Origin: Escherichia coli
GTDB lineage: Bacteria; Pseudomonadota; Gammaproteobacteria; Enterobacterales; Enterobacteriaceae
Direction: 5' to 3' (one strand)
Assembly (NCBI RefSeq): GCF_001677475.2
Contig: NZ_CP015229.1
Length of the DNA stretch: 64,000 nt
Part shown: positions 1 to 64,000 of the stretch, in pieces
Layout of the letters: every line of letters begins with the position of its first letter
Position numbering within the stretch: the first letter of the stretch is position 1
The notes under the pieces: generated by a model
Told to the model about the DNA's origin: nothing
Databases searched by the model: none
Seen by the model: only the letters and a program-made list of their open reading frames with translations
Position numbers and translations under genes: made by a program

Positions 1-304
1 TATTATGGCGCTAGTCATTGCCATTTGTGCCATTGTGATGGGCTCTGGCAATGCGCCGTTTATGTCATTTGCCAGTCTTATTCCGAATATCGCAGCCGGA
101 CTACATGTACCAGCGGTTGTAATGATTATGCCGATGCATTTTGCCACGACGCTAGCGCGCGCGGTTTCGCCGATTACTGCGGTGGTTGTCGTTACGTCAG
201 GAATTGCAGGCGTTTCGCCTTTTGCGGTAGTGAAGCGGACAGCGATCCCCATGGCAGTCGGTTTCGTGGTGAATATGATTGCCACTATCACGCTATTTTA
301 TTAA
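1..304 (+). CDS. dcuD: 3' end of an integral membrane transporter gene running into the window (probably the anaerobic C4-dicarboxylate transporter DcuD)
   Basis: Hydrophobic 99-aa C-terminal fragment in frame to stop at 302-304; sits immediately upstream of sspB as in E. coli K-12. Identity assigned from synteny only. Confidence 0.5.
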
Positions 305-320
305 GCGATTAAAAAGACAA

Positions 321-344
321 AACAGGCCGCCAGGGCCTGTTTTA
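321..344. terminator. GC-rich hairpin (ACAGGCC...GGCCTGT) flanked by A and T runs; likely bidirectional terminator between the transporter gene and sspB
   Basis: Inverted repeat aacaggccgccagggcctgtttt seen directly between convergent genes. Confidence 0.5.
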
Positions 345-347
345 GTA

Positions 348-845
348 TTACTTCACAACGCGTAATGCTGGTCGACCACCACGTGGTGGCTGCGGTGGTT
401 CATCGTCAGGATGAGTGTCATCATCGTGATCTGGCTTGTCGCCATCAATAACCGACATAACGGTTTCGTTGTCTGCCGATGCCTCTTCATCATTCATGAT
501 GCTGGCATCTTCATCGTAGGCAGCTTCAGGTTCAAACATCGTGCCTGCGCCATTTTCACGGGCGTAGATAGCCAGCACGGCAGCCAGCGGCACAGATACC
601 TGACGCGGAATGCCACCAAAGCGCGCGTTAAAGCGCACCTCATCATTCGCCAGTTCCAGATTGCCGACAGCACGCGGCGCAATGTTGAGTACGATTTGCC
701 CGTCACGCGCATATTCCATAGGAACCTGCACGCCAGGGAGCGTCACATCCACCACCAGGTGCGGCGTGAGCTGGTTATCCAGCAACCACTCATAGAATGC
801 ACGCAGCAGATAGGGACGACGTGGTGTTAGCTGTGACAAATCCAT
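348..845 (-). CDS. sspB: ClpXP adaptor / stringent starvation protein B
   Basis: 165-aa ORF with acidic C-terminal tail, sequence recognised as SspB (MDLSQLTPRRPYLLRAFYEWLLDN...). Confidence 0.95.
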   Translation of the reverse strand: MDLSQLTPRRPYLLRAFYEWLLDNQLTPHLVVDVTLPGVQVPMEYARDGQIVLNIAPRAVGNLELANDEVRFNARFGGIPRQVSVPLAAVLAIYARENGAGTMFEPEAAYDEDASIMNDEEASADNETVMSVIDGDKPDHDDDTHPDDEPPQPPRGGRPALRVVK

Positions 846-850
846 ACAGA

Positions 851-1489
851 TTAACTCCGGCCCAGACGCATTTCACGTTCTGCTTCAGTTAAAGAAGCAA
901 GGAAAGAGTCACGCTCAAAGACGCGGGTCATATAGCCTTTCAGCTCTTTCGCACCCGGGCCGCTGAACTCGATGCCCAGTTGCGGCAGACGCCACAGCAG
1001 CGGAGCAAGGTAGCAATCGACCAGGCTGAACTCATCGCTCAGGAAGTACGGCTTCTGACCGAAGACCGGCGCAATCGCCAGCAGTTCTTCGCGCAGTTGC
1101 TTACGTGCGGCATCTGCTTCAGAAGCTGAACCGTTGATGATGGTGTTCATCAGCGTGTACCAGTCTTTTTCGATGCGATGCATGTACAGACGGCTTTCAC
1201 CGCGAGCTACCGGGTAAACAGGCATCAGTGGCGGATGCGGGAAACGCTCATCCAGATATTCCATAATGATGCGAGATTCCCACAGGGTCAGCTCACGATC
1301 CACCAGGGTCGGAACGCTCTGATTCGGGTTGAGGTCAATCAGATCCTGAGGCGGATTGTCCTTTTCCACGTGTTCGATCTCGAAACTTACACCTTTCTCA
1401 GCCAGCACAATGCGGACCTGATGGCTATAGATGTCAGTAGGACCGGAAAACAGCGTCATTACCGAACGTTTGTTGGCAGCGACAGCCAT
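851..1489 (-). CDS. sspA: Stringent starvation protein A (GST-like RNAP-associated protein)
   Basis: 212-aa ORF recognised as SspA; 5-bp spacing to sspB typical of the sspAB operon. Confidence 0.95.
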   Translation of the reverse strand: MAVAANKRSVMTLFSGPTDIYSHQVRIVLAEKGVSFEIEHVEKDNPPQDLIDLNPNQSVPTLVDRELTLWESRIIMEYLDERFPHPPLMPVYPVARGESRLYMHRIEKDWYTLMNTIINGSASEADAARKQLREELLAIAPVFGQKPYFLSDEFSLVDCYLAPLLWRLPQLGIEFSGPGAKELKGYMTRVFERDSFLASLTEAEREMRLGRS

Positions 1490-1823
1490 GAAAACCTCCA
1501 GGTATAGTCAGAATTTTTACTGCTACCAGCCACCAGGTGGCCAGTCAGAAGTTGTGTTACCCAGTAAGGAACGACTCTCTTTGTTCGAAAATCAAACAAA
1601 AAATGAGCAATACCCGACATTTGGGCAGAAAATTGGATGATAGTTTACCAGATTTTGCGACCTTTGTGGTGAGTCGATGCCGGAAATGGGGAAAAAGAGA
1701 TGCGCTTTAGTCTGAAATAGTTGACTTAGTCCCTTATTGGCGATGTGGTTTTTGTTTTACCTGTCTGTCAGACGGCAGCAAAAAGCAACTTTCCATTTTT
1801 TACGCTGATTCAGAATTTAGCCA

Positions 1824-1852
1824 TAAAAAAACCCGCCGAAGCGGGTTTTTTC
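1824..1852 (-). terminator. Intrinsic terminator downstream of rpsI (hairpin CCCGC-CGAA-GCGGG flanked by A/T runs)
   Basis: aaaaaaacccgccgaagcgggtttttt seen directly. Confidence 0.6.
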
Positions 1853-1883
1853 GCAAATTGTTTTCTGCCGGAGCAGAAGCCAA

Positions 1884-2279
<396 letters not shown>

Positions 2280-2291
2280 CTATAATCCCGA

Positions 2292-2807
<516 letters not shown>

Positions 2808-2896
2808 CTACCCCTTCGAATAGCCTATGCCAGCACACAAAAAGTTTTGGGAAAAAAACTTTCTTGTAACGTGGGGTCGCAGGATTATAGAGAAGT

Positions 2897-2921
2897 CGGG
2901 GTCAAAGATCGACCCCTTTTT
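2897..2921 (+). terminator. Terminator-like hairpin (GGGGTC-N7-GACCCC + TTTTT) in the zapE–rplM intergenic region, T-run on the plus strand
   Basis: Seen directly; orientation is unexpected because both flanking genes are on the minus strand. Confidence 0.3.
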
Positions 2922-2938
2922 GTGATTTGTGGCAGGTT

Positions 2939-4066
2939 TTAACCCGCTAAATGCTCGCGCTTCAGATACTCTTCGCTTTGCATCTCTTGCAGACGTGACA
3001 GGCAACGCTGGAACTCAAATTTCAGCCGCTCGCCCTGATAAATGTCATATAGCGGCACTTCTGCACTCACCACTAATTTGACATGGCGCTCGTAAAACTC
3101 ATCCACCAGCGCAATAAAGCGCCGCGCTTCGCTCTCCATCAACCGCGTCATAACTGGTACATCAAACAACATGACCGTATGAAAGAGGCGTGAGAGCGCA
3201 ATATAGTCATGCTGACTGCGGGCGTCGACGCACAGCGTAGTAAAAGAGACCGCCAGCGTCTGGTTCTCGACGCCCATTGTCGCCAATGGCCGATGGTTGA
3301 TTTCTAATGTCGGTGAATTTTCTCGTTTCGCCCCCGCCAGCGCCAACCATAGTTTATCCATTTGCGCCCGGGTTTCATCGTTGAGGGGCGAAAGCCACAG
3401 ATGCGCCTGAGTGAGTGTACGCAGTCGATAATCAACACCAGCGTCCACGTTCATTACATCACAATGCTGTTTAATGGCATCGATTGCAGGCAAAAAACGC
3501 GCACGTTGTAGGCCATTTCGATAAAGTTCGTCCGGCGGAATATTTGACGTCGCTACCAGGGTAATACCGCGGGCGAACAGGGCTTTCATCAGACCGCCAA
3601 GTAGCATGGCGTCGGTAATATCAGAAACAAAAAATTCGTCAAAACAGAGCACGTCAGTTTCGGCTTTAAAGCGATCGGCAATAATTTCCAGCGGATCGCT
3701 TTGGCCTTGTAATTCGGTCAGCTCTTCGTGCACCCGCAGCATAAAACGGTGAAAGTGCAGACGCTGTTTCCGCTCTCCCGGCAGGCTTTGATAGAAAAGG
3801 TCCATCAGCCAGGTTTTCCCGCGTCCTACACCGCCCCACATATATAAGCCACGCACTGGCGTATGCTTTGTGTCTTCCCGTTTACCCCACAGCTTACCGA
3901 CCCGCGCCATTAGCCCACTCGTCCTGGGGGCTGGTGGCGTGCTATTGATGAGTTCCTGATAAATAATTTCCAAGCGGCTGACGGCCTCTTTTTGAACGTC
4001 GTCGGGTTGATGGCTGCCTTCATTGAGCGCCTTCAGGTATTGCGATGTTGGGGTAACGCTTTGCAT
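2939..4066 (-). CDS. zapE: AFG1-family ATPase, cell division factor ZapE (YhcM)
   Basis: 375-aa ORF with P-loop GVGRGKT, recognised as YhcM/ZapE. Confidence 0.93.
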   Translation of the reverse strand: MQSVTPTSQYLKALNEGSHQPDDVQKEAVSRLEIIYQELINSTPPAPRTSGLMARVGKLWGKREDTKHTPVRGLYMWGGVGRGKTWLMDLFYQSLPGERKQRLHFHRFMLRVHEELTELQGQSDPLEIIADRFKAETDVLCFDEFFVSDITDAMLLGGLMKALFARGITLVATSNIPPDELYRNGLQRARFLPAIDAIKQHCDVMNVDAGVDYRLRTLTQAHLWLSPLNDETRAQMDKLWLALAGAKRENSPTLEINHRPLATMGVENQTLAVSFTTLCVDARSQHDYIALSRLFHTVMLFDVPVMTRLMESEARRFIALVDEFYERHVKLVVSAEVPLYDIYQGERLKFEFQRCLSRLQEMQSEEYLKREHLAG

Positions 4067-4259
4067 GATCTTATTGTTATTCCTTGAATAATCGGTGCGC
4101 CGTTGTTCACGGTTGACGAAAAAAAGGCCGTTCTACACTACGCGATATGCAGTCGGGATTCCACTTCTGTGGAATTAACGGTTATAGTGGCATAATCAGC
4201 CGCAGGCATGGAGCCTGAAGCCAACACCCTACGGAAACAAAAGACAACGGGAGATGTTC

Positions 4260-4658
4260 ATGACCTGGGAATATGCGCTAATTGGGTTAGTCGTCGGCAT
4301 CATTATTGGTGCTGTGGCCATGCGTTTTGGTAATCGTAAACTACGCCAGCAACAGGCGTTGCAGTACGAACTGGAAAAGAATAAAGCTGAACTGGACGAG
4401 TATCGCGAAGAGCTGGTTAGCCACTTTGCCCGCAGCGCGGAATTACTGGATACCATGGCGCACGACTATCGCCAGCTGTATCAACACATGGCGAAAAGCT
4501 CCAGCAGCCTGCTGCCGGAACTGTCTGCTGAAGCAAACCCGTTCCGTAATCGTCTGGCAGAGTCTGAAGCTAGCAACGATCAGGCACCGGTGCAGATGCC
4601 TCGCGACTATTCTGAAGGCGCGTCCGGCCTGCTGCGTACTGGCGCGAAGCGCGACTAA
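4260..4658 (+). CDS. zapG: Inner-membrane protein YhcB / ZapG
   Basis: ORF trimmed by 2 codons to ATG 4260 preceded by GGGAG; N-terminal TM helix then coiled-coil, recognised as YhcB. Confidence 0.9.
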   Translation: MTWEYALIGLVVGIIIGAVAMRFGNRKLRQQQALQYELEKNKAELDEYREELVSHFARSAELLDTMAHDYRQLYQHMAKSSSSLLPELSAEANPFRNRLAESEASNDQAPVQMPRDYSEGASGLLRTGAKRD

Positions 4659-4811
4659 TTTATTTTTCGGGCGCAGCCATTGCGCCCTCCTCTTCTTTCC
4701 CTCCCCGACTATCATTTAATCTGGTGTCTCATTGTTAGCCGTCTGAAAATTCAATAACATCAAACTGTTTTGAATCTCTTTTCTTATCATTCAGGTACGA
4801 GAGCAGGAATA

Positions 4812-6179
4812 ATGAAAAAACAAACCCAGCTGTTGAGTGCATTAGCGTTAAGTGTCGGGTTAACTCTCTCGGCGTCTTTTCAGGCCGTTGCGTCGATTCC
4901 AGGCCAGGTTGCCGATCAGGCCCCTCTCCCCAGTCTGGCCCCAATGCTGGAAAAAGTGCTTCCGGCAGTGGTGAGCGTACGGGTGGAAGGAACGGCCAGT
5001 CAGGGACAGAAAATCCCGGAAGAATTCAAAAAGTTTTTTGGTGATGATTTACCGGATCAACCTGCACAACCCTTCGAAGGTTTAGGCTCCGGTGTCATCA
5101 TCAACGCCAGTAAAGGCTATGTGCTGACTAACAACCATGTGATTAATCAGGCACAGAAAATCAGTATTCAGCTCAATGATGGGCGCGAGTTTGATGCAAA
5201 ACTGATTGGTAGCGATGACCAGAGCGATATCGCCCTGTTGCAAATTCAAAACCCGAGCAAATTAACGCAAATCGCTATTGCCGACTCCGATAAATTGCGC
5301 GTCGGTGATTTTGCCGTGGCGGTCGGTAACCCATTTGGCCTTGGGCAAACCGCCACCTCTGGCATTGTTTCCGCATTAGGCCGCAGTGGGTTGAATCTTG
5401 AAGGTCTGGAAAACTTTATCCAGACAGATGCTTCCATTAACCGCGGTAACTCCGGCGGTGCACTGTTAAACCTTAACGGTGAGTTAATTGGCATCAACAC
5501 GGCAATCCTTGCGCCTGGCGGCGGGAGCGTCGGGATTGGATTTGCCATCCCCAGTAATATGGCGCGAACACTGGCGCAGCAGCTTATCGACTTTGGTGAA
5601 ATCAAACGCGGTCTGTTAGGCATCAAAGGCACCGAGATGAGTGCCGATATCGCCAAAGCCTTCAACCTTGACGTGCAGCGTGGCGCGTTTGTCAGCGAAG
5701 TGTTGCCAGGTTCTGGCTCGGCGAAAGCGGGCGTCAAAGCGGGCGATATTATTACCAGCCTCAACGGCAAACCGCTGAATAGCTTTGCTGAGTTGCGCTC
5801 TCGTATCGCGACCACCGAGCCGGGCACGAAAGTGAAGCTTGGCCTGCTGCGTAACGGCAAACCACTGGAAGTAGAAGTGACGCTCGATACCAGCACCTCT
5901 TCGTCGGCCAGCGCTGAAATGATCACGCCAGCGCTTGAAGGTGCAACGTTGAGCGATGGTCAGCTAAAAGATGGCGGCAAAGGTATTAAGATCGATGAGG
6001 TTGTCAAAGGAAGCCCAGCTGCTCAGGCTGGCTTGCAAAAAGACGATGTGATCATTGGCGTCAACCGCGATCGGGTGAACTCGATTGCTGAAATGCGTAA
6101 AGTGCTGGCGGCAAAACCGGCCATCATCGCCCTGCAAATTGTACGCGGCAATGAAAGCATCTATCTGCTGATGCGTTAA
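4812..6179 (+). CDS. degQ: Periplasmic serine endoprotease DegQ (HtrA family, two PDZ domains)
   Basis: Trimmed to ATG 4812 (MKKQTQLLSALALSVGL signal peptide); trypsin-like motif GNSGGAL. Confidence 0.95.
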   Translation: MKKQTQLLSALALSVGLTLSASFQAVASIPGQVADQAPLPSLAPMLEKVLPAVVSVRVEGTASQGQKIPEEFKKFFGDDLPDQPAQPFEGLGSGVIINASKGYVLTNNHVINQAQKISIQLNDGREFDAKLIGSDDQSDIALLQIQNPSKLTQIAIADSDKLRVGDFAVAVGNPFGLGQTATSGIVSALGRSGLNLEGLENFIQTDASINRGNSGGALLNLNGELIGINTAILAPGGGSVGIGFAIPSNMARTLAQQLIDFGEIKRGLLGIKGTEMSADIAKAFNLDVQRGAFVSEVLPGSGSAKAGVKAGDIITSLNGKPLNSFAELRSRIATTEPGTKVKLGLLRNGKPLEVEVTLDTSTSSSASAEMITPALEGATLSDGQLKDGGKGIKIDEVVKGSPAAQAGLQKDDVIIGVNRDRVNSIAEMRKVLAAKPAIIALQIVRGNESIYLLMR

Positions 6180-6268
6180 TGTCGTAAACCGGGCATCAGG
6201 CTGACGTGTGATGTCCGGTTAACTCGTGGTATGCTGCTGCCGTTCCCTTTTTTAATGACGCCTCCATC

Positions 6269-7336
6269 ATGTTTGTGAAGCTCTTACGTTCCGTTGCGAT
6301 TGGATTAATTGTCGGCGCTATTCTGCTGGTTGCCATGCCTTCGCTGCGCAGCCTTAACCCGCTTTCCACTCCGCAATTTGACAGTACCGATGAGACGCCT
6401 GCCAGCTATAATCTGGCGGTTCGCCGCGCCGCGCCAGCGGTGGTTAACGTTTACAACCGTGGTTTGAACACCAACTCTCACAACCAGCTTGAGATCCGCA
6501 CCCTGGGATCCGGTGTAATCATGGATCAACGCGGTTATATCATCACCAATAAACACGTCATCAACGACGCCGATCAGATCATCGTCGCCTTACAGGATGG
6601 ACGTGTATTTGAAGCATTGCTGGTGGGATCTGACTCTCTAACCGATCTGGCGGTACTTAAAATTAATGCCACTGGCGGTTTACCTACCATTCCGATCAAT
6701 GCACGTCGCGTACCGCACATTGGCGACGTAGTACTGGCGATCGGTAACCCGTACAACCTCGGGCAGACCATTACCCAGGGGATTATTAGTGCTACGGGTC
6801 GAATCGGTCTGAACCCGACCGGGCGGCAAAACTTCCTGCAAACCGATGCTTCCATTAACCACGGTAACTCTGGCGGCGCGCTGGTGAACTCGCTGGGAGA
6901 ACTGATGGGCATTAATACGCTGTCGTTTGATAAGAGTAACGATGGCGAAACGCCGGAAGGTATCGGCTTTGCGATTCCTTTCCAGTTAGCAACCAAAATT
7001 ATGGATAAGCTGATCCGCGATGGTCGCGTGATCCGCGGCTACATTGGTATCGGCGGACGTGAGATCGCACCACTGCACGCGCAGGGCGGTGGTATAGATC
7101 AACTGCAAGGGATCGTGGTTAATGAAGTGTCACCTGACGGCCCGGCGGCGAATGCGGGTATTCAGGTCAACGATCTGATTATTTCGGTGGATAACAAACC
7201 GGCCATCTCTGCTCTGGAGACGATGGATCAGGTGGCGGAAATTCGCCCTGGTTCGGTGATCCCGGTTGTAGTGATGCGTGATGATAAGCAGTTAACGCTG
7301 CAGGTCACCATTCAGGAATATCCGGCAACCAATTAA
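6269..7336 (+). CDS. degS: Periplasmic serine endoprotease DegS (sigma-E stress sensor protease)
   Basis: 355-aa ORF, N-terminal anchor, GNSGGAL motif and a single PDZ domain. Confidence 0.95.
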   Translation: MFVKLLRSVAIGLIVGAILLVAMPSLRSLNPLSTPQFDSTDETPASYNLAVRRAAPAVVNVYNRGLNTNSHNQLEIRTLGSGVIMDQRGYIITNKHVINDADQIIVALQDGRVFEALLVGSDSLTDLAVLKINATGGLPTIPINARRVPHIGDVVLAIGNPYNLGQTITQGIISATGRIGLNPTGRQNFLQTDASINHGNSGGALVNSLGELMGINTLSFDKSNDGETPEGIGFAIPFQLATKIMDKLIRDGRVIRGYIGIGGREIAPLHAQGGGIDQLQGIVVNEVSPDGPAANAGIQVNDLIISVDNKPAISALETMDQVAEIRPGSVIPVVVMRDDKQLTLQVTIQEYPATN

Positions 7337-7352
7337 GTCGAGTGCTCAAAAC

Positions 7353-7383
7353 AAAAAACCGGAGTCTGTGCTCCGGTTTTTTA
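7353..7383. terminator. Bidirectional intrinsic terminator between degS and mdh
   Basis: aaaaaaccggagtctgtgctccggtttttta: perfect hairpin with A-run and T-run. Confidence 0.7.
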
Positions 7384-7398
7384 TTATCCGCTAATCAA

Positions 7399-8412
<1,014 letters not shown>

Positions 8413-8710
8413 TTACAATGACCACATCTCAAGAATGTGTAGTCACGCAAGTTTAGCGTTTATGCATTTAATTGCCGTAATCAGGAACCTAACTTACGTA
8501 ATTAACAGTCGCTTATGCATTAGCGCAACATTCCAACAGGTGGTGACAATATACCCTACCGTTCAGCCAAAACAACATCAATTTGATAACAATTAATTTA
8601 CTTTTAAGCAGAATTTGCATGCCGTGACGCAGGCATGTTTCTCAATAACGAAATTTGATAAAATCCCGCTCTTTCATAACATTATTTCAGCCTTCTTCAG
8701 GGCTGACTGT

Positions 8711-8748
8711 TTGCATAAAAATTCATCTGTATGCACAATAATGTTGTA
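8711..8748 (+). promoter_or_regulatory. Putative tandem ARG boxes (ArgR operator) overlapping the argR promoter
   Basis: tTGCATaaaaATTCAtc followed by a weaker ATGCAcaataATGTT repeat about 25 bp upstream of argR; matches the ARG-box half-site pattern TGAAT/ATTCA. Confidence 0.4.
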
Positions 8749-8768
8749 TCAACCACCATATCGGGTGA

Positions 8769-9242
<474 letters not shown>

Positions 9243-9606
9243 TCTCTGCCCCGTCGCTTCTGGCGGCGGGGAAAATGTTGCTTATCCCTCTCAACCCCCT
9301 GCTTTCCCCTGCGATTAATTTAACGAATAGTGCGTTTTACTGCGACATGTCATTCACACAATGAATACATACGGTAAAAAAAGCACATTATGCAAAATTC
9401 ATTATCTAATTGAAAATACTAGAATTAAAAATAAATAACCGTGTTTTTAATTCTTTTTTGTTATTAAAATTCACATTTTTAATACTTAGTATCAACTGAA
9501 ACAGTTAGCGTGGTATTAATTAGTTCAATAATTAGTGTATACTTGATTTTGTGATAAGGGTCACGAAACAAAGACCCAGCAAAAAGATTATGTTGAGGTA
9601 AAAATC

Positions 9607-9870
9607 ATGAAAATCAAAACCACTGTTGCTGCATTAAGCGTACTTTCTGTTCTCTCTTTCAGTGCATTCGCTGCCGACTCCATTGATGCTGCACAAGCAC
9701 AAAATCGTGAAGCAATCGGGACCGTATCCGTAAGTGGTGTGGCGTCTTCGCCAATGGATATGCGTGAAATGCTGAACAAAAAAGCAGAAGAGAAAGGCGC
9801 AACGGCCTACCAGATTACGGAAGCTCGTAGCGGTGACACCTGGCACGCTACGGCTGAACTGTACAAATAA
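9607..9870 (+). CDS. yhcN: Small periplasmic stress protein YhcN (DUF1471/YdgH-BhsA family)
   Basis: 87-aa ORF with signal peptide, preceded by a 360-bp AT-rich region. Confidence 0.85.
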   Translation: MKIKTTVAALSVLSVLSFSAFAADSIDAAQAQNREAIGTVSVSGVASSPMDMREMLNKKAEEKGATAYQITEARSGDTWHATAELYK

Positions 9871-9895
9871 ACCCTCATCGTCTTGTCCGACGATA

Positions 9896-9922
9896 TTGCC
9901 CCCGGTTCGGGGGCTTTTTTTT
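9896..9922 (+). terminator. Intrinsic terminator after yhcN
   Basis: gcccccggttcgggggc followed by tttttttt. Confidence 0.7.
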
Positions 9923-9925
9923 GCG

Positions 9926-10198
9926 CTAATGACGAACATTAAAACGCAAATGCCCTTCCAGCTCTTCCTCTGCCTCATCAAACAGCAATATTAACGCACC
10001 AAAACGGCGACGCGTTTTCTCTCCCAGATGAACAAATTCAATCTCAAGTGGTAGCGGCAGGACATCGTTCATTAACACATCCCATAGTGAGTCGAGATCG
10101 CGTACCTTATCTTTCGCCAGACCAAATGTTTGGCTAAAGTCACGATAAAAATCCTCCTGACTCTCAATCTCATCAAAATCAAAGGTATAAATATTCAT
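9926..10198 (-). CDS. yhcO: Barstar-like protein YhcO
   Basis: 90-aa acidic ORF recognised as YhcO. Confidence 0.85.
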
Positions 10199-10289
10199 CT
10201 GTTGCCACCGTCACGTTTCGCGGCGAGTTCTGCCGTGCATCGCTAAGTATAGCCATGAAAAAACCGACGCTTTTGGCGTCGGTTTTGAC

Positions 10290-12257
10290 TTAACTATCGG
10301 TCAACGCATGTTGATACTTATGGAGCATCCCCGCCAGCCGATGTACCGGTTCCGTCACCTGCGGTGGCGCTTGCCAGATGCGTAGCTTTTCCTGGTAGAT
10401 TTCCAGTTCTTCCAGCAACTGGCCAAAGTACCGACGACGTTTATCATCGCTACGGGCAGATATCACATGGTCTGCTGTGCGGCGCATTTGTCGGTGAAAC
10501 GCCGATAAATCCTCGTTAACCGGGATCGGCGCATCACGCAGGCGCTGGTGCGCGATAATCATCGTCAGCGCCAGGCGAAATTTCGGCAAATCCCCTGGGA
10601 ACTTATTCATCAGCAAAAACAGCTGCTGATAAAGTGCCGGGAGGTGGTTCTCTTTACGACGTGCCACATTGGTAGTCATCGCGGAAACAGCGGCAGAAAC
10701 AAACTGATTAAGCAGTACACGTCCAGTCCTGTCGCGCGATTTATCCCGCACCAGCAAAATAACGGTGAACGCGAGCACACAGCCGACGATTTGCCCTAAT
10801 GCGCTGTCGAGAAACTGACTGAAATGGAAAGTCATCGGGTTATCCAGCACGATAATATTTATGGTGCTGGCCAGTGCCCCCATCGAGCCCAGTCGCCGTT
10901 TCTGTACTTCTATACCGAGGAAGAATCCCAGCACTGCCAGGCTAATGCACAGCAGCAACATGCTCTGTTGGGTATTAGGGATAATCACCAAAAAGTAGAG
11001 CAGCCCTAACGGCAGCGCGGCCAGCGTCCCGTAGATAAAGTCGATCGCCACCATGCGTGGATTCGGCAAACGCATTGCCAGTGACGTCACTACCGCAATC
11101 ATCACCATTGCACCACTGCCGGAAGTCCAGCCCGTCCACAGCCAGAAAAGCGTGCCCAGAATGCAGGAAAGTGTGGTTCGCCAGAAGTTAACCATCGCAT
11201 GATGACGTTCGGCTGACTCTACTTTGACTTCCGGTTCGCCTTGCAGGATCTCTTCTTCGGTGGCGTTGATTTTTGTGTTACTGATAACGCCGCGCTTGAG
11301 AAGCTGATAACGCGTTGCCGCCGCAACCCAGCTATAAATGGTGACAGGCGTTTCCCGTTCCCCGGTCCAGGCGATCACTCTCCGCAGGCGTTTGAGCTGC
11401 TTGTGGACGTCCTGCGCGGTTTCTACCGGCGTGTCAAAAAATTCGCGGAAAGTATCAGTGATCAATTCCGGGCGCGTATTCTGAATAAGATAAGTTTCGC
11501 AGGATTGGGTAATCAGCGTCAGCGATAGCGTATTGATCGCTTTTAAACGTCGATTGGCCCGCGCCCAGCGGGAAGATTCCATATTCAGGTTGCTGCGCAT
11601 GCCTTGTAGCGCCGTGGTGCGTCGCACCAGGTCGCCCCAGGCTTTATCGACAACTTCACCATCGCCATGCTTGATACAGAGTTGCATTAATTGATATTGC
11701 GCGACGAGCAAACTTTCCAGCTCTCGATCCACTTCTTGTTTGATCGATCGCGGAGAAAAAAGCAAATCAGCCATAATCGCACACACAATACCGATAACGA
11801 TCTCGCTACAACGTTCGACAGCAAACTGCGGCGTAAGCAATGGTTCCGGCTGAATGGTGATCACAATGATCAGCGCGGTATAACCGGCCAGCCCCCACGC
11901 ATACGAGTTTTCTATTCGTACCAGCGAGGATATCCAGGTGCAAAAACCGGCCCAGATACAGCACACCAGAATCATCAATAATGGTGCGCGGATCATCGCA
12001 ATAATGATCACCAGTCCGGCAATACAGCCAATAAATGTGCCGATGATGCGCAAAAAGCCACGATAGCGTATCGCGCCAGAGTACGGTTCACCTCCCGCAG
12101 CAAAGGCCGGACCGGCGGCAACAATCGCCGCTGTCAGTACCGCCCAGCGTGGCGTTTCCAGCTGGAAGTGAAAGCCAACAAACAGCGCCAGTACAATGGC
12201 GGTCGCCAGTTTTACCGCAAAGCGAATATGTTGGTTAGCAATGGAGAAAATACCCAT
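10290..12257 (-). CDS. aaeB: p-Hydroxybenzoic acid efflux pump subunit AaeB
   Basis: 655-aa polytopic membrane protein; aaeXAB gene order. Confidence 0.93.
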
Positions 12258-12262
12258 CGTGA

Positions 12263-13195
12263 TTAACCAAACTCACGCAGGCGATGGGCCATTTTACGGA
12301 AGAACGAATCCTGGCTTTCGTCGCGATCTTGTTTGCCAGTGACCACCACTGTAGCAGTGGTGCCCGCAGGCCAGATGTTCTCTTGCTGGTTGTCGAGACG
12401 AATACGAACCGGAACACGTTGCGCCAAACGCACCCATTCAAGGTTAGAGTCGATGGTCGCCATCCCTTTGTCGTCACGCGTGCTGCTGGCGTTGGTGACC
12501 CCAGCGGCAACACTATCAACAGTCCCTTTCAGCACTTTGTTACTGCCAAGCGGCGTGATCTCTGCACGATACCCAGGGCGCACCCCTTCCAGCTTAGTTT
12601 CTTCCATATAGGCCAGTACATAGAAAGAGTTCTGTTTCACCAGCGCAACCGCCGTTGATCCACGAGTAATAAACTCACCGGTATAGACGTTGAGGTTGGT
12701 CACCCAGCCATCTGCTGGCGCGCGGATCACCGTGCGTTCAAGATCCAGTTTTGCCAGATCGCGGGTCGCCTGCGCTTTCGCTAACTGATGCAGAACCGTT
12801 TGTAGTACGTTGTTGGCCTGGTCTATCTCTTCGCGAGACATCGCCTGTATGCCGAGACGGTTACGACGTCCGGCCTCCTGTCGTTTTTCCTGTGCCAGCA
12901 CTTGATAATAAGCAACATCGGCTTGCGCTTCCTCGAGCGCCTTTTGATAGCGTGGCTGGTCGATGGTGAACAGTACCTGTCCTTTTTTCACCAGCTGGTT
13001 ATCATGAACATTTACCTGAGTAATGAGTCCGGATACGTCCGGCGCGATCGCAACGACGTCGGCGCTAAAGCGTGCGTCACGCGTCCACGGGGATTCGGTG
13101 TAATAGACCCAGGCATTAAAAATTGCGATGAAGGCCAGAATGACTAATACGACCGTGATGGCCGTACGGGAGAATTTTCTTATTAGTGTTTTCAC
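12263..13195 (-). CDS. aaeA: Efflux pump membrane-fusion subunit AaeA
   Basis: 310-aa ORF, N-terminal TM anchor, HlyD-like. Confidence 0.93.
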
Positions 13196-13202
13196 TTCAA
13201 CC

Positions 13203-13406
13203 TCAAACGAACAGTCGCGATATCAAATAAAACAAGCAGCAATAGAGCGCGGTGTTGAACAACGCCGGATGCCAGACAAAGTCGTAGATACCTGTTGGCA
13301 CAAGTACCCGGCGCACCAGCCAGAAAATCGCCAGTGATAAAAGCAATTCGAAAAATATCGGTGGGAAGGACAGCCCAAACACCACGATAACGGGAAACAG
13401 ACTCAT
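13203..13406 (-). CDS. aaeX: Small membrane protein AaeX
   Basis: ORF trimmed to the internal ATG giving 67 aa ([22 protein letters not shown]...). Confidence 0.8.
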
Positions 13407-13588
13407 GTTGACCTTGGTTGTATAGAGAGAGCAGGCGTTATTATTTTCAGCATCTGTCGCCGCAGAGAAGGGCATGGAAAGCCGGGCGAGAGCAACATTG
13501 CTGTAGATTGATATTTAATATATTAGCGTAACTGTTATGCTGTTATCTATATTATGTGATCTAAATCACTTTTAAGTCAGAGTGAATA

Positions 13589-14518
13589 ATGGAACGACTA
13601 AAACGCATGTCGGTGTTTGCCAAAGTAGTTGAATTTGGCTCTTTTACCGCCGCCGCCAGACAGTTACAGATGAGCGTTTCGTCCATCAGTCAGACGGTGT
13701 CAAAACTGGAAGATGAGTTGCAGGTAAAGCTGTTAAACCGTAGCACACGCAGCATTGGCCTGACCGAAGCCGGTAGAATTTACTACCAGGGCTGCCGTCG
13801 GATGCTTCATGAAGTGCAGGATGTTCATGAGCAACTGTATGCCTTCAATAACACCCCCATCGGGACGCTACGCATTGGCTGTTCTTCAACTATGGCACAA
13901 AATGTTCTCGCCGGGCTGACAGCCAAAATGCTGAAAGAATACCCAGGTTTGAGCGTCAATCTGGTTACCGGAATTCCTGCCCCCGACCTGATTGCCGACG
14001 GTCTGGATGTGGTGATCCGCGTCGGCGCGTTGCAGGATTCCAGCCTGTTTTCCCGCCGTCTTGGCGCGATGCCAATGGTGGTCTGCGCCGCGAAAAGCTA
14101 TCTCACACAATACGGCATACCGGAAAAACCCGCCGATTTAAGTAGTCATTCATGGCTTGAATACAGCGTACGACCCGACAATGAATTTGAACTGATCGCA
14201 CCGGAAGGGATCTCGACTCGCCTGATCCCGCAAGGGAGATTTGTGACTAATGATCCGATGACGCTGGTGCGCTGGCTAACGGCGGGCGCCGGGATCGCCT
14301 ACGTGCCGCTGATGTGGGTGATCAACGAGATCAATCGCGGGGAGCTGGAGATCCTGCTGCCACGTTACCAGTCAGATCCACGCCCGGTTTATGCGTTATA
14401 TACCGAAAAAGATAAGCTGCCGCTGAAGGTACAAGTCGTGATCAACTCGCTAACGGATTATTTTGTTGAGGTCGGTAAATTGTTTCAGGAGATGCACGGG
14501 CGCGGGAAAGAGAAGTAA
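13589..14518 (+). CDS. aaeR: LysR-family transcriptional activator AaeR
   Basis: 309-aa ORF with N-terminal LysR HTH, divergent from aaeXAB. Confidence 0.9.
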   Translation: MERLKRMSVFAKVVEFGSFTAAARQLQMSVSSISQTVSKLEDELQVKLLNRSTRSIGLTEAGRIYYQGCRRMLHEVQDVHEQLYAFNNTPIGTLRIGCSSTMAQNVLAGLTAKMLKEYPGLSVNLVTGIPAPDLIADGLDVVIRVGALQDSSLFSRRLGAMPMVVCAAKSYLTQYGIPEKPADLSSHSWLEYSVRPDNEFELIAPEGISTRLIPQGRFVTNDPMTLVRWLTAGAGIAYVPLMWVINEINRGELEILLPRYQSDPRPVYALYTEKDKLPLKVQVVINSLTDYFVEVGKLFQEMHGRGKEK

Positions 14519-14645
14519 TTCATATTGTACTGTTACGTTGTACAAACCTGTGCCAACGGGTTCCCCTCACCCTAACCCCAGAGGGGCGAGGGGACCGTTC
14601 GTGCACGTAGAAGGATTAATTATCCTTCTGAAAATACTGAAATTA

Positions 14646-16106
<1,461 letters not shown>

Positions 16107-16138
16107 TTAGTTACTGCAGTAGAGGATTTTTTACGGCT

Positions 16139-16175
16139 GCCGGATGCAGCGTGAACGCCCTATCCGGCCTACGGT
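16139..16175. repeat. REP (repetitive extragenic palindrome) element
   Basis: gccggatgcagcgtgaacgccctatccggcctacgg matches the canonical E. coli REP consensus. Confidence 0.6.
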
Positions 16176-16246
16176 TATGTTCTGGCTCGTTGGCCTTTGG
16201 CAACGATTATCATATGAGATTGGGGCAATTACGCGCCCTCGTCAAA

Positions 16247-19200
16247 TCATTGCGCTTTTTCTTTACGCGGTTGGCGCAACACTTCGTTGATTTGCGGATC
16301 GTCCAGCGGACCCGAAATGTGATAGCGCAAAATGGAGACTTTGCTCCACAGCGGCCCCAGCACTTTACTGGCGGCAAACACTGCCGCGCCAACAATAGGG
16401 TTAACCGCAAAAGCCGCAGCCACGCCCACCGTCGCAGAAATCTCTGGTGCGACAACCGCTTCCATATTCAGGTCGCGACGTACCAGATTTACCGACCCTT
16501 TCATGGCGATATCCGCTTCCAGGCCATCCACCAGCGTGTCGTCGGTGTGCATAACGCCGTCTTTAATCCACGCGGTGCTGCGAATGGAGTCAAAATAGAA
16601 CCCTTCGCCAAAAGTGTCTCTGAAATCAAAACGCAGCTTACGCATCAGGGCATCTACGCTCAATAAGCGCAGCAATTGCCCGGCATGTCCGGTGCTGATT
16701 TCGGTAATTTCGCCTTTGCCCAGTTGAGTATGAATGATGCCATTCAACGACGCCTCATCCGGCTGCCACGGTGCTTTGCGCCAGTGTAAATCGTAATCCA
16801 CATTAAATGACGACTGGCGTATGGGCGTCGTGACACCAAAAAATTCTGCGGCGGCATCAATTTTCTGCCCGCGCAGTTTTCCTTTCAGCGAGGTACGTTC
16901 ATTCCCCGGATTATTAACCCATTCACCATCGGCAGTAAGCCGCGAGAAACCAGTATCAATCAGTCCATTGGTCAGCGTTAACGTATCGCCAGAAATGGTG
17001 ATATCACTGTCAATGCGACCGAATTTTTGCCCCCAGAACCAGCACTCTGTGCATCGTATTTGTGCGTCCGGCCAGCCACGGAAGTTAATGCGCTCCGTTG
17101 TCGGGAAAGGTGATGACGGCGTTGAATCACCACGAGTTTTCGCCACGCTCGGGTTGTAATAAAGATATTTGATATTCGCCAGCCACGGCGCGTTATTACG
17201 CATCGCTAGCGTGGCGTTGATTTCACGCCCTTGCGCCTCCACCTGGGTGCCATTTGCCGTCGGTTGCGAAACAATACTCAGGTTATTCCATTGCTGATTT
17301 CCCAGTGACAACATAGGCGTACGTAACGTTATGTGTTGTGGGAAACTCGCTGCACCACCGACACTCTCCGCCGCGCCTTTCTGGAACAGGGCCAGCCACT
17401 CGGCACCATTCATCGGCGGCATATTGAGTTCAACGCCACTTTGTTCCGGCAACGGCGGGAGCGTTTTACTGTCTGCCGCCCAAATAGCACGATCGAGCGT
17501 CAGCTTTTGACCAAGCAACCAGCGGCTATTGAAATGGTTATCCGCACCAGCCTGTCCGGTTAACTCAAAGCTGTTGAGATTGCCATCAACCTTAACGTTT
17601 ACCGCTAGTGGTTCACCCGCAGGTTTGGCTAACGGTGAAGGTAAGTGACTGCTCACATTCTTCAGATCGCCGTTCAGCTCTACGTTATAGGTCGCGCCAG
17701 CATGATAAGGCAGATCAATGCCCACTTTACCATCCCACGCCACGCTGCCACTCAATGCTTCGTTCACCGCTTCAGGCAGAACGCCGGTTTTCGCCGGTTG
17801 CCAGTTACCGTTGAGGTTTACCGCTACCTGGTAGGCTTTTGCCCCTTCTTTGGTGGAAAAATCCACGTTCAACGGCTGATTAAACCAGCTTGCTGTCAGT
17901 GGTTCACTTTGCAGATCGCCATTGATAAAGCTGAATTTACCGCTCAAATTTTTCAGGGTGCTGTCGAGTGGTTTGATAAACAGACTGTTATTACGCAGCG
18001 TCACTTCACCTTTCGCGGTTACCAGCTCGCCGTTCAGCGGGATATCAAGATGTAAGCGAGCATTCACATCGCCGTCGAGCTGGAGTTCTTGCAGGGTCGC
18101 ACCCAGAGAATCTTTCAGCGGTGTCTCATCAAAGTAAGGGCCAACGGCTTTACCCGGACCTTTAATGTCAGCGTCAATCAGCAGTTTTTCTTTTGAGTAG
18201 TCAGGGATCACTGCTGTGAGATTACTCGCGCGCACGCCGCCCAGATTAACGCCATCGGTTTTCATCCATAAACCGTCGTTAATAAAGTCCAGTTCAATAT
18301 CAAGGTTAGTTAATGCAGGCCAGTCCGGCTGGAAGGCAAACTTCGCGTTGCGCAGCGGCACCAGCACTTCAAACTGACCTTCGTTGTGTTTATAGGGGAA
18401 GAGTTGCGGATTGCCACCATAAACCAGCGTCGCGTTATCCGCTTCACCGCCCTGAATCGCGCCACTTAAGTAATCAACCAGGTCTTTACCCATCAAGTTT
18501 TCCGGGAAATAGCGCCAGGCTTGTGAACCATCATCGGTACTGATGCCAGCCAGAATACCCAGCCAGGGTTCATCGTTAGCAGGTTGCAGGTAACGAAAAC
18601 CGCCGCGCGCATGGACGGCTTTGGCTTTAACGTCAATATTACGCCCATCCAGCTGGAAACCTTTGTCATTGTTCAGCCAGCTTATAGTTGCCTGGCCGTC
18701 GGCGATTTCCAGTGGCGCACGGAATACCGTTTCGTAAGGCATCTTTGCCTGCTTCATCGACGCAGTAAGCAAACCATTTTCAACGCTGCCGGAAAGCGTC
18801 CCGGAGAAGTGTTCCGCACCCGGTAATAATTTCCATTGCTTCCAGGCCAGATCGCTCCACGATGCCTGAAAACGGGTCTTGTCTGCCGCCTGAAGCGGGA
18901 TATCCAGCGCCAGAGTGTTAATCTTGCCGCTCGGTTGTGTGGAGCGCCAAACATCACCCAGTGCAGGTGAAAGTTTCGCGGCCAGCGGGCGTATGCCCTC
19001 CAGGCCTGCCAGCTCCAGATTACTGGCGCGAATCCGGAGTTCGTCACTGCGTTTATTGTCTTTGCCGCCAACGTCCTGTTCCGGTATCCAGGCCAGCGTC
19101 AATGCTCCGCTCGGCCAGGGTTTGCCGTCCATCGTGATCCGTGTATCGGGAATAGAGAACTGCCAGCCCGGATTTTCACGCGTAATATGCGCGGTCAGAT

Positions 19201-20047
19201 TATCCACCGACAGCGTATGCGTTTGCTTCTCGCCCAACCAGCTGGCACCGCCCTGTTTCAGCCAGACGTCACCGCCGGTTACATCGCCTTTGTCGATCGT
19301 CATCCAGCCTTCAAGGGAGAACTGTGCCGTTTCCAGCGCAATATTGTCCTGCATCCATTTACCGAGCCACGGCTTCAGGTCGATGTCATCCGCCTGGAGC
19401 CAGACGCGACCATTGCTTAACAACCCCTCATCATCGCGCAAATCCATGCGCACCTGCATCACGCCGTGCTGTCCGGTAAGGCTGGAGAGGCTTACCAGAC
19501 CTTCCGCACGGTGTCGACGTGGATCGTTCAGCCAGGTGAGTTGTGGGATCGCCAGCTCGGCGCGCTGACCGGATGGCGTCAGGAAACTGACTTCACTGTC
19601 GCGGAGATCGAAATGGTCAAATTGACGAAGAAACAGATCGCTGATGTGACTGGCTTCCAGACTGTCATCACTACCACCGCTGGTGATAGGAGTGTTGGTG
19701 CGAAAACGCAGCTGCCAGAAAGTGAGGTCGCGAAACTGCCAGCGCATATGTAACAGGCTCTGCCAGACATCCAGCGCCAGAGTAACGCGTTTAACCGAAA
19801 ATTCGCCGCCATCTTTTAGTTCTGCACGGATGTCGTGTGCTTCAAGCGTCGGGCCAAAATTCTGCCAGCTGGCTGAGAGCTGACTGGCTTCTACCGGCAT
19901 GCCAGTCGCGGATTCTATTTTGTTGAGGATTTCCGGACGCCAGGCGTCAAGATGCGGTAAAGCAATACGCAGGCCGCTAACCAGCAGGGCAGCGATCACA
20001 ACGAACGCGGCTCCAGTAAGCAGTAAAATCCCCGGCAATCGCCTCAC
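16247..20047 (-). CDS. yhdP: AsmA-family envelope protein YhdP (intermembrane phospholipid transport)
   Basis: 1266-aa ORF with N-terminal TM anchor, recognised as YhdP. Confidence 0.93.
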   Translation of the reverse strand: MRRLPGILLLTGAAFVVIAALLVSGLRIALPHLDAWRPEILNKIESATGMPVEASQLSASWQNFGPTLEAHDIRAELKDGGEFSVKRVTLALDVWQSLLHMRWQFRDLTFWQLRFRTNTPITSGGSDDSLEASHISDLFLRQFDHFDLRDSEVSFLTPSGQRAELAIPQLTWLNDPRRHRAEGLVSLSSLTGQHGVMQVRMDLRDDEGLLSNGRVWLQADDIDLKPWLGKWMQDNIALETAQFSLEGWMTIDKGDVTGGDVWLKQGGASWLGEKQTHTLSVDNLTAHITRENPGWQFSIPDTRITMDGKPWPSGALTLAWIPEQDVGGKDNKRSDELRIRASNLELAGLEGIRPLAAKLSPALGDVWRSTQPSGKINTLALDIPLQAADKTRFQASWSDLAWKQWKLLPGAEHFSGTLSGSVENGLLTASMKQAKMPYETVFRAPLEIADGQATISWLNNDKGFQLDGRNIDVKAKAVHARGGFRYLQPANDEPWLGILAGISTDDGSQAWRYFPENLMGKDLVDYLSGAIQGGEADNATLVYGGNPQLFPYKHNEGQFEVLVPLRNAKFAFQPDWPALTNLDIELDFINDGLWMKTDGVNLGGVRASNLTAVIPDYSKEKLLIDADIKGPGKAVGPYFDETPLKDSLGATLQELQLDGDVNARLHLDIPLNGELVTAKGEVTLRNNSLFIKPLDSTLKNLSGKFSFINGDLQSEPLTASWFNQPLNVDFSTKEGAKAYQVAVNLNGNWQPAKTGVLPEAVNEALSGSVAWDGKVGIDLPYHAGATYNVELNGDLKNVSSHLPSPLAKPAGEPLAVNVKVDGNLNSFELTGQAGADNHFNSRWLLGQKLTLDRAIWAADSKTLPPLPEQSGVELNMPPMNGAEWLALFQKGAAESVGGAASFPQHITLRTPMLSLGNQQWNNLSIVSQPTANGTQVEAQGREINATLAMRNNAPWLANIKYLYYNPSVAKTRGDSTPSSPFPTTERINFRGWPDAQIRCTECWFWGQKFGRIDSDITISGDTLTLTNGLIDTGFSRLTADGEWVNNPGNERTSLKGKLRGQKIDAAAEFFGVTTPIRQSSFNVDYDLHWRKAPWQPDEASLNGIIHTQLGKGEITEISTGHAGQLLRLLSVDALMRKLRFDFRDTFGEGFYFDSIRSTAWIKDGVMHTDDTLVDGLEADIAMKGSVNLVRRDLNMEAVVAPEISATVGVAAAFAVNPIVGAAVFAASKVLGPLWSKVSILRYHISGPLDDPQINEVLRQPRKEKAQ

Positions 20048-20114
20048 CCGTCACTCCTTGTCTGCTAAAAATGTGACTCAAAAACCCTTTGCCGGATGGC
20101 GGCCCAGCATCTGT

Positions 20115-21584
20115 TTACATCATTACGACGTCAAACTGCTCCTGGTTATAGAGCGGTTCAATTTGTACTTTAACCTGTTTGCCAACGAAAATTTCCACTT
20201 CCGCCAGCGAGTGTGACTCTTCGCCTTTCAAGGCTTCAGCTACTGCCGGAGAAGCATAGACCAGGAAACGGTCGGAGTCGTAAGCATGGTGGACACGAAC
20301 AATCTCGCGCATGATTTCATAGCATACCGTTTCCACGGTTTTCACCGTTCCGCGACCGTGGCAGGTTGGGCATTCGTTACACAGTACGTGCTCAATGCTT
20401 TCGCGGGTGCGTTTACGCGTCATCTCCACCAGCCCCAGCGCCGAAAAACCATTAACGCTGGTTTTCACCCGGTCTTTGCTCAACGCCTGCTCTAGCGAAT
20501 GCAGCACGCGGCGGCGGTGATCTTCATTATTCATATCGATGAAATCAATAATGATAATCCCGCCCAGATTACGCAACCGTAACTGGCGAGCGATAGCCTG
20601 CGTCGCTTCAATATTGGTATTGAAAATGGTGTCGTCCAGATTGCGATGACCGACAAACGCCCCGGTATTGATGTCCACGGTGGTCATCGCTTCGGTCTGG
20701 TCGATAATCAGATAGCCACCAGATTTCAGTTCTACTTTGCGTTCCAGCGCTCGCTGGATTTCGTTTTCGACATCAAAGAGATCGAAAATCGGCTGGCGTC
20801 CGGTGTAATGCTCCAGCTTGCTGGTCATCTCGGGAATGTACTCCGAGGTGAACTCAAGTAATGCTTCGTAAGTCAGGCGTGAGTCAACGCGAATGCGGTC
20901 CAGTTCGGCGTCGGCGAAATCACGCAGAACACGCTGAGCCAGCGCCAGTTCGCCGTACAGCTGATAACGGGTCTGCGGGCGTTTTTTACGCTCCATAACT
21001 TTGGTCCAGACGCGTTTCAGATAAGCGGCATCGGAGGCCAGTTCAGCCTCGCCAACCCCTTCCGCTGCGGTACGGATGATAAACCCGCCCTGCTCGTCGC
21101 AATACTCTGCGACCACTTTTTTCAAGCGTTCACGTTCTGATTCGCTTTCAATACGTTGGGAAACCCCAACGTGAGAAGCCCCTGGCATAAAGACCAGATA
21201 GCGAGAAGGCAGCGTGATATCGGTGGTCAGGCGCGCACCCTTAGTGCCAAGCGGATCTTTCACCACCTGCACCATCAGATCTTGCCCCTGACGGACCAGC
21301 TCCGAGATATCGCGTACCGTGAATTGCTTTTGTTCTTCACCCGCCACACATTCGGTGTGCGGCATGATGTCGGATGCATGAAGAAACGCGGCTTTATCCA
21401 GCCCAATATCTACAAAAGCCGCCTGCATACCCGGAAGTACACGACTTACACGACCCTTGTAGATATTGCCTACTATTCCGCGTCGCGCCTCACGTTCAAT
21501 ATGAATTTCCTGCAGAATACCGCCATCAATATACGCCACTCGCGTTTCCGAAGGCGTTACGTTTACCAACAATTCAGCCGTCAT
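20115..21584 (-). CDS. rng: Ribonuclease G
   Basis: ORF trimmed to ATG giving 489 aa ([26 protein letters not shown]...). Confidence 0.93.
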
Positions 21585-22167
21585 GTTTATCCCTTTTCTC
21601 ACGCAGTGCGTTAAAATTACTTAATAATTCATACGTTTCAACCAGCGGTAAGCCGACTACGGCGTGATAGCTGCCATTTATCTTCCTGACAAAACAGCCA
21701 CCCAGCCCCTGAATACCGTATGCACCTGCTTTATCTAACGGTTCACCGCTGGCGACATAGCCCGCGATGTCTTCGTCTGTTAACGTTCTGAAAGTCACAT
21801 CGGTGACCACCAGGCAATCGAGAATGTGCTGGCTGTCGGCCAACGCCACTGCCGTCATCACCTGATGGGTCTGACCCGATAATTTGCGCAACATCTGCGC
21901 CGCATGCTCTGCGTCGCGCGGTTTCTCCAGCACTTCTCCGTTCAGGATAACGATAGTATCCGCACCCAGCACCGGGAGACCCTTCGCCGTTTGCGCGACA
22001 CCTGCCCGTGCTTTCTCGCGCGCCAGACGCACAACATACTGCTGCGCGCTCTCCTGCGGCTGACGCTGCTCCTCAATGCCCGTAACAATACGTTCAAAGG
22101 TCACGCCAAGTTGCGCAAGTAACTCCTGACGACGCGGAGAACCGGAAGCTAAATACAGAGAAGTCAT
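21574..22167 (-). CDS. yhdE: Maf-family nucleoside triphosphate pyrophosphatase YhdE
   Basis: ORF trimmed to ATG giving 197 aa ([17 protein letters not shown]...); 3' end overlaps the rng start by 11 nt. Confidence 0.9.
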
Positions 22168-22175
22168 AGAAACCT

Positions 22176-23767
<1,592 letters not shown>

Positions 23768-23832
23768 AAGTTATGCGTATTCTCGTATCAGACCAGGCAG
23801 GGTAAACAGACACTTCCCCTGCCTGCATCCGA

Positions 23833-25002
<1,170 letters not shown>

Positions 25003-25180
25003 TTACAAATCTCTGCCTGAGTCCAGAAAGGCTTAATGCATCAGCAGCATTCCTCGCCTGTTTGCAACCGCGTAAGGTCATTCATCTGCATATGTGCTGC
25101 AACAATCTGGCGAGCAGACAAGCACACTCCCATGAGACGCAGCGCGCGTTATTCTACGTGAAAACGGATTAAACGGCAGG

Positions 25181-27121
25181 TTAAACCGAGTATCTTTGTG
25201 AATATTTTTTCACGTTAGTATCAAGTGGCTGTGAGGACGCGAAAAAATCCCCTTGCCCACCTGTAACACCGCGCTGAATCAGGGTCTGCCACTCGCTTCG
25301 CGAACGCACGCCGGTGGCGTAAACCTGGGTGCTGGTCCCGGAGCAGGCTTCCACCAGGCTTTGAACCAGCAGCTGGTTCTCCGTTCGCTTCTCAATGTTT
25401 CTGACCAGCCCCGGATGGAGCTTGAGTAACTCAACATTAAGTTCTTTGATCCAACTGGTGCTAACCAGCGTCAAACCAGCCTGGTTGACGGCTACCCGTA
25501 CCCCTAAAGCATTCACTAAACGAATAACAGGTTGTAAACGACTGATATGTTGACCTACATCGGCCTCTGCAAGTTCAATAATTATGCGTTTTCGTTGTGA
25601 TTTTTCACATTGCATTAACGTATCGCGCAGCCAACGCTGAAAACGCGGGCGAATCAGCGACTCAACGGTAACCTGAATCGCCAGATTTTCCTCCGGCCAG
25701 TAACGCAATAGTGGAATCAGACGGCTGATTTGCAGGCGGTCATACTCTTCCGATAAGCCAAACTGCAAGACCATCGGCATATACTCCGCCGAGCTAACCT
25801 CTTCGTTACCATCGAAGATGCGGCACATGAGTTCGCGATGATGAACCTGACCTTCGCGAGTAACCGCCGGTTTTTGATAAAGGCGCGGGCCGCCGCGACT
25901 GAGCATTTGCTCGATAAGCGTACGCCAGCGAACATTACCGCGTCCTTTTTCAGGCAACGAGTCATCGTAAATAGCCCAGCTATTGCCGCCCTGCAATCCC
26001 GCATTACGCGTGGCAGACTCTGCATGTTCCATTACCTGCTCGGTATCCTGACCACTACGCCAGGCACAGATACCAATGTGGATCATATCGTCGCGATCGA
26101 GCATTTTATTGTTCGGCAAGGTATCGACGGCTTTGATTAACTGACTGGCTATGCTCTCAGCCTCTTTTAACGTCCGGTGGGGCAACAGCGCAGCAAAATC
26201 ACTGCGGTGGTAACGCGCCAGCAGTGCGCCAGGGTAGCGCATCATAAATGTCGACAGCAGATTCGTCAGAGAGAAGAACTGTTCTTCAACCTGGCTGTGC
26301 CCCCAGGTATCACTCAACATATTGAAATCCGGCAGACGAATCATCATCACGATCCCGTGGGTACCTACTTTCTCTTGATCTTCCAGTAACGTTGCTAACT
26401 GATTATCGAAAAAGAGTCGGTTATTGAGGCCGGTTTTCATGTCCTGGGCGGCATAAGAGCGGATCAGCGTATCAAGACGGCTGTGTTGTTCGCGTGCGTT
26501 CTGAATTTCACGAAGCAGCGTATCCAGCGCACTGCTGGTTCTGGGCGGCCATTCATAGATGGTTCCCAACACATTAGAGCCACGCTCACCGTTTAAGATA
26601 CGAGTAGCCCGGGTTTCCAGCAATTCTTGCCCGGCAAGTTGCCGTTGTAACCAGCGTACCGCCAGGAAGAGCATAAGAATGATAAAGCCAATCGCCCCCG
26701 TGAGCGGCGCGGTGGTCATCAACGAATGGAAATAGTTGCCCATCGGATCCTGATAAACCAGACGCAGCGACATCCCCGGATGCTTTATCAACGGAACGCT
26801 CAGTTCGCGAAACAGATCGCTGGTGCCAACCGGACGATAACTACCATTTCTGGCGAGGGTATAAACCTGTTTATCACCATGCAGCAGGTCTACACGAACG
26901 ATATCTGCTGACACCATTAATTCGGTAATTTGTGGCCTTAATGCGCTGAAGTCATTCGACACAAGGTGGGTATCAATCGCCGTCGCCACCGCCTGAACGC
27001 GATGACTAAACTTATACTGAATGGCGTTGTAGAAACTTAGCGAACAGCCCAGCAAAGTCACAAAAATTGTTAACCCGGTGAGCAGCGTAACAAAGGCCGA
27101 AAATTTCGTCGTTAATCTCAT
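25181..27121 (-). CDS. csrD: CsrB/CsrC turnover factor CsrD (degenerate GGDEF-EAL protein)
   Basis: 646-aa ORF with two N-terminal TM segments, recognised as CsrD (YhdA). Confidence 0.93.
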   Translation of the reverse strand: MRLTTKFSAFVTLLTGLTIFVTLLGCSLSFYNAIQYKFSHRVQAVATAIDTHLVSNDFSALRPQITELMVSADIVRVDLLHGDKQVYTLARNGSYRPVGTSDLFRELSVPLIKHPGMSLRLVYQDPMGNYFHSLMTTAPLTGAIGFIILMLFLAVRWLQRQLAGQELLETRATRILNGERGSNVLGTIYEWPPRTSSALDTLLREIQNAREQHSRLDTLIRSYAAQDMKTGLNNRLFFDNQLATLLEDQEKVGTHGIVMMIRLPDFNMLSDTWGHSQVEEQFFSLTNLLSTFMMRYPGALLARYHRSDFAALLPHRTLKEAESIASQLIKAVDTLPNNKMLDRDDMIHIGICAWRSGQDTEQVMEHAESATRNAGLQGGNSWAIYDDSLPEKGRGNVRWRTLIEQMLSRGGPRLYQKPAVTREGQVHHRELMCRIFDGNEEVSSAEYMPMVLQFGLSEEYDRLQISRLIPLLRYWPEENLAIQVTVESLIRPRFQRWLRDTLMQCEKSQRKRIIIELAEADVGQHISRLQPVIRLVNALGVRVAVNQAGLTLVSTSWIKELNVELLKLHPGLVRNIEKRTENQLLVQSLVEACSGTSTQVYATGVRSRSEWQTLIQRGVTGGQGDFFASSQPLDTNVKKYSQRYSV

Positions 27122-27272
27122 CCTTGTGTTAACTCCGATAGTGAGGAAGCGGGCATACTAGCAAATCAGATTTATCTCGCAATTTATTGCGCTTCATCGG
27201 CTTTGCTTTTCCATTAGCGAGTATAGTCTTCAGAAATTATTTTCCAATCCATCATGCACATGAGGACCACTT

Positions 27273-28247
27273 ATGCAGGCGTTACTTTTAGAACAGCAGG
27301 ACGGCAAAACTCTCGCATCAGTACAGACTCTGGACGAAAGTCGCCTGCCGGAGGGCGATGTCACGGTTGATGTTCACTGGTCGAGCCTGAACTACAAAGA
27401 TGCGCTGGCAATTACCGGTAAGGGAAAAATCATCCGTAATTTTCCGATGATTCCTGGGATCGATTTTGCCGGAACTGTACGCACCAGCGAAGATCCGCGT
27501 TTTCATGCCGGTCAGGAGGTGTTACTCACTGGCTGGGGCGTTGGTGAAAACCACTGGGGGGGGCTGGCGGAACAGGCGCGAGTGAAAGGTGACTGGCTGG
27601 TTGCCATGCCGCAAGGGCTGGACGCACGTCAAGCAATGATTATCGGTACTGCCGGTTTTACCGCCATGCTGTGTGTGATGGCGCTGGAAGATGCCGGTGT
27701 TCGCCCGCAGGATGGGGAGATTGTCGTGACGGGTGCCAGTGGTGGCGTCGGCAGTACCGCCGTGGCGCTGCTGCATAAGTTGGGTTATCAGGTCGTTGCC
27801 GTTTCTGGTCGCGAAAGTACCCATGAATATCTGAAAAGTTTAGGAGCCAGCCGTATTCTCTCTCGCGATGAGTTTACCGAATCCCGTCCTCTGGAAAAAC
27901 AACTCTGGGCTGGGGCAATTGACACCGTTGGCGACAAAGTGCTGGCGAAAGTGCTAGCGCAAATGAATTACGGCGGCTGCGTGGCGGCCTGTGGTCTGGC
28001 GGGTGGTTTTACTCTGCCAACCACGGTCATGCCATTTATTCTGCGTAATGTCCGTTTACAGGGGGTGGATTCAGTGATGACGCCACCAGCACGCCGCGCA
28101 CAAGCCTGGCAGCGACTGGTCGCCGATTTACCGGAATCATTCTATACCCAGGTGGCACAAGAGATATATCTGGCAGAGGCACCGAAGTTTGCCGAGGCCA
28201 TCATTAATAACCAGATCCAGGGTCGCACGCTGGTGAAGGTTAACTAA
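27273..28247 (+). CDS. acuI: Acrylyl-CoA reductase AcuI (YhdH), MDR-family oxidoreductase
   Basis: 324-aa ORF with NADPH-binding GASGGVG. Confidence 0.93.
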   Translation: MQALLLEQQDGKTLASVQTLDESRLPEGDVTVDVHWSSLNYKDALAITGKGKIIRNFPMIPGIDFAGTVRTSEDPRFHAGQEVLLTGWGVGENHWGGLAEQARVKGDWLVAMPQGLDARQAMIIGTAGFTAMLCVMALEDAGVRPQDGEIVVTGASGGVGSTAVALLHKLGYQVVAVSGRESTHEYLKSLGASRILSRDEFTESRPLEKQLWAGAIDTVGDKVLAKVLAQMNYGGCVAACGLAGGFTLPTTVMPFILRNVRLQGVDSVMTPPARRAQAWQRLVADLPESFYTQVAQEIYLAEAPKFAEAIINNQIQGRTLVKVN

Positions 28248-29224
28248 CCATTTAGCAAGGATTAATAAGAGAGGGAACTCATTTTGAAATCATTATTCAA
28301 TCGGTTAACGGGAAAAGCGGTTAGCCGGACAGCTTTCGTCGAACATCTTGGTCATGAAGTTGTACAACATCATCCAAACTGGAAAGTCATGATTTCGACA
28401 GACCATACATTGATGCGCATTGAAACTCCACTAAACAGCCATTATTGATACGCCTCCGTCGCCTGTTAGGTTTATGGTGCTTTGCCTGGGCGACGCTACG
28501 CTTAACCTGTTACTGATTTCTGGTACCATGGGGTGAATAATCTGATTTTATTTGCCTACAAATTAACCACTCGAACGTATTTGATGCTGAGCATTGTCAG
28601 ACGGTTGATTTTGCGTGCTTTAGCATTCACATCTATCCAGACGATGAAGTGAAAATTGCGTAATCCTCAGCAACCGCTGCGTAATGTCGTCTATCTTGTC
28701 GCGATCCTGGCATCCCTACATTATTTGTGGTCTGTGAAGATTATCTCATTGCAGCCCCTCATCTTCGCAGGGCTGGCTTTACAGCTTTTAGCCTTACGTT
28801 ATAAGAAGTTCCGTCGATGATGGCGCTAATTTCGTGAGTTGTGCGGCTTGTTGCAAATTACACGGTGTTGAAGGTTATTTACATGTTAGCTGTTGATTAT
28901 CTTCCCTGATAAGACCAGTATTTAGCTGCCAATTGCTACGAAATCGTTATAATGTGCGACCTCGTTCTCCCTGACGCAGTTTTTGCGCTGCGGAAAAGGT
29001 GACATTGGCGCAACGAAGGTATATTTTGTTTTTTGCCGGAGGATAGCAGCAGATCGCTGCACAATGTCCGTCAAGTCTAACATTGACACTCTGGGGCAAA
29101 ATAGACCGGCGTCCCGGCCTGCTGGAATTTATCGCTATGCATACAGCTGTCGGGGCATACGCTTTACAGACGGCGGTGAAACGCCTGTCACAATCACACT
29201 AAACAAAGAGTACGGAACCCACTC

Positions 29225-29695
29225 ATGGATATTCGTAAGATTAAAAAACTGATCGAGCTGGTTGAAGAATCAGGCATCTCCGAACTGGAAATTTCTGAAG
29301 GCGAAGAGTCAGTACGCATTAGCCGTGCAGCTCCTGCCGCAAGTTTCCCTGTGATGCAACAAGCTTACGCTGCACCAATGATGCAGCAGCCAGCTCAATC
29401 TAACGCAGCCGCTCCGGCGACCGTTCCTTCCATGGAAGCGCCAGCAGCAGCGGAAATCAGTGGTCACATCGTACGTTCCCCGATGGTTGGTACTTTCTAC
29501 CGCACCCCAAGCCCGGACGCAAAAGCGTTCATCGAAGTGGGTCAGAAAGTAAACGTGGGCGATACCCTGTGCATCGTTGAAGCCATGAAAATGATGAACC
29601 AGATCGAAGCGGACAAATCCGGTACCGTGAAAGCAATTCTGGTCGAAAGTGGACAACCGGTAGAATTTGACGAGCCGCTGGTCGTCATCGAGTAA
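29225..29695 (+). CDS. accB: Biotin carboxyl carrier protein of acetyl-CoA carboxylase
   Basis: 156-aa ORF, biotinylation motif EAMKMMN, Ala/Pro-rich linker. Confidence 0.97.
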
Positions 29696-29705
29696 CGAGG
29701 CGAAC

Positions 29706-31055
29706 ATGCTGGATAAAATTGTTATTGCCAACCGCGGCGAGATTGCATTGCGTATTCTTCGTGCCTGTAAAGAACTGGGCATCAAGACTGTCGCTGTGCA
29801 CTCCAGCGCGGATCGCGATCTAAAACACGTATTACTGGCAGATGAAACGGTCTGTATCGGCCCTGCTCCGTCAGTAAAAAGTTATCTGAACATCCCGGCA
29901 ATCATCAGCGCCGCTGAAATCACCGGCGCAGTAGCAATCCATCCGGGTTACGGCTTCCTCTCCGAGAACGCCAACTTTGCCGAGCAGGTTGAACGCTCCG
30001 GCTTTATCTTCATCGGCCCGAAAGCAGAAACCATTCGCCTGATGGGCGACAAAGTATCCGCAATCGCGGCGATGAAAAAAGCGGGCGTCCCTTGCGTACC
30101 GGGTTCTGACGGCCCGCTGGGCGACGATATGGATAAAAACCGTGCCATTGCTAAACGCATTGGTTATCCGGTGATTATCAAAGCCTCCGGCGGCGGCGGT
30201 GGTCGCGGTATGCGCGTAGTGCGCGGCGACGCTGAACTGGCACAATCCATCTCCATGACCCGTGCGGAAGCGAAAGCTGCTTTCAGCAACGATATGGTTT
30301 ACATGGAGAAATACCTGGAAAATCCTCGCCACGTCGAGATTCAGGTACTGGCTGACGGTCAGGGCAACGCTATCTATCTGGCGGAACGTGACTGCTCCAT
30401 GCAGCGCCGCCACCAGAAAGTGGTCGAAGAAGCACCAGCACCGGGCATTACCCCGGAACTGCGTCGCTACATCGGCGAACGTTGCGCTAAAGCGTGTGTT
30501 GATATCGGCTATCGCGGTGCAGGTACTTTCGAGTTCCTGTTCGAAAACGGCGAGTTCTATTTCATCGAAATGAACACCCGTATTCAGGTAGAACACCCGG
30601 TTACAGAAATGATCACCGGCGTTGACCTGATCAAAGAACAGCTGCGTATCGCTGCCGGTCAACCGCTGTCGATCAAGCAAGAAGAAGTTCACGTTCGCGG
30701 CCATGCGGTGGAATGTCGTATCAACGCCGAAGATCCGAACACCTTCCTGCCAAGTCCGGGCAAAATCACCCGTTTCCACGCACCTGGCGGTTTTGGCGTG
30801 CGTTGGGAGTCTCATATCTACGCGGGCTACACCGTACCGCCGTACTATGACTCAATGATCGGTAAGCTGATTTGCTACGGTGAAAACCGTGATGTGGCGA
30901 TTGCCCGCATGAAGAATGCGCTGCAGGAGCTGATCATCGACGGTATCAAAACCAACGTTGATCTGCAGATCCGCATCATGAATGACGAGAACTTCCAGCA
31001 TGGTGGCACTAACATCCACTATCTGGAGAAAAAACTCGGTCTTCAGGAAAAATAA
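29706..31055 (+). CDS. accC: Biotin carboxylase
   Basis: ORF trimmed to ATG 29706 giving 449 aa ([25 protein letters not shown]...). Confidence 0.97.
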
Positions 31056-31103
31056 TTTGTGACGCGCGGTGTTTTCATCGCGCTTAGCAAAGAACGTAAT
31101 CAA

Positions 31104-31136
31104 CGCCGGGCCTGTTAACGCTGCCCGGCGTTTTTA
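31104..31136 (+). terminator. Intrinsic terminator of the accBC operon
   Basis: cgccgggc-ctgttaacgct-gcccggcg followed by ttttta. Confidence 0.7.
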
Positions 31137-31146
31137 TTGCCGTTAG

Positions 31147-32193
31147 CTAACGGTAGCCTGCAATTTCCGCTTTCAACGCGCTCATTTCAGCATCGCCATC
31201 AACAATTCCCAGCTCAAAGCAGTATTTCTTTGTTTCCCCTGGCTCTATAAAGGGCAGACGCCCCTGCGCTCGTTCTTTATCACGACCGTCAGGAAAACTA
31301 TTGCTGACCTCCAGCCCCATAACATATTCACCCGCGCCTAAATTTTTCCACTGGATAAAGTTGGGTAGCTGCATGGTGTCGAATTTCTCGTAAATTCCCC
31401 ACCCCAGTTCAGCGTTCACCAGCGCAATTTTACTCATCCCCTGACTGTCGCTATTCAAGGTGAGATAGTAAACCTGCTCGTCAAAACCGGGCTGTGGGGT
31501 ACAAATCTCCAGATGACTGGTTAACCCTTCCGCCGCATGCGGAGTTCGTGGCGTTACGCTTTTAGCCGACAGCAAGATTTCTGCCTGTGGCGATAATAAA
31601 GGCCAGCCGTAATTAAAGTGATAAAGAATTTGCAGCGGCTGGCGGGTGAAACCATGATTAGTCACCTCGTCTTCAATGCGCAGCACATTTTCGCCATAAC
31701 GGCAGCGAATGGTCCTTTCCAGCGTCAGATTTTCACCGAACAATCGCGTTTCCCGTACTTTGCCATTGATGACAAATTCAATGCCGTCGTCGGTCCGTTC
31801 TGTGCGATACCCCACCTCTTCTGCTGGAGTCGCAGCCAAACGCCCATGTAACCCCAGCGTTTCTCCTTCATCCTCACAGGGCGTGCCAATGTAGCTAAGT
31901 CCGCAGGTAGTCAGTAACCCCGCGTAAAAGCTACGTAAAAACCCGTTGCCCTGAGACTCGAAAAAAGCGGGGGCGACAATGCCGTTGGGGGTGATAAAAG
32001 AGAGCGCAGTGTCCTTGTAGCTGGCCCATGCAATATCCAGCGCGCGATCTTTTACCACCGTAAATGCCAGTCCCGCACCAGTACGGACATCAAACGCTTC
32101 TGTACCCTTTGCTCTGCCACTACGTAACTCATAGTGTTTAATTCCGGCAACCTGCGAGAGATCGCCAATCCACGACCAAATTTCGTTTTTCAT
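31147..32193 (-). CDS. Island gene: conserved protein of unknown function, galactose-mutarotase-like / possibly DUF4432 family
   Basis: 348-aa ORF; start overlaps the stop of the upstream kinase gene by 4 nt (ATGA); no TM or signal peptide. Family assignment is from pattern recognition only and is low confidence. Confidence 0.7.
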   Translation of the reverse strand: MKNEIWSWIGDLSQVAGIKHYELRSGRAKGTEAFDVRTGAGLAFTVVKDRALDIAWASYKDTALSFITPNGIVAPAFFESQGNGFLRSFYAGLLTTCGLSYIGTPCEDEGETLGLHGRLAATPAEEVGYRTERTDDGIEFVINGKVRETRLFGENLTLERTIRCRYGENVLRIEDEVTNHGFTRQPLQILYHFNYGWPLLSPQAEILLSAKSVTPRTPHAAEGLTSHLEICTPQPGFDEQVYYLTLNSDSQGMSKIALVNAELGWGIYEKFDTMQLPNFIQWKNLGAGEYVMGLEVSNSFPDGRDKERAQGRLPFIEPGETKKYCFELGIVDGDAEMSALKAEIAGYR

Positions 32194-33152
32194 TGTGCTG
32201 CTTCCCGAATGGACATGTCATGGCGCTGGATGAACGTTTCGATTTCCGCAAGGCGAGACGTTCCCTCCATTGGGCCACGTCGGGTAACAGCCAGTGCACC
32301 GCAGGCGTTGGCATATTGTAATGCCCGATGGGCGTCAAACCCTAGCTGGCGGCAGGCAATCCACGCGCCACCAAAGCAGTCTCCCGCACCGGTCGGGTCA
32401 ACTTCTTCCACCGGATAGCTCTCAACATGAAACTGCTCATTCGCGGAGTAGTAACTGGCTCCTTGATTGCCGCGCTTCACAATCACCTCTTTAACACCTT
32501 CTTCAAGAAAACCAGCGATTGCACGCTCCGGCGTCGAATGTGGCGACAAGAGCAACACTTCGCCCTCGCTGGGCATATAGATATCCGTTAACTCAAGAAC
32601 AAAGTGGAGGGCGTCACGCATTTCTGGAATATCGAGCATCTCTTTTCGAATATTAGGGTCGAAAGAAATAACACCACCATTTGCTTTAACGATGGTTACC
32701 GCTTTTTTTACTGCGTCTACCATATGAAACGAAAACAGGGATGAACCCATAATATGAAAATGGGTACAGTCCTTCAGAATATTTTCATCAACATGCTGCG
32801 CCGATAATTTACCGCAAGCGGCATTCTTGATATTAAAAATAAAATCGCGATCGCCAGAGTTATGATAAGTAACAAAGGCGCTCCCGGTAGCTTCCAGAGG
32901 TAAGACTGAAATCCCCCTGATATCCACACCGTCAGCAGCCAGACGATGTATATTAATATCACCAAAGCCATCATTCCCCACACAGCTAATGATGCCGCAC
33001 GGAACGCCAAGACGTGTCACCTGGTCGATAAAAATAGCGGGCGCACCACTGGGATAAGGGCCGTTCCAGATACCTGGTTGATCAAATGGCTGGCCGATTT
33101 TACTCGCCATAATTTCAACCAAAATTTCTCCAATTGTGAAGACCTTACTCAT
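32190..33152 (-). CDS. Island gene: pfkB/ribokinase-family carbohydrate kinase (kinase 1)
   Basis: 320-aa ORF with pfkB signature DPTGAGDCFGGAW near the C-terminus and an N-terminal Gly-rich substrate lid. Confidence 0.85.
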   Translation of the reverse strand: MSKVFTIGEILVEIMASKIGQPFDQPGIWNGPYPSGAPAIFIDQVTRLGVPCGIISCVGNDGFGDINIHRLAADGVDIRGISVLPLEATGSAFVTYHNSGDRDFIFNIKNAACGKLSAQHVDENILKDCTHFHIMGSSLFSFHMVDAVKKAVTIVKANGGVISFDPNIRKEMLDIPEMRDALHFVLELTDIYMPSEGEVLLLSPHSTPERAIAGFLEEGVKEVIVKRGNQGASYYSANEQFHVESYPVEEVDPTGAGDCFGGAWIACRQLGFDAHRALQYANACGALAVTRRGPMEGTSRLAEIETFIQRHDMSIREAAQ

Positions 33153-33173
33153 ATGATTAATTCCTTGAAATGA

Positions 33174-34163
33174 TTAGCTGCGTTTTCTTTTATTTCTTAC
33201 GTCAAAATAAACGGCTACAAGAATGACTAATCCTTTAACCACCATCTGGTAAAAATAGGGAACATTCATTAAGTTCATGCCATTATTAATAACGCCGATG
33301 GTTAATGCGCCGATCACCGTCCCCACCACGGTTCCATAGCCGCCGTTCAGGCTGGTGCCTCCCAGTACAGCCGCGGCAATAGCATCCAGTTCGTAGCTCA
33401 ACGCGGAATTCGGTTGCCCGGAATAGAGGCGTGAGGCGAGGATCATCCCGCTGATACCTGCCAGCACGGCTGTAATCATAAAGACTTTAATTTTCAAGCG
33501 GGTGACATTTATCCCTGAATAAACTGCCGCTTCTTTATTACCACCAGTGATATAAATTTTTCGTCCAAAGGTTGTTTTAGTAAGAATGAAGTGGTTAATC
33601 AGCAATAAGATGATTAATATCCAGATAGGAATAGGTATATAGAGAAATTCTCCATTCCCCAGTGCCAGAAAGGCATCATCTTTAATCATGATGGGCATAC
33701 CATCGGTCACTATATAAGCGATACCACGGAAGATCCCCATTGTAGCAACGGTGACAATAAACGAAGGGATACCCGCTATAGCCGTCAAGCCACCATTTAT
33801 CATCCCCAGAGCCAGGGCTGCAATAATGGATAATGGGACCAATAAAATAAATGGAATTCCCCATGAAGCCCCAAGCGCAGCAAATGTGCCAATCAATGCA
33901 ATGGTTGAACCGACCGATAAATCAATATCGCCAAGCAAAAGTACATAAGTCATTCCATAGGCGGTAATTGCAATTATCGAAACCTGAAGAATAATATTAG
34001 TAATGTTATTGGCAGTAAAAAAACTGTCATTAATAAAACTGAACAGAATGATTAACACCACCATTCCACTGAGGATACCGCCATATTGCCTGAAGACTTT
34101 TTTAAAATTATTTGCAATGGGAATTTCCGAAGGTTTCGGACTGGCAAGAGTTTTCTCTGTCAT
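33174..34163 (-). CDS. Island gene: sugar ABC transporter permease (RbsC-like, CUT2 family)
   Basis: 329-aa highly hydrophobic ORF; abuts the ATPase gene (34163/34164). Confidence 0.85.
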   Translation of the reverse strand: MTEKTLASPKPSEIPIANNFKKVFRQYGGILSGMVVLIILFSFINDSFFTANNITNIILQVSIIAITAYGMTYVLLLGDIDLSVGSTIALIGTFAALGASWGIPFILLVPLSIIAALALGMINGGLTAIAGIPSFIVTVATMGIFRGIAYIVTDGMPIMIKDDAFLALGNGEFLYIPIPIWILIILLLINHFILTKTTFGRKIYITGGNKEAAVYSGINVTRLKIKVFMITAVLAGISGMILASRLYSGQPNSALSYELDAIAAAVLGGTSLNGGYGTVVGTVIGALTIGVINNGMNLMNVPYFYQMVVKGLVILVAVYFDVRNKRKRS

Positions 34164-35663
34164 TTAACGTACTCCTGTTGCAGCGGTCATTACCTGTGTC
34201 TGCGTTAAATTTTCACATGAATAAATATCGGCAATCGTTTTATTACGCATTACCACCAGACGATCGCTAAGTGCCATGACTTCTGGCAGTTCAGAGGACA
34301 CCAGAATAATTGCTGTCCCTGCCGCAGCCAGTTGACGTATCACGTTATAGATTTCAAATTTTGCGCCGACATCTACTCCGCGCGTTGGCTCATCGAGCAA
34401 TAAAATACGCGGAGTTTTCTCCAGCCACTTCGATAACACGATTTTCTGTTGATTACCGCCGCTCAGCGCTCCCACTGCCTGATGTACAGAACTCACTTTA
34501 GTGTTCATTCTGGCAATAGATTGCAGCGTCTTCGCCTCTTCTTGTCGGTGATTGATGAGTCCCATCCGCGAAGCGTTATATTGAAACGCCACATGGTGCG
34601 TGTTCATATTGACGTCGTGCATCAGCACTAACCCTTCTTCCTTGCGGTTTTCGGTCACAAAAGCAATGCCATGATCAATAGCCTGTTTGGGATTAGCGAT
34701 CCTGACTTCCTTACCATCAATCAACACAGTCCCGTGATACGAAACGAGGCCAAATAGCGCCTTCATCACATCGGAACGCCCGGCCCCCACCAGGCCAAAA
34801 AATCCGAGGACTTCCCCCGGACGCACAGCGAAACTGACCTCTTTAAAAAGCGAAGGATGGGAAAGGTTTTTTACTTCCAGTTTTGCAGGAACATTTTCAT
34901 CCGGCTTTTCCCCAAGACGTGCTGGCCAAATATTTTTCATTTCCCGACCAACCATTTGGGCAATCAAATGCTGGATATCACTGTTTTTCTTTTCATGCGT
35001 AGCGATATACTCACCGTCGCGGATCACCGAAATATCATCTGAAATCCGCATAATTTCATCCATGCGATGAGAGATATAAATAACCGCACAGCCTCGCTGC
35101 TTTAATTTTTCAATAATGTTAAACAGAATCTCTGCTTCATTATCACTTAGCGAAGATGTCGGTTCATCCATAATCACGACATCCGCTGCATAGCTTAAGG
35201 CTTTGGCAATTTCTACCAGTTGCCTATGTGCCATCGACATATCGCCGACCATTTCCAGCGGATCCAGAGGGATGCCCAGTTCCGCGAGGAGATTCTGGCA
35301 ATCTGCGAGCATTTTTTTATCATTAATAATGCCAAAACGTCGCAGTTCATTATTGGCATAAATATTTTCCGCCACGGTCATATTATTACTCAGGCTCAGT
35401 TCCTGAAAAATAATCGCAATCCCTAACTGGCGAGAATGCTGCGGATTATTAATGGTAATGGTTTCACCACGTAGTGTTATCGTTCCCTGGGTTGGCGGAT
35501 AAACACCGGCGAGTATTTTCATTAATGTCGATTTACCGGCACCATTCTCGCCTAATAAAGTATGCACCCGCCCTTTACGTAAAGAGAGTGTAATATTTTT
35601 TAATGCCTGAACATGACCAAATGTCTTCGCAATATGCGAAACATCAAGAATAACATCCGTCAT
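34164..35663 (-). CDS. Island gene: sugar ABC transporter ATP-binding protein with duplicated ABC domains (RbsA/MglA-like)
   Basis: 499-aa ORF; Walker A GENGAGKST in the N-terminal half and a second, degenerate nucleotide-binding domain. Confidence 0.85.
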   Translation of the reverse strand: MTDVILDVSHIAKTFGHVQALKNITLSLRKGRVHTLLGENGAGKSTLMKILAGVYPPTQGTITLRGETITINNPQHSRQLGIAIIFQELSLSNNMTVAENIYANNELRRFGIINDKKMLADCQNLLAELGIPLDPLEMVGDMSMAHRQLVEIAKALSYAADVVIMDEPTSSLSDNEAEILFNIIEKLKQRGCAVIYISHRMDEIMRISDDISVIRDGEYIATHEKKNSDIQHLIAQMVGREMKNIWPARLGEKPDENVPAKLEVKNLSHPSLFKEVSFAVRPGEVLGFFGLVGAGRSDVMKALFGLVSYHGTVLIDGKEVRIANPKQAIDHGIAFVTENRKEEGLVLMHDVNMNTHHVAFQYNASRMGLINHRQEEAKTLQSIARMNTKVSSVHQAVGALSGGNQQKIVLSKWLEKTPRILLLDEPTRGVDVGAKFEIYNVIRQLAAAGTAIILVSSELPEVMALSDRLVVMRNKTIADIYSCENLTQTQVMTAATGVR

Positions 35664-35723
35664 AATGACCTCGGTGTCACAACAAAACGTCGATAACGTT
35701 TTGTTGTGAAATGAAGATGTTTA

Positions 35724-36620
35724 TTATTTACCTGTATAAACGCCGGGTTGTACCGGGATCATTTTTTCTACCGGTTTACCATTGAGGTGATCAACAGCGG
35801 CATCAATGGCTTTAGCACCCATTTGATCGGGATATTGCCGAATCACGGCCGCAAACGTTTTTTCACTGTCAACGGCATCACGCGCTTCTTTCATGCCGTC
35901 AAAACCAATGATTTTGATGTTGTCGTTATGCGCAGATTTCGCTGCGATAACCGCTGCCAACGCCGCATCATCACCAAAGCCAAACAGACCATTCAGGTTG
36001 GCGTTGGCCTGCATAATGTTTTGCGCAGTCGTTAACGCTTCAGCCCGCGTTATACCTGGCTGTTCAGCAACAATTCTAATATTCGGTGTCTCGCTTAACC
36101 CTTTCTTAAAACCATCAACGCGCGCAACCACCGATTGTAGTGCCGGATAAGAAATAATGGCTACAGTACCTTTGCCATTCAAAAGTTTGCCCATTAACTT
36201 GCCTGCTTCAACGCCTCCCGCGTAGTTATCGGTCGCAACATGCGATACGACCGGAACGCCTTCCGCAGCGACGTCGACGGTGATAACGGGAATACCGGCC
36301 TTATCGGCTTTAATTATCGCCGCCTGGACGCCTTTCGAATCAACCGGAGAGATAATAATGGCATCCACTTTTTTAGTAATAAAATCCTCAACATCAGAAA
36401 GTTGTTTGTTTAAATCCTGATTGGCAATAGAGACACTTAAATTGACATTGTCTTTTTTTGCCTCTTCTTTCATGGCATTCGCAAGATCAATATAGAAAGG
36501 ATGTTGCTGTGTTAATAATGACGCACCAATTTTATACTCTTTTGCCAATGAACTTTGCGAGAATAATGCCAGGCTCACCAACATAGCTGAACCAAGTAAT
36601 TTAATATTTTTCATAAACAA
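35724..36620 (-). CDS. Island gene: periplasmic sugar-binding protein (type I PBP, RbsB-like) with signal peptide
   Basis: 298-aa ORF; N-terminal signal peptide ending ...SSLA-KEYKIG; start may be ATG two codons downstream. Confidence 0.8.
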   Translation of the reverse strand: MFMKNIKLLGSAMLVSLALFSQSSLAKEYKIGASLLTQQHPFYIDLANAMKEEAKKDNVNLSVSIANQDLNKQLSDVEDFITKKVDAIIISPVDSKGVQAAIIKADKAGIPVITVDVAAEGVPVVSHVATDNYAGGVEAGKLMGKLLNGKGTVAIISYPALQSVVARVDGFKKGLSETPNIRIVAEQPGITRAEALTTAQNIMQANANLNGLFGFGDDAALAAVIAAKSAHNDNIKIIGFDGMKEARDAVDSEKTFAAVIRQYPDQMGAKAIDAAVDHLNGKPVEKMIPVQPGVYTGK

Positions 36621-36649
36621 TCCTCATTGTTTTTGTAGGTTACAACGTA

Positions 36650-37828
<1,179 letters not shown>

Positions 37829-38659
37829 ATGAAGAGTGTTAACGTGCCGAGAAAATCGTCTAACCTACTGAAACGCAGATTAAAAATTGCAGAAATTGTT
37901 GCCGCCCAGGGTGAAATCAAAGTTGATGACTTATCTGCGCAACTTGGTGTCTCTGGCGTGACGATCCGCGGCGATCTCAGTTATCTGGAGCAACAGGGAT
38001 ATTTAAAGCGATCATTTGGCGGTGCTATTGCGACACCACTCTCCTCTGAACCAGAAGCGATACAACCGATCGCGCCATTGTCTCTGGCACAACAAATGGA
38101 AATAGCACGACATTGCGCACGGTTAATTCGGGATCGTGACACGCTATTTCTTGGACATGGGACAATCTGCCGTAAGATCATTCCCTTGCTCAGCGAAGTG
38201 AAAAAACTGCGTCTGATCACCAACGATCCCGAACATGCGCTGCTGGCAAATCAGTTTATTGATGGCGAAATAATACTGGCTGGCAGTGAAATGCTGCGCC
38301 CCGACACCGCACTGGCCGGAAAACCGCTTGAACAGGCACTTCAGCATTTCACCATTACACATAGCATTCTGGAAATCAGCCATCTGGATGCTGATGGTAC
38401 TTTAAATATCAACGTTCCCAGACTTGCCGCTGCCTGGCAGCTCTGTTTCGATCATGCCCAAAATAAGACAGTTATCGTTGCCGCCGACCCTGCGCCATCA
38501 ACGGCTGCTATCGGGCATTTGCATCAGGCAGAAAATGTGATCGTCAGCCGCAGCATTAACGAACAATATCAGCAACAATTGCAGTCGGCTGATTTCGTTA
38601 TCCTTTATACCAGTAATGAGTGCTTTACCTGGTCCAATCGCGAAAGGCTTCAGGAATGA
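37829..38659 (+). CDS. Island gene: DeoR-family transcriptional regulator
   Basis: 276-aa ORF; N-terminal HTH (LSAQLGVSGVTIRGDLSYLEQQGYLKR) and C-terminal sugar-phosphate sensor domain; exact start uncertain. Confidence 0.8.
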   Translation: MKSVNVPRKSSNLLKRRLKIAEIVAAQGEIKVDDLSAQLGVSGVTIRGDLSYLEQQGYLKRSFGGAIATPLSSEPEAIQPIAPLSLAQQMEIARHCARLIRDRDTLFLGHGTICRKIIPLLSEVKKLRLITNDPEHALLANQFIDGEIILAGSEMLRPDTALAGKPLEQALQHFTITHSILEISHLDADGTLNINVPRLAAAWQLCFDHAQNKTVIVAADPAPSTAAIGHLHQAENVIVSRSINEQYQQQLQSADFVILYTSNECFTWSNRERLQE

Positions 38660-38669
38660 GAGGGGTTTT

Positions 38670-39626
38670 GTGACAATAACTATCTGCGCTATGGGCGAAT
38701 TGCTGGCCGAGTTTTTGTCCCGCAACCCACATCAAAAATTCACTCAGCCTGGAGAGTTTATCGGGCCATTTCCCAGCGGTGCGCCAGCAATTTTTGCTGC
38801 TCAGGTGGCAAAACTGTCCCATCGGGCCATCTTCTTTGGATGTGTTGGTAATGATGATTTTGGCCGACTCATTATAGAGCGTCTCCGTCATGAAGGTGTC
38901 ATTACCGATGGGATTCGCGTTATGAACAATGCCGTCACAGGTACGGCGTTCGTGAGTTATCAAAATCCCCAGCAGCGGGATTTCGTCTTTAATATCCCTA
39001 ACAGCGCCTGCGGTTTGTTTACTGCTGAGCACATTGATAAGGATCTGCTAAAACAGTGTAACCATCTCCATATTGTGGGCTCATCGTTGTTCTCATTTCG
39101 CATGATCGATGTCATGCGTAAAGCAATAACGACGATCAAATCGGCTGGCGGCACCGTTTCTTTCGATCCCAATATTCGCAAAGAGATGCTGAGCATTCCT
39201 GAAATGGCGCAGGCCCTCGATTATTTGATTGAATATACGGATATTTTTATCCCCAGCGAAAGCGAACTCCCTTTCTTCGCGCGTCACAAAAATCTGCCAG
39301 AAGAACAGATTGTTAGCGATCTTCTCCACGGCGGCGTAAAACATGTGGCGATAAAACGCGCCCAGCGTGGGGCCAGCTATTACAAGCTTAAAAACGGTAC
39401 ATTACACGCCCAGCATGTTACAGGCCACGATATCGAAATTATCGATCCAACGGGTGCAGGCGACTGCTTTGGCGCAACGTTTATCACTCTTTTCTTATCC
39501 GGTTTCCCGGCACATAAGGCACTGCAATATGCAAATGCCAGCGGCGCGCTCGCCGTAATGCGGCAAGGTCCGATGGAAGGGATATCCTCACTGGCTGACA
39601 TTGAAGACTTTTTGCAGCAGCACTGA
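38670..39626 (+). CDS. Island gene: second pfkB-family carbohydrate kinase (kinase 2), paralogous to kinase 1
   Basis: ORF track starts at 38616 and overlaps the regulator; trimmed to in-frame GTG 38670 with GAGGGG RBS, which aligns its N-terminus with kinase 1. Signature DPTGAGDCFGATF. Confidence 0.8.
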   Translation: MTITICAMGELLAEFLSRNPHQKFTQPGEFIGPFPSGAPAIFAAQVAKLSHRAIFFGCVGNDDFGRLIIERLRHEGVITDGIRVMNNAVTGTAFVSYQNPQQRDFVFNIPNSACGLFTAEHIDKDLLKQCNHLHIVGSSLFSFRMIDVMRKAITTIKSAGGTVSFDPNIRKEMLSIPEMAQALDYLIEYTDIFIPSESELPFFARHKNLPEEQIVSDLLHGGVKHVAIKRAQRGASYYKLKNGTLHAQHVTGHDIEIIDPTGAGDCFGATFITLFLSGFPAHKALQYANASGALAVMRQGPMEGISSLADIEDFLQQH

Positions 39627-39718
39627 ACGGCAATTTTCTGTCAGATTATTTTCCCTGCCTGAAGACTTGCCGTAGAATTGCCCGTTTCTCGTATCCCCCC
39701 ATGAGGAGGACCCCTTCC

Positions 39719-39961
39719 GTGGACACTCGTTTTGTTCAGGCCCATAAAGAGGCGCGCTGGGCGCTGGGGCTGACCCTTTTGTATCTGGCGGTTTGGTTAG
39801 TAGCCGCTTACTTACCTGGCGTTGCCCCCGGTTTTACCGGCTTTCCGCGCTGGTTTGAGATGGCCTGCATCCTGACGCCGCTGCTGTTTATTGGACTGTG
39901 CTGGGCGATGGTGAAATTTATCTATCGCGATATCCCACTGGAGGATGACGATGCAGCTTGA
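39719..39961 (+). CDS. yhdT: Small inner-membrane protein YhdT (DUF997)
   Basis: Start set at GTG 39719 downstream of GAGGAGGA; 80 aa; overlaps the panF start. Confidence 0.85.
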   Translation: MDTRFVQAHKEARWALGLTLLYLAVWLVAAYLPGVAPGFTGFPRWFEMACILTPLLFIGLCWAMVKFIYRDIPLEDDDAA

Positions 39962-41402
39962 AGTAATTCTACCGCTGGTCGCCTATCTGGTGGTGGTGTT
40001 CGGTATCTCTGTTTATGCGATGCGTAAACGGAGCACCGGCACCTTCCTTAATGAGTATTTCCTCGGCAGCCGCTCTATGGGCGGTATTGTGCTGGCGATG
40101 ACGCTCACCGCGACCTATATCAGTGCCAGTTCGTTTATCGGCGGGCCTGGAGCTGCTTATAAATACGGCCTGGGTTGGGTATTACTGGCGATGATTCAGC
40201 TTCCTGCAGTCTGGCTTTCACTCGGTATTCTCGGCAAGAAGTTCGCGATTCTTGCGCGCCGCTACAATGCAGTGACGCTGAACGATATGCTATTTGCCCG
40301 CTACCAGAGTCGTCTTCTGGTGTGGCTGGCGAGTTTGAGTTTGCTGGTTGCGTTCGTTGGTGCGATGACCGTGCAGTTTATCGGCGGTGCGCGCCTGCTG
40401 GAAACCGCGGCGGGTATTCCTTATGAAACCGGGCTGCTGATTTTTGGTATCAGCATTGCGTTATATACCGCCTTTGGTGGCTTTCGCGCCAGCGTGCTGA
40501 ACGACACCATGCAAGGGCTGGTAATGCTGATTGGCACCGTTGTGCTGCTTATTGGCGTGGTACATGCCGCTGGCGGCTTAAGCAACGCAGTACAGACCTT
40601 GCAAACTATCGATCCGCAACTGGTTACGCCACAAGGCGCTGACGATATTCTGTCGCCTGCCTTTATGACATCGTTCTGGGTACTGGTGTGTTTTGGCGTG
40701 ATTGGCCTGCCGCATACTGCGGTGCGCTGTATCTCTTATAAAGACAGCAAAGCCGTACACCGGGGGATCATCATCGGTACGATTGTGGTCGCAATTCTGA
40801 TGTTCGGTATGCACCTGGCCGGAGCGTTAGGTCGGGCGGTGATCCCCGATCTCACCGTACCGGACCTGGTGATCCCAACGTTAATGGTAAAAGTGCTGCC
40901 ACCGTTTGCTGCCGGGATCTTCCTGGCTGCACCGATGGCCGCGATCATGTCGACGATCAATGCCCAGTTGCTGCAAAGTTCCGCTACGATCATTAAAGAT
41001 CTCTATCTGAATATCCGTCCGGATCAAATGCAAAACGAGACGCGTCTGAAGCGGATGTCGGCGGTAATTACGTTAGTTCTCGGTGCGTTGCTGCTGCTTG
41101 CCGCCTGGAAGCCGCCAGAAATGATCATCTGGCTGAATTTGCTGGCCTTCGGTGGGCTGGAAGCCGTTTTCCTGTGGCCGCTGGTGCTGGGTCTTTACTG
41201 GGAACGCGCCAACGCCAAAGGCGCGCTAAGTGCGATGATCGTTGGCGGCGTACTGTATGCCGTACTCGCGACACTGAATATTCAGTACCTGGGCTTCCAC
41301 CCTATCGTGCCCTCGTTACTACTAAGTTTGCTGGCTTTCCTGGTCGGAAACCGTTTCGGTACATCCGTCCCGCAAGCTACCGTTTTTACTACTGATAAAT
41401 AA
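39951..41402 (+). CDS. panF: Sodium/pantothenate symporter
   Basis: ORF trimmed to ATG 39951 giving 483 aa ([26 protein letters not shown]...). Confidence 0.95.
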
Positions 41403-41413
41403 AGAGTTTTGCC

Positions 41414-42295
41414 ATGCCTTGGATCCAACTGAAACTGAACACCACCGGCGCGAACGCGGAAGATCTTAGCGATGCGCTGATGGAAGCGGGTGCCGTTTCT
41501 ATCACTTTTCAGGATACCCACGATACGCCAGTATTTGAGCCGCTGCCGGGCGAAACTCGCCTGTGGGGCGACACCGATGTGATTGGTCTGTTCGACGCTG
41601 AAACCGATATGAACGACGTGGTGGCGATTCTGGAAAACCATCCGCTGCTCGGCGCAGGCTTCGCGCATAAAATCGAACAATTGGAAGATAAAGACTGGGA
41701 GCGCGAATGGATGGATAATTTCCACCCGATGCGCTTTGGTGAACGACTGTGGATCTGCCCAAGCTGGCGTGATGTCCCGGACGAAAACGCCGTCAACGTG
41801 ATGTTAGACCCAGGGCTGGCGTTTGGTACAGGGACTCATCCAACTACCTCTCTGTGCCTGCAATGGCTCGACAGCCTCGATTTAACTGGTAAAACGGTCA
41901 TCGACTTTGGCTGCGGTTCCGGCATTCTGGCTATTGCGGCGCTGAAGTTAGGTGCAGCAAAAGCCATTGGTATTGATATCGATCCGCAGGCGATTCAGGC
42001 CAGCCGCGACAACGCCGAACGTAATGGCGTTTCTGACCGTCTGGAACTCTACTTACCGAAAGATCAGCCAGAAGAAATGAAAGCCGACGTGGTGGTCGCT
42101 AACATCCTTGCAGGCCCATTACGTGAACTGGCACCGTTAATCAGCGTCCTGCCGGTTTCAGGCGGTTTGCTGGGCCTTTCCGGTATTCTGGCAAGCCAGG
42201 CAGAGAGCGTTTGTGAAGCTTATGCCGACAGCTTCGCACTGGACCCGGTCGTGGAAAAAGAAGAGTGGTGCCGCATTACCGGTCGTAAGAATTAA
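41414..42295 (+). CDS. prmA: Ribosomal protein L11 methyltransferase
   Basis: 293-aa ORF with SAM-binding [13 protein letters not shown]. Confidence 0.95.
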
Positions 42296-42555
42296 CCTTC
42301 GCATCGCCGTAGGGTGACGCAGGGCGAAGTGCGAGCAAGGTCACAAAAGGCACGTTAATTTGCCGATTATTTACGCAAATTTGCGTGCCAAAATTTTCAT
42401 TCATAAAGAAAAATTGAGAACTTACTCAAATTTCTTTGAGTGTAAATTTTAGTCACTATTTTCTAATATGATGATTTTTATGAGTAATTATCGCGCCACG
42501 CTCATTTTAAATGCAATTCTTTGATCCATCTCAGAGGATTGGTCAAAGTTTGGCC

Positions 42556-42590
42556 TTTCATCTCGTGCAAAAAATGCGTAATATACGCCG
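42556..42590 (+). promoter_or_regulatory. Putative dusB-fis promoter (-35 TTCATC, -10 TAATAT, GC-rich discriminator ACGCCGCC)
   Basis: Seen directly about 35 bp upstream of dusB within an AT-rich region; a GC-rich discriminator is typical of stringently controlled promoters. Confidence 0.5.
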
Positions 42591-42623
42591 CCTTGCAGTC
42601 ACAGTATGGTCATTTCTTAACTC

Positions 42624-43589
42624 ATGCGCATCGGACAATATCAGCTCAGAAATCGCCTGATCGCAGCGCCCATGGCTGGCATTACAGACAGACCTTTTCG
42701 GACGTTGTGCTACGAGATGGGAGCCGGATTGACAGTATCCGAGATGATGTCTTCTAACCCACAGGTTTGGGAAAGCGACAAATCTCGTTTACGGATGGTG
42801 CACATTGATGAACCCGGTATTCGCACCGTGCAAATTGCTGGTAGCGATCCGAAAGAAATGGCAGATGCAGCACGTATTAACGTGGAAAGCGGTGCCCAGA
42901 TTATTGATATCAATATGGGTTGCCCGGCTAAAAAAGTGAATCGCAAGCTCGCAGGTTCAGCCCTCTTGCAGTACCCGGATGTCGTTAAATCGATCCTTAC
43001 CGAGGTCGTCAATGCAGTGGACGTTCCTGTTACCCTGAAAATTCGCACTGGCTGGGCACCGGAACACCGTAACTGCGAAGAGATTGCCCAACTGGCTGAA
43101 GACTGTGGCATTCAGGCTCTGACCATTCATGGCCGTACACGCGCCTGTTTGTTCAATGGAGAAGCTGAGTACGACAGTATTCGGGCAGTTAAGCAGAAAG
43201 TTTCCATTCCGGTTATCGCGAATGGCGACATTACTGACCCGCTTAAAGCCAGAGCTGTGCTCGACTATACAGGGGCGGATGCCCTGATGATAGGCCGCGC
43301 AGCTCAGGGAAGACCCTGGATCTTTCGGGAAATCCAGCATTATCTGGACACTGGGGAGTTGCTGCCCCCGCTGCCTTTGGCAGAGGTTAAGCGCTTGCTT
43401 TGCGCGCACGTTCGGGAACTGCATGACTTTTATGGTCCGGCAAAAGGGTACCGAATTGCACGTAAACACGTTTCCTGGTATCTCCAGGAACACGCTCCAA
43501 ATGACCAGTTTCGGCGCACATTCAACGCCATTGAGGATGCCAGCGAACAGCTGGAGGCGTTGGAGGCATACTTCGAAAATTTTGCGTAA
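42624..43589 (+). CDS. dusB: tRNA-dihydrouridine synthase B
   Basis: 321-aa ORF ([26 protein letters not shown]...). Confidence 0.95.
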
Positions 43590-43614
43590 ACAGAAATAAA
43601 GAGCTGACAGAACT

Positions 43615-43911
43615 ATGTTCGAACAACGCGTAAATTCTGACGTACTGACCGTTTCTACCGTTAACTCTCAGGATCAGGTAACCCAAAAACCCCTGCGTGA
43701 CTCGGTTAAACAGGCACTGAAGAACTATTTTGCTCAACTGAACGGTCAGGATGTGAATGACCTCTATGAGCTGGTACTGGCTGAAGTAGAACAGCCCCTG
43801 TTGGACATGGTGATGCAATACACCCGTGGTAACCAGACCCGTGCTGCGCTGATGATGGGCATCAACCGTGGTACGCTGCGTAAAAAATTGAAAAAATACG
43901 GCATGAACTAA
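43615..43911 (+). CDS. fis: Nucleoid-associated protein Fis
   Basis: 98-aa ORF, exact Fis sequence ([32 protein letters not shown]...). Confidence 0.97.
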
Positions 43912-43936
43912 TTCAGGTTAGCTAAATGCTTGATTA

Positions 43937-43974
43937 AAAAGGCGCTACTCGGCATGGGGAAGCGCCTTTTTTAT
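43937..43974 (+). terminator. Intrinsic terminator after fis
   Basis: aaaaaggcgct...agcgcctttttt hairpin. Confidence 0.7.
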
Positions 43975-43996
43975 AGGTGTCACAAAGGGAGTGACC

Positions 43997-44881
43997 ATGA
44001 GAACAGGATGTGAACCGACCCGATTTGGTAATGAAGCAAAGACCATCATCCAGGGTGATGCATTAACCGAACTTAAAAAGATCCCCGCCGAAAGTGTAGA
44101 TCTGATCTTTGCCGACCCACCGTATAACATCGGTAAAAATTTTGATGGTCTGATCGAAGCCTGGAAAGAAGATCTGTTTATCGACTGGCTGTTTGAAGTA
44201 ATTGCAGAGTGCCACCGCGTTCTGAAAAAGCAGGGCAGCATGTACATCATGAACAGCACGGAAAACATGCCCTTTATCGATCTCCAGTGCCGCAAGCTTT
44301 TTACCATCAAAAGTCGCATCGTCTGGTCATATGACAGTTCTGGAGTGCAGGCGAAAAAACACTACGGCTCCATGTACGAACCCATCCTGATGATGGTGAA
44401 AGACGCAAAGAACTACACGTTCAACGGTGATGCTATTCTGGTAGAAGCCAAAACCGGATCGCAGCGCGCGTTGATCGATTATCGCAAAAATCCTCCACAG
44501 CCTTACAATCATCAAAAAGTACCGGGTAACGTCTGGGATTTTCCGCGCGTGCGTTATTTGATGGATGAATATGAGAATCACCCGACGCAAAAACCGGAAG
44601 CCTTACTGAAACGCATTATTCTCGCCTCTTCCAACCCAGGCGATATCGTTCTCGACCCGTTTGCCGGTAGCTTTACTACCGGTGCCGTAGCCGTCGCCAG
44701 CGGGCGAAAATTCATTGGTATTGAGATCAACAGCGAGTACATCAAAATGGGGCTTCGACGGCTGGATGTCACGTCGCATTACTCTGCGGAAGAACTGGCG
44801 AAAGTGAAAAAAAGAAAGACCAGCAACCTGTCAAAACGAAGCAGGTTAAGCGAAGTTGACCCCGATCTCATTGCAAAGTAA
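43997..44881 (+). CDS. yhdJ: DNA adenine methyltransferase YhdJ
   Basis: ORF trimmed by 2 codons to give 294 aa; N6-adenine MTase motif DPPY (IFADPPYNIG). Confidence 0.9.
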   Translation: MRTGCEPTRFGNEAKTIIQGDALTELKKIPAESVDLIFADPPYNIGKNFDGLIEAWKEDLFIDWLFEVIAECHRVLKKQGSMYIMNSTENMPFIDLQCRKLFTIKSRIVWSYDSSGVQAKKHYGSMYEPILMMVKDAKNYTFNGDAILVEAKTGSQRALIDYRKNPPQPYNHQKVPGNVWDFPRVRYLMDEYENHPTQKPEALLKRIILASSNPGDIVLDPFAGSFTTGAVAVASGRKFIGIEINSEYIKMGLRRLDVTSHYSAEELAKVKKRKTSNLSKRSRLSEVDPDLIAK

Positions 44882-44964
44882 AGGAAGTGTAAGCCTGGTT
44901 TTCAGATTATTCATTTCGTGTATATTTCCTGCCAGACTTGGTTAAACATGCACAGGCTCAGGTA

Positions 44965-45144
44965 ATGATTCGCAAGTATTGGTGGCTCGTCGTTTTCGCT
45001 GTCTTCGTTTTTCTGTTTGATACTTTACTGATGCAGTGGATTGAACTGCTGGCAACAGAAACAGACAAATGCCGCAATATGAACTCAGTTAATCCACTAA
45101 AACTGGTTAACTGTGACGAACTGAATTTTCAGGACAGAATGTGA
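44965..45144 (+). CDS. yhdU: Small membrane protein YhdU
   Basis: ORF trimmed to the internal ATG giving 59 aa (MIRKYWWLVVFAVFVFLFDTLL...). Confidence 0.75.
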   Translation: MIRKYWWLVVFAVFVFLFDTLLMQWIELLATETDKCRNMNSVNPLKLVNCDELNFQDRM

Positions 45145-45146
45145 AT

Positions 45147-45809
45147 TTATATGACACTTAATTCATTCGTTTGATGAATTAATTTCGTTATGTTTTCATC
45201 TGGCATGAACATTCTTAATACGTTATCGACCAGTGCGGGTGCTTGTTTATAAAGATCATAACCCGCCATATTCATTAACCAGTTTTGAACAATTCCGCTG
45301 AAGGCACCATCAATAATAATCATCACAACATCTAAATCGAGATTATTTGCTATACAACCTTGTTGCTGACATGCCTGCAATACTTCGTGGAGAGTCTGCG
45401 GATTAAAACCCATCTTTTCGCGTATCACTCCCTCTGCCAGCATCTCATCATTAAATTCACATTTGTGATATAAGATTTTCAGCAACGACTGCTGGCGGGG
45501 AATTTTGGCAATATATTGCAAGCCAACAATCAATTTTTCACGCAATTGCTGAAACGGGTCATGCTCTAACCCAGCAGTCAAGTGATCCTGGATTAACTCC
45601 CGCAATGAAGGCTGTTGCAACCACATCTCATTAAACAGTTGGGTCTTGTTCTCGAAGTGCCAGTAGATAGCGCCACGCGTAACGTTAGCGGCGTCGGCAA
45701 TGTCGTTGAGCGTCGTCTTGCTTACGCCATGCTGCGCAAACTGGGCGATGGCAGTTTCAATCAGTTCTTGCCGGGTCTTCAGGGCTTCAGCTTTGGTTCT
45801 TTTTGCCAT
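45147..45809 (-). CDS. acrS: TetR-family repressor AcrS (EnvR)
   Basis: 220-aa ORF with N-terminal TetR HTH, divergent from acrEF. Confidence 0.9.
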   Translation of the reverse strand: MAKRTKAEALKTRQELIETAIAQFAQHGVSKTTLNDIADAANVTRGAIYWHFENKTQLFNEMWLQQPSLRELIQDHLTAGLEHDPFQQLREKLIVGLQYIAKIPRQQSLLKILYHKCEFNDEMLAEGVIREKMGFNPQTLHEVLQACQQQGCIANNLDLDVVMIIIDGAFSGIVQNWLMNMAGYDLYKQAPALVDNVLRMFMPDENITKLIHQTNELSVI

Positions 45810-46206
45810 GATTAATTATTCAGGAAATAAATATATTCGACACAGGATGAGAAAATAGCGAAGGTTAATCTATCATCTAATGTGTATTTATACGAGAGGG
45901 TAACATTGAGTTGCTATAAATCGTCAAATAAATAATATATATTATTTACCTAAGATACATTCACTACATCAATATATATTTCAATTTACGAGGTTTTAAT
46001 TCTGCTTCTTTCAGCCCGCGTCAAAACAAAACATTAGAATATTAATCTTTTTTTGCGTTTATGTGCCTTAGACGCCAGTATTCATAACTATTTCTTACAT
46101 CGACGAATGATAATTTGTAGGATAGCGAACTGTATTTTTCTTTCTGCGAGTTAACGCGTTGCCTTTTCGGGTAAATAACGCGCTTTTGGTTTTTTGAGGA
46201 ATAGTA

Positions 46207-47364
46207 ATGACGAAACATGCCAGGTTTTTCCTCCTGCCCTCCTTTATCCTGTTCTCCGCTGCTTTAATCGCAGGCTGTAACGATAAGGGAGAAGAGAAAG
46301 CTCACGTCGGTGAACCGCAGGTTACCGTTCATGTTGTGAAAACGGCCCCGCTAGAAGTTAAGACTGAATTACCAGGCCGCACCAACGCTTTCCGTATAGC
46401 CGAAGTTCGCCCACAGGTTAGCGGGATCGTACTGAATCGCAATTTCACTGAAGGCAGCGATGTGCAAGCAGGCCAGTCCCTGTACCAGATCGATCCCGCG
46501 ACCTATCAGGCAAATTATGACAGCGCGAAAGGCGAACTGGCGAAAAGTGAAGCCGCCGCCGCCATCGCGCATTTGACGGTAAAACGTTACGTTCCGCTCG
46601 TGGGTACGAAATACATCAGTCAGCAGGAGTACGACCAGGCCATTGCTGATGCTCGCCAGGCCGATGCCGCCGTGATTGCCACAAAAGCCACGGTCGAAAG
46701 CGCTCGCATCAATCTCGCTTATACCAAAGTGACTGCGCCAATTAGCGGACGTATCGGCAAATCGACTGTGACCGAAGGCGCTCTTGTCACTAATGGGCAA
46801 ACGACTGAACTGGCGACTGTCCAGCAGCTCGATCCTATCTACGTTGATGTGACCCAATCCAGCAACGATTTTATGAGGCTGAAGCAATCCGTAGAGCAAG
46901 GAAATTTGCATAAGGAAAACGCCACCAGCAACGTAGAGTTGGTCATGGAAAACGGTCAAACCTATCCCCTGAAAGGTACGCTGCAATTCTCCGATGTGAC
47001 CGTTGATGAAAGCACCGGCTCCATAACCCTACGTGCCGTCTTCCCTAACCCGCAACATACGCTTTTACCTGGTATGTTTGTGCGCGCACGGATTGATGAA
47101 GGCGTCCAATCTGATGCCATTCTTATCCCGCAACAAGGCGTTAGCCGCACACCGCGTGGTGATGCAACCGTGCTGATTGTTAACGATAAAAGTCAGGTTG
47201 AAGCGCGCCCTGTCGTTGCCAGCCAGGCGATTGGCGATAAATGGTTGATTAGCGAAGGTCTGAAATCTGGCGATCAAGTCATTGTCAGCGGCCTGCAAAA
47301 AGCGCGTCCGGGAGAGCAGGTTAAAGCCACTACCGATATCCCCGCAGATACTGCATCGAAGTAA
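46207..47364 (+). CDS. acrE: Multidrug efflux membrane-fusion lipoprotein AcrE
   Basis: 385-aa ORF with lipobox (LIAGC). Confidence 0.95.
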
Positions 47365-47375
47365 GGCAATCTGAC

Positions 47376-50300
47376 ATGGCAAACTTTTTTATTCGACGAC
47401 CGATATTTGCATGGGTGCTGGCCATTATTCTGATGATGGCGGGCGCACTGGCGATCCTACAATTGCCCGTCGCCCAGTATCCAACCATTGCGCCGCCCGC
47501 GGTTTCTGTTTCGGCAAACTATCCGGGCGCTGATGCGCAGACCGTGCAGGATACGGTGACGCAGGTTATCGAACAGAATATGAATGGTATCGATAACCTG
47601 ATGTATATGTCCTCCACCAGCGATTCCGCCGGTAGCGTGACAATTACCCTTACCTTCCAGTCCGGGACCGATCCAGATATCGCGCAAGTGCAAGTGCAGA
47701 ACAAACTCCAGCTCGCCACGCCGTTGCTGCCGCAGGAGGTTCAGCAGCAGGGGATCAGTGTTGAAAAGTCCAGTAGCAGCTATTTGATGGTGGCGGGCTT
47801 TGTCTCTGATAACCCAGGCACCACACAGGACGATATCTCGGACTATGTGGCCTCTAACGTTAAAGATACGCTTAGCCGTCTGAATGGCGTCGGTGACGTA
47901 CAGCTTTTCGGCGCACAGTATGCGATGCGTATCTGGCTGGACGCCGATCTGCTAAACAAATATAAACTGACACCGGTTGATGTGATTAACCAGTTGAAGG
48001 TACAGAACGATCAGATCGCTGCCGGACAGTTGGGCGGAACGCCAGCGTTACCAGGGCAACAGTTGAATGCCTCGATTATTGCTCAAACGCGGTTAAAAAA
48101 TCCGGAAGAATTCGGCAAAGTGACCCTGCGCGTAAACAGTGACGGCTCGGTGGTACGCCTGAAAGATGTCGCACGGGTTGAACTTGGCGGTGAAAACTAT
48201 AACGTTATCGCTCGCATCAACGGAAAACCGGCGGCAGGTCTGGGTATTAAGCTGGCAACCGGTGCGAACGCTCTCGATACCGCGAAATCCATTAAGGCAA
48301 AACTAGCGGAATTACAGCCATTCTTTCCGCAGGGAATGAAGGTTCTCTACCCTTATGACACCACACCATTCGTCCAGCTTTCTATTCACGAAGTGGTAAA
48401 AACGCTGTTCGAAGCCATTATGCTGGTGTTCCTGGTGATGTATCTGTTCTTGCAGAATATGCGAGCAACGCTGATCCCCACCATTGCGGTACCTGTGGTG
48501 TTGTTAGGGACGTTTGCCATCCTCGCCGCTTTTGGTTACTCCATCAACACACTAACGATGTTCGGGATGGTGCTTGCCATCGGGCTGCTCGTCGATGATG
48601 CGATAGTGGTGGTGGAGAACGTCGAGCGCGTGATGATGGAGGATAAGCTCCCGCCAAAAGAAGCGACGGAAAAATCAATGTCGCAAATCCAGGGCGCACT
48701 GGTGGGTATCGCGATGGTGCTGTCAGCGGTATTTATTCCAATGGCATTCTTCGGCGGTTCTACTGGGGCAATTTACCGCCAGTTCTCTATCACCATCGTT
48801 TCGGCAATGGCGCTTTCTGTTCTGGTGGCATTGATTCTTACCCCAGCGTTATGTGCAACACTGCTCAAACCCGTCTCTGCTGAGCATCACGAAAATAAGG
48901 GCGGTTTCTTCGGCTGGTTTAATACCACCTTCGATCATAGCGTTAACCACTACACCAACAGCGTCGGCAAAATCCTCGGTTCCACAGGACGATATTTACT
49001 GATCTATGCGCTGATTGTTGCAGGAATGGTGGTGTTGTTTTTACGTCTTCCGTCTTCCGTCTTACCTGAAGAGGATCAGGGTGTCTTTCTGACTATGATT
49101 CAGTTACCCGCTGGCGCGACGCAAGAGCGGACGCAAAAAGTGTTGGATCAAGTGACGGATTACTATCTGAAGAACGAGAAAGCGAACGTTGAAAGTGTTT
49201 TTACGGTTAACGGCTTTAGCTTCAGCGGCCAGGCACAAAACGCCGGTATGGCCTTCGTCAGTCTGAAACCGTGGGAAGAGCGTAATGGTGATGAAAACAG
49301 TGCGGAAGCGGTAATCCATCGTGCCAAAATGGAATTGGGCAAGATTCGCGACGGTTTTGTCATTCCATTCAATATGCCAGCCATTGTTGAACTGGGCACG
49401 GCAACGGGTTTCGACTTTGAGTTAATTGATCAGGCTGGGCTGGGTCACGATGCCCTAACCCAGGCCCGTAACCAGTTGCTTGGCATGGCGGCGCAACATC
49501 CTGCCAGCTTAGTCAGCGTGCGTCCTAATGGCCTGGAAGACACCGCGCAGTTTAAACTGGAAGTTGACCAGGAAAAGGCGCAAGCATTAGGTGTTTCACT
49601 TTCTGACATCAATCAGACCATTTCAACGGCGTTGGGTGGGACTTACGTTAACGACTTCATCGACCGTGGTCGCGTGAAAAAGGTGTATGTTCAGGCGGAT
49701 GCCAAATTCCGTATGCTGCCAGAAGATGTCGATAAACTTTATGTCCGCAGCGCCAACGGCGAAATGGTGCCATTCTCGGCCTTTACCACTTCACATTGGG
49801 TATATGGCTCTCCGCGGCTGGAACGCTACAACGGTCTGCCGTCAATGGAGATTCAGGGGGAAGCCGCGCCAGGAACCAGTTCCGGCGATGCCATGGCGTT
49901 GATGGAAAACCTTGCGTCAAAATTACCTGCGGGCATTGGTTATGACTGGACGGGTATGTCGTATCAGGAACGCTTATCGGGAAACCAGGCTCCCGCTCTG
50001 GTAGCAATTTCCTTTGTGGTTGTTTTCCTGTGCCTTGCTGCACTCTATGAAAGCTGGTCAATTCCTGTCTCGGTTATGTTGGTCGTGCCGTTAGGGATTG
50101 TCGGCGTGCTACTGGCGGCGACACTCTTTAATCAAAAAAATGACGTCTACTTTATGGTGGGCTTGCTAACGACAATTGGCTTGTCGGCTAAAAACGCTAT
50201 TTTGATTGTTGAGTTCGCTAAAGATCTCATGGAGAAAGAGGGTAAAGGTGTTGTTGAAGCGACACTAATGGCAGTACGTATGCGTCTGCGTCCTATCCTG

Positions 50301-50480
50301 ATGACCTCTCTCGCCTTTATTCTCGGCGTATTACCGCTAGCTATCAGTAACGGTGCCGGCAGTGGCGCGCAGAACGCAGTGGGTATCGGGGTAATGGGCG
50401 GGATGGTCTCTGCAACGTTGCTGGCAATCTTCTTCGTGCCGGTGTTCTTTGTGGTGATCCGCCGTTGCTTTAAAGGATAA
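47376..50480 (+). CDS. acrF: RND multidrug efflux transporter AcrF
   Basis: 1034-aa ORF ([23 protein letters not shown]...). Confidence 0.95.
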
Positions 50481-50491
50481 ATCAGAAACAT

Positions 50492-50520
50492 AAAGGCACT
50501 TTCGGGTGCCTTTATTATTT
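50492..50520 (+). terminator. Intrinsic terminator after acrF
   Basis: aaaggcac-tttcggg-tgccttt followed by attattt. Confidence 0.65.
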
Positions 50521-50732
50521 CCAGTGAAACCCATAAAAATTAATAAGATATTCCTCTACTCACTCTTTAAAAACTTTCTATAGTTCCCGCTCCCTTCACT
50601 ATTTTTACAATTCACATAATTTGTCATTATTCATTCCGCAAGATTTATAACCTCCAGTGATAAAATGGCATTCAGCTCGTTAATAAGAGAGTTAACTTAT
50701 TAAGCGTTAGCGTTTATTACTGAGGTAACACC

Positions 50733-50954
50733 ATGAAAAGATTAATTCCTGTGGCATTGCTCACCGCATTGCTGGCGGGCTGTGCTCACGATTCGCCCTG
50801 CGTTCCGGTTTATGACGATCAGGGTCGACTGGTTCACACTAATACCTGTATGAAAGGCACGACTCAGGATAACTGGGAAACGGCTGGGGCTATTGCTGGC
50901 GGGGCAGCAGCTGTTGCTGGCCTGACGATGGGGATCATCGCTCTGTCGAAATAA
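50733..50954 (+). CDS. yhdV: Small lipoprotein YhdV
   Basis: 73-aa ORF with lipobox LLAGC and Gly/Ala-rich C-terminal TM-like segment. Confidence 0.85.
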   Translation: MKRLIPVALLTALLAGCAHDSPCVPVYDDQGRLVHTNTCMKGTTQDNWETAGAIAGGAAAVAGLTMGIIALSK

Positions 50955-51384
50955 CTGAACAGAGCGCGGAGTACCGCGCTCTGTTTAACGATACAGTATC
51001 TCACCATAAGATAAAATATTGCTATATTCTGCTGGGTAATTCCCTGCTGATTTAGCATGTTATATCGCGTTATTTCGCTGCTTTCGAAATAACGCATCAA
51101 TTTAATTTTCACACTTCCTACCAGAAATATACTCACGCTAACAATCATTATTCTGCTTAGTAAAAAACGCGTAAATATTTTGCGCCAAAATGTGGCGCAT
51201 GTTTCATTTTCGCACCATTGCGGGGCGCTGTTTTTATTATTTCCTGTCTACACTCAGCTTATTGCGACGCGAAATCGTGCGCAAAAGCTGGCACTACTTT
51301 TGCTTATAAGAGGATGGCCACAGACAGGTAAAAGACGTTTCCCAAATGTCCTATAACGATAATTTTCGCCTCACAGGAAGCATT

Positions 51385-52410
51385 ATGAAAAAGATGATGA
51401 TAGCCACACTGGCTGCCGCCAGCGTGCTGCTTGCCGTTGCAAATCAGGCGCATGCTGGTGCGACGCTTGATGCCGTTCAGAAAAAAGGTTTTGTGCAATG
51501 CGGGATCAGTGATGGATTACCTGGGTTCTCTTATGCCGATGCTGACGGTAAGTTTTCAGGTATTGATGTAGATGTTTGTCGTGGTGTTGCGGCAGCTGTA
51601 TTTGGTGACGACACGAAAGTGAAATATACCCCGCTCACTGCAAAAGAACGCTTCACGGCTTTACAGTCAGGGGAGGTGGATTTGCTCTCCCGTAATACGA
51701 CCTGGACTTCATCTCGCGATGCCGGGATGGGAATGGCATTTACCGGCGTCACTTATTACGACGGCATTGGCTTCCTGACTCACGATAAAGCGGGACTAAA
51801 AAGCGCGAAAGAACTGGATGGCGCTACCGTCTGTATTCAGGCGGGTACTGATACCGAACTCAACGTTGCCGATTACTTTAAGGCAAACAATATGAAGTAC
51901 ACACCAGTGACTTTCGATCGCTCTGACGAATCAGCGAAGGCACTGGAATCTGGTCGCTGCGATACGCTGGCCTCGGATCAATCACAACTGTATGCCCTGC
52001 GCATCAAATTAAGCAACCCGGCTGAATGGATTGTCTTACCGGAAGTTATCTCCAAAGAACCGCTTGGGCCGGTAGTTCGTCGTGGCGATGATGAATGGTT
52101 CTCGATTGTACGCTGGACGCTTTTCGCCATGCTGAATGCTGAAGAGATGGGCATCAATTCCCAGAACGTCGATGAAAAAGCGGCTAATCCAGCAACGCCT
52201 GATATGGCACATCTGCTGGGTAAAGAAGGCGATTACGGCAAGGATCTGAAGCTGGATAATAAATGGGCTTACAACATCATCAAACAGGTGGGTAACTACT
52301 CGGAAATTTTTGAGCGTAACGTAGGTTCAGAAAGCCCGCTGAAAATTAAACGTGGGCAAAATAATCTCTGGAATAACGGCGGTATTCAGTACGCGCCGCC
52401 CGTGCGTTAA
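51385..52410 (+). CDS. yhdW: Polar amino acid ABC transporter periplasmic binding protein YhdW
   Basis: ORF trimmed to ATG 51385 (AGGAAG RBS) giving 341 aa with signal peptide. Confidence 0.88.
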   Translation: MKKMMIATLAAASVLLAVANQAHAGATLDAVQKKGFVQCGISDGLPGFSYADADGKFSGIDVDVCRGVAAAVFGDDTKVKYTPLTAKERFTALQSGEVDLLSRNTTWTSSRDAGMGMAFTGVTYYDGIGFLTHDKAGLKSAKELDGATVCIQAGTDTELNVADYFKANNMKYTPVTFDRSDESAKALESGRCDTLASDQSQLYALRIKLSNPAEWIVLPEVISKEPLGPVVRRGDDEWFSIVRWTLFAMLNAEEMGINSQNVDEKAANPATPDMAHLLGKEGDYGKDLKLDNKWAYNIIKQVGNYSEIFERNVGSESPLKIKRGQNNLWNNGGIQYAPPVR

Positions 52411-52477
52411 GTCGGTGTGAGGTAACGAGCGTCGCTACGGCGGCGCTCTCTTCAGCGTTATGCTTTCCGAGGTTTCT

Positions 52478-53659
52478 ATGTCTCATCGCCGCTCAACCGT
52501 TAAAGGCTCACTCTCCTTTGCCAACCCTACGGTTCGCGCCTGGTTATTCCAGATCCTTGCCGTTGTTGCTGTTGTCGGCATTGTTGGTTGGTTATTTCAC
52601 AACACTGTAACGAATCTCAATAATCGTGGCATTACTTCAGGTTTTGCCTTTCTGGATCGCGGCGCTGGCTTCGGTATTGTCCAGCATTTGATCGATTACC
52701 AGCAGGGCGACACCTACGGACGCGTTTTCATTGTTGGCTTACTCAATACGCTACTGGTTTCTGCATTGTGTATTGTATTCGCTTCTGTTCTGGGCTTCTT
52801 TATCGGTCTGGCGCGACTTTCGGATAACTGGCTGCTACGAAAGCTTTCCACAATTTATATTGAGATCTTCCGTAATATTCCGCCGCTGCTGCAAATCTTC
52901 TTCTGGTACTTTGCCGTGTTGCGCAATTTGCCCGGACCACGCCAGGCTGTGAGCGCGTTTGATCTGGCCTTTTTGAGCAATCGTGGGCTTTATATTCCGT
53001 CACCACAGCTGGGAGACGGATTTATTGCGTTTATCCTGGCTGTTGTTATGGCTATAGTCCTTTCTGTTGGGCTATTCCGCTTTAATAAAACATACCAGAT
53101 AAAGACCGGACAGCTGCGCCGCACCTGGCCGATCGCCGCAGTGTTGATCATTGGTTTGCCTTTACTGGCGCAATGGCTTTTTGGCGCAGCACTACACTGG
53201 GATGTCCCAGCCCTACGAGGCTTTAACTTCCGCGGCGGGATGGTTTTAATTCCTGAACTGGCAGCCTTAACGCTGGCACTTTCGGTTTATACCTCTGCAT
53301 TTATCGCCGAGATTATCCGCGCTGGGATCCAGGCAGTGCCTTATGGTCAACATGAAGCTGCTCGGTCACTGGGATTACCCAACCCGGTTACGCTACGCCA
53401 GGTCATTATTCCCCAGGCACTGCGGGTGATTATTCCACCGTTAACCAGCCAGTATCTCAACATCGTCAAAAACTCCTCTCTTGCCGCCGCTATTGGCTAT
53501 CCCGATATGGTTTCGCTGTTTGCCGGCACCGTGCTGAACCAGACGGGGCAAGCCATCGAGACGATAGCCATGACCATGTCGGTCTATCTGATTATCAGCC
53601 TGACTATCTCGCTGCTGATGAATATCTATAACCGCCGCATCGCGATCGTTGAACGCTAA
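52478..53659 (+). CDS. yhdX: Amino acid ABC transporter permease YhdX
   Basis: ORF trimmed to ATG giving 393 aa (MSHRRSTVKGSLSFANPTVRAWLFQ...). Confidence 0.9.
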   Translation: MSHRRSTVKGSLSFANPTVRAWLFQILAVVAVVGIVGWLFHNTVTNLNNRGITSGFAFLDRGAGFGIVQHLIDYQQGDTYGRVFIVGLLNTLLVSALCIVFASVLGFFIGLARLSDNWLLRKLSTIYIEIFRNIPPLLQIFFWYFAVLRNLPGPRQAVSAFDLAFLSNRGLYIPSPQLGDGFIAFILAVVMAIVLSVGLFRFNKTYQIKTGQLRRTWPIAAVLIIGLPLLAQWLFGAALHWDVPALRGFNFRGGMVLIPELAALTLALSVYTSAFIAEIIRAGIQAVPYGQHEAARSLGLPNPVTLRQVIIPQALRVIIPPLTSQYLNIVKNSSLAAAIGYPDMVSLFAGTVLNQTGQAIETIAMTMSVYLIISLTISLLMNIYNRRIAIVER

Positions 53660-53668
53660 GGAGTCATG

Positions 53669-54772
53669 ATGACAAAAGTATTGCTGTCTCATCCCCCGCG
53701 CCCGGCGAGCCATAACTCAAGCCGCGCTATGGTGTGGGTGCGAAAAAATCTGTTCTCCAGCTGGAGCAATAGCCTACTGACTATTGGCTGCATATGGTTG
53801 ATGTGGGAACTGATCCCACCGTTGCTGAACTGGGCATTTTTGCAGGCTAACTGGGTTGGCTCAACGCGTGCCGACTGCACAAAAGCCGGTGCCTGTTGGG
53901 TCTTCATCCACGAACGATTTGGTCAATTTATGTATGGGCTTTACCCACACGACCAACGCTGGCGATTTAACCTCGCATTACTGATTGGGCTTGTGTCGAT
54001 CGCACCAATGTTCTGGAAAATACTCCCGTATCGCGGTCGCTATATTGCGGTATGGGCGGTGATTTACCCACTGATTGTCTGGTGGCTGATGTATGGCGGG
54101 TTTCTTGGTCTTGAGCGGGTTGAAACCCGGCAATGGGGCGGGCTGACGCTAACTTTAATTATTGCATCAGTTGGGATTGCGGGGGCGCTGCCGTGGGGGA
54201 TCTTACTGGCGTTAGGTCGCCGCTCCCATATGCCGATTGTGCGTATCTTATCGGTCATTTTTATCGAGTTCTGGCGCGGTGTACCGCTGATTACCGTTCT
54301 GTTTATGTCTTCGGTCATGCTGCCGTTGTTTATGGCAGAAGGCACCAGTATCGACAAATTGATCCGCGCGCTGGTTGGCGTGATCCTGTTTCAGTCAGCA
54401 TATGTTGCGGAAGTCGTGCGAGGCGGATTACAGGCGCTGCCTAAAGGGCAATATGAAGCGGCAGAGTCGCTGGCGTTGGGTTACTGGAAAACCCAGGGGC
54501 TGGTTATTCTGCCACAGGCGTTGAAGCTGGTGATTCCTGGGCTGGTAAATACCATCATCGCACTTTTCAAAGATACCAGCCTGGTGATCATCATCGGGTT
54601 GTTCGATCTTTTCAGTAGCGTTCAGCAGGCAACCGTTGATCCCGCCTGGTTGGGTATGTCGACAGAAGGGTATGTTTTCGCCGCACTGATCTACTGGATC
54701 TTCTGTTTCAGCATGTCACGTTATAGCCAACATCTGGAAAAACGTTTTAACACCGGGCGTACACCGCATTGA
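53669..54772 (+). CDS. yhdY: Amino acid ABC transporter permease YhdY
   Basis: ORF trimmed by one codon to give 367 aa. Confidence 0.9.
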
Positions 54773-54779
54773 GGACACT

Positions 54780-55538
54780 ATGAGCCAAATTTTACTGCAA
54801 CCTGCTAACGCGATGATTACGCTGGAAAACGTCAATAAATGGTATGGACAATTCCATGTTTTGAAAAATATAAATTTGACCGTGCAACCGGGAGAACGGA
54901 TCGTTCTGTGTGGCCCTTCTGGTTCCGGTAAATCGACAACCATTCGTTGTATTAATCATCTGGAAGAACATCAACAGGGACGGATCGTGGTGGATGGCAT
55001 CGAACTTAATGAAGATATCCGCAATATTGAGCGCGTCAGGCAGGAAGTGGGAATGGTCTTTCAGCATTTCAATCTCTTCCCTCATCTGACCGTTCTACAG
55101 AACTGTACCCTGGCACCGATTTGGGTACGCAAGATGCCTAAAAAAGAGGCTGAAGCTCTGGCGATGCATTACCTTGAGCGGGTGAGAATTGCCGAACATG
55201 CCCAGAAGTTTCCCGGACAGATTTCGGGTGGTCAGCAGCAACGCGTTGCCATAGCACGTTCACTTTGTATGAAACCAAAGATCATGCTATTTGATGAACC
55301 TACGTCGGCGCTCGATCCGGAGATGGTGAAAGAGGTGCTGGATACGATGATTGGACTGGCGCAATCGGGTATGACAATGTTGTGTGTAACGCATGAGATG
55401 GGGTTTGCGCGAACCGTCGCTGACCGGGTGATTTTTATGGAGCGTGGGGAAATAGTGGAGCAAGCTGCACCTGATGAATTTTTTGCGCATCCTAAATCAG
55501 AGCGTACGAGGGCATTTTTATCGCAGGTAATCCATTAA
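54780..55538 (+). CDS. yhdZ: Amino acid ABC transporter ATP-binding protein YhdZ
   Basis: 252-aa ORF, Walker [13 protein letters not shown] signature SGGQQQR. Confidence 0.93.
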
Positions 55539-55558
55539 TTGAATGTTAGTTCGAAAAG

Positions 55559-55590
55559 CAAAAAGGCCATCCTTTCGGATGGCCTTTCGC
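55559..55590. terminator. rrnD distal terminator (T2-like); also placed to terminate yhdZ
   Basis: aaaaaggccatcc-tttc-ggatggccttt: perfect hairpin with A-run one side and T-rich tract the other. Confidence 0.6.
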
Positions 55591-55720
55591 TTGATTTGAT
55601 GTCTGGCAGTTTATGGCGGCGTCCTGCCCGCCACCCTCCGGGCCGTTGCTTCGCAACGTTCAAATCCGCTCCCGGCGGATTTGTCCTACTCGGGAGAGTG
55701 TTCACCGACAAACAGCAGAT

Positions 55721-55760
55721 AAAACAAAAGGCCCAGTCTTCCGACTGAGCCTTTTGTTTT
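55721..55760 (-). terminator. rrnD proximal terminator (T1-like) just downstream of the distal 5S gene
   Basis: aaaacaaaaggcccagtcttccgactgagccttttgtttt: symmetric hairpin. Confidence 0.65.
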
Positions 55761-55765
55761 ATTTG

Positions 55766-55885
55766 ATGTCTGGCAGTTCCCTACTCTCGCATGGGGAGAC
55801 CCCACACTACCATCGGCGCTACGGCGTTTCACTTCTGAGTTCGGCATGGGGTCAGGTGGGACCACCGCGCTACTGCCGCCAGACA
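55766..55885 (-). rRNA. rrfF: 5S ribosomal RNA, distal copy
   Basis: 120-nt reverse complement of E. coli 5S rRNA; variant 5' end (TGTCTGGCGGCAGTAGCG...) compared with the proximal copy. Confidence 0.9.
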
Positions 55886-55922
55886 AATTCTTTTCTAATC
55901 TGCCGAACTTTAACCTAAAAAG

Positions 55923-55998
55923 TGGTGCTGATACCCAGAGTCGAACTGGGGACCTCACCCTTACCAAGGGTGCGCTCTACCAACTGAGCCATATCAGC
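55923..55998 (-). tRNA. thrV: tRNA-Thr (GGU)
   Basis: 76-nt reverse complement of GCTGATATGGCTCAGTTGGTAGAGCGCACCCTTGGTAAGGGTGAGGTCCCCAGTTCGACTCTGGGTATCAGCACCA, encoded CCA. Confidence 0.9.
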
Positions 55999-56010
55999 AC
56001 GCTAAATTTG

Positions 56011-56130
56011 ATGCCTGGCAGTTCCCTACTCTCGCATGGGGAGACCCCACACTACCATCGGCGCTACGGCGTTTCACTTCTGAGTTCGGCATGGGGTCAG
56101 GTGGGACCACCGCGCTACGGCCGCCAGGCA
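56011..56130 (-). rRNA. rrfD: 5S ribosomal RNA, proximal copy
   Basis: 120-nt reverse complement of canonical 5S rRNA (TGCCTGGCGGCCGTAGCGCGG...). Confidence 0.93.
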
Positions 56131-56228
56131 AATTCTGTTTTATCAACACGTCATGTTCTGACCTGTCGATTTAATCTGTATCAGGCTGAAAATCTTCTCT
56201 CTATCCGCCAAAACATCTTCGGCGTTGT

Positions 56229-59131
<2,903 letters not shown>

Positions 59132-59314
59132 TCACAACCCGAAGATGTTTCTTTCGATGCATCATCGTGTTGCGAAAATTTGAGAGACTCACGAACAACT
59201 TTCGTTGTTCAGTGTTTCAATTTTCAGCTTGATCCAGATTTTTAAAGAGCAAAACTTCGCAGTGAACCTTTGCAGGTACACTCTGAAGTATTTTTTATTT
59301 AATCACTACAGAGA

Positions 59315-59390
59315 TGGTGGAGCTATGCGGGATCGAACCGCAGACCTCCTGCGTGCAAAGCAGGCGCTCTCCCAGCTGAGCTATAGCCCC
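59315..59390 (-). tRNA. alaU: tRNA-Ala (UGC)
   Basis: Reverse complement of GGGGCTATAGCTCAGCTGGGAGAGCGCCTGCTTTGCACGCAGGAGGTCTGCGGTTCGATCCCGCATAGCTCCACCA. Confidence 0.93.
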
Positions 59391-59432
59391 ATAACATGTA
59401 GTTAAAACCTCTTCAAATTTGCGGTGCAAATT

Positions 59433-59509
<77 letters not shown>

Positions 59510-59577
59510 GTAGAGGTTTTACTGCTCATTTTCATCAGACAATCTGTGTGAGCACTGCAAAGCACAGTTCTTTAAGG

Positions 59578-61119
<1,542 letters not shown>

Positions 61120-61250
61120 AAAAGTTTGATGCTCAAAGAATTAAACTTCGTAATGAATTACGTGTTCACTCTTGAGACTTGGTATTCATTTTTCGTCTTG
61201 CGACGTTAAGAATCCGTATCTTCGAGTGCCCACACAGATTGTCTGATAAA

Positions 61251-61263
61251 TTGTTAAAGAGCA
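61251..61263 (-). promoter_or_regulatory. rrn leader boxA antitermination element
   Basis: Reverse complement reads TGCTCTTTAACAA, the conserved rrn boxA. Confidence 0.55.
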
Positions 61264-61303
61264 GTTGCGACGTGGCTTTCAGCTCACTGTCGCGAGGTGG
61301 CGT

Positions 61304-61439
61304 ATATTACGCTTTCCTCTTTCAGAGTCAACCCTGAATTTCAGGATTTTTTCTCTTTGTTGTTACGACCATCTTGTGAAGTGTTTCACGTTGTCGTCTC
61401 AACGGAGGCGCATTATAGGGATCCCAATTTTTTGCACAA
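61304..61439 (-). promoter_or_regulatory. rrnD tandem promoters: P2 (-35 TTGACT, -10 TAATAT; about 61304-61331) and P1 (-35 TTGTGC, -10 TATAAT; about 61412-61439), with an AT-rich UP-like tract upstream
   Basis: Hexamers read directly on the minus strand; typical rrn P1 discriminator GCGCC after the TATAAT. Confidence 0.55.
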
Positions 61440-61591
61440 GTACTTTTTTGATCTTTTTTTCTGTTTGTTGTTTTTTCACCCTTTTTGCTGCATTCGCACA
61501 CAAAATGGTGCTTTTTTGCATACTAAAAGACTTGCACAAGGCCAATAATGCACCCAAAGTCATTAGGAAATCATTTATTGTTGAGGTGAGT

Positions 61592-62146
61592 ATGTCTGAT
61601 GTTTTACGCCCATACCGCGATCTTTTTCCACAAATCGGTCAGCGCGTAATGATCGACGATAGCAGCGTCGTGATTGGTGACGTTCGTCTGGCTGATGATG
61701 TGGGGATCTGGCCGCTCGTTGTGATTCGTGGAGATGTACATTATGTACAGATCGGAGCACGCACCAATATCCAGGATGGCAGTATGTTGCATGTCACTCA
61801 TAAATCCTCGTACAACCCAGATGGCAACCCATTAACCATTGGCGAAGATGTCACTGTTGGTCACAAGGTGATGCTCCACGGCTGCACCATTGGCAATCGA
61901 GTTTTGGTTGGGATGGGCTCAATTTTACTTGATGGCGCAATAGTAGAAGATGATGTGATGATTGGTGCGGGTAGCCTGGTCCCACAAAATAAACGGCTGG
62001 AGAGCGGATATCTGTATCTCGGTAGCCCCGTCAAACAGATCCGCCCGTTAAGTGATGAAGAGAAGGCTGGGTTACGCTATTCCGCAAATAACTACGTGAA
62101 ATGGAAGGACGAATATCTGGATCAAGGTAACCAGACCCAACCTTGA
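61592..62146 (+). CDS. yrdA: Hexapeptide-repeat (gamma-carbonic-anhydrase-like) protein YrdA
   Basis: ORF track begins at 61265 inside the rrnD promoter region; trimmed to ATG 61592 (GAGGTGAG RBS) giving 184 aa (MSDVLRPYRDLFPQIGQRVMIDD...). Confidence 0.9.
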   Translation: MSDVLRPYRDLFPQIGQRVMIDDSSVVIGDVRLADDVGIWPLVVIRGDVHYVQIGARTNIQDGSMLHVTHKSSYNPDGNPLTIGEDVTVGHKVMLHGCTIGNRVLVGMGSILLDGAIVEDDVMIGAGSLVPQNKRLESGYLYLGSPVKQIRPLSDEEKAGLRYSANNYVKWKDEYLDQGNQTQP

Positions 62147-62379
62147 TCATCTTCACTTTGTTCCTGAATTAAGTTTTCCGCTTCTTCTTCCAGGTCCCAG
62201 CGATGCTGACGGAAACTCGCTAACCACTGTTCTGGCGTATCTCCAGTAAAGCGATACGCCAGACTCTCGCCAGAGATCGCACATGTCAGTTTCATACCAT
62301 TCACGAGAGCGGGAAAACATACACATTTTTTATTCTCGTCCCACTCTTCCCTATCCGGAAACTGGATGGCCTGATTCAC
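62122..62379 (-). CDS. yrdB: Small protein YrdB (DUF1488)
   Basis: 85-aa acidic ORF; 3' end overlaps the yrdA 3' end by 25 nt. Confidence 0.85.
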
Positions 62380-63194
62380 GCTGACAATTCCTGTTGCAAT
62401 AGTTTGATGACCGGTTCTACATCAGGCAGAACGCCATGCCAAAGAAGGAAGGCATGAGCCGCCTGTGCCACCAGCATTCCTAAACCATCAGCATTATGCT
62501 TTGAGCCTCGCTGCTCACACCATGCCAGAAAAGGAGTTTTTCCTTTCTGATAGAACATGTCATAGCAATAAATGCCTGGATGAATGAGCGATGACGGGAT
62601 CGCCGGAATATCACCACTGATGCCACTGGATGTTGCATTAATAATGAGATCAAACTCATGACCTTCCAGTTCGTCCATACCCAACGCCTGAATACTGCCA
62701 GTGTGCGCAAACAATTTAGTCAACTCTTCCGCGCGAGATACCGTCCGATTAGTGATTGTCACCGCACAGTCCAGGGAAAGAAGTGGCAGTAGTACGCCGC
62801 GAGATGCTCCACCAGCGCCGATGAGCAGAATACGTAAACCAGGACGGATAAAAGACAGACGTTCCAGATCGCTTAACAAACCTATACCATCGGTATTGTC
62901 ACCCAGCAGGCGTCCATCTTCTAACCGCTTGAGGGTATTAACAGCACCAGCCAACGCTGCCCGTTCAGTAAGCTCATCCGCTCTGGCAAAAGCCTCTTCT
63001 TTAAAAGGTACCGTCACATTCGCACCTTTACCACCAGCACTAAAGAAAGCGTTCAGTGTGTTGATGAAATCATTGATGGGTGCCAACACGCGCCCATAGG
63101 GATGTTCAATATTCAGTTGCTGAGCAAATTGCTGATGAATGAATGGCGATTTGCTGTGGGCTATCGGATTACCAAAAACAGCATAGGTTTCCAT
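62376..63194 (-). CDS. aroE: Shikimate dehydrogenase
   Basis: ORF trimmed to the internal ATG giving 272 aa ([27 protein letters not shown]...). Confidence 0.95.
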
Positions 63195-63198
63195 TATG

Positions 63199-63771
63199 TT
63201 ACCCCTGTCGAAACAGTTCACCCGTCAGGGCATCGCGGATTTCTGAAGGATTTAAACGCCCCCCCGTTTCACCAGGCACAACCGGGAACGCCGCGCCAAA
63301 TTGTGCGCGAACTTCGTCTACTGTTCGACAAGGTGGCAATCCACTCAAGTTGGCACTGGTAGAAACCAGCGGTTTACCATAAGCCTGGCACAAAGCAACC
63401 ACCAACGGATGGTCGGTGACTCGTACAGCAAGCGAATCAAAGCGGCCCGTCAACCAGCGCGGTGTTGTCGCAGGCGCGGGAAAAACAAAGGTGACAGGAC
63501 CTGGCCAGCGAGAAAATATAGTTTCACGCTGCGCGTCAGTCAGCATGGTGTCATCAATATAGGGTTTAAGCTGCTCGTAATTTGCGGCGATTAGAATCAG
63601 CCCCTTATCAACCGGACGCTGTTTTAACTCCAACAGTCGCATCACTGCTGTTTCGCTATCAGGATCGCACCCGACACCGAAAACGGCTTCCGTTGGATAG
63701 GCGATGACACGTTCTTCATTGAGGACATCTATCGCAGCTGCGATAGCGTCTCCTTGCAGGTTATTATTCAC
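63199..63771 (-). CDS. tsaC: tRNA threonylcarbamoyladenosine biosynthesis protein TsaC (YrdC)
   Basis: Start placed at GTG 63769-63771 giving 190 aa ([28 protein letters not shown]...); the ORF-track ATG at 63816 would overlap yrdD. Confidence 0.88.
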
Positions 63772-63775
63772 GTTA

Positions 63776-64000
63776 TTATTCCGCCGAAACCGGCTTTCCA
63801 CATTGTTTACTGGCACAAAAGTGTTTTACACCCTGCGCGGTTTTCTTTTCGATGAGTAGCGGATAATGACACTCAGGGCATTCTCCAGCTATGGGTTTGA
63901 AGTTAATGGCAAATTGACACTCCGGGTAGCGATCACAGGAGTGAAACGTTTTGCCATAACGGGAGCGGCGCTGGACCAGATGGCCCGTCCGGCATTGGGG
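63776..64000 (-). CDS. yrdD: 3' end of yrdD (topoisomerase-I-like zinc-ribbon DNA-binding protein), start lies beyond the window
   Basis: Minus-strand frame translates to ...[34 protein letters not shown]-stop with paired Cys zinc-ribbon motifs; not in the ORF track because no start codon falls inside the window. Confidence 0.8.

Follow-up and report, generated by a model that had tools for sequence, protein, structure and literature searches.

Gene content of the accC–yhdT interval

The window is a 64,000-nucleotide stretch of Escherichia coli DNA (contig NZ_CP015229.1) in which an 8.7-kb island lies between the core genes accC on the left and yhdT and panF on the right (Table 1). Six island genes (DUF4432, PfkB kinase, permease, ATPase, sugar-binding protein and aldolase) run on one strand, the DUF4432 gene being convergent with accC, and the DeoR regulator and a second PfkB kinase run on the other. 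The island is the D-tagatose utilisation cluster of E. coli Nissle 1917 (ECOLIN_RS18670-RS18705) and as such is already known (Ha et al. 2022, iScience; PMC9720028). The cluster, whose two operons are 341 bp apart, confers growth on D-tagatose in Nissle, and deletion of the ECOLIN_RS18675 kinase gene abolishes that growth (PMC9720028).

Table 1. Features in and around the accC–yhdT interval, in window positions
Feature	Position	Strand	Basis
accC (biotin carboxylase), left core flank	29706..31055	+	Pfam; RefSeq annotation of homologous loci; ungapped BL21 comparison
First hairpin after accC, island-bearing allele only	31056..31091	+	RNA fold
accC intrinsic terminator, AACGCCGGGC-loop-GCCCGGCGTT then T-run	31102..31139	+	Terminator scan; fold
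Left motif TTGCCGTTA	31137..31145	+	Terminator tail and spacer just before DUF4432 TAG stop (31147-31149, - strand)
DUF4432 / aldose 1-epimerase-family gene (ECOLIN_RS18670 homologue)	31147..32193	-	Pfam PF14486, E = 2.5e-104; RefSeq
PfkB sugar kinase, homologue of D-tagatose kinase ECOLIN_RS18675	32190..33152	-	Pfam
ABC transporter permease	33174..34163	-	Pfam BPD_transp_2
ABC transporter ATP-binding protein	34164..35663	-	Pfam ABC_tran
Periplasmic sugar-binding protein	35724..36620	-	Pfam Peripla_BP_4
Class II tagatose-bisphosphate-family aldolase	36650..37486	-	Pfam F_bP_aldolase
AT-rich divergent intergenic region, six-gene operon versus deoR	37487..37828	.	Sequence; GC 0.37-0.40
DeoR/GlpR-family regulator	37829..38659	+	Pfam HTH_DeoR and DeoRC
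Second PfkB sugar kinase (ECOLIN_RS18705 homologue)	38691..39626	+	Pfam; tblastn cross-hits; RefSeq gene length 936 nt
yhdT upstream region, island-bearing allele	39627..39718	+	Cross-genus sequences and alignment
Right motif TTGCCGTA	39667..39674	+	First 8 nt of 18-nt block TTGCCGTAGAATTGCCCG
yhdT (DUF997), right core flank	39719..39961	+	Pfam; RefSeq start positions; BL21 comparison
panF (pantothenate symporter), core gene downstream of yhdT	39951..41402	+	RefSeq annotation of homologous loci

An earlier note, made from the sequence alone, had seen neither an integrase or transposase, nor a tRNA, nor a long repeat at the island boundaries, and each of these absences held up. By Pfam, all eight island ORFs belong to transport, metabolism or regulator families and the flanks are core genes, so that no recombinase stands at either end. 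No tRNA or tmRNA was found in 26000-45000, no Rfam family in 28000-43000, and no terminal inverted repeats at the island ends. No direct or inverted repeat joins the ends beyond a 7-nt match at chance level, and the longest inverted matches across the island are the two paralogous PfkB kinase genes themselves (~51% identical). The island thus shows neither the recombinase and duplicated att site of an integrase-type island nor the transposase and terminal inverted repeats of a transposon or IS composite. A plasmid route was also considered and rejected, as no PLSDB plasmid carries the island; the matches there are mislabelled chromosomes, empty sites and one unrelated gatY-like aldolase.

Distribution and divergence of the cluster

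The periplasmic sugar-binding protein served as query for a scan of genome contigs. The cluster lies between accC and yhdT/panF in the divergent Escherichia lineage E69 (~90% identity), Superficieibacter, two species of Trabulsiella, K. spallanzanii, two Enterobacter-named genomes and Serratia sp. H1w, and the site holds it under at least six other genus-level names. A search for an island-less genome sharing the exact K. spallanzanii YhdT protein led to six listed places, all of which carry the island. YhdT identity from an in-frame query is 75-83% in Enterobacteriaceae genomes of either kind, with or without the cluster, and ~70% in Serratia; there is therefore no divergent yhdT linked to the island.

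Among E. coli, island copies of different lineages are 97.6-98.7% identical, compared with 97-99% for the flanks, and thus differ by 1.3-2.4%, as much as the neighbouring core genes do. Between genera, identity at third codon positions is 41-57% for island genes versus 50-60% for panF and prmA. Island GC content is 46.3%, and GC3 is 0.41-0.52 in the island versus 0.51-0.62 in flanking genes.

The published reading of the cluster is horizontal acquisition, in an analysis that did not extend to the junctions (PMC9720028). In its fuller form, phylogroups B2 and F would have acquired the cluster fairly recently from another species at accC–yhdT, with later spread to a few other phylogroups. Its GC content, ~4-6 points below the flanks, was taken as a sign of such acquisition, and its frequency is strongly skewed (B2 93%, F 73%, B1 6.7%, D 3.2%, E 0.7%, A 0.5%; PMC9720028). 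Furthermore, another lineage (L036) holds DoxX/KdgM cargo at accC–yhdT, so the site does accept foreign DNA. We nevertheless regard a recent arrival as unlikely, because the core-like divergence among E. coli copies, the E69 copy at the same site, synonymous sites between genera as saturated as those of panF and prmA, and the lack of a near-identical donor among 100,044 species genomes together place any acquisition before the diversification of E. coli.

Junctions, the shared motif and the empty site

In an ungapped comparison with the island-less strain BL21, similarity stops exactly at the accC TAA stop (31055/31056) and restarts at 39719/39720, the second base of the yhdT start codon, which is GTG in the window and ATG in island-less genomes. 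The earlier note had pointed to a shared 8-9 nt motif near both ends of the island, to be doubted should the comparative breakpoints fall elsewhere; they do, since similarity ends 82 nt before the left copy and resumes 45 nt past the right one. Both sequences are present as described, TTGCCGTTA and TTGCCGTA, but the exact run common to them is the 7-nt TTGCCGT, an eighth or ninth position pairing only by way of a 1-nt indel. When the two junction zones, of 91 and 94 nt, are aligned locally, the top score is 7, a value that 86% of 500 shuffles also reach, and TTGCCGT occurs 19 times in the window against an expectation of 12.6 +/- 3.4. The match between the island ends is chance, an option the note had itself left standing.

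On the left, the region 31056-31146 folds at -41.8 kcal/mol (z = -5.1). The stem of the accC terminator is conserved (Superficieibacter shows a compensatory CCAGGC/GCCTGG change), and the TT of the left motif forms the last bases of its T-run. The motif also overlaps a 14-nt palindrome, CCGTTAGCTAACGG (31140-31153). It is kept in six E. coli, reads TTGCCGCTA in Escherichia E69 and TTGGCGCTTAG in Enterobacter ENT03, is different or absent in other genera, and is missing where the DUF4432 gene is missing. Judged by eye from the sequences, Enterobacter, Superficieibacter and K. spallanzanii have a hairpin in the position of the first one after accC (31056-31091).

On the right, the island-bearing yhdT upstream region, which among E. 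coli occurs only in the island-bearing genomes, has a conserved TTTTCCC in which TTTCCC (39650-39655) is a possible -35, a -10-like TAGAAT (39673-39678) opened by the last two bases (TA) of the right motif, and a Shine-Dalgarno-like GAGGAGG (39703-39709). The block TTGCCGTAGAATTGCCCG is identical in E. coli, both Trabulsiella species and K. spallanzanii and has one change in Enterobacter BIGb0383, a conservation among genera of the island allele that holds despite saturated synonymous sites; G-TA-AAT is invariant in 14/14 aligned genomes, both with and without the island. This pattern makes the block a candidate promoter of yhdT-panF. A consensus promoter scan of the yhdT upstream region returned no site above threshold, and a literature search for a mapped yhdT/panF promoter yielded nothing usable. 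Two other roles for the right-hand sequence were tried and rejected. A DeoR operator TTGCC-N6-TTGCC (39667-39682) has no similar site in the aldolase/deoR divergent promoter region, and near-matches to it within the window occur at chance frequency. A hairpin ACGGCAA...TTGCCGT (39627-39673; fold z = -2.5) is poorly suited as a conserved kinB terminator, since neither Trabulsiella nor K. spallanzanii conserves its upstream arm and it is not followed by a T-run.

From the accC stop (31055) to the yhdT start (39719), no sequence is alignable between the window and island-less E. coli, so that the whole 108-bp spacer of the latter is replaced in carriers. Gapped alignment of this spacer with each junction zone was not significant (p = 0.12 and 0.16) and paired only terminator-like and -10-like stretches, the -10 block becoming convincing only once 14 genomes were aligned. 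Each junction zone is found in exactly 1421 of the 5426 complete E. coli genomes, which are the island carriers; the rest hold the 108-bp spacer, and among all 5426 there is no island-less genome with either zone or with a 'scar' form. Four E. coli strains were checked, and their island-less spacer has neither TTGCCG nor CGGCAA; spacers from five other genera show no visible motif copy either. The motif is therefore neither a piece of the original spacer, as the earlier note had also proposed, nor a target-site duplication.

The island-less spacer is itself well conserved. It measures 105-110 bp in the five Enterobacteriaceae genera sampled and 151 bp in Serratia marcescens; its terminator AAAAGGCCGG..CCGGCCTTTTTT and the stretch GGTACAATCCCCGCTTTCTTCA are common to E. 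coli, Salmonella, Klebsiella and Enterobacter. Cronobacter keeps the GGTACAAT block with one change (GGTACAATCGCCGC) and has a different terminator (AAGGCCAGC..GCTGGCCTTT). This conservation bears on a second explanation, in which microhomology or replication slippage at the two short direct repeats deleted the island and so produced the island-less state. Such repeats at both ends are the expected substrate, and loss is plausible for an island that looks old in Escherichia; the predicted joint (...GCGTTTTTATTGCCGTAGAATTGCCCG..., the zones fused at one TTGCCGT), however, occurs in 0/5426 genomes, the junction zones are always both present with the island or both absent, and the actual spacer has another sequence altogether, which Salmonella, Klebsiella, Enterobacter and Cronobacter conserve as well and which was hence not made by deletion inside E. 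coli. We consider this explanation very improbable.

Slightly less probable still is that the motif marks a target-site duplication or att-site core from insertion by a since-lost transposase or site-specific recombinase: a 7-8 nt direct repeat does stand near both ends of a low-GC block missing in many strains, but no copy occurs at the empty sites checked; the sequence beyond the repeats (31056-31136 and 39675-39718) is allele-specific and likewise missing from island-less genomes; the left copy is variable in Escherichia and lacking in other genera; there is no recombinase, tRNA or terminal inverted repeat; and the match is at chance level. In all, the full replacement of the spacer, its lack of TTGCCG and the retention of neither junction in island-less genomes effectively rule out a duplicated target site, a remnant of the old spacer or a scar of deletion.

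Two alternative states of one interval

The reading that we favor, at a probability of roughly 80%, is that the motif pair is accidental and that the island is one of two old alleles of the accC–yhdT interval, exchanged by homologous recombination and not a mobile element. Since the island-less spacer, like the cluster, is conserved across genera, both states are best taken as old alleles, probably exchanged through their flanks. The ~8.7-kb allele contains the cluster together with an accC terminator and a yhdT upstream region specific to it; the other is the short spacer without the cluster, and both segregate in E. coli. A switch between them would most likely proceed by crossovers in accB-accC on one side and yhdT-panF-prmA on the other. 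The 7-nt match pairs the accC terminator tail and the pre-stop bases of the DUF4432 gene with the start of the yhdT upstream block.

As would be expected of a recombining allelic segment, flank identity with the non-carrier BL21 runs right up to the variable segment on both sides, and complete E. coli genomes hold only discrete alleles, with no intermediates. Across 1.35 kb of accC and 1.7 kb of yhdT-panF, no fixed difference separates five carriers from four non-carriers, a comparison of only ten E. coli loci that is consistent with recombination and does not demonstrate any transfer event. The patchy occurrence of the cluster among phylogroups (PMC9720028) is in keeping with this reading. 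We infer recombination as the mechanism, as well as the age and polarity of the alleles, from these comparisons. The general view of the earlier note, that gain or loss ran through homologous recombination and not through site-specific integration, is supported by the comparative data, and the motif adds nothing to it. On a looser view of homology, the two motifs do roughly bracket the cargo-specific DNA, since the right one stands at the start of the only block common to both alleles (GTAnAAT) and the left one at the terminator end.

More tentatively, the pair may form a long-lived presence/absence polymorphism that crosses genera, in which each allele has a conserved accC terminator and yhdT-panF upstream region specific to it (TTGCCGTAGAATTGCCCG versus GGTACAATCCCCGCTTTC). 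Both would have persisted in Escherichia, Klebsiella, Enterobacter-like and related genera, or passed between them time and again, by way of flank recombination. If so, yhdT-panF regulation would differ with cluster presence, by way of the allele-specific upstream region, and a candidate regulatory difference is thereby flagged upstream of the pantothenate transporter operon. For the D-tagatose cluster, which is enriched in B2 and other extraintestinal or adherent-invasive E. coli, the favored reading shifts the emphasis: instead of a mobile island that inserted recently, the published locus would be an old allele, paired with one other, of an intergenic interval in the core genome, diverging alongside the neighbouring core genes. 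Its phylogroup distribution would then reflect differential retention and recombinational exchange, and not lineage-specific acquisition. The motif itself is a coincidence without significance.

Compared with known systems, the island resembles classical genomic and pathogenicity islands in its variable presence among strains, its GC content below the genome average and its self-contained accessory function. Unlike these tRNA-associated, integrase-encoding and repeat-flanked elements, it lacks a tRNA, an integrase and direct repeats at its flanks, its 'insertion' replaces an entire intergenic spacer, and the same locus is filled in several genera. It also resembles the core-flanked variable segments of E. 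coli, such as GR23 (accC..yhdT) in the BEN2908 comparison (PMC12928451), in lying between conserved core genes without mobility genes, in the alternative contents of its interval (including the DoxX/KdgM cargo) and in flanks that, among the few loci compared, show no linkage to presence or absence. It differs from the usual segments of this kind in that several genera recognisably conserve both alleles, even the short empty one, and that the yhdT upstream region has a separate version in each allele, more than is usually documented for such segments. With the Nissle cluster itself the island shares all eight genes, their order and their orientation (gene-for-gene with the annotated locus L021), the place between accC and yhdT, the lower GC content reported for it (PMC9720028) and 97.8% nucleotide identity over the island. 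The window differs from Nissle in an in-frame 18-bp (6-codon) deletion near 36996 in the aldolase gene, seen on alignment with six other Escherichia copies, and in its lineage, which reaches no more than 98.8% identity with any complete E. coli genome. Where the published reading is horizontal acquisition, an old pair of alleles is what the junctions indicate, together with the synteny across genera and the levels of divergence.

Breakpoints of the island and the string shared by its ends

In a base-by-base comparison of the window with BL21, similarity stops at the accC stop codon and restarts at base 2 of the yhdT start codon (RefSeq start positions), which is ATG in BL21 and GTG in the window. 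Here 8664 bp stand in place of 109 bp, so the whole intergenic region has been replaced, not inserted into. The accC–yhdT spacer measures 108 bp in all four island-less E. coli compared (BL21, O157:H7, GTEN_24 and PapM-32-1).

An earlier note had pointed to an 8-9 nt motif shared by the two ends as a possible remnant of the original spacer. Both strings lie where they were reported; the length does not hold, as the exact ungapped run is the heptamer TTGCCGT and 8-9 nt are reached only with a 1-nt indel. Relative to the breakpoints, the left motif sits 82 nt into allele-specific DNA, and similarity returns 45 nt after the right motif, offsets that refute the motif's use as a breakpoint marker. 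Nor can it be a spacer remnant, as TTGCCG or its complement is absent from the spacers of all four island-less strains, and none is visible in those of Salmonella, Klebsiella, Enterobacter, Cronobacter and Serratia marcescens. Each junction zone (the non-coding DNA from core gene to first or last island gene) is restricted to the island carriers, exactly 1421 genomes, and never appears without the island, and the product predicted from a deletion between both repeats (GCGTTTTTATTGCCGTAGAATTGCCCG) occurs in none of the complete E. coli genomes sampled. With the motif lacking from empty sites and no deletion product, the genomes sampled exclude three origins: target-site duplication, remnant of the spacer and deletion mediated by the repeats.

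The alternative offered at the time, chance, holds for the motif. The best local alignment between the two junction zones is the heptamer itself (score 7), equalled by 86% of 500 shuffles, and the 64-kb window contains 19 copies of TTGCCGT where 12.6 ± 3.4 are expected. The ends match no better than chance predicts: the string exists, but it is a coincidence and marks no recombination or integration site.

Coordinates of features at the island, its surroundings and related loci
Feature	Record	Coordinates	Sequence or size
Second variable segment, acuI/yhdH to accB	window	~28250-29220	
accC stop codon, end of BL21 similarity	window	31055	
Left junction zone	window	31056-31146	91 nt
Left motif	window	31137-31145	TTGCCGTTA
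Class II aldolase gene	window	36650-37486	278 aa
In-frame aldolase deletion	window	near 36996	18 bp (6 codons)
Right junction zone	window	39627-39720	94 nt
Large-loop hairpin	window	39627-39673	
Right motif	window	39667-39674	TTGCCGTA
yhdT start codon	window	39719-39721	GTG
Aldolase-region match (H116)	LR890578.1	50944-51877	
DoxX-family and KdgM-family genes	L036	681-2500	
GatZ/KbaZ-like gene	Budvicia, L013	14663-15934	
ORF in DUF4432 place and junctions with REP-like repeats	Serratia sp. H1w, L010	6289-6897, 14421-15956	439 aa (ORF)

Identity of the junction elements

The two motifs have no relation to one another; each forms part of the regulatory end of a different core flank. On the left, RNA folding of the 91 nt 3′ of accC gives two hairpins (-41.8 kcal/mol, z = -5.1), the second of which, AACGCCGGGC-loop-GCCCGGCGTT followed by TTTTTATT, is an intrinsic terminator by terminator scan. 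Enterobacter-named genomes keep its stem, and in Superficieibacter the stem shows a compensatory change (CCAGGC/GCCTGG). Within the left motif, TT forms the last bases of the terminator T-run, and GCCGTTA is a short spacer that precedes the TAG stop codon of DUF4432, a convergent gene. Six E. coli have this stretch conserved; it reads TTGCCGCTA in the divergent Escherichia lineage E69 and TTGGCGCTTAG in Enterobacter ENT03, and is missing wherever the DUF4432 gene is missing.

The right motif opens an 18-nt block, TTGCCGTAGAATTGCCCG, which E. coli, Klebsiella spallanzanii and two species of Trabulsiella share without a difference; Enterobacter BIGb0383 departs from it at one position. The neighbouring genes have reached saturation at synonymous sites between those genera, so the identity of the block indicates constraint. 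Fourteen genomes representing both alleles were aligned, and G-TA-AAT does not vary among them; it lies about 45 nt 5′ of the yhdT start codon and takes the -10-like forms TAGAAT, TACAAT or TAAAAT. Island-bearing genomes also have a conserved TTTTCCC at -35 distance. From this conservation we infer a putative yhdT-panF promoter. A consensus promoter scan gave no site above threshold upstream of yhdT, and no mapped yhdT or panF promoter was found in the literature. Separately, ACGGCAA right after the kinase stop codon can pair with TTGCCGT of the right motif in a large-loop hairpin (z = -2.5); the ACGGCAA arm is not conserved beyond Escherichia, and no T-run follows the hairpin.

Mobility features and proposed allele exchange

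No mobility signature was found at the island ends, as had been noted from the sequence: no tRNA, integrase, transposase or long flanking repeat. There is no tRNA or tmRNA in 26000-45000 and no Rfam match in a scan of 28000-43000. The eight ORFs encode a DUF4432/epimerase-family protein, two PfkB kinases, an ABC permease, ATPase and binding protein, a class II aldolase and a DeoR regulator. No direct or inverted repeats join the ends, the only long inverted matches across the island being the two paralogous kinase genes. No PLSDB plasmid carries the cluster. The 88.7-kb E. coli plasmid LR890578.1 has 85.5% identity to the aldolase gene region, and this match is probably a gatY/kbaY-type paralogue, not the island.

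Island-less loci of other genera were retrieved via YhdT homologues. Their spacer of 105-110 bp is recognisably one sequence in E. coli, Salmonella, Klebsiella and Enterobacter, with a terminator (AAAAGGCCGG..CCGGCCTTTTTT) followed by GGTACAATCCCCGCTTTCTTCA..AGGGACAAAAAATG; Cronobacter has the second block with one change and a different terminator. By sequence comparison, then, the locus has two alleles, each conserved across genera, and both are found within E. coli and among genomes named Klebsiella and Enterobacter. Among ten Escherichia loci, compared with E69 left out, 0 sites separate five E. coli carriers from four non-carriers in 1.35 kb of accC and 0 in 1.7 kb of yhdT-panF, and linkage ends at the allele boundary. 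The lack of flank linkage and the patchy phylogroup distribution fit allele exchange by homologous recombination, with crossovers that would fall in the conserved flanks. The general idea of recombination through the flanks without site-specific integration is supported, on grounds independent of the motif.

A Logan contig (ERR11507489, locus L036) has DoxX-family and KdgM-family porin genes between accC and yhdT. The lineage is enterobacterial and this cargo adjoins an island-less-type yhdT upstream region, so the interval from accC terminator to putative yhdT promoter has taken cargo more than once. A second variable segment near the island, between acuI/yhdH and accB, holds an 831-bp hypothetical CDS in E2865, GF4-3 and GTEN_24 and a yedZ-like pseudogene in Nissle; BL21 has neither.

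Distribution, age and the published cluster

A scan of 100,044 species, each represented by a single genome and queried with the binding protein, placed the cluster between accC and yhdT/panF also in Escherichia E69, Superficieibacter electus, Trabulsiella odontotermitis, T. guamensis, K. spallanzanii, two Enterobacter-named genomes and Serratia sp. H1w, and found no recent donor. In some of these its edges are eroded: DUF4432 is missing in Trabulsiella (L006-L008) and Enterobacter sp. BIGb0383 (L015), the latter also without the second kinase, and K. spallanzanii (L009, L037-L042) has no aldolase gene. Budvicia has the cluster at another site, between glnE and lipid A acyltransferase/hldE, not accC–yhdT, without mobility genes, and a Pfam-confirmed GatZ/KbaZ-like gene takes the DUF4432 place there. 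The Serratia sp. H1w ORF in that place looks GatZ/KbaZ-like by eye, and the junctions there contain REP-like palindromic repeats (GGGAGAGGGTTAGGGTGAGGGG type).

Island copies within E. coli are 97.6-98.7% identical versus 97-99% for the flanks; the E69 island is ~90% identical, with flanking windows spanning 89-99%. Where codons are conserved, their third positions are 41-57% identical between genera in island genes versus 50-60% in panF/prmA. Island divergence tracks that of core genes, so any acquisition is older than E. coli diversification. Island GC is 46.3%, with GC3 of 0.41-0.52 versus 0.51-0.62 in flanking genes; the low GC argues for foreign origin at some remote time, as likewise proposed for the cluster (PMC9720028).

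The island is present over at least 80% of its length in 1419 of 5426 complete E. coli genomes, the remainder having accC adjoining yhdT. None of these 5426 exceeds 98.8% identity to window positions 1-20000, a 20-kb stretch of core genes; for the island, strain N3 comes closest at 98.4-98.6% (98.4% across the 9.4-kb query, 98.55% when the island alone is counted). Complete RefSeq genomes of E. coli do not include the window lineage. The aldolase gene of the window carries an in-frame deletion (278 vs 284 aa) relative to six other Escherichia copies, divergent E69 included.

The island has already been published: Ha et al. 2022 (PMC9720028) described it in E. coli Nissle 1917 as a D-tagatose utilisation cluster (ECOLIN_RS18670-RS18705) that occupies the accC–yhdT interval and that K-12 lacks. 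The Nissle and window copies are 97.8% identical. Carriers by phylogroup are B2 93%, F 73%, B1 6.7%, D 3.2%, A 0.5% and E 0.7%; junctions and mobility genes are not discussed there (PMC9720028). A 2026 comparison lists the same interval as variable region GR23 accC..yhdT (PMC12928451). To this known island our analysis adds, as a modest gain, exact breakpoints, identities for the junction elements and evidence suggesting that both locus states are old and cross-genus.

Follow-up and report, generated by a model that had tools for sequence, protein, structure and literature searches.

A DeoR-coupled lineage of tagatose kinase-like proteins in the D-tagatose island of Escherichia coli, with a candidate role for TagK in effector formation

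Background

The D-tagatose utilisation locus tagK-tagR/tagYABCDE has been described in E. coli Nissle 1917 (Ha 2022, iScience, PMC9720028; Park 2025, Microb Cell Fact, PMC12226905). Its six minus-strand genes, without tagK, give growth on tagatose to K-12, B and W strains; pHCE-6 supports this growth in a pfkB deletion mutant, but not in a pfkA deletion mutant, and Nissle with an in-frame deletion of tagD fails to grow on tagatose even with tagK in place (PMC9720028). The work in Nissle and K-12 hosts has shown that TagABC is an ABC importer for tagatose, and that host PfkA phosphorylates tagatose-6-phosphate (Tag-6-P) at C1. Differential RNA-seq (dRNA-seq) in Nissle located just two transcription start sites across the island, overexpression and reporter assays established TagR as a repressor, and catabolite control by CRP is imposed on the catabolic operon on top of TagR repression; free tagatose was taken as the inducer by assumption (PMC12226905). 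On induction, tagK rises only about 2-fold and the catabolic operon by more than 40-fold to more than 1000-fold; tagRK likewise changes about 2-fold versus more than 1000-fold for tagYAB (PMC9720028).

Several related systems are known. In the ABC-type tagatose/galactitol pathway of rhizobia and Burkholderiales (Sinorhizobium meliloti tagABCDE; Agrobacterium tumefaciens), the transporter is homologous, the kinase (termed tagatose kinase in the sources; clade A below) is 50-61% identical to TagD, and a GatZ/KbaZ-like enzyme epimerises Tag-6-P to fructose-6-P; unlike the E. coli island, these loci have neither an aldolase nor a TagK-type (clade B) kinase. The PTS-type islands of Klebsiella (tagKTH with gatYZ) and Salmonella (STM3251-STM3256) share a three-gene core with the E. 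coli island, namely, the clade-B kinase (57-61% identity), the DeoR regulator (40-43%) and the divergent GatY-like aldolase (68-72%), but lack the ABC transporter and TagD; the PTS performs uptake and the first phosphorylation, yielding Tag-1-P, and the second kinase is of the FruK type. The Klebsiella protein named TagK is this FruK-type tagatose-1-phosphate kinase and no homologue of Nissle TagK. In the E. coli gat and aga pathways, Tag-6-P is phosphorylated by the housekeeping PfkA and then cleaved by the class II enzyme GatY or KbaY, which act with GatZ or KbaZ partners; the tag island has no GatZ-like gene, although its Serratia and Budvicia versions carry one. The Gram-positive lacABCD systems follow the same chemical logic (Tag-6-P to Tag-1,6-bisP to trioses), but LacC, a true tagatose-6-phosphate kinase, is a member of the FruK/PfkB/LacC subfamily (TIGR03168), unlike both kinases of the island, and LacD is a class I aldolase. 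DeoR-family repressors usually respond to phosphorylated sugars, such as deoxyribose-5-P (DeoR), glycerol-3-P (GlpR), fuculose-1-P (FucR) and, for the DeoR-type LacR of Gram-positive bacteria including lactococci, tagatose-6-P.

The island and its pathway are thus already known; what we add is the separate DeoR-coupled TagK lineage, its conserved motifs and the purifying selection acting on it.

Results and discussion

Identity and gene content of the island

The 64,000-nucleotide stretch of E. coli DNA analysed here (the window; NZ_CP015229.1) contains the published D-tagatose island, with tagK-tagR divergent from tagYABCDE. We identify it as the Nissle tag island (ECOLIN_RS18670-18705) since its eight genes (tagE-D-C-B-A-Y on one strand and tagR-K on the other, by ORF map and RefSeq annotation), their order and orientation, the insertion site between accC and yhdT, and the promoter, CRP and operator elements all match; however, tagY differs from that of Nissle by a private deletion (last section). 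Megablast detected the island in 1422 of 5426 complete E. coli genomes, with at least 80% of it covered in 1419 of these at about 98% identity. The best genome matches have 98.3-98.4% nucleotide identity, and the divergence of the island from the complete E. coli genomes of the collection is 1.6-5% in every case.

As originally predicted, two intact pfkB-family ORFs are present (Table 1), kinase 1 (TagD) lying in the transporter operon with a 4-nt overlap with tagE, and kinase 2 (TagK) following the regulator. The kinases were also said to bracket the island, which is true of the right end, occupied by kinase 2, but the leftmost gene is tagE, whose product matches PF14486 (DUF4432; E-value 2.9e-104) and is 98.6% identical to its IAI39 orthologue. 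The tagC product is 100% identical to that of IAI39, and the top NCBIfam match of the tagA product is RbsB at 162 bits, under the RbsB cut-off.

Table 1. Features of the tag island, in window coordinates
Feature	Positions	Strand	Basis
tagE, DUF4432/aldose-1-epimerase-like, last gene of the catabolic operon	31147-32193	-	ORF; predicted from Pfam
tagD (kinase 1), pfkB-family D-tagatose kinase	32190-33152	-	ORF; profile, PDB match, Nissle genetics
tagC, ABC transporter permease	33174-34163	-	ORF; RefSeq annotation of IAI39 orthologue
tagB, by gene order (between tagC and tagA)	34164-35663	-	ORF; RefSeq orthologue
tagA, RbsB-like periplasmic sugar-binding protein	35724-36614	-	ORF; start from RefSeq orthologue
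tagY, class II tagatose-1,6-bisphosphate aldolase (GatY-like)	36650-37486	-	TIGR01858
Divergent control region	37487-37828		Sequence; promoters, CRP-like site, operator-like repeats
tagR, DeoR/GlpR-family repressor of tagYABCDE	37829-38659	+	ORF; family profiles, Nissle assays
tagK (Nissle nomenclature; kinase 2), pfkB-family paralogue co-transcribed with tagR	38670-39626	+	ORF; predicted kinase

Relationship of the two kinases

BLASTP aligned 311 residues of kinase 1 (320 aa) and kinase 2 (318 aa) with 6 gap positions, 52% identity and 68% positives (E-value 1e-117), far above chance and in line with the estimate of roughly half identity made by eye. The blocks SGAPAIF, RDFxFNI, SSLFSF, SFDPNIRKEML.IPEM, DPTGAGDCFG and ALQYAN.GALAV.R.GPMEG occur in both proteins; CVGNDDFG and TGTAFVSY, also listed as shared, come from kinase 2, their counterparts in kinase 1 being CVGNDGFG and TGSAFVTY. 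Both proteins belong to the pfkB family (PF00294, by an assignment precomputed on 99%-identical cluster representatives), with a ribokinase-like fold, the GAGD catalytic/anion-hole motif within DPTGAGDCFG and the C-terminal motif that binds ATP. Against the NCBIfam equivalog TagKinase (NF049991, cut-off 420 bits), kinase 1 scores 414.1 bits, just below the threshold although genetics define it as the tagatose kinase, and kinase 2 scores 345.1 bits, clearly below it; kinase 1 also aligns over its full length with PDB 3IQ0/3K9E (728.6 bits). The FruK/PfkB/LacC phosphosugar-kinase subfamily, to which the known kinases of tagatose-6-P and tagatose-1-P belong, can be ruled out for both, as kinase 1 and kinase 2 reach 46.0 and 49.5 bits on TIGR03168 (cut-off 216) and 41.6 and 47.7 bits on TIGR03828 (cut-off 292).

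For kinase 2, the evidence favours a start at GTG 38670 over the RefSeq ATG (equivalent to 38691): a Shine-Dalgarno sequence, GAGGGG, precedes the GTG at 38660-38665, and 93% of the clade-B relatives begin at the equivalent position. The data moderately support the assignment of kinase 2 to a separate lineage, clade B, of the tagatose-kinase family: clade B is monophyletic with 67% bootstrap, while clade A is non-monophyletic with the distant outgroup used. Across the two clades, 99 positions are conserved and identical, including all substrate and ATP motifs, and most of the 11 positions that discriminate between them differ by a conservative exchange of hydrophobic residues; in clade B no Arg or Lys has been gained, and R268 has been lost.

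The dN of kinase 2 against its orthologues is 0.11-0.24, far below the saturated dS; the gene is therefore maintained, and it is under purifying selection. It is accordingly highly improbable that TagK is a redundant duplicate without a role and on its way to loss, even though K-12 hosts grow on tagatose without it, its dN exceeds that of kinase 1 by a factor of 1.3-1.8, the annotations of strains S88 and H252 list the gene as a pseudogene, and the copy in Erwinia endophytica appears truncated. Enterobacter sp. BIGb0383 even has a natural six-gene island that lacks tagK and tagE, and thus at least one lineage can do without tagK. Nevertheless, TagK is intact across Enterobacterales and Orbales, its catalytic motifs are all invariant, and the gene is kept in essentially all E. 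coli islands, as the megablast coverage above indicates.

Kinase 2 in the tagatose pathway

The original prediction proposed a route from sugar to sugar-6-P, sugar-1,6-bisP, and then DHAP and G3P, which had in fact been demonstrated earlier in Nissle with D-tagatose as the sugar (PMC9720028). We assign kinase 1 as the C6 tagatose kinase (tagatose to Tag-6-P) on the Nissle genetics and homology. For the aldolase step, homology points to TagY, E. coli having GatY and KbaY too. The predicted GatY/KbaY-like aldolase is borne out by the profile, as TagY scores 455.1 bits on TIGR01858, the tagatose-bisphosphate class II aldolase model (cut-off 443.55), and its identity to GatY is given as 63.7% (PMC9720028).

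The same prediction had the two island kinases acting in sequence, with TagK as a tagatose-6-phosphate 1-kinase after TagD, so that PfkA would substitute only in hosts without TagK. In its favor, no other gene of the island fits the conversion of Tag-6-P to Tag-1,6-bisP, the need for pfkA was seen only in K-12 with the six-gene plasmid, which is without tagK (PMC9720028), and the clade-B kinase adjoins the Tag-6-P-producing gat genes in Salmonella and Klebsiella. However, the six genes suffice with host pfkA (PMC9720028), and a flux-carrying step would be expected to be co-induced with the operon rather than to rise about 2-fold. Phosphorylation of Tag-6-P at C1 would need the opposite orientation of the sugar and a phosphate pocket, but TagK shares all sugar-contact motifs unchanged with the C6 kinase TagD and has no added basic residues, and LacC and PfkB fall in the other pfkB subfamily, on whose model TagK scores far too low. 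Moreover, clade-B kinases are also present in PTS-type islands of Rahnella, Gilliamella, Erwinia and Zophobihabitans whose fetched flanks contain no gat genes; the route there runs from Tag-1-P to Tag-1,6-bisP via a FruK-type kinase and does not pass through Tag-6-P. Deletion of the FruK-type STM3254 in Salmonella abolishes growth on both tagatose and galactitol (PMC7972205), despite the presence of the clade-B gene, which is probably STM3251 within the STM3251-STM3256 tag island (PMC6159554). With the DeoR pairing described next also speaking against it, a second-step role for kinase 2 is disfavoured, and we regard it as quite unlikely.

Pairing of the clade-B kinase with a DeoR gene

Kinase 2 starts 10 nt past the regulator stop (38659 to 38670), and with only the two Nissle start sites (PMC12226905) this agrees with the predicted co-transcription. 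We defined a regulator-coupled clade-B module as a DeoR gene followed within about 20 nt by the start of the kinase gene, the pair being divergent from a catabolic operon of the tagatose type; this island and all 20 related loci examined have it. Among the matches listed, the clade-B kinase gene lies directly 3' of a DeoR gene on the same strand in 20 of 20 loci, with gaps of 0-21 nt, in E. coli, Yersinia, Serratia, Enterobacter, Superficieibacter, Budvicia, Salmonella, Klebsiella, Rahnella, Erwinia, Tatumella, Gilliamella, Zophobihabitans and an E. coli IncK2/Z plasmid. Six of these loci, like this island, are ABC-type with kinase 1, and the other 14 are PTS-type loci, which carry a FruK-type kinase but lack kinase 1; in one of these 14, a class I LacD aldolase replaces the class II enzyme. 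As the pairing is kept whichever type the divergent operon is, DeoR adjacency appears to be the sole constant feature of the clade-B lineage among the loci examined. However, some loci of Burkholderiales have a clade-A pathway kinase behind a DeoR gene as well, and therefore adjacency alone is no proof of a regulatory role.

Such an invariant pair, so closely spaced, suggests stoichiometric co-production, and TagK might thus be mainly a protein partner of TagR, a ligand-sensing paralogue that would modulate the repressor by direct binding, by analogy with yeast Gal3/Gal1 and Gal80 or E. coli FruK and Cra. Some non-conservative, clade-specific changes outside the substrate motifs (E222H, R268F, E250 to a hydrophobic residue, and D77 to I or N) would fit this reading. 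We consider it very unlikely, however, as overexpressed TagR represses by itself, and GAGD and all ATP motifs are strictly conserved, which suggests that TagK has retained catalysis.

A broader alternative is that TagK acts on a different but related substrate, for instance another ketohexose or polyol-derived sugar (D-psicose, L-sorbose or D-fructose), tagatose-1-P, or free intracellular tagatose in a salvage role, with no regulatory purpose. The old paralogy (52% identity, separate clades) and the substitutions I10L, I14F, M15L, I42A and T95S, which adjoin substrate motifs, are consistent with it. Several PTS regulons come with a cytoplasmic kinase by which free sugar is recaptured (ScrK, Mak and Glk), which lends support to a salvage role. 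Still, the partner operons are always of the tagatose or Tag-1,6-bisP type, the polar residues of the substrate motifs are all identical between the clades, and the strict coupling to the repressor gene would be left unexplained. We therefore judge a different substrate to be unlikely, if less so than the other alternatives.

On the evidence from sequence, gene order, expression and genetics, the most probable role of TagK is that of a low-level tagatose C6 kinase coupled to the regulator, not that of a Tag-6-P kinase. The tagRK operon would be nearly constitutive and weakly expressed, so that TagK would always be present at a low level and could phosphorylate at C6 the first tagatose molecules entering the cell, before any high-flux kinase has been made from the repressed operon. 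Its product Tag-6-P, or Tag-1,6-bisP after PfkA, may then be the effector that releases TagR; tagatose-1-P could, speculatively, be an additional substrate. We lean, with some reserve, towards this explanation as a whole, i.e., a tagatose island with TagD as the flux kinase and TagK as a constitutive sensing kinase making the TagR effector. If it is true, each island has one inducible flux kinase and one constitutive sensing kinase. On the other hand, since the PTS itself delivers phosphorylated sugar, an extra effector-making kinase is less obviously needed in the PTS-type islands.

Control region and regulator

The control region contains a CRP-like site and the elements defined in Nissle by dRNA-seq and alignment (PMC12226905): the Ptag -10 element TAGTTT on the minus strand (37557-37562), operator-like repeats found as motif matches at 37513-37531 and 37540-37555, and Preg, TTCAAA-16-TATAGT (37783-37810). 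TagR belongs to the DeoR/GlpR family, its orthologues matching PF08220 (HTH_DeoR, N-terminal) and PF00455 (DeoRC, the C-terminal effector domain). Its NCBIfam matches to AgaR, GlpR and SrlR are weak and each under the respective cut-off, and therefore TagR is none of these regulators.

A private deletion in tagY

In this strain, tagY has lost 18 nt in frame between window positions 36999 and 37000, and with them 6 aa (VQRTQI); the deletion was found in none of the 1403 complete E. coli genomes covering the region. All three Zn-ligand His motifs (HLDHH, GTAHG and LHGASG) are kept, and the missing residues belong to a segment of conserved length immediately before the GTAHG strand. According to an AF2 model, the deletion would take away the last part of helix 157-167 together with the turn ahead of strand 171-175, which leads to His180. 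It could change the tagatose phenotype of this strain relative to Nissle.

Tagatose island in the window

We mapped eight intact genes in an island of 8.5 kb between accC (29667-31055) and yhdT/panF (39701 onward), whose G+C content is 44-46% compared with about 51% in the flanks, the flanks being 99% E. coli. The whole segment is matched at 95-99% identity in 1422 of the 5426 complete E. coli genomes, 1419 of them with at least 80% coverage, and RefSeq gives identical annotation to the gene products of the matching islands. A search for a target-site duplication at the island ends returned just a 7-nt match, which is at chance level.

Genes of the island in the window, with the names used in strain Nissle 1917
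Gene	Product	Coordinates	Strand	Remark
tagE	DUF4432 / aldose-1-epimerase-like protein	31147-32193	minus	Pfam E 2.9e-104
tagD	pfkB kinase 1	32190-33152	minus	
tagABC	periplasmic sugar-binding protein, ABC ATPase and permease		minus	
tagY	class II aldolase	36650-37486	minus	tagatose-bisphosphate class II model
tagR	DeoR-family regulator	37829-38659	plus	
tagK	pfkB kinase 2	38670-39626	plus	starts 10 nt past the tagR stop

The same accC/yhdT island was described in E. coli Nissle 1917 by Ha et al. 2022 (PMC9720028), where D-tagatose induced the six minus-strand genes from >40-fold to >1000-fold, and the strain no longer grew on tagatose once either the whole set or just the kinase 1 orthologue was deleted. 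With the same six genes on a plasmid, K-12, B and W strains became tagatose-positive, and this growth was lost in a pfkA deletion mutant and kept in a pfkB deletion mutant (PMC9720028). The route given by these authors leads from tagatose to tagatose-6-phosphate (Tag-6-P) by the island kinase, to Tag-1,6-bisP by PfkA, and to DHAP and G3P by the island aldolase. Thus, the outline in the original prediction, in which a sugar is converted through its 6-phosphate and 1,6-bisphosphate to DHAP and glyceraldehyde-3-phosphate, is correct and had already been published for the Nissle island. Park et al. 2025 (PMC12226905) introduced the names tagK (kinase 2), tagR, tagY, tagABC, tagD (kinase 1) and tagE, found just two transcription start sites, so that tagRK and tagYABCDE form two operons, defined the promoters Ptag and Preg, a CRP site and two operators, and showed TagR to be a repressor; they took free tagatose as the inducer by assumption and called the functions of the reg-cluster genes unexplored. 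The E. coli tagatose island and its pathway outline are therefore already known from these two studies (Ha et al. 2022; Park et al. 2025). Ptag, Preg, the CRP-like site and the operator-like repeats of Nissle were all found in the window. The island belongs to the accessory genome, is typical of E. coli from phylogroup B2/F and has been characterised as a locus for sugar utilisation; it is of applied interest both for tagatose, a food sweetener, and for the tag promoter, which serves as an inducible system in Nissle.

The two kinases had also been said to bracket the island, which holds at its right end and fails at its left end, where tagE is outermost. A 493-aa NCBI protein (P0122) fuses a kinase 1 domain (PF00294) to DUF4432 (PF14486), probably because the frame has shifted in some strain where tagD and tagE overlap by 4 nt.

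Relationship of the two kinases

By pairwise alignment, kinases 1 and 2 share 52% identity over 311 residues (E 1e-117), which bears out the earlier description of two diverged pfkB kinases about half identical to each other. Kinase 1 scored 414.1 bits and kinase 2 345.1 bits on the NCBIfam 'tagatose kinase' model (cut-off 420), and neither reached 50 bits on the models of the FruK/PfkB/LacC phosphosugar kinases (cut-offs 216 and 292), the subfamily to which the known tagatose-6-P and tagatose-1-P kinases belong. In addition, kinase 1 matches PDB 3IQ0/3K9E over its full length (728.6 bits), and the aldolase passes its family model with 455 bits against 443.55. Homologue searches and a phylogenetic tree grouped kinase 1 with orthologues of other enterobacterial ABC operons, and next with so-named tagatose kinases of Burkholderiales, Alteromonadales and rhizobia at 58-61% identity (clade A), and kinase 2 with a lineage limited to Enterobacterales and Orbales (clade B). 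In a tree with a FruK outgroup, clade B was monophyletic in 67 of 100 bootstrap replicates, whereas clade A was recovered in 29 of 100 and is grade-like; a clean split into two clades is thus only partly supported. Judged from these comparisons, kinases 1 and 2 are old paralogues. We rejected a recent duplication within the island, since kinase 1 is nearer to the Burkholderiales tagatose kinases than to kinase 2, and the two fall in different clades.

The name TagK is in use for two non-orthologous kinases, namely, a FruK-type tagatose-1-phosphate kinase in Klebsiella and Salmonella, and the regulator-linked clade-B kinase in Nissle (Park et al. 2025), which carries a risk of annotation errors.

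Integrity of kinase 2

The GTG start of kinase 2 at 38670 (318 aa) is preceded by a GAGGGG Shine-Dalgarno sequence (38660-38665) and agrees with the N-terminus in 93% of its relatives, whereas the RefSeq start of tagK is the ATG equivalent to 38691 (311 aa), 21 nt downstream, which would cut the first beta-strand; the RefSeq start is therefore probably seven codons too short. Kinase 2 is full length, with GAGD and ATP motifs that do not vary among 20 diverse relatives. Between Escherichia and Yersinia/Serratia, orthologues are 67-68% identical for kinase 2, 74-75% for kinase 1 and 64-68% for TagR. Against its orthologues kinase 2 has a dN of 0.11-0.24, far below dS, a comparison that is to be read qualitatively and not as a dN/dS ratio because dS is saturated between species; within E. 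coli, there are too few differences to base a dN/dS comparison on (7 nt in kinase 2). By sequence criteria kinase 2 is functional, and it is clearly under purifying selection, evolving somewhat faster than kinase 1. A decaying pseudogene was considered and rejected given the intact motifs, the orthologue identity and a dN far below dS. Nevertheless, kinase 2 is not indispensable, because a natural six-gene island of Enterobacter sp. BIGb0383 (L021, 3556-9945) at the same accC/yhdT site, with tagR divergent from tagY-A-B-C-D, harbors neither tagK nor tagE, and kinase 2 is annotated as a pseudogene in two B2 strains (Ha et al., PMC9720028). In Erwinia endophytica (L034, 8956-9932), the frame of the clade-B kinase stops at 9678 while the tblastn match continues to 9932, so this gene may be a frameshifted pseudogene. 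No paper on the clade-B kinase emerged from literature searches covering 3IQ0/3K9E, STM3251/STM3252, the tagatose genes of Klebsiella oxytoca and RB-TnSeq data for tagatose.

Clade-B kinases are paired with a DeoR gene in different islands

We compared 20 related clade-B loci obtained by single-protein look-ups, a scan of one genome per species and a plasmid search; counts from the scan describe a sample among the matches listed and not a census. All 20 loci have a DeoR gene followed on the same strand, at a distance of 0-21 nt, by the kinase gene, with a catabolic operon running in the opposite direction away from the pair. Among the matches listed, six loci besides the window are of an ABC type with the aldolase, an ABC transporter and kinase 1 (E. 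coli, Yersinia, Serratia, Enterobacter, Superficieibacter and Budvicia), and 14 are of a PTS type with the aldolase, a FruK-type kinase of 304-306 aa, EIIBC and EIIA/HPr, and no kinase 1 (Salmonella, Klebsiella, Rahnella, Erwinia, Enterobacter sp. Ag1, Tatumella, a Pseudocitrobacter-labelled MAG, five Gilliamella, Zophobihabitans and an E. coli IncK2/Z plasmid). The Tatumella locus lacks the aldolase, and in the plasmid island the class II enzyme is replaced by a class I LacD aldolase. The Salmonella locus corresponds to STM3251-STM3256, known as a tag island (PMC6159554). Across the ABC and PTS types, identity is 68-72% for the aldolase, 57-61% for the clade-B kinase and 40-43% for the regulator. 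This coupling of repressor and kinase across ABC-, PTS- and LacD-type islands is new, being unmentioned in PMC9720028 and PMC12226905. In contrast, about 60 clade-A loci of beta- and alpha-proteobacteria among the matches listed have the layout [DeoR]-ABC-kinase-GatZ-like epimerase, with no aldolase and no second kinase.

The plasmid island (L087; pPK8275-145kb, IncK2/Z, conjugative, 3169-10960) carries a DeoR gene and a clade-B kinase 66% identical to kinase 2, a FruK-type kinase, a fused EIIBC-EIIA-HPr ORF, the LacD aldolase and a LacC-like ORF that is apparently N-terminally truncated, and it is flanked by IS3 and IS66 elements. Of 5426 E. coli genomes, five contain its regulator-kinase DNA, and those with a stated source are all avian. 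Among ABC-type islands, those of Serratia fonticola (L004, 1750-3060) and Budvicia diplopodorum (L012) have a GatZ/KbaZ-like gene in the place of the DUF4432 gene, and that of Yersinia pseudotuberculosis (L002), at a different chromosomal site, has neither. A palindrome resembling the TagR operator, TTTCA-N3-TGAAA, lies at 37513-37555 in the window and in the aldolase-DeoR intergenic regions of L007, L009, L013, L017 and L034, several PTS-type islands; its spread suggests that operator recognition is conserved, although the motif is AT-rich and chance matches are possible.

The proposed role of kinase 2 as a tagatose-6-phosphate kinase

The original prediction had the two kinases phosphorylate in sequence, which would make kinase 2 the second-step enzyme, a dedicated Tag-6-P 1-kinase. 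We found this part unsupported, and consider it disfavoured, although not refuted, and quite unlikely. Such an enzyme should be co-induced with the pathway, but tagR and kinase 2 were induced only about 2-fold (PMC9720028). Moreover, Rahnella, Gilliamella, Erwinia and Zophobihabitans retain the clade-B kinase in PTS-type islands with no gat genes nearby, where the route runs from Tag-1-P to Tag-1,6-bisP by the FruK-type kinase without a Tag-6-P intermediate. Salmonella losing its FruK-type STM3254 does not grow on tagatose or galactitol (PMC7972205), even though a clade-B gene, which we infer to be STM3251 (PMC6159554), lies in the same tag island. A phosphate-binding adaptation would also be expected, but in a comparison of 38 clade-A with 46 clade-B sequences, clade B gains no Arg/Lys and loses one conserved Arg. 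In this comparison, both clades share the same residue, with conservation of at least 85%, at 99 positions, which include every recognisable substrate and ATP motif, and only 11 positions discriminate the clades, mostly by conservative changes (I/L, I/F, M/L, I/A, T/S, K/R, L/F). A Tag-6-P 1-kinase should also make PfkA dispensable; the need for pfkA was shown in hosts with the six-gene plasmid, which carries no tagK (PMC9720028). Finally, TagD acts on the C6 hydroxyl, whereas Tag-6-P needs phosphorylation at C1, which would demand the opposite binding orientation.

A putative sensing role of TagK

DeoR-family repressors generally sense phosphorylated effectors. TagK is most likely a regulator-coupled C6 kinase that makes the effector of TagR. 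It would be expressed weakly and constitutively together with TagR, and at a time when repression holds the catabolic operon, with its own high-flux kinase, down >1000-fold, TagK would turn the first tagatose molecules into Tag-6-P, which constitutive PfkA could then turn into Tag-1,6-bisP, thereby providing TagR with a phosphorylated effector. In PTS-type islands, the same C6-kinase chemistry could convert Tag-1-P into Tag-1,6-bisP. This model would explain the invariant repressor-kinase pairing, the absence of induction, why TagK does not substitute for TagD in growth, and the interchangeable catabolic back-ends. Its weak points are that tagK is dispensable in one natural island (L021), that the PTS by itself supplies a phosphorylated sugar, and that in some Burkholderiales clade-A loci the pathway kinase likewise follows a DeoR gene. 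A comparison of TagR with PDB sequences found no relative, hence it allowed no structure-based inference on the effector.

More generally, we tentatively suggest, at somewhat less than even confidence, that the DeoR repressor and the clade-B kinase form a portable sensing module, in which a co-expressed constitutive C6 kinase supplies its own repressor with the phosphorylated effector, or also acts directly on that repressor, and which is joined to at least three catabolic back-ends: an ABC transporter with a tagatose 6-kinase and class II aldolase, a PTS with a tagatose-1-P kinase and class II aldolase, and a PTS with a tagatose-1-P kinase and class I LacD aldolase. If this is true, the second kinase would set the sensitivity and lag of tagatose induction instead of serving as a pathway step. 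Should TagK indeed be a regulator-coupled, effector-making kinase, this would account for the retention of a kinase paralogue beside the repressor across many Enterobacterales and the Orbales of the bee gut. The assumption of free tagatose as the TagR inducer would then be corrected, the tuning of tagatose-inducible expression systems would be affected, and annotators and metabolic modellers would no longer call the gene a tagatose-6-P kinase.

A strain-specific deletion in the aldolase

TagY in the window has 278 aa instead of the usual 284 aa owing to an 18-nt in-frame deletion between positions 36999 and 37000 (minus strand), which removes VQRTQI just before the GTAHG strand. Among the 1403 complete E. 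coli genomes covering this region, the deletion does not occur, and the full-length segment is present in 7 of 7 orthologues from other genera. In an AF2 model of full-length TagY (pLDDT 88), VQRTQI forms the last turn of helix 157-167 and the link to strand 171-175, the strand running up to the Zn-ligand His180. The loss of six residues may impair TagY; E. coli also has the GatY and KbaY aldolases.

What the first reader, a model, noticed from the sequence alone, without database searches (positions are those of the whole stretch)
31147..32193. Translationally coupled 348-aa protein of unknown function at the end of the island operon
The last operon gene overlaps the kinase stop by 4 nt (ATGA), implying stoichiometric co-expression. 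I could only place it loosely in the galactose-mutarotase-like / DUF4432-type group from recall. It has no signal peptide or TM segments. Such proteins in sugar operons may be anomerases or epimerases that prepare the substrate for the kinase, but the function is open.
Basis: inference. Interest (0 to 1): 0.5.

Follow-up and report, generated by a model that had tools for sequence, protein, structure and literature searches.

The report
tagE, putative tagatose mutarotase gene
This is tagE, the last gene of the published E. coli D-tagatose island; it has a sugar ring-opening (mutarotase) fold, probably prepares tagatose for the kinase encoded just upstream, and has never been tested biochemically.

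Summary
A 348-aa ORF lies at 31147-32193 on the minus strand. Its ATG overlaps the stop codon of the upstream PfkB kinase gene (ATGA at 32190-32193). It has no signal peptide or membrane segment, and it is the last gene before a hairpin shared with convergent accC.

The island between accC and yhdT/panF is the published E. coli Nissle D-tagatose cluster (tagYABCDE plus tagRK). This gene is tagE, annotated "aldose 1-epimerase family protein". Both papers on the cluster say its function is untested.

Homologues sit beside enzymes and transporters that handle free sugars, never beside PTS genes. The nearest clade sits beside PfkB kinases, and one member also beside a D-lyxose/mannose isomerase.

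Best reading (confidence about 0.55): TagE is a cytoplasmic D-tagatose mutarotase. It opens the dominant pyranose ring so that the 6-kinase TagD receives the furanose form, the role RbsD plays for ribose. D-tagatose is D-lyxo-hexulose, which fits that clade.

The gene is already known and of low to moderate interest. The specific hypothesis is testable.

The parts
31147..32193 (-). tagE: 348-aa cytoplasmic DUF4432 protein with a galactose-mutarotase-like fold. This is the finding.
32190..32193 (-). ATGA overlap: the tagE start codon overlaps the tagD stop codon.
   Evidence: Sequence read directly. The same junction is present in L007, L008 and L010.
32201..32206 (-). GGGAAG Shine-Dalgarno-like motif, 7 nt upstream of the tagE ATG and inside the end of tagD.
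   Evidence: GGAAG is conserved at the same position in L007, L008 and L010.
31102..31132 (.). G+C-rich hairpin between convergent accC and tagE. On the + strand it is followed by a T-run (accC terminator). On the - strand it lies 15 nt after the tagE stop and has a weak U-tract.
   Evidence: fold -24.3 kcal/mol, z -2.56.
32190..33152 (-). tagD: PfkB-family D-tagatose kinase, the gene coupled to tagE.
   Evidence: NCBIfam NF049991 tagatose kinase, 414 bits, cut-off 420. Deleting the EcN orthologue abolishes growth on tagatose (PMC9720028).
33174..34163 (-). tagC: ABC transporter permease (ribose/arabinose type).
   Evidence: annotation in IAI39.
34164..35663 (-). tagB: sugar ABC transporter ATPase with two ATP-binding domains.
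35724..36614 (-). tagA: periplasmic RbsB-like sugar-binding protein.
   Evidence: RbsB model, E 1.6e-47.
36650..37486 (-). tagY: class II tagatose-bisphosphate aldolase. In this window it carries an 18-bp in-frame deletion (near 36996) that removes VQRTQI.
   Evidence: GatY-type, 500 bits.
37487..37828 (.). Divergent promoter and operator region between tagY and tagR.
   Evidence: The intergenic region is 342 bp here and 341 bp in EcN (PMC9720028). The promoter-like matches are no more frequent than in shuffled sequence.
37829..38659 (+). tagR: DeoR/GlpR-family regulator.
   Evidence: named in PMC12226905.
38691..39626 (+). tagK: second PfkB kinase, role unknown. The longest ORF starts at 38616; the annotated start in IAI39 corresponds to 38691.

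Best explanation
The ORF is tagE, the last gene of the tagYABCDE operon of the E. coli D-tagatose island. It encodes a soluble cytoplasmic enzyme with the galactose-mutarotase fold (Pfam DUF4432).

The most likely function is a D-tagatose mutarotase. By acid/base catalysis (candidate residues His116, His192, Glu295) it opens the hemiketal ring of the imported sugar. This speeds interconversion of the dominant pyranose forms with the minor furanose and open-chain forms.

This matters for the next step. In a 2-ketohexopyranose, O6 is the ring oxygen, so the kinase TagD, which makes tagatose 6-phosphate, can only use the furanose or open-chain form. TagE would therefore do for tagatose what RbsD pyranase does for ribose ahead of ribokinase, and what GalM does ahead of GalK. 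PfkA and the TagY aldolase then complete the route to triose phosphates.

What is shown: the gene, its coupling to tagD, the fold, the conserved residues, purifying selection, induction by tagatose (published), and the association of homologues with free-sugar enzymes. What is inferred: the catalytic activity, the substrate, and the pyranose-to-furanose direction. A mutarotase only accelerates a spontaneous reaction, so the gene is expected to be helpful rather than essential.
For: 1. Identity of the locus. The gene order and position (accC | tagE-D-C-B-A-Y | tagR-K | yhdT-panF) match, and the island is 98.3% identical to that of E. coli IAI39. This is the cluster shown to confer growth on D-tagatose. 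All six operon genes are induced more than 40-fold, and growth needs tagD and pfkA (PMC9720028). The gene is named tagE in PMC12226905.
3. Conserved residues. R50, H116, N179, H192, N194, Y290 and E295 are identical in all 89 homologues, including 3TY1 at 27% identity; E239 is conserved in 85 of 89. The motifs LHG, LYHFNxG and GLEP resemble the GalM/YphB/YihR motifs that carry the catalytic His, His and Glu, and occur in the same order.
4. Free-sugar context. Of 64 cleanly called non-enterobacterial loci, 44 carry recognisable sugar-catabolism or transport genes within 6 kb. 22 have a PfkB or FGGY kinase, 18 an aldose-ketose isomerase, 23 a sugar dehydrogenase, and 10 GH38/GH92 mannosidases. 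Some sit between an ABC transporter and an SDR plus lactonase pair, a route with no phosphorylated intermediates. None of the 83 loci has PTS components.
5. Conserved kinase-DUF4432 module. A Clostridiales genome (L033) carries an ABC transporter, a class II aldolase, a PfkA-type kinase, a tagatose-kinase-like PfkB and then DUF4432, in that order.
6. Nearest relatives. With 84% bootstrap support, TagE groups with proteins next to PfkB kinases. One of these is also next to a Lyx_isomer gene and an ABC transporter. By nomenclature D-tagatose is D-lyxo-hex-2-ulose, so its pyranose ring has the same hydroxyl configuration as D-lyxose and D-mannose (established stereochemistry).
7. Precedent. In E. 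coli K-12, galK and galM (kinase then mutarotase) also overlap.
8. Selection. dN/dS is 0.05-0.07 against orthologues in other genera.
Against: No biochemical or genetic test of tagE exists.

The protein does not match the classical Aldose_epim Pfam family. HMM-HMM alignment to GalM profiles failed. The equivalence of H116/H192/E295 with the GalM catalytic residues therefore rests on motif resemblance and fold only. I had no coordinates to superpose.

No GalM-fold enzyme is known to act on a ketose or to convert pyranose to furanose, and a literature search for ketose or fructose mutarotases found nothing. Fructokinases manage without a dedicated mutarotase.

The contexts that contain isomerases fit an aldose (mannose or lyxose) mutarotase equally well.

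The alpha- and beta-proteobacterial tagatose clusters lack this gene. Truncated tagE variants are common in public E. coli data. The function is therefore at most accessory.
Confidence: 0.55

Rival explanations
1. TagE is a sugar-phosphate mutarotase, like YeaD or yeast YMR099c (hexose-6-phosphate mutarotase). It would interconvert the alpha and beta furanose anomers of tagatose 6-phosphate (or the 1,6-bisphosphate), so that PfkA or the TagY aldolase receives the right anomer.
Against: Homologues occur in routes that have no phosphorylated sugar, such as ABC transporter then SDR plus lactonase, or next to free-sugar isomerases and glycosidases. No PTS genes, which would deliver a phosphorylated sugar, are linked in any of 83 loci. 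R87, R160 and R304 are not conserved in 3TY1. The Bacteroidota clusters would produce fructose 6-phosphate, which I would not expect to need a dedicated anomerase (my own reasoning, untested).
Confidence: 0.15
2. TagE is a mutarotase, but for another sugar. The natural substrate of the island, or at least of TagE, would be a different lyxo-configured or related sugar (such as D-lyxose, D-mannose or another ketohexose), with D-tagatose only a laboratory substrate.
For: One of the closest relatives sits beside a D-lyxose/mannose isomerase, and Bacteroidota homologues sit beside that isomerase and mannosidases. EcN grows slowly, over 120 h, and best at 40 mM tagatose.
Against: The island has no isomerase, so an aldose could not enter the kinase-aldolase route. 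The operon is induced 40- to more than 1000-fold by D-tagatose. TagD matches the tagatose kinase model and TagY the tagatose-bisphosphate aldolase models.
Confidence: 0.12
3. TagE changes configuration rather than ring form. It would be a true epimerase or isomerase acting on tagatose or tagatose 6-phosphate, for example a non-homologous replacement of the tagatose-6-P 4-epimerase found at the same position in the Sinorhizobium cluster.
For: It occupies the position of the 4-epimerase gene in the rhizobial cluster (PMC9720028). The pfkA requirement does not exclude a route through fructose 6-phosphate.
Against: It shows no similarity to the GatZ/KbaZ-type epimerases: Pfam finds only DUF4432. 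To my knowledge, GalM-fold enzymes catalyse only anomeric-centre chemistry. The island carries its own tagatose-bisphosphate aldolase, which makes a bypass unnecessary.
Confidence: 0.06
4. TagE is not an enzyme of the pathway. It would act as a partner or chaperone of the GatY-like aldolase TagY, replacing GatZ, or as a sugar-binding regulatory protein.
For: GatY and KbaY need GatZ and KbaZ for full activity, and the island has no GatZ homologue. None of the 11 DUF4432 loci with a GatY-like aldolase has a GatZ homologue nearby.
Against: Only about one locus in eight has such an aldolase. The Klebsiella spallanzanii cluster keeps tagD-tagE but has no tagY. The invariant His, His and Glu residues argue for catalysis.
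Confidence: 0.05

Closest known systems
tagE (ECOLIN_RS18670 / HW372_RS02470) of the E. coli Nissle 1917 D-tagatose cluster (Ha et al. 2022, PMC9720028; PMC12226905)
   Same: Same gene at the same locus (accC/yhdT), in the same operon order and with the same length. The window protein is 99% identical to the main public E. coli cluster P0001, and the island is 98.3-98.4% identical at the nucleotide level.
   Different: Nothing essential differs for tagE: there are 5 substitutions relative to IAI39, none at invariant positions. The neighbouring tagY in this window has a unique 18-bp deletion. Note the name clash: 'tagE' in Sinorhizobium is an unrelated tagatose-6-P 4-epimerase.
PDB 3TY1, KPN_04629 of Klebsiella pneumoniae ('hypothetical aldose 1-epimerase', structural genomics), the only solved DUF4432 structure
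   Different: Only 27% identical. That subfamily is 402 aa long and one source names it 'exported protein'. In the one Serratia genome examined it stands alone, upstream of five genes whose Pfam domains fit a Liv-type amino-acid ABC transporter, rather than in a sugar operon. Its function is also unknown.
Galactose mutarotase GalM (aldose 1-epimerase, Pfam Aldose_epim; L. lactis 1L7J, E. coli GalM)
   Different: There is no detectable sequence-profile similarity. GalM acts on aldopyranoses (alpha/beta). TagE would have to act on a ketose and, on my reading, also deliver the furanose form.
RbsD D-ribose pyranase and the FucU family
   Same: The proposed physiological role is the same. After ABC import of the pyranose, these enzymes supply the furanose tautomer to a PfkB-family kinase. 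This is knowledge of the family, not tested here.
   Different: The fold and family are unrelated: Pfam finds no RbsD_FucU match in TagE. The comparison is a functional analogy only.
Hexose-6-phosphate mutarotases (E. coli/Salmonella YeaD, yeast YMR099c)
   Different: These act on phosphorylated sugars. The genomic contexts of DUF4432 point to free sugars.

Membership tests
Pfam DUF4432 (PF14486) | Significant full-length match to the family HMM | tested here: met
   E 2.9e-104, 348.5 bits, residues 29-329 on model positions 2-303 of 304.
E. coli tag (D-tagatose) cluster, gene tagE | Located between accC and yhdT, last gene of the aldolase-ABC-kinase operon, near-identical sequence | tested here: met
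   Gene order. The island is present in 1419 of 5426 complete E. coli genomes, with best identity 98.4%. Described in PMC9720028 and PMC12226905.
Galactose mutarotase-like superfamily (fold level) | Mutarotase-type beta-sandwich fold | tested here: met
Galactose mutarotase-like superfamily (fold level) | Catalytic His/His/Glu equivalent to L. lactis GalM H96/H170/E304 | tested here: inconclusive
   H116, H192 and E295 are invariant in 89 sequences and lie in GalM-like motifs. Profile-profile alignment to GalM failed (probability below 1%), and no coordinates were available for superposition.
Aldose 1-epimerase family proper (Pfam Aldose_epim PF01263) | Match to the Aldose_epim HMM | tested here: not met
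   Only DUF4432 was reported, even at E <= 10. No NCBIfam model matched.
Aldose 1-epimerase family proper (Pfam Aldose_epim PF01263) | Mutarotase activity on a sugar | not testable with these tools
   This needs NMR or polarimetric assays. Both papers on the cluster state that the function is untested.
RbsD/FucU pyranase-mutarotase family | RbsD_FucU domain | tested here: not met
   No such Pfam hit, and the fold is a GalM-type sandwich. This is a functional analogy, not membership.
Tagatose-6-phosphate 4-epimerase (rhizobial TagE, GatZ/KbaZ-like) | Homology to the GatZ/KbaZ family | tested here: not met
   No Pfam match other than DUF4432. Ha et al. also note that the sequences are highly divergent.
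Hexose-6-phosphate mutarotase (YeaD/YMR099c) | Phosphate-binding site and activity on sugar 6-phosphates | not tested

The most novel reading that the evidence does not exclude
The TagE clade of DUF4432 would be the first GalM-fold 'ketohexose pyranase'. On this reading the enzyme opens D-tagatopyranose, whose ring is lyxo-configured like D-lyxose and D-mannose, and delivers the furanose that a 6-kinase requires. It would be a functional analogue of RbsD that arose independently, related to mutarotases that serve lyxose/mannose isomerase pathways. That would give a first function to a family of more than 3000 sequence clusters at 50% identity.
Probability: 0.35. Interest if true: 0.45.

Novelty: already known. 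Interest (0 to 1): 0.28.

Why it matters
The tag island is a hallmark of E. coli phylogroup B2, which includes ExPEC, AIEC and the probiotic Nissle strain. It determines whether these gut strains can use the sweetener D-tagatose (PMC9720028).

tagE is the only operon gene without an assigned step. DUF4432 is a large family with no characterised member: 3182 clusters at 50% identity match tagE at E <= 0.001.

Showing that TagE is a tagatose mutarotase or pyranase would complete the pathway. It would explain why the gene is coupled to the kinase gene, and it could help engineering of tagatose-inducible or tagatose-consuming strains. It would also extend the chemistry known for the mutarotase fold to ketoses.

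The expected phenotype is mild, and the general idea ("putative aldose 1-epimerase") is already in the annotation and the literature.

Tried and rejected
1. Residue-level mapping onto GalM by sequence failed. I ran hhalign of the DUF4432 alignment against E. coli GalM and YeaD alone, against four E. coli paralogues, and against a GalM profile built from five PDB sequences. All gave probability below 1%. The only aligned stretch (TagE 182-197 to GalM 275-290) is not trustworthy.
2. A homologue search with E. coli GalM returned only homologues of at least 76% identity, which were useless for a deep profile.
3. A profile search of the PDB with the DUF4432 alignment reached only 3TY1.
4. NCBIfam has no model for TagE.
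5. The context of the 3TY1-type subfamily is uninformative: a stand-alone gene upstream of a Liv-type amino-acid ABC transporter in Serratia.
6. I tested whether the Lyx_isomer-PfkB-DUF4432 cluster (L092) exists in E. coli. It does not; only a weak match to tagE itself was found.
7. Literature searches for DUF4432 function, tagatose mutarotase, pyranase or ketose mutarotase found no characterisation. One search was badly specified and wasted.
8. I found no citable tautomer percentages for free tagatose in the held library. The figures I use are from memory.
9. Rfam found nothing in 30800-38000.
10. Promoter-like and terminator-like matches in the operon are no more frequent than in shuffled sequence.
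11. I considered and rejected the idea that the ORF is decaying in this genome. All eight island genes are intact, with pN/pS of 0-0.22 against IAI39.

Full report
**Observation.** The ORF at 31147-32193 is real. It lies on the minus strand and encodes 348 aa from an ATG.
- The + strand reads TCAT at 32190-32193, so the ATG overlaps the TGA of the upstream ORF 32190-33152 by four bases.
- A GGGAAG motif sits 7 nt upstream of the ATG. GGAAG and the ATGA junction recur in a divergent E. coli allele, in Superficieibacter and in Enterobacter.
- Hydropathy shows no membrane segment or signal peptide (maximum 0.96 over 19 residues).
- A 10-bp G+C-rich hairpin (31102-31132) starts 15 nt after the TAG stop. 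It is shared with convergent accC, so this is the last gene of its operon.
- Rfam finds nothing in the region.

**What the island is.** The window has E. coli-type synteny: mreBCD, csrD, acuI, accBC, then the island, then panF, prmA, dusB. The island reads as follows on the minus strand:
- a class II tagatose-bisphosphate aldolase,
- an RbsB-like binding protein,
- an ABC ATPase and a permease,
- a PfkB kinase scoring 414 bits on the NCBIfam tagatose kinase model (cut-off 420),
- the ORF under study.

A DeoR regulator and a second PfkB kinase lie on the plus strand.

The same island, at up to 98.4% identity, is present in 1419 of 5426 complete E. coli genomes. There the ORF is annotated "aldose 1-epimerase family protein".

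This is the cluster that Ha et al. (2022, PMC9720028) showed to confer growth on D-tagatose in E. coli Nissle 1917. The six operon genes are induced more than 40-fold. Deleting the kinase or the whole operon abolishes growth, and pfkA is required. A 2025 paper names the genes tagY, A, B, C, D, E and tagR, K (PMC12226905). Both papers state that the function of the putative epimerase was not tested.

**The protein.**
- Pfam gives DUF4432 at E 2.9e-104 and nothing else. The classical Aldose_epim family does not match, and NCBIfam has no model.
- The only solved relative by sequence is 3TY1, an uncharacterised structural-genomics protein from Klebsiella.
- An AlphaFold model built on 34 homologues has pLDDT 94.6.
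- In 89 homologues, including 3TY1 at 27% identity, R50, H116, N179, H192, N194, Y290 and E295 never vary. E239 is conserved in 85 of 89.
- The motifs LHG, LYHFNxG and GLEP resemble those that carry the catalytic His, His and Glu of GalM, YphB and YihR, in the same order.
- I could not confirm this equivalence formally.
- The gene is under strong purifying selection, with dN/dS 0.05-0.07 against other genera. It is intact here, with five substitutions relative to IAI39, none at invariant sites.

**Context of homologues.** The family is large: 3182 clusters at 50% identity have E <= 0.001. I fetched 80 loci from species-representative genomes and several metagenomic contigs. I classified neighbours with a panel of queries, clustering, NCBIfam and Pfam.
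- The commonest neighbour family is a PfkB sugar kinase, in 18 of 83 loci.
- Next come ribose-type ABC transporters, FGGY kinases, SDR and other sugar dehydrogenases, class II aldolases, GH38/GH92 mannosidases, D-lyxose/mannose isomerases (long and short forms) and fucose-isomerase-like proteins.
- Of 64 cleanly called non-enterobacterial loci, 44 have such genes within 6 kb.
- All of these enzymes act on unphosphorylated sugars. In some loci the gene lies between an ABC transporter and an SDR plus lactonase pair, a route with no phosphate at all.
- No PTS component and no GatZ homologue occurs in any locus.
- A Clostridiales genome has a complete analogue of the E. coli pathway, including its own PfkA-type kinase. 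There the tagatose-kinase-like gene is again followed directly by DUF4432.
- Klebsiella spallanzanii keeps tagD-tagE but lacks the aldolase.

**Nearest relatives.** In a bootstrapped neighbour-joining tree, enterobacterial TagE groups at 84% support with three proteins that each sit next to a PfkB kinase.
- One of these loci also has a mannitol-dehydrogenase-family gene.
- Another also has a Lyx_isomer gene and an ABC transporter.

Deeper branches are unresolved.

**Mechanism proposed.** Three pieces of established chemistry connect these observations.
- In water D-tagatose is mostly pyranose. From memory, roughly 70-80% is alpha-pyranose, about 15% beta-pyranose and under 10% furanose. I found no citable figure in the held library.
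- In a 2-ketohexopyranose O6 is the ring oxygen, so a kinase that makes the 6-phosphate can use only the furanose or open-chain form.
- D-tagatose is D-lyxo-hex-2-ulose. Its pyranose ring carries the same hydroxyl configuration as D-lyxopyranose and D-mannopyranose, the substrates implied by the isomerase-linked relatives.

The most economical reading is therefore that TagE binds imported D-tagatopyranose and catalyses ring opening, which accelerates supply of the phosphorylatable tautomer to TagD. This is the job RbsD does for ribokinase after RbsB-dependent import of ribopyranose, and it parallels GalM ahead of GalK. In K-12 galK and galM also overlap.

The activity, the substrate and the direction are inferred. 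Only the gene, fold, conservation, coupling and contexts are shown. I put this at about 0.55.

**Rivals.**
- A sugar-phosphate anomerase acting on tagatose 6-phosphate (0.15). This fits the fold and the conserved arginines but not the phosphate-free contexts.
- A mutarotase whose true substrate is another sugar (0.12). This is disfavoured because the island has no isomerase and is strongly induced by tagatose.
- A true epimerase or isomerase (0.06).
- A GatZ-like aldolase partner or a regulator (0.05). This is weakened by loci that have DUF4432 but no aldolase.

**Novelty and value.** The gene, its cluster and its tentative annotation are already published, so the finding itself is known. What remains open is the biochemical function of TagE and of the whole DUF4432 family. 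The ketose pyranose-opening hypothesis is specific and cheap to test. The likely phenotype is mild: truncated variants circulate in E. coli, and the proteobacterial tagatose clusters outside the Enterobacteriaceae lack the gene. Interest is low to moderate.

Noticed in passing
window 36650-37486 (deletion near 36996): The aldolase gene tagY has an in-frame 18-bp deletion in this window. It removes VQRTQI (residues 165-170 of the 284-aa protein), just before the conserved [12 protein letters not shown] strand. All 1411 complete E. coli genomes that carry this segment have the 18 bp. TagY also has 6 amino-acid substitutions relative to IAI39. The aldolase may be impaired in this strain, or this could be an assembly error.
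   Followed up: yes
L007 (E. coli E69, CP089930.1) versus window 31000-40000: The same island occurs in E. coli as a second, deeply diverged allele: 90.1% nucleotide identity over 9 kb, with tagE dS about 0.48 and dN/dS 0.07. This suggests an old polymorphism or independent acquisitions.
   Followed up: partly
window 39951-41402 (panF) versus 29706-31055 (accC): Against E. coli IAI39, synonymous divergence is 0.175 in panF, to the right of the island, but 0.038 in accC, to the left. The flanks have different histories, which points to a recombination mosaic at the island border.
   Followed up: no
L087 3332-3338 (E. coli K-12 galK/galM): galK and galM overlap by 7 nt in K-12. This is a second kinase-then-mutarotase gene pair with overlapping reading frames.
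   Followed up: partly
L033 1346-9152 (Clostridiales MAG, JAJUJH010000033.1): This cluster looks like a self-contained tagatose pathway: an ABC transporter, a ROK regulator, a class II aldolase, a PfkA-type 6-phosphofructokinase, a 189-aa protein with no Pfam or NCBIfam match, a tagatose-kinase-like PfkB (279 bits) and DUF4432. It supplies the PfkA step that the E. coli island borrows from glycolysis.
   Followed up: partly
L060 8541-9104, L081 8560-9102, L068 2364-2906, L092 432-977, L094 4139-4681: Short (180-187 aa) cupin proteins with a weak D-lyxose isomerase (PF07385) match recur next to DUF4432, often with a PfkB kinase and sometimes a class II aldolase. They look like an uncharacterised isomerase subfamily.
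   Followed up: partly
L091 8001-9209 (Serratia) and proteins P0391-P0510: The subfamily of the solved structure 3TY1 is 402 aa long and one source names it 'exported protein'. In the one Serratia genome examined it is a stand-alone gene upstream of five genes with Liv-type amino-acid ABC transporter domains. It may be a periplasmic DUF4432 with a different role.
   Followed up: partly
proteins P0011, P0012, P0019, P0017: Public data hold many shortened tagE products: 292 aa with 290 member sequences and 213 aa with 127 members. There is also one 493-aa PfkB-DUF4432 fusion at 97% identity, perhaps from loss of the overlapping stop codon. tagE may be dispensable in some lineages.
   Followed up: no
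window 38616-39626: The longest ORF for the second kinase, tagK, starts at 38616 and overlaps the end of tagR by 44 nt. The RefSeq start in IAI39 corresponds to 38691. TagK scores 345 bits on the tagatose kinase model, and its role is unknown.
   Followed up: no
L009 (Klebsiella spallanzanii, NZ_CABGGS010000010.1): The Klebsiella spallanzanii version of the cluster keeps the regulator, the transporter, tagD and tagE, but has no tagY aldolase gene.
   Followed up: partly

What the first reader, a model, noticed from the sequence alone, without database searches (positions are those of the whole stretch)
55559..56130. rrnD 3' tail: two 5S genes flanking tRNA-Thr, tandem terminators and a truncated 5S-like stub
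The operon ends with 5S (56011-56130), tRNA-Thr (55923-55998), a second 5S with a variant sequence (55766-55885), a T1-like hairpin (55721-55760), a spacer holding the first ~25 nt of another 5S-like copy (about 55592-55616, gatttgatgtctggcagtttatggc), and a T2-like hairpin (55559-55590). This is the known architecture of the E. coli rrnD operon, but it explains the repeated 5S-like sequence in the window.
Basis: established knowledge. Interest (0 to 1): 0.2.

Follow-up and report, generated by a model that had tools for sequence, protein, structure and literature searches.

The report
rrnD operon tail with rrF repeat
This is the well-known end of the E. coli-type rrnD ribosomal RNA operon, and the "truncated 5S stub" is the 18-base terminal repeat of an already described small-RNA element (rrF) lying between the two terminators, so the finding is ordinary.

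Summary
The tail differs from E. coli K-12 rrnD at only 2 positions in about 640 nt.

Two corrections are needed.
- The stub is an exact 18-nt repeat, not about 25 nt. In gene orientation it is the last 13 nt of 5S plus the 5-nt trailer, not the start of a 5S.
- The T1–T2 interval is not a plain spacer. It is a tRNA-linked repeat (TLR), published as the sRNA gene rrF (Stenum et al. 2021, PMC8144298).

Supporting results:
- The stub does not score as 5S, and the spacer body has no 5S similarity.
- K-12 rrnG has 5S followed directly by T2. So rrnA/B/D equal rrnG plus a 168-bp unit bounded by the 18-bp repeat.
- Related loci from other genera keep the repeat and three body hairpins through compensatory changes.

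Verdict: already known, low interest. The only local peculiarity is a private 1-nt deletion in body hairpin SL4.

The parts
56011..56130 (-). 5S rRNA gene 1 (rrfD orthologue), 120 nt
   Evidence: Rfam RF00001 at 92.8 bits. Identical to K-12 rrfD.
55923..55998 (-). tRNA-Thr(GGU) (thrV orthologue). It lies 12 nt after 5S-1 and 37 nt before 5S-2.
   Evidence: ARAGORN. Rfam tRNA at 70.7 bits. Identical to K-12 thrV.
55766..55885 (-). 5S rRNA gene 2 (rrfF orthologue). Variant with U3-A117 replacing C3-G117 in helix I, plus C12A.
   Evidence: Rfam at 90.2 bits. Differences listed. Identical to K-12 rrfF. Helix I forms in the predicted fold.
55761..55778 (-). Proximal copy of the 18-nt direct repeat AACTGCCAGACATCAAAT: the last 13 nt of 5S-2 plus the trailer CAAAT, which holds the known RNase E site 3 nt after 5S.
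   Evidence: RNase E site as cited in PMC8144298.
55719..55762 (-). Terminator T1: 20-bp hairpin with a GGAA loop and a U-rich 3' arm.
   Evidence: Terminator scan. -29.5 kcal/mol. Aligns with rrnB T1.
55612..55718 (-). TLR body (rrF). It holds stem-loops SL2 (55661-55683), SL3 (55644-55658), a mini-hairpin (55633-55643) and SL4 (55615-55632). It carries five GGA motifs. A private 1-nt deletion lies in the 3' arm of SL4 near 55618, and a T-to-C change lies at 55715.
   Evidence: Folds. 99% identical to K-12 rrF. Compensatory changes across taxa. Weak Rfam RtT match at 19.3 bits. GGA positions.
55594..55611 (-). Distal copy of the 18-nt direct repeat.
   Evidence: Exact repeat. No 5S score. Present in rrnA, rrnB and rrnD, absent from rrnE and rrnG.
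55591..55762 (-). Inferred long RrF transcript, 172 nt here. Ends are transferred by homology from the S1-mapped 173-nt RrB.
   Evidence: Inference from PMC8144298 and the alignment. Not measured in this organism.
55558..55590 (-). Terminator T2: 12-bp core hairpin followed by UUUUUGCUUUU. It also reads as a terminator-like hairpin on the plus strand, 24 nt after the yhdZ stop codon.
   Evidence: Terminator scan, both strands. -21.8 kcal/mol. Aligns with rrnB T2.
55536..55538 (+). Stop codon of the convergent gene yhdZ (amino-acid ABC transporter ATPase). This flank identifies the operon as rrnD.
   Evidence: Sequence read. K-12 annotation. Annotated features under the matches.

Best explanation
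The region is the distal end of an rrnD-type rRNA operon in E. coli or a very close relative. The order is 5S, tRNA-Thr, variant 5S, leaky terminator T1, a tRNA-linked repeat (TLR, the published sRNA gene rrF), and strong terminator T2 abutting the convergent gene yhdZ.

The 'stub' is the distal copy of an 18-bp direct repeat made of the last 13 nt of 5S plus the CAAAT trailer. This repeat bounds a 167/168-bp unit (T1 plus TLR body) that is present in rrnA, rrnB and rrnD and absent from rrnG and rrnE.

How it most likely works:
1. Most polymerases stop at T1. A minority read through to T2 (published for rrnB).
2. RNase E cuts 3 nt after 5S and creates the RrF 5' end (published for RrB).
3. The repeated 5S-end/trailer sequence just before T2 recreates that processing context and helps define the RrF 3' end. 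This step is an inference, also proposed by the authors.
4. The released short-lived RNA has three conserved hairpins and five GGA motifs in its body, plus a sixth GGA in the T1 loop of the long form. It binds Hfq and CsrA (published in vitro and by pull-down for RrB), which ties a weak CsrA-titrating signal to the rate of rRNA transcription.

Shown here: the anatomy, the identity with K-12 rrnD/rrF, the filled-versus-empty site relation among operons, and conservation of the hairpins and repeat across genera. Taken from the literature or inferred: transcription, processing and protein binding.
For: - Gene identities and coordinates.
- K-12 annotation rrfD-thrV-rrfF-yhdZ, with 2 differences in about 640 nt.
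- Co-linear alignment with rrnB T1-T2.
- The 18-mer is repeated far beyond chance.
- K-12 rrnG reads 5S + CAAAT + T2-type hairpin with the same downstream sequence as rrnA. rrnA, rrnB and rrnD carry the extra 168-bp unit between two copies of the 18-mer.
- Loci found through the TLR core alone, which is unbiased for the stub, all keep the repeat. They include Atlantibacter, where the TLR lies between 5S and a downstream tRNA gene and has no T1 or T2.
- 19 metagenomic 5S-TLR cases: the free triplet in the stub equals that of the local 5S in 18 of 19. The duplicated module extends to the whole terminator in L023, L052 and L126.
- SL2, SL3, SL4 and T1 are kept by compensatory changes. 14 pairs have double changes, and per-sequence folds agree.
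- Six GGA motifs in the inferred long RrF.
- Literature (PMC8144298): TLR definition, RrB ends, 173-nt and 113-115-nt forms, 2.5-min half-life, Hfq and CsrA binding, and the cited termination efficiencies of 87% for T1 and 100% for T2.
Against: - No expression, processing or binding data exist for this organism. Everything functional is transferred from K-12.
- The published phenotypes of rrA, rrB, rrF deletion and overexpression are modest and paradoxical.
- The mapped RrB 3' end lies 8 nt after the 'CAU' of the stub, whereas the 5S site lies 3 nt after it. The two cuts are therefore not at equivalent positions.
- L089 shows that the stub and the 5S end can differ. The exact run can be as short as 14 nt (L065), or 9 nt in L089, where the mismatch interrupts it. 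Strict identity is therefore not required.
- The Rfam RtT model scores only 19.3 bits against a gathering score of 45. BLASTN against the classical tyrT TLR finds nothing significant. So placement in one 'TLR family' with the tRNA-linked elements rests on architecture and on the literature's classification.
- The window's SL4 carries a deletion that weakens the hairpin.
Confidence: 0.9

Rival explanations
1. The stub is the last recognisable piece of a third 5S gene that decayed in place. On this view the T1-T2 spacer is a 5S pseudogene, which is the reading implied by 'truncated 5S-like stub'.
For: - The distance from the 5S 3' end to the stub 3' end is 167 nt, about one 5S plus one terminator.
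- A genuinely truncated 5S (about 43 nt of the 3' part) with a duplicated terminator exists in metagenome locus L045, so such events do happen.
Against: - The spacer body without the 13 shared nt is no more similar to 5S than shuffled sequence (global z = -0.13, local z = -0.89).
- No 5S covariance-model match at E<=10.
- The left edge of the repeat is sharp at AACTGCC in every taxon.
- The body has its own conserved hairpins with compensatory changes. It gives a weak match to RtT and none to 5S.
Confidence: 0.04
2. The 18-nt repeat has no function of its own. It is a neutral scar of the duplication or recombination event that placed T1 plus the TLR body between 5S and T2, and the body RNA is a by-product of leaky termination with little biological role.
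For: - Filled versus empty site relation among K-12 operons.
- The right edge of the repeat varies from 14 to 53 nt.
- L089 is discordant.
- The A in the rrnD stub is an old shared trait of rrnD orthologues, not repeated co-variation.
- Modest, paradoxical phenotypes in the literature.
- The private SL4 deletion is tolerated in this organism.
Against: - The repeat is retained next to diverged flanks in several genera, including loci found without reference to it.
- The body hairpins are maintained by compensatory substitutions, which argues for selection on the RNA.
- Discrete, mapped RNA species and specific, GGA-dependent CsrA binding are published.
Confidence: 0.2
3. TLRs are footprints of a small insertion element or site-specific integration that targets the 3' ends of stable-RNA genes. 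The 18-19-bp repeat is then a target-site duplication, like the att-site duplication at tRNA genes.
For: - The direct repeat is always made from the local upstream gene. It is the 5S end here and the tRNA-Tyr end, four copies at 178-nt spacing, at tyrT.
- Presence or absence varies among paralogous operons.
- In Atlantibacter the element sits in a different context, still with the repeat.
Against: - No recombinase or transposase is associated with it.
- Tandem arrays at tyrT are explained equally well by unequal crossing-over.
- In some taxa the repeat extends through the whole terminator, which looks like segmental duplication, not a fixed-length target duplication.
- rrn-linked and tyrT-linked bodies share no significant sequence.
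Confidence: 0.08

Closest known systems
Distal end of E. coli K-12 rrnD (rrfD-thrV-rrfF, T1, rrF, T2, convergent yhdZ)
   Same: Same gene order, spacings (12 and 37 nt) and flank. Identical 5S-1, tRNA-Thr and 5S-2, including U3, A12 and A117. Identical T1, stub and T2.
   Different: - One T-to-C change at 55715, shared with 1 of 5,426 E. coli genomes.
- A 1-nt deletion in SL4, shared with none.
- A different 23S-5S spacer variant upstream.
- Flanking genes are at most 98.9% identical to any complete E. coli genome.
rrnB T1-T2 region and the sRNA RrB (Stenum et al. 2021, PMC8144298); also the widely used cloning-vector terminator
   Same: Co-linear along its whole length: 18-nt repeat, T1, the body hairpins, stub and T2. 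Same GGA motifs in the body.
   Different: - In rrnD, both the 5S end and the stub read ...CCAGACAT. In rrnB both read ...CCAGGCAT.
- The T1 loop is GGAA here and GAAA in rrnB.
- The T2 loop and the sequence after the stub differ (CAAGCGAAAGG versus TAAGCAGAAGG).
- The downstream flank differs.
Classical tRNA-linked repeats at tyrT-tyrV (RttR; Rfam RtT, RF00391)
   Same: Same architecture. The element lies directly downstream of a stable-RNA gene in the same transcript, and each unit ends with an 18-19-nt copy of that gene's 3' end. At tyrT the last 19 nt of tRNA-Tyr occur 4 times at 178-nt spacing.
   Different: - No significant primary-sequence similarity by BLASTN (best E = 1.4).
- The RtT covariance model aligns end to end but scores 19.3 bits, below its gathering score of 45.
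- According to PMC8144298, only the rrn-linked TLRs are predicted to bind CsrA.
3'ETS-leuZ, an sRNA released from a tRNA operon spacer by RNase E
   Same: It works in a similar way: a regulatory RNA cut out of a stable-RNA precursor, so its level follows transcription of that operon (as described in PMC8144298).
   Different: 3'ETS-leuZ acts as a sponge by base-pairing with other sRNAs. RrA, RrB and RrF are proposed to titrate the protein CsrA. No sequence relation was tested or is claimed.

Membership tests
rrnD-type rRNA operon tail | Order 23S, 5S, tRNA-Thr(GGU), 5S on one strand | tested here: met
   Matches the K-12 annotation.
rrnD-type rRNA operon tail | Chromosomal flank: convergent yhdZ (yhdWXYZ, acrEF) downstream | tested here: met
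   yhdZ stop codon at 55536-55538.
rrnD-type rRNA operon tail | Second 5S carries the rrfF-specific U3/A117 helix-I pair | tested here: met
5S rRNA (Rfam RF00001), applied to the stub and spacer | Scores as 5S with the covariance model | tested here: not met
   No 5S match at E<=10 in 55480-55770. The body shows no similarity to 5S beyond shuffles.
tRNA-linked repeat (TLR), rrn-linked subgroup rrA/rrB/rrF | Lies directly downstream of a stable-RNA gene, on the same strand and inside the operon's terminator region | tested here: met
tRNA-linked repeat (TLR), rrn-linked subgroup rrA/rrB/rrF | Its 3' end carries 18-19 bp identical to the 3' end region of the upstream gene | tested here: met
   18-nt exact repeat. 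Note that 13 nt lie inside mature 5S and 5 nt are trailer.
tRNA-linked repeat (TLR), rrn-linked subgroup rrA/rrB/rrF | Sequence identity with K-12 rrF and rrB | tested here: met
   2 differences from K-12 rrnD. Co-linear with rrnB and rrnA.
tRNA-linked repeat (TLR), rrn-linked subgroup rrA/rrB/rrF | Conserved stem-loops 2-4 and GGA motifs in the body | tested here: met
   SL4 is weakened here from 7 bp to 5 bp by a private deletion.
tRNA-linked repeat (TLR), rrn-linked subgroup rrA/rrB/rrF | Transcribed by read-through of T1, processed to forms of about 173 and about 115 nt, and binds Hfq and CsrA | not testable with these tools
   Published for K-12 RrB only (PMC8144298).
Rfam RtT (RF00391), the tyrT-type TLR | Reaches the family's gathering score | tested here: not met
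   19.3 bits against 45, E = 0.087 on 141 nt. BLASTN against the K-12 tyrT TLRs is not significant.
Intrinsic (Rho-independent) terminator, for T1 and T2 | G+C-rich hairpin followed by a U run | tested here: met
   One search found 4 sites against 1.3 expected. Energies.
Intrinsic (Rho-independent) terminator, for T1 and T2 | Measured termination efficiency | not testable with these tools
   87% for T1 and 100% for T2 in rrnB, as cited in PMC8144298.

The most novel reading that the evidence does not exclude
The most novel reading not excluded has two alternative forms. In the first, the 18-19-nt terminal repeat of TLRs is a functional mimic of the 3' end of a stable RNA. It recruits the same maturation machinery (RNase E here) to release a regulatory RNA from read-through transcripts. 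In the second, TLRs are footprints of an unrecognised duplicative insertion process that targets the 3' ends of stable-RNA genes. The filled versus empty relation between rrnA/B/D and rrnG, and the Atlantibacter copy in a different context, fit either form.
Probability: 0.15. Interest if true: 0.4.

Novelty: already known. Interest (0 to 1): 0.1.

Why it matters
It matters little as a discovery. The rrnD tail has been sequenced since about 1980 (my recollection of Duester and Holmes 1980, not retrieved here). The repeat and the inter-terminator RNA are described in PMC8144298.

The practical value is for annotation:
- The T1-T2 interval is unannotated in RefSeq E. coli genomes ('none' under all matches).
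- No Rfam family reaches threshold on it, so automated pipelines and naive readers will keep treating it as a spacer with a pseudogene fragment.
- The same sequence sits in many expression vectors as the rrnB T1T2 terminator.

Tried and rejected
1. Decayed third 5S. Global and local alignment of the spacer body with 5S against 1000 dinucleotide shuffles gave z = -0.13 and -0.89. Rejected.
2. Rfam scan at a permissive E-value for a partial 5S in the stub region. Nothing found.
3. Pseudo-helix I. The segment after T1 (UGUCGGU, or GGCAGUU in L023 and Atlantibacter) can pair with the stub at about -10 kcal/mol and closes the predicted fold. Duplex energies are no better than shuffles (z from +0.4 to -2.3, mostly near 0). 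Not supported.
4. Stub and 5S co-variation as evidence of a constraint. rrnB is G/G and rrnD is A/A, and 18 of 19 metagenome cases agree. However, the A/A cases include rrnD orthologues (L021; yhdZ downstream). The orthologue L089 is discordant, with U3 and G117 in the 5S and A in the stub. So this is mostly shared ancestry, not independent events.
5. Direct BLASTN of the body against the K-12 tyrT TLR array. No significant hit.
6. The genome-contig scan with a strict 24-mer of the TLR core returned only 4 loci, too few for a taxonomic survey.
7. The metagenome pattern required AACTGCC...CAT in both copies. Conservation of those 10 bases in that set is therefore by construction. Only the free triplet and the flanks are informative.

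Full report
**1. What is there**

Reading the minus strand and running Rfam and ARAGORN gives a complete rRNA operon:
- 16S at 59578-61119.
- tRNA-Ile and tRNA-Ala.
- 23S at 56229-59131.
- 5S-1 at 56011-56130 (92.8 bits).
- tRNA-Thr(GGU) at 55923-55998.
- 5S-2 at 55766-55885 (90.2 bits).

The two 5S genes differ at C3U, C12A and G117A. Positions 3 and 117 pair in helix I, so the change is compensatory, and 5S-2 folds with an intact helix I.

The terminator scan finds two strong minus-strand hairpins:
- T1 at 55719-55762: 20 bp, -29.5 kcal/mol.
- T2 with a core at 55561-55588: 12 bp; -21.8 kcal/mol for 55558-55590.

The yhdZ stop codon lies at 55536-55538 on the plus strand.

The 18-mer AACTGCCAGACATCAAAT occurs exactly at 55761-55778 (the end of 5S-2 plus trailer) and at 55594-55611 (the 'stub'). 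It occurs with one mismatch at the end of 5S-1. Only 0.02 matches are expected by chance.

**2. Corrections to the description**

- The 5S-like match in the stub is 18 nt, not about 25.
- In gene orientation it is the last 13 nt of 5S plus the 5-nt trailer, not the beginning of a 5S.
- A permissive Rfam scan of 55480-55770 gives no 5S match at E<=10.

**3. Which operon, which organism**

- K-12 MG1655 annotates rrfD, thrV, rrfF and convergent yhdZ in this order.
- The window's tail differs from K-12 at only two positions in about 640 nt: a T-to-C change at 55715 and a 1-nt deletion near 55618.
- The flanking 5.5 kb (acrF, yhdWXYZ) is at most 98.9% identical to any of 5,426 complete E. coli genomes.
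- The 23S-5S spacer is a variant unlike K-12 rrnD or rrnB. It is closest (98.3%) to an operon of B2-phylogroup strains.
- The source is therefore E. coli in the broad sense, or a very close relative such as Shigella, and is not a strain in that collection.

**4. What the 'spacer plus stub' really is**

The T1-T2 interval aligns base for base with rrnB T1-T2. A literature search led to Stenum et al. 2021 (PMC8144298). That paper reports the following:
- The sequence between the two terminators of rrnA, rrnB and rrnD belongs to the tRNA-linked repeats (TLRs; Egan and Landy 1978 and Rudd 1999, as cited there). Their hallmark is an 18-19-bp 3'-terminal copy of the 3' end of the upstream tRNA or rRNA gene.
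- The three rrn-linked TLRs are sRNA genes named rrA, rrB and rrF. They are transcribed by read-through of T1.
- The 5' end of the RNA lies at the RNase E site 3 nt after 5S. The 3' end lies 3 nt after the repeat.
- There is a 173-nt form and a 113-115-nt form enriched on Hfq. The half-life is about 2.5 min.
- The body has five GGA motifs, and CsrA binding in vitro depends on them. Phenotypes are modest.
- The paper cites termination efficiencies of 87% for T1 and 100% for T2.

By homology, the long RrF in this window would span 55762-55591. It contains six GGA motifs, one in the T1 loop and five in the body.

The Rfam RtT model, built on the tyrT TLRs, aligns end to end with 55604-55725 on the correct strand. 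It scores only 19.3 bits against a gathering score of 45.

**5. My own tests of origin**

*Is the spacer a decayed 5S?* The 167-nt spacing suggested one 5S plus one terminator. However, the body without the shared 13 nt is no more similar to 5S than shuffled sequence (z = -0.13 and -0.89). Rejected.

*Comparison of K-12 operon tails.* rrnG reads 5S, CAAAT and then directly a T2-type hairpin, with the same downstream sequence as rrnA. rrnA, rrnB and rrnD carry an extra 168-bp unit (T1 plus body) between two copies of the 18-mer. The stub is therefore the junction repeat of an insertion, deletion or duplication unit.

*Related loci.*
- A scan with a 24-mer of the TLR core, unbiased with respect to the stub, returned four loci, and all keep the repeat.
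- In Atlantibacter the TLR lies between 5S and a downstream tRNA gene. It has no T1 or T2 but has the identical 18-mer on both sides.
- A metagenome scan left three helix-I positions free in both copies and gave 19 genuine 5S-TLR cases. The counts were AGG/AGG 16, AGA/AGA 2 and AGG/AGA 1.
- The left edge of the repeat is always AACTGCC. The right edge varies from 14 to 53 nt. In L023, L052 and L126, T2 is nearly a copy of T1 (49-53 of 55).
- So the duplicated module is the 5S end, the trailer and the terminator together. In E. coli the two hairpins have diverged, which leaves only 18 nt recognisable.

*Is the stub's A independent co-variation?* L021 (A/A) and L089 (discordant) have yhdZ downstream at about 94% amino-acid identity. 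L089 also shows 5S, tRNA-Thr and a 5S with U3. They are rrnD orthologues in other genera. The A in the stub is therefore an old shared rrnD trait and is not repeated co-variation. L089 also shows that the copies can drift apart.

**6. Is the body a structured RNA?**

- RNAalifold on 18 sequences finds 14 pairs with compensatory double changes.
- Per-sequence folds show SL2, SL3, a mini-hairpin and SL4 in nearly all sequences. L021 lacks SL2 and L065 has a degraded SL4.
- Stem sequences are replaced wholesale. SL3 appears as GTTGC/GCAAC, AGCAC/GTGCT and GTCGCC/GGCGAC. SL4 is entirely different in Atlantibacter.
- This agrees with the published LocARNA result.
- A possible closing stem between UGUCGGU and the stub appears in the predicted folds. 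It is no better than shuffles, so I do not claim it.

**7. Local peculiarities**

- The 1-nt deletion shortens SL4 from 7 bp with a 5-nt loop to 5 bp with an 8-nt loop. The body energy goes from -40.5 to -34.7 kcal/mol.
- No complete E. coli genome has this deletion, and none of the other 14 sequences with the E. coli-type SL4 has it.
- It lies in a CCC run, so it could be a sequencing error.
- The T-to-C change is shared only with strain N3.

**8. Comparison with the classical TLR**

At tyrT-tyrV the last 19 nt of tRNA-Tyr occur four times at 178-nt spacing. That is the same architecture. BLASTN between the rrF body and that array is not significant (best E = 1.4). Membership in the rrn-linked rrA/rrB/rrF group is firm. 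Common descent with the tRNA-linked TLRs is not shown here.

**9. Verdict**

The finding is real, correctly located and already known. Its reading of the stub, as the first 25 nt of a 5S-like copy in a spacer, is imprecise. It also misses that the interval is a described sRNA/TLR element whose defining feature is exactly this repeat. Interest is low.

Noticed in passing
window about 55618 (minus strand, 3' arm of SL4, 55615-55632): A 1-nt deletion in a CCC run shortens the GGA-loop hairpin SL4 from 7 bp to 5 bp. It is absent from all 5,426 complete E. coli genomes and from every related locus with this type of SL4. It could be a private allele or a homopolymer sequencing error.
   Followed up: partly
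window 56131-56228 (23S-5S spacer, minus strand): The spacer between 23S and 5S-1 reads ...AAATCGACAGGTCAGAACATGACGTGTTGATAAAAC..., unlike K-12 rrnD or rrnB. The best E. coli matches (98.3%) are single operons of B2-phylogroup strains such as UTI89 and NU14. This suggests exchange of spacers among operons or lineages.
   Followed up: partly
window 50000-55500 and the window as a whole: Flanking protein-coding DNA is at most 98.9% identical to any complete RefSeq E. coli genome. The source is therefore a lineage not represented there, possibly Shigella or a divergent E. coli. The organism was not identified.
   Followed up: partly
window 59139-59247 (minus strand): Rfam StyR-44 (RF01830, 123.8 bits) lies immediately upstream of the 23S gene in the 16S-23S spacer. 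This is a known rrn-associated family.
   Followed up: no
window 55562-55587 (plus strand): T2 also reads as a terminator-like hairpin on the plus strand, 24 nt after the yhdZ stop codon. It may act as a bidirectional terminator for the convergent yhdZ and rrnD transcripts. The plus-strand T run is poor (CGCTTGATTT).
   Followed up: no
window 55718-55729 and 56133-56144: The sequence GATAAAACAGAA just upstream of 5S-1 is complementary (11 of 12) to the 3' arm of T1 downstream of 5S-2 (inverted repeat I4). Put another way, the leader before 5S-1 resembles the 5' arm of T1. The significance is unknown and it may be chance.
   Followed up: no
L045 (metagenome contig Ga0308165_1007167), region around oriented positions 69-320: A genuinely truncated 5S (about 43 nt of the 3' part) followed by a duplicated terminator lies downstream of a full 5S and its terminator. 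There is no TLR body.
   Followed up: no
L023, L052, L126 (metagenome contigs): In these taxa, T2 is almost identical to T1 (49-53 of 55 nt). The direct repeat therefore spans the 5S end, the trailer and the whole terminator. This suggests recent duplication or homogenisation of the module.
   Followed up: partly
E. coli genome collection: The number of places that match the T1-T2 unit varies among E. coli genomes (median 2, range 1-9; K-12 has 3). About a quarter of genomes lack a full-length rrnD-type tail match. The copy number of the rrn-linked TLR therefore appears to vary within the species.
   Followed up: no
window 1-50000: No Rfam family reaches its gathering score anywhere in the first 50 kb of the window.
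   Followed up: no
L014, L046, L071 and similar loci (termite-gut and other metagenome contigs): The gapped pattern also hit tandem arrays rich in ...CACAGTAACTGCCCG... units. These have no 5S upstream and are unrelated to rRNA operons.
   Followed up: no
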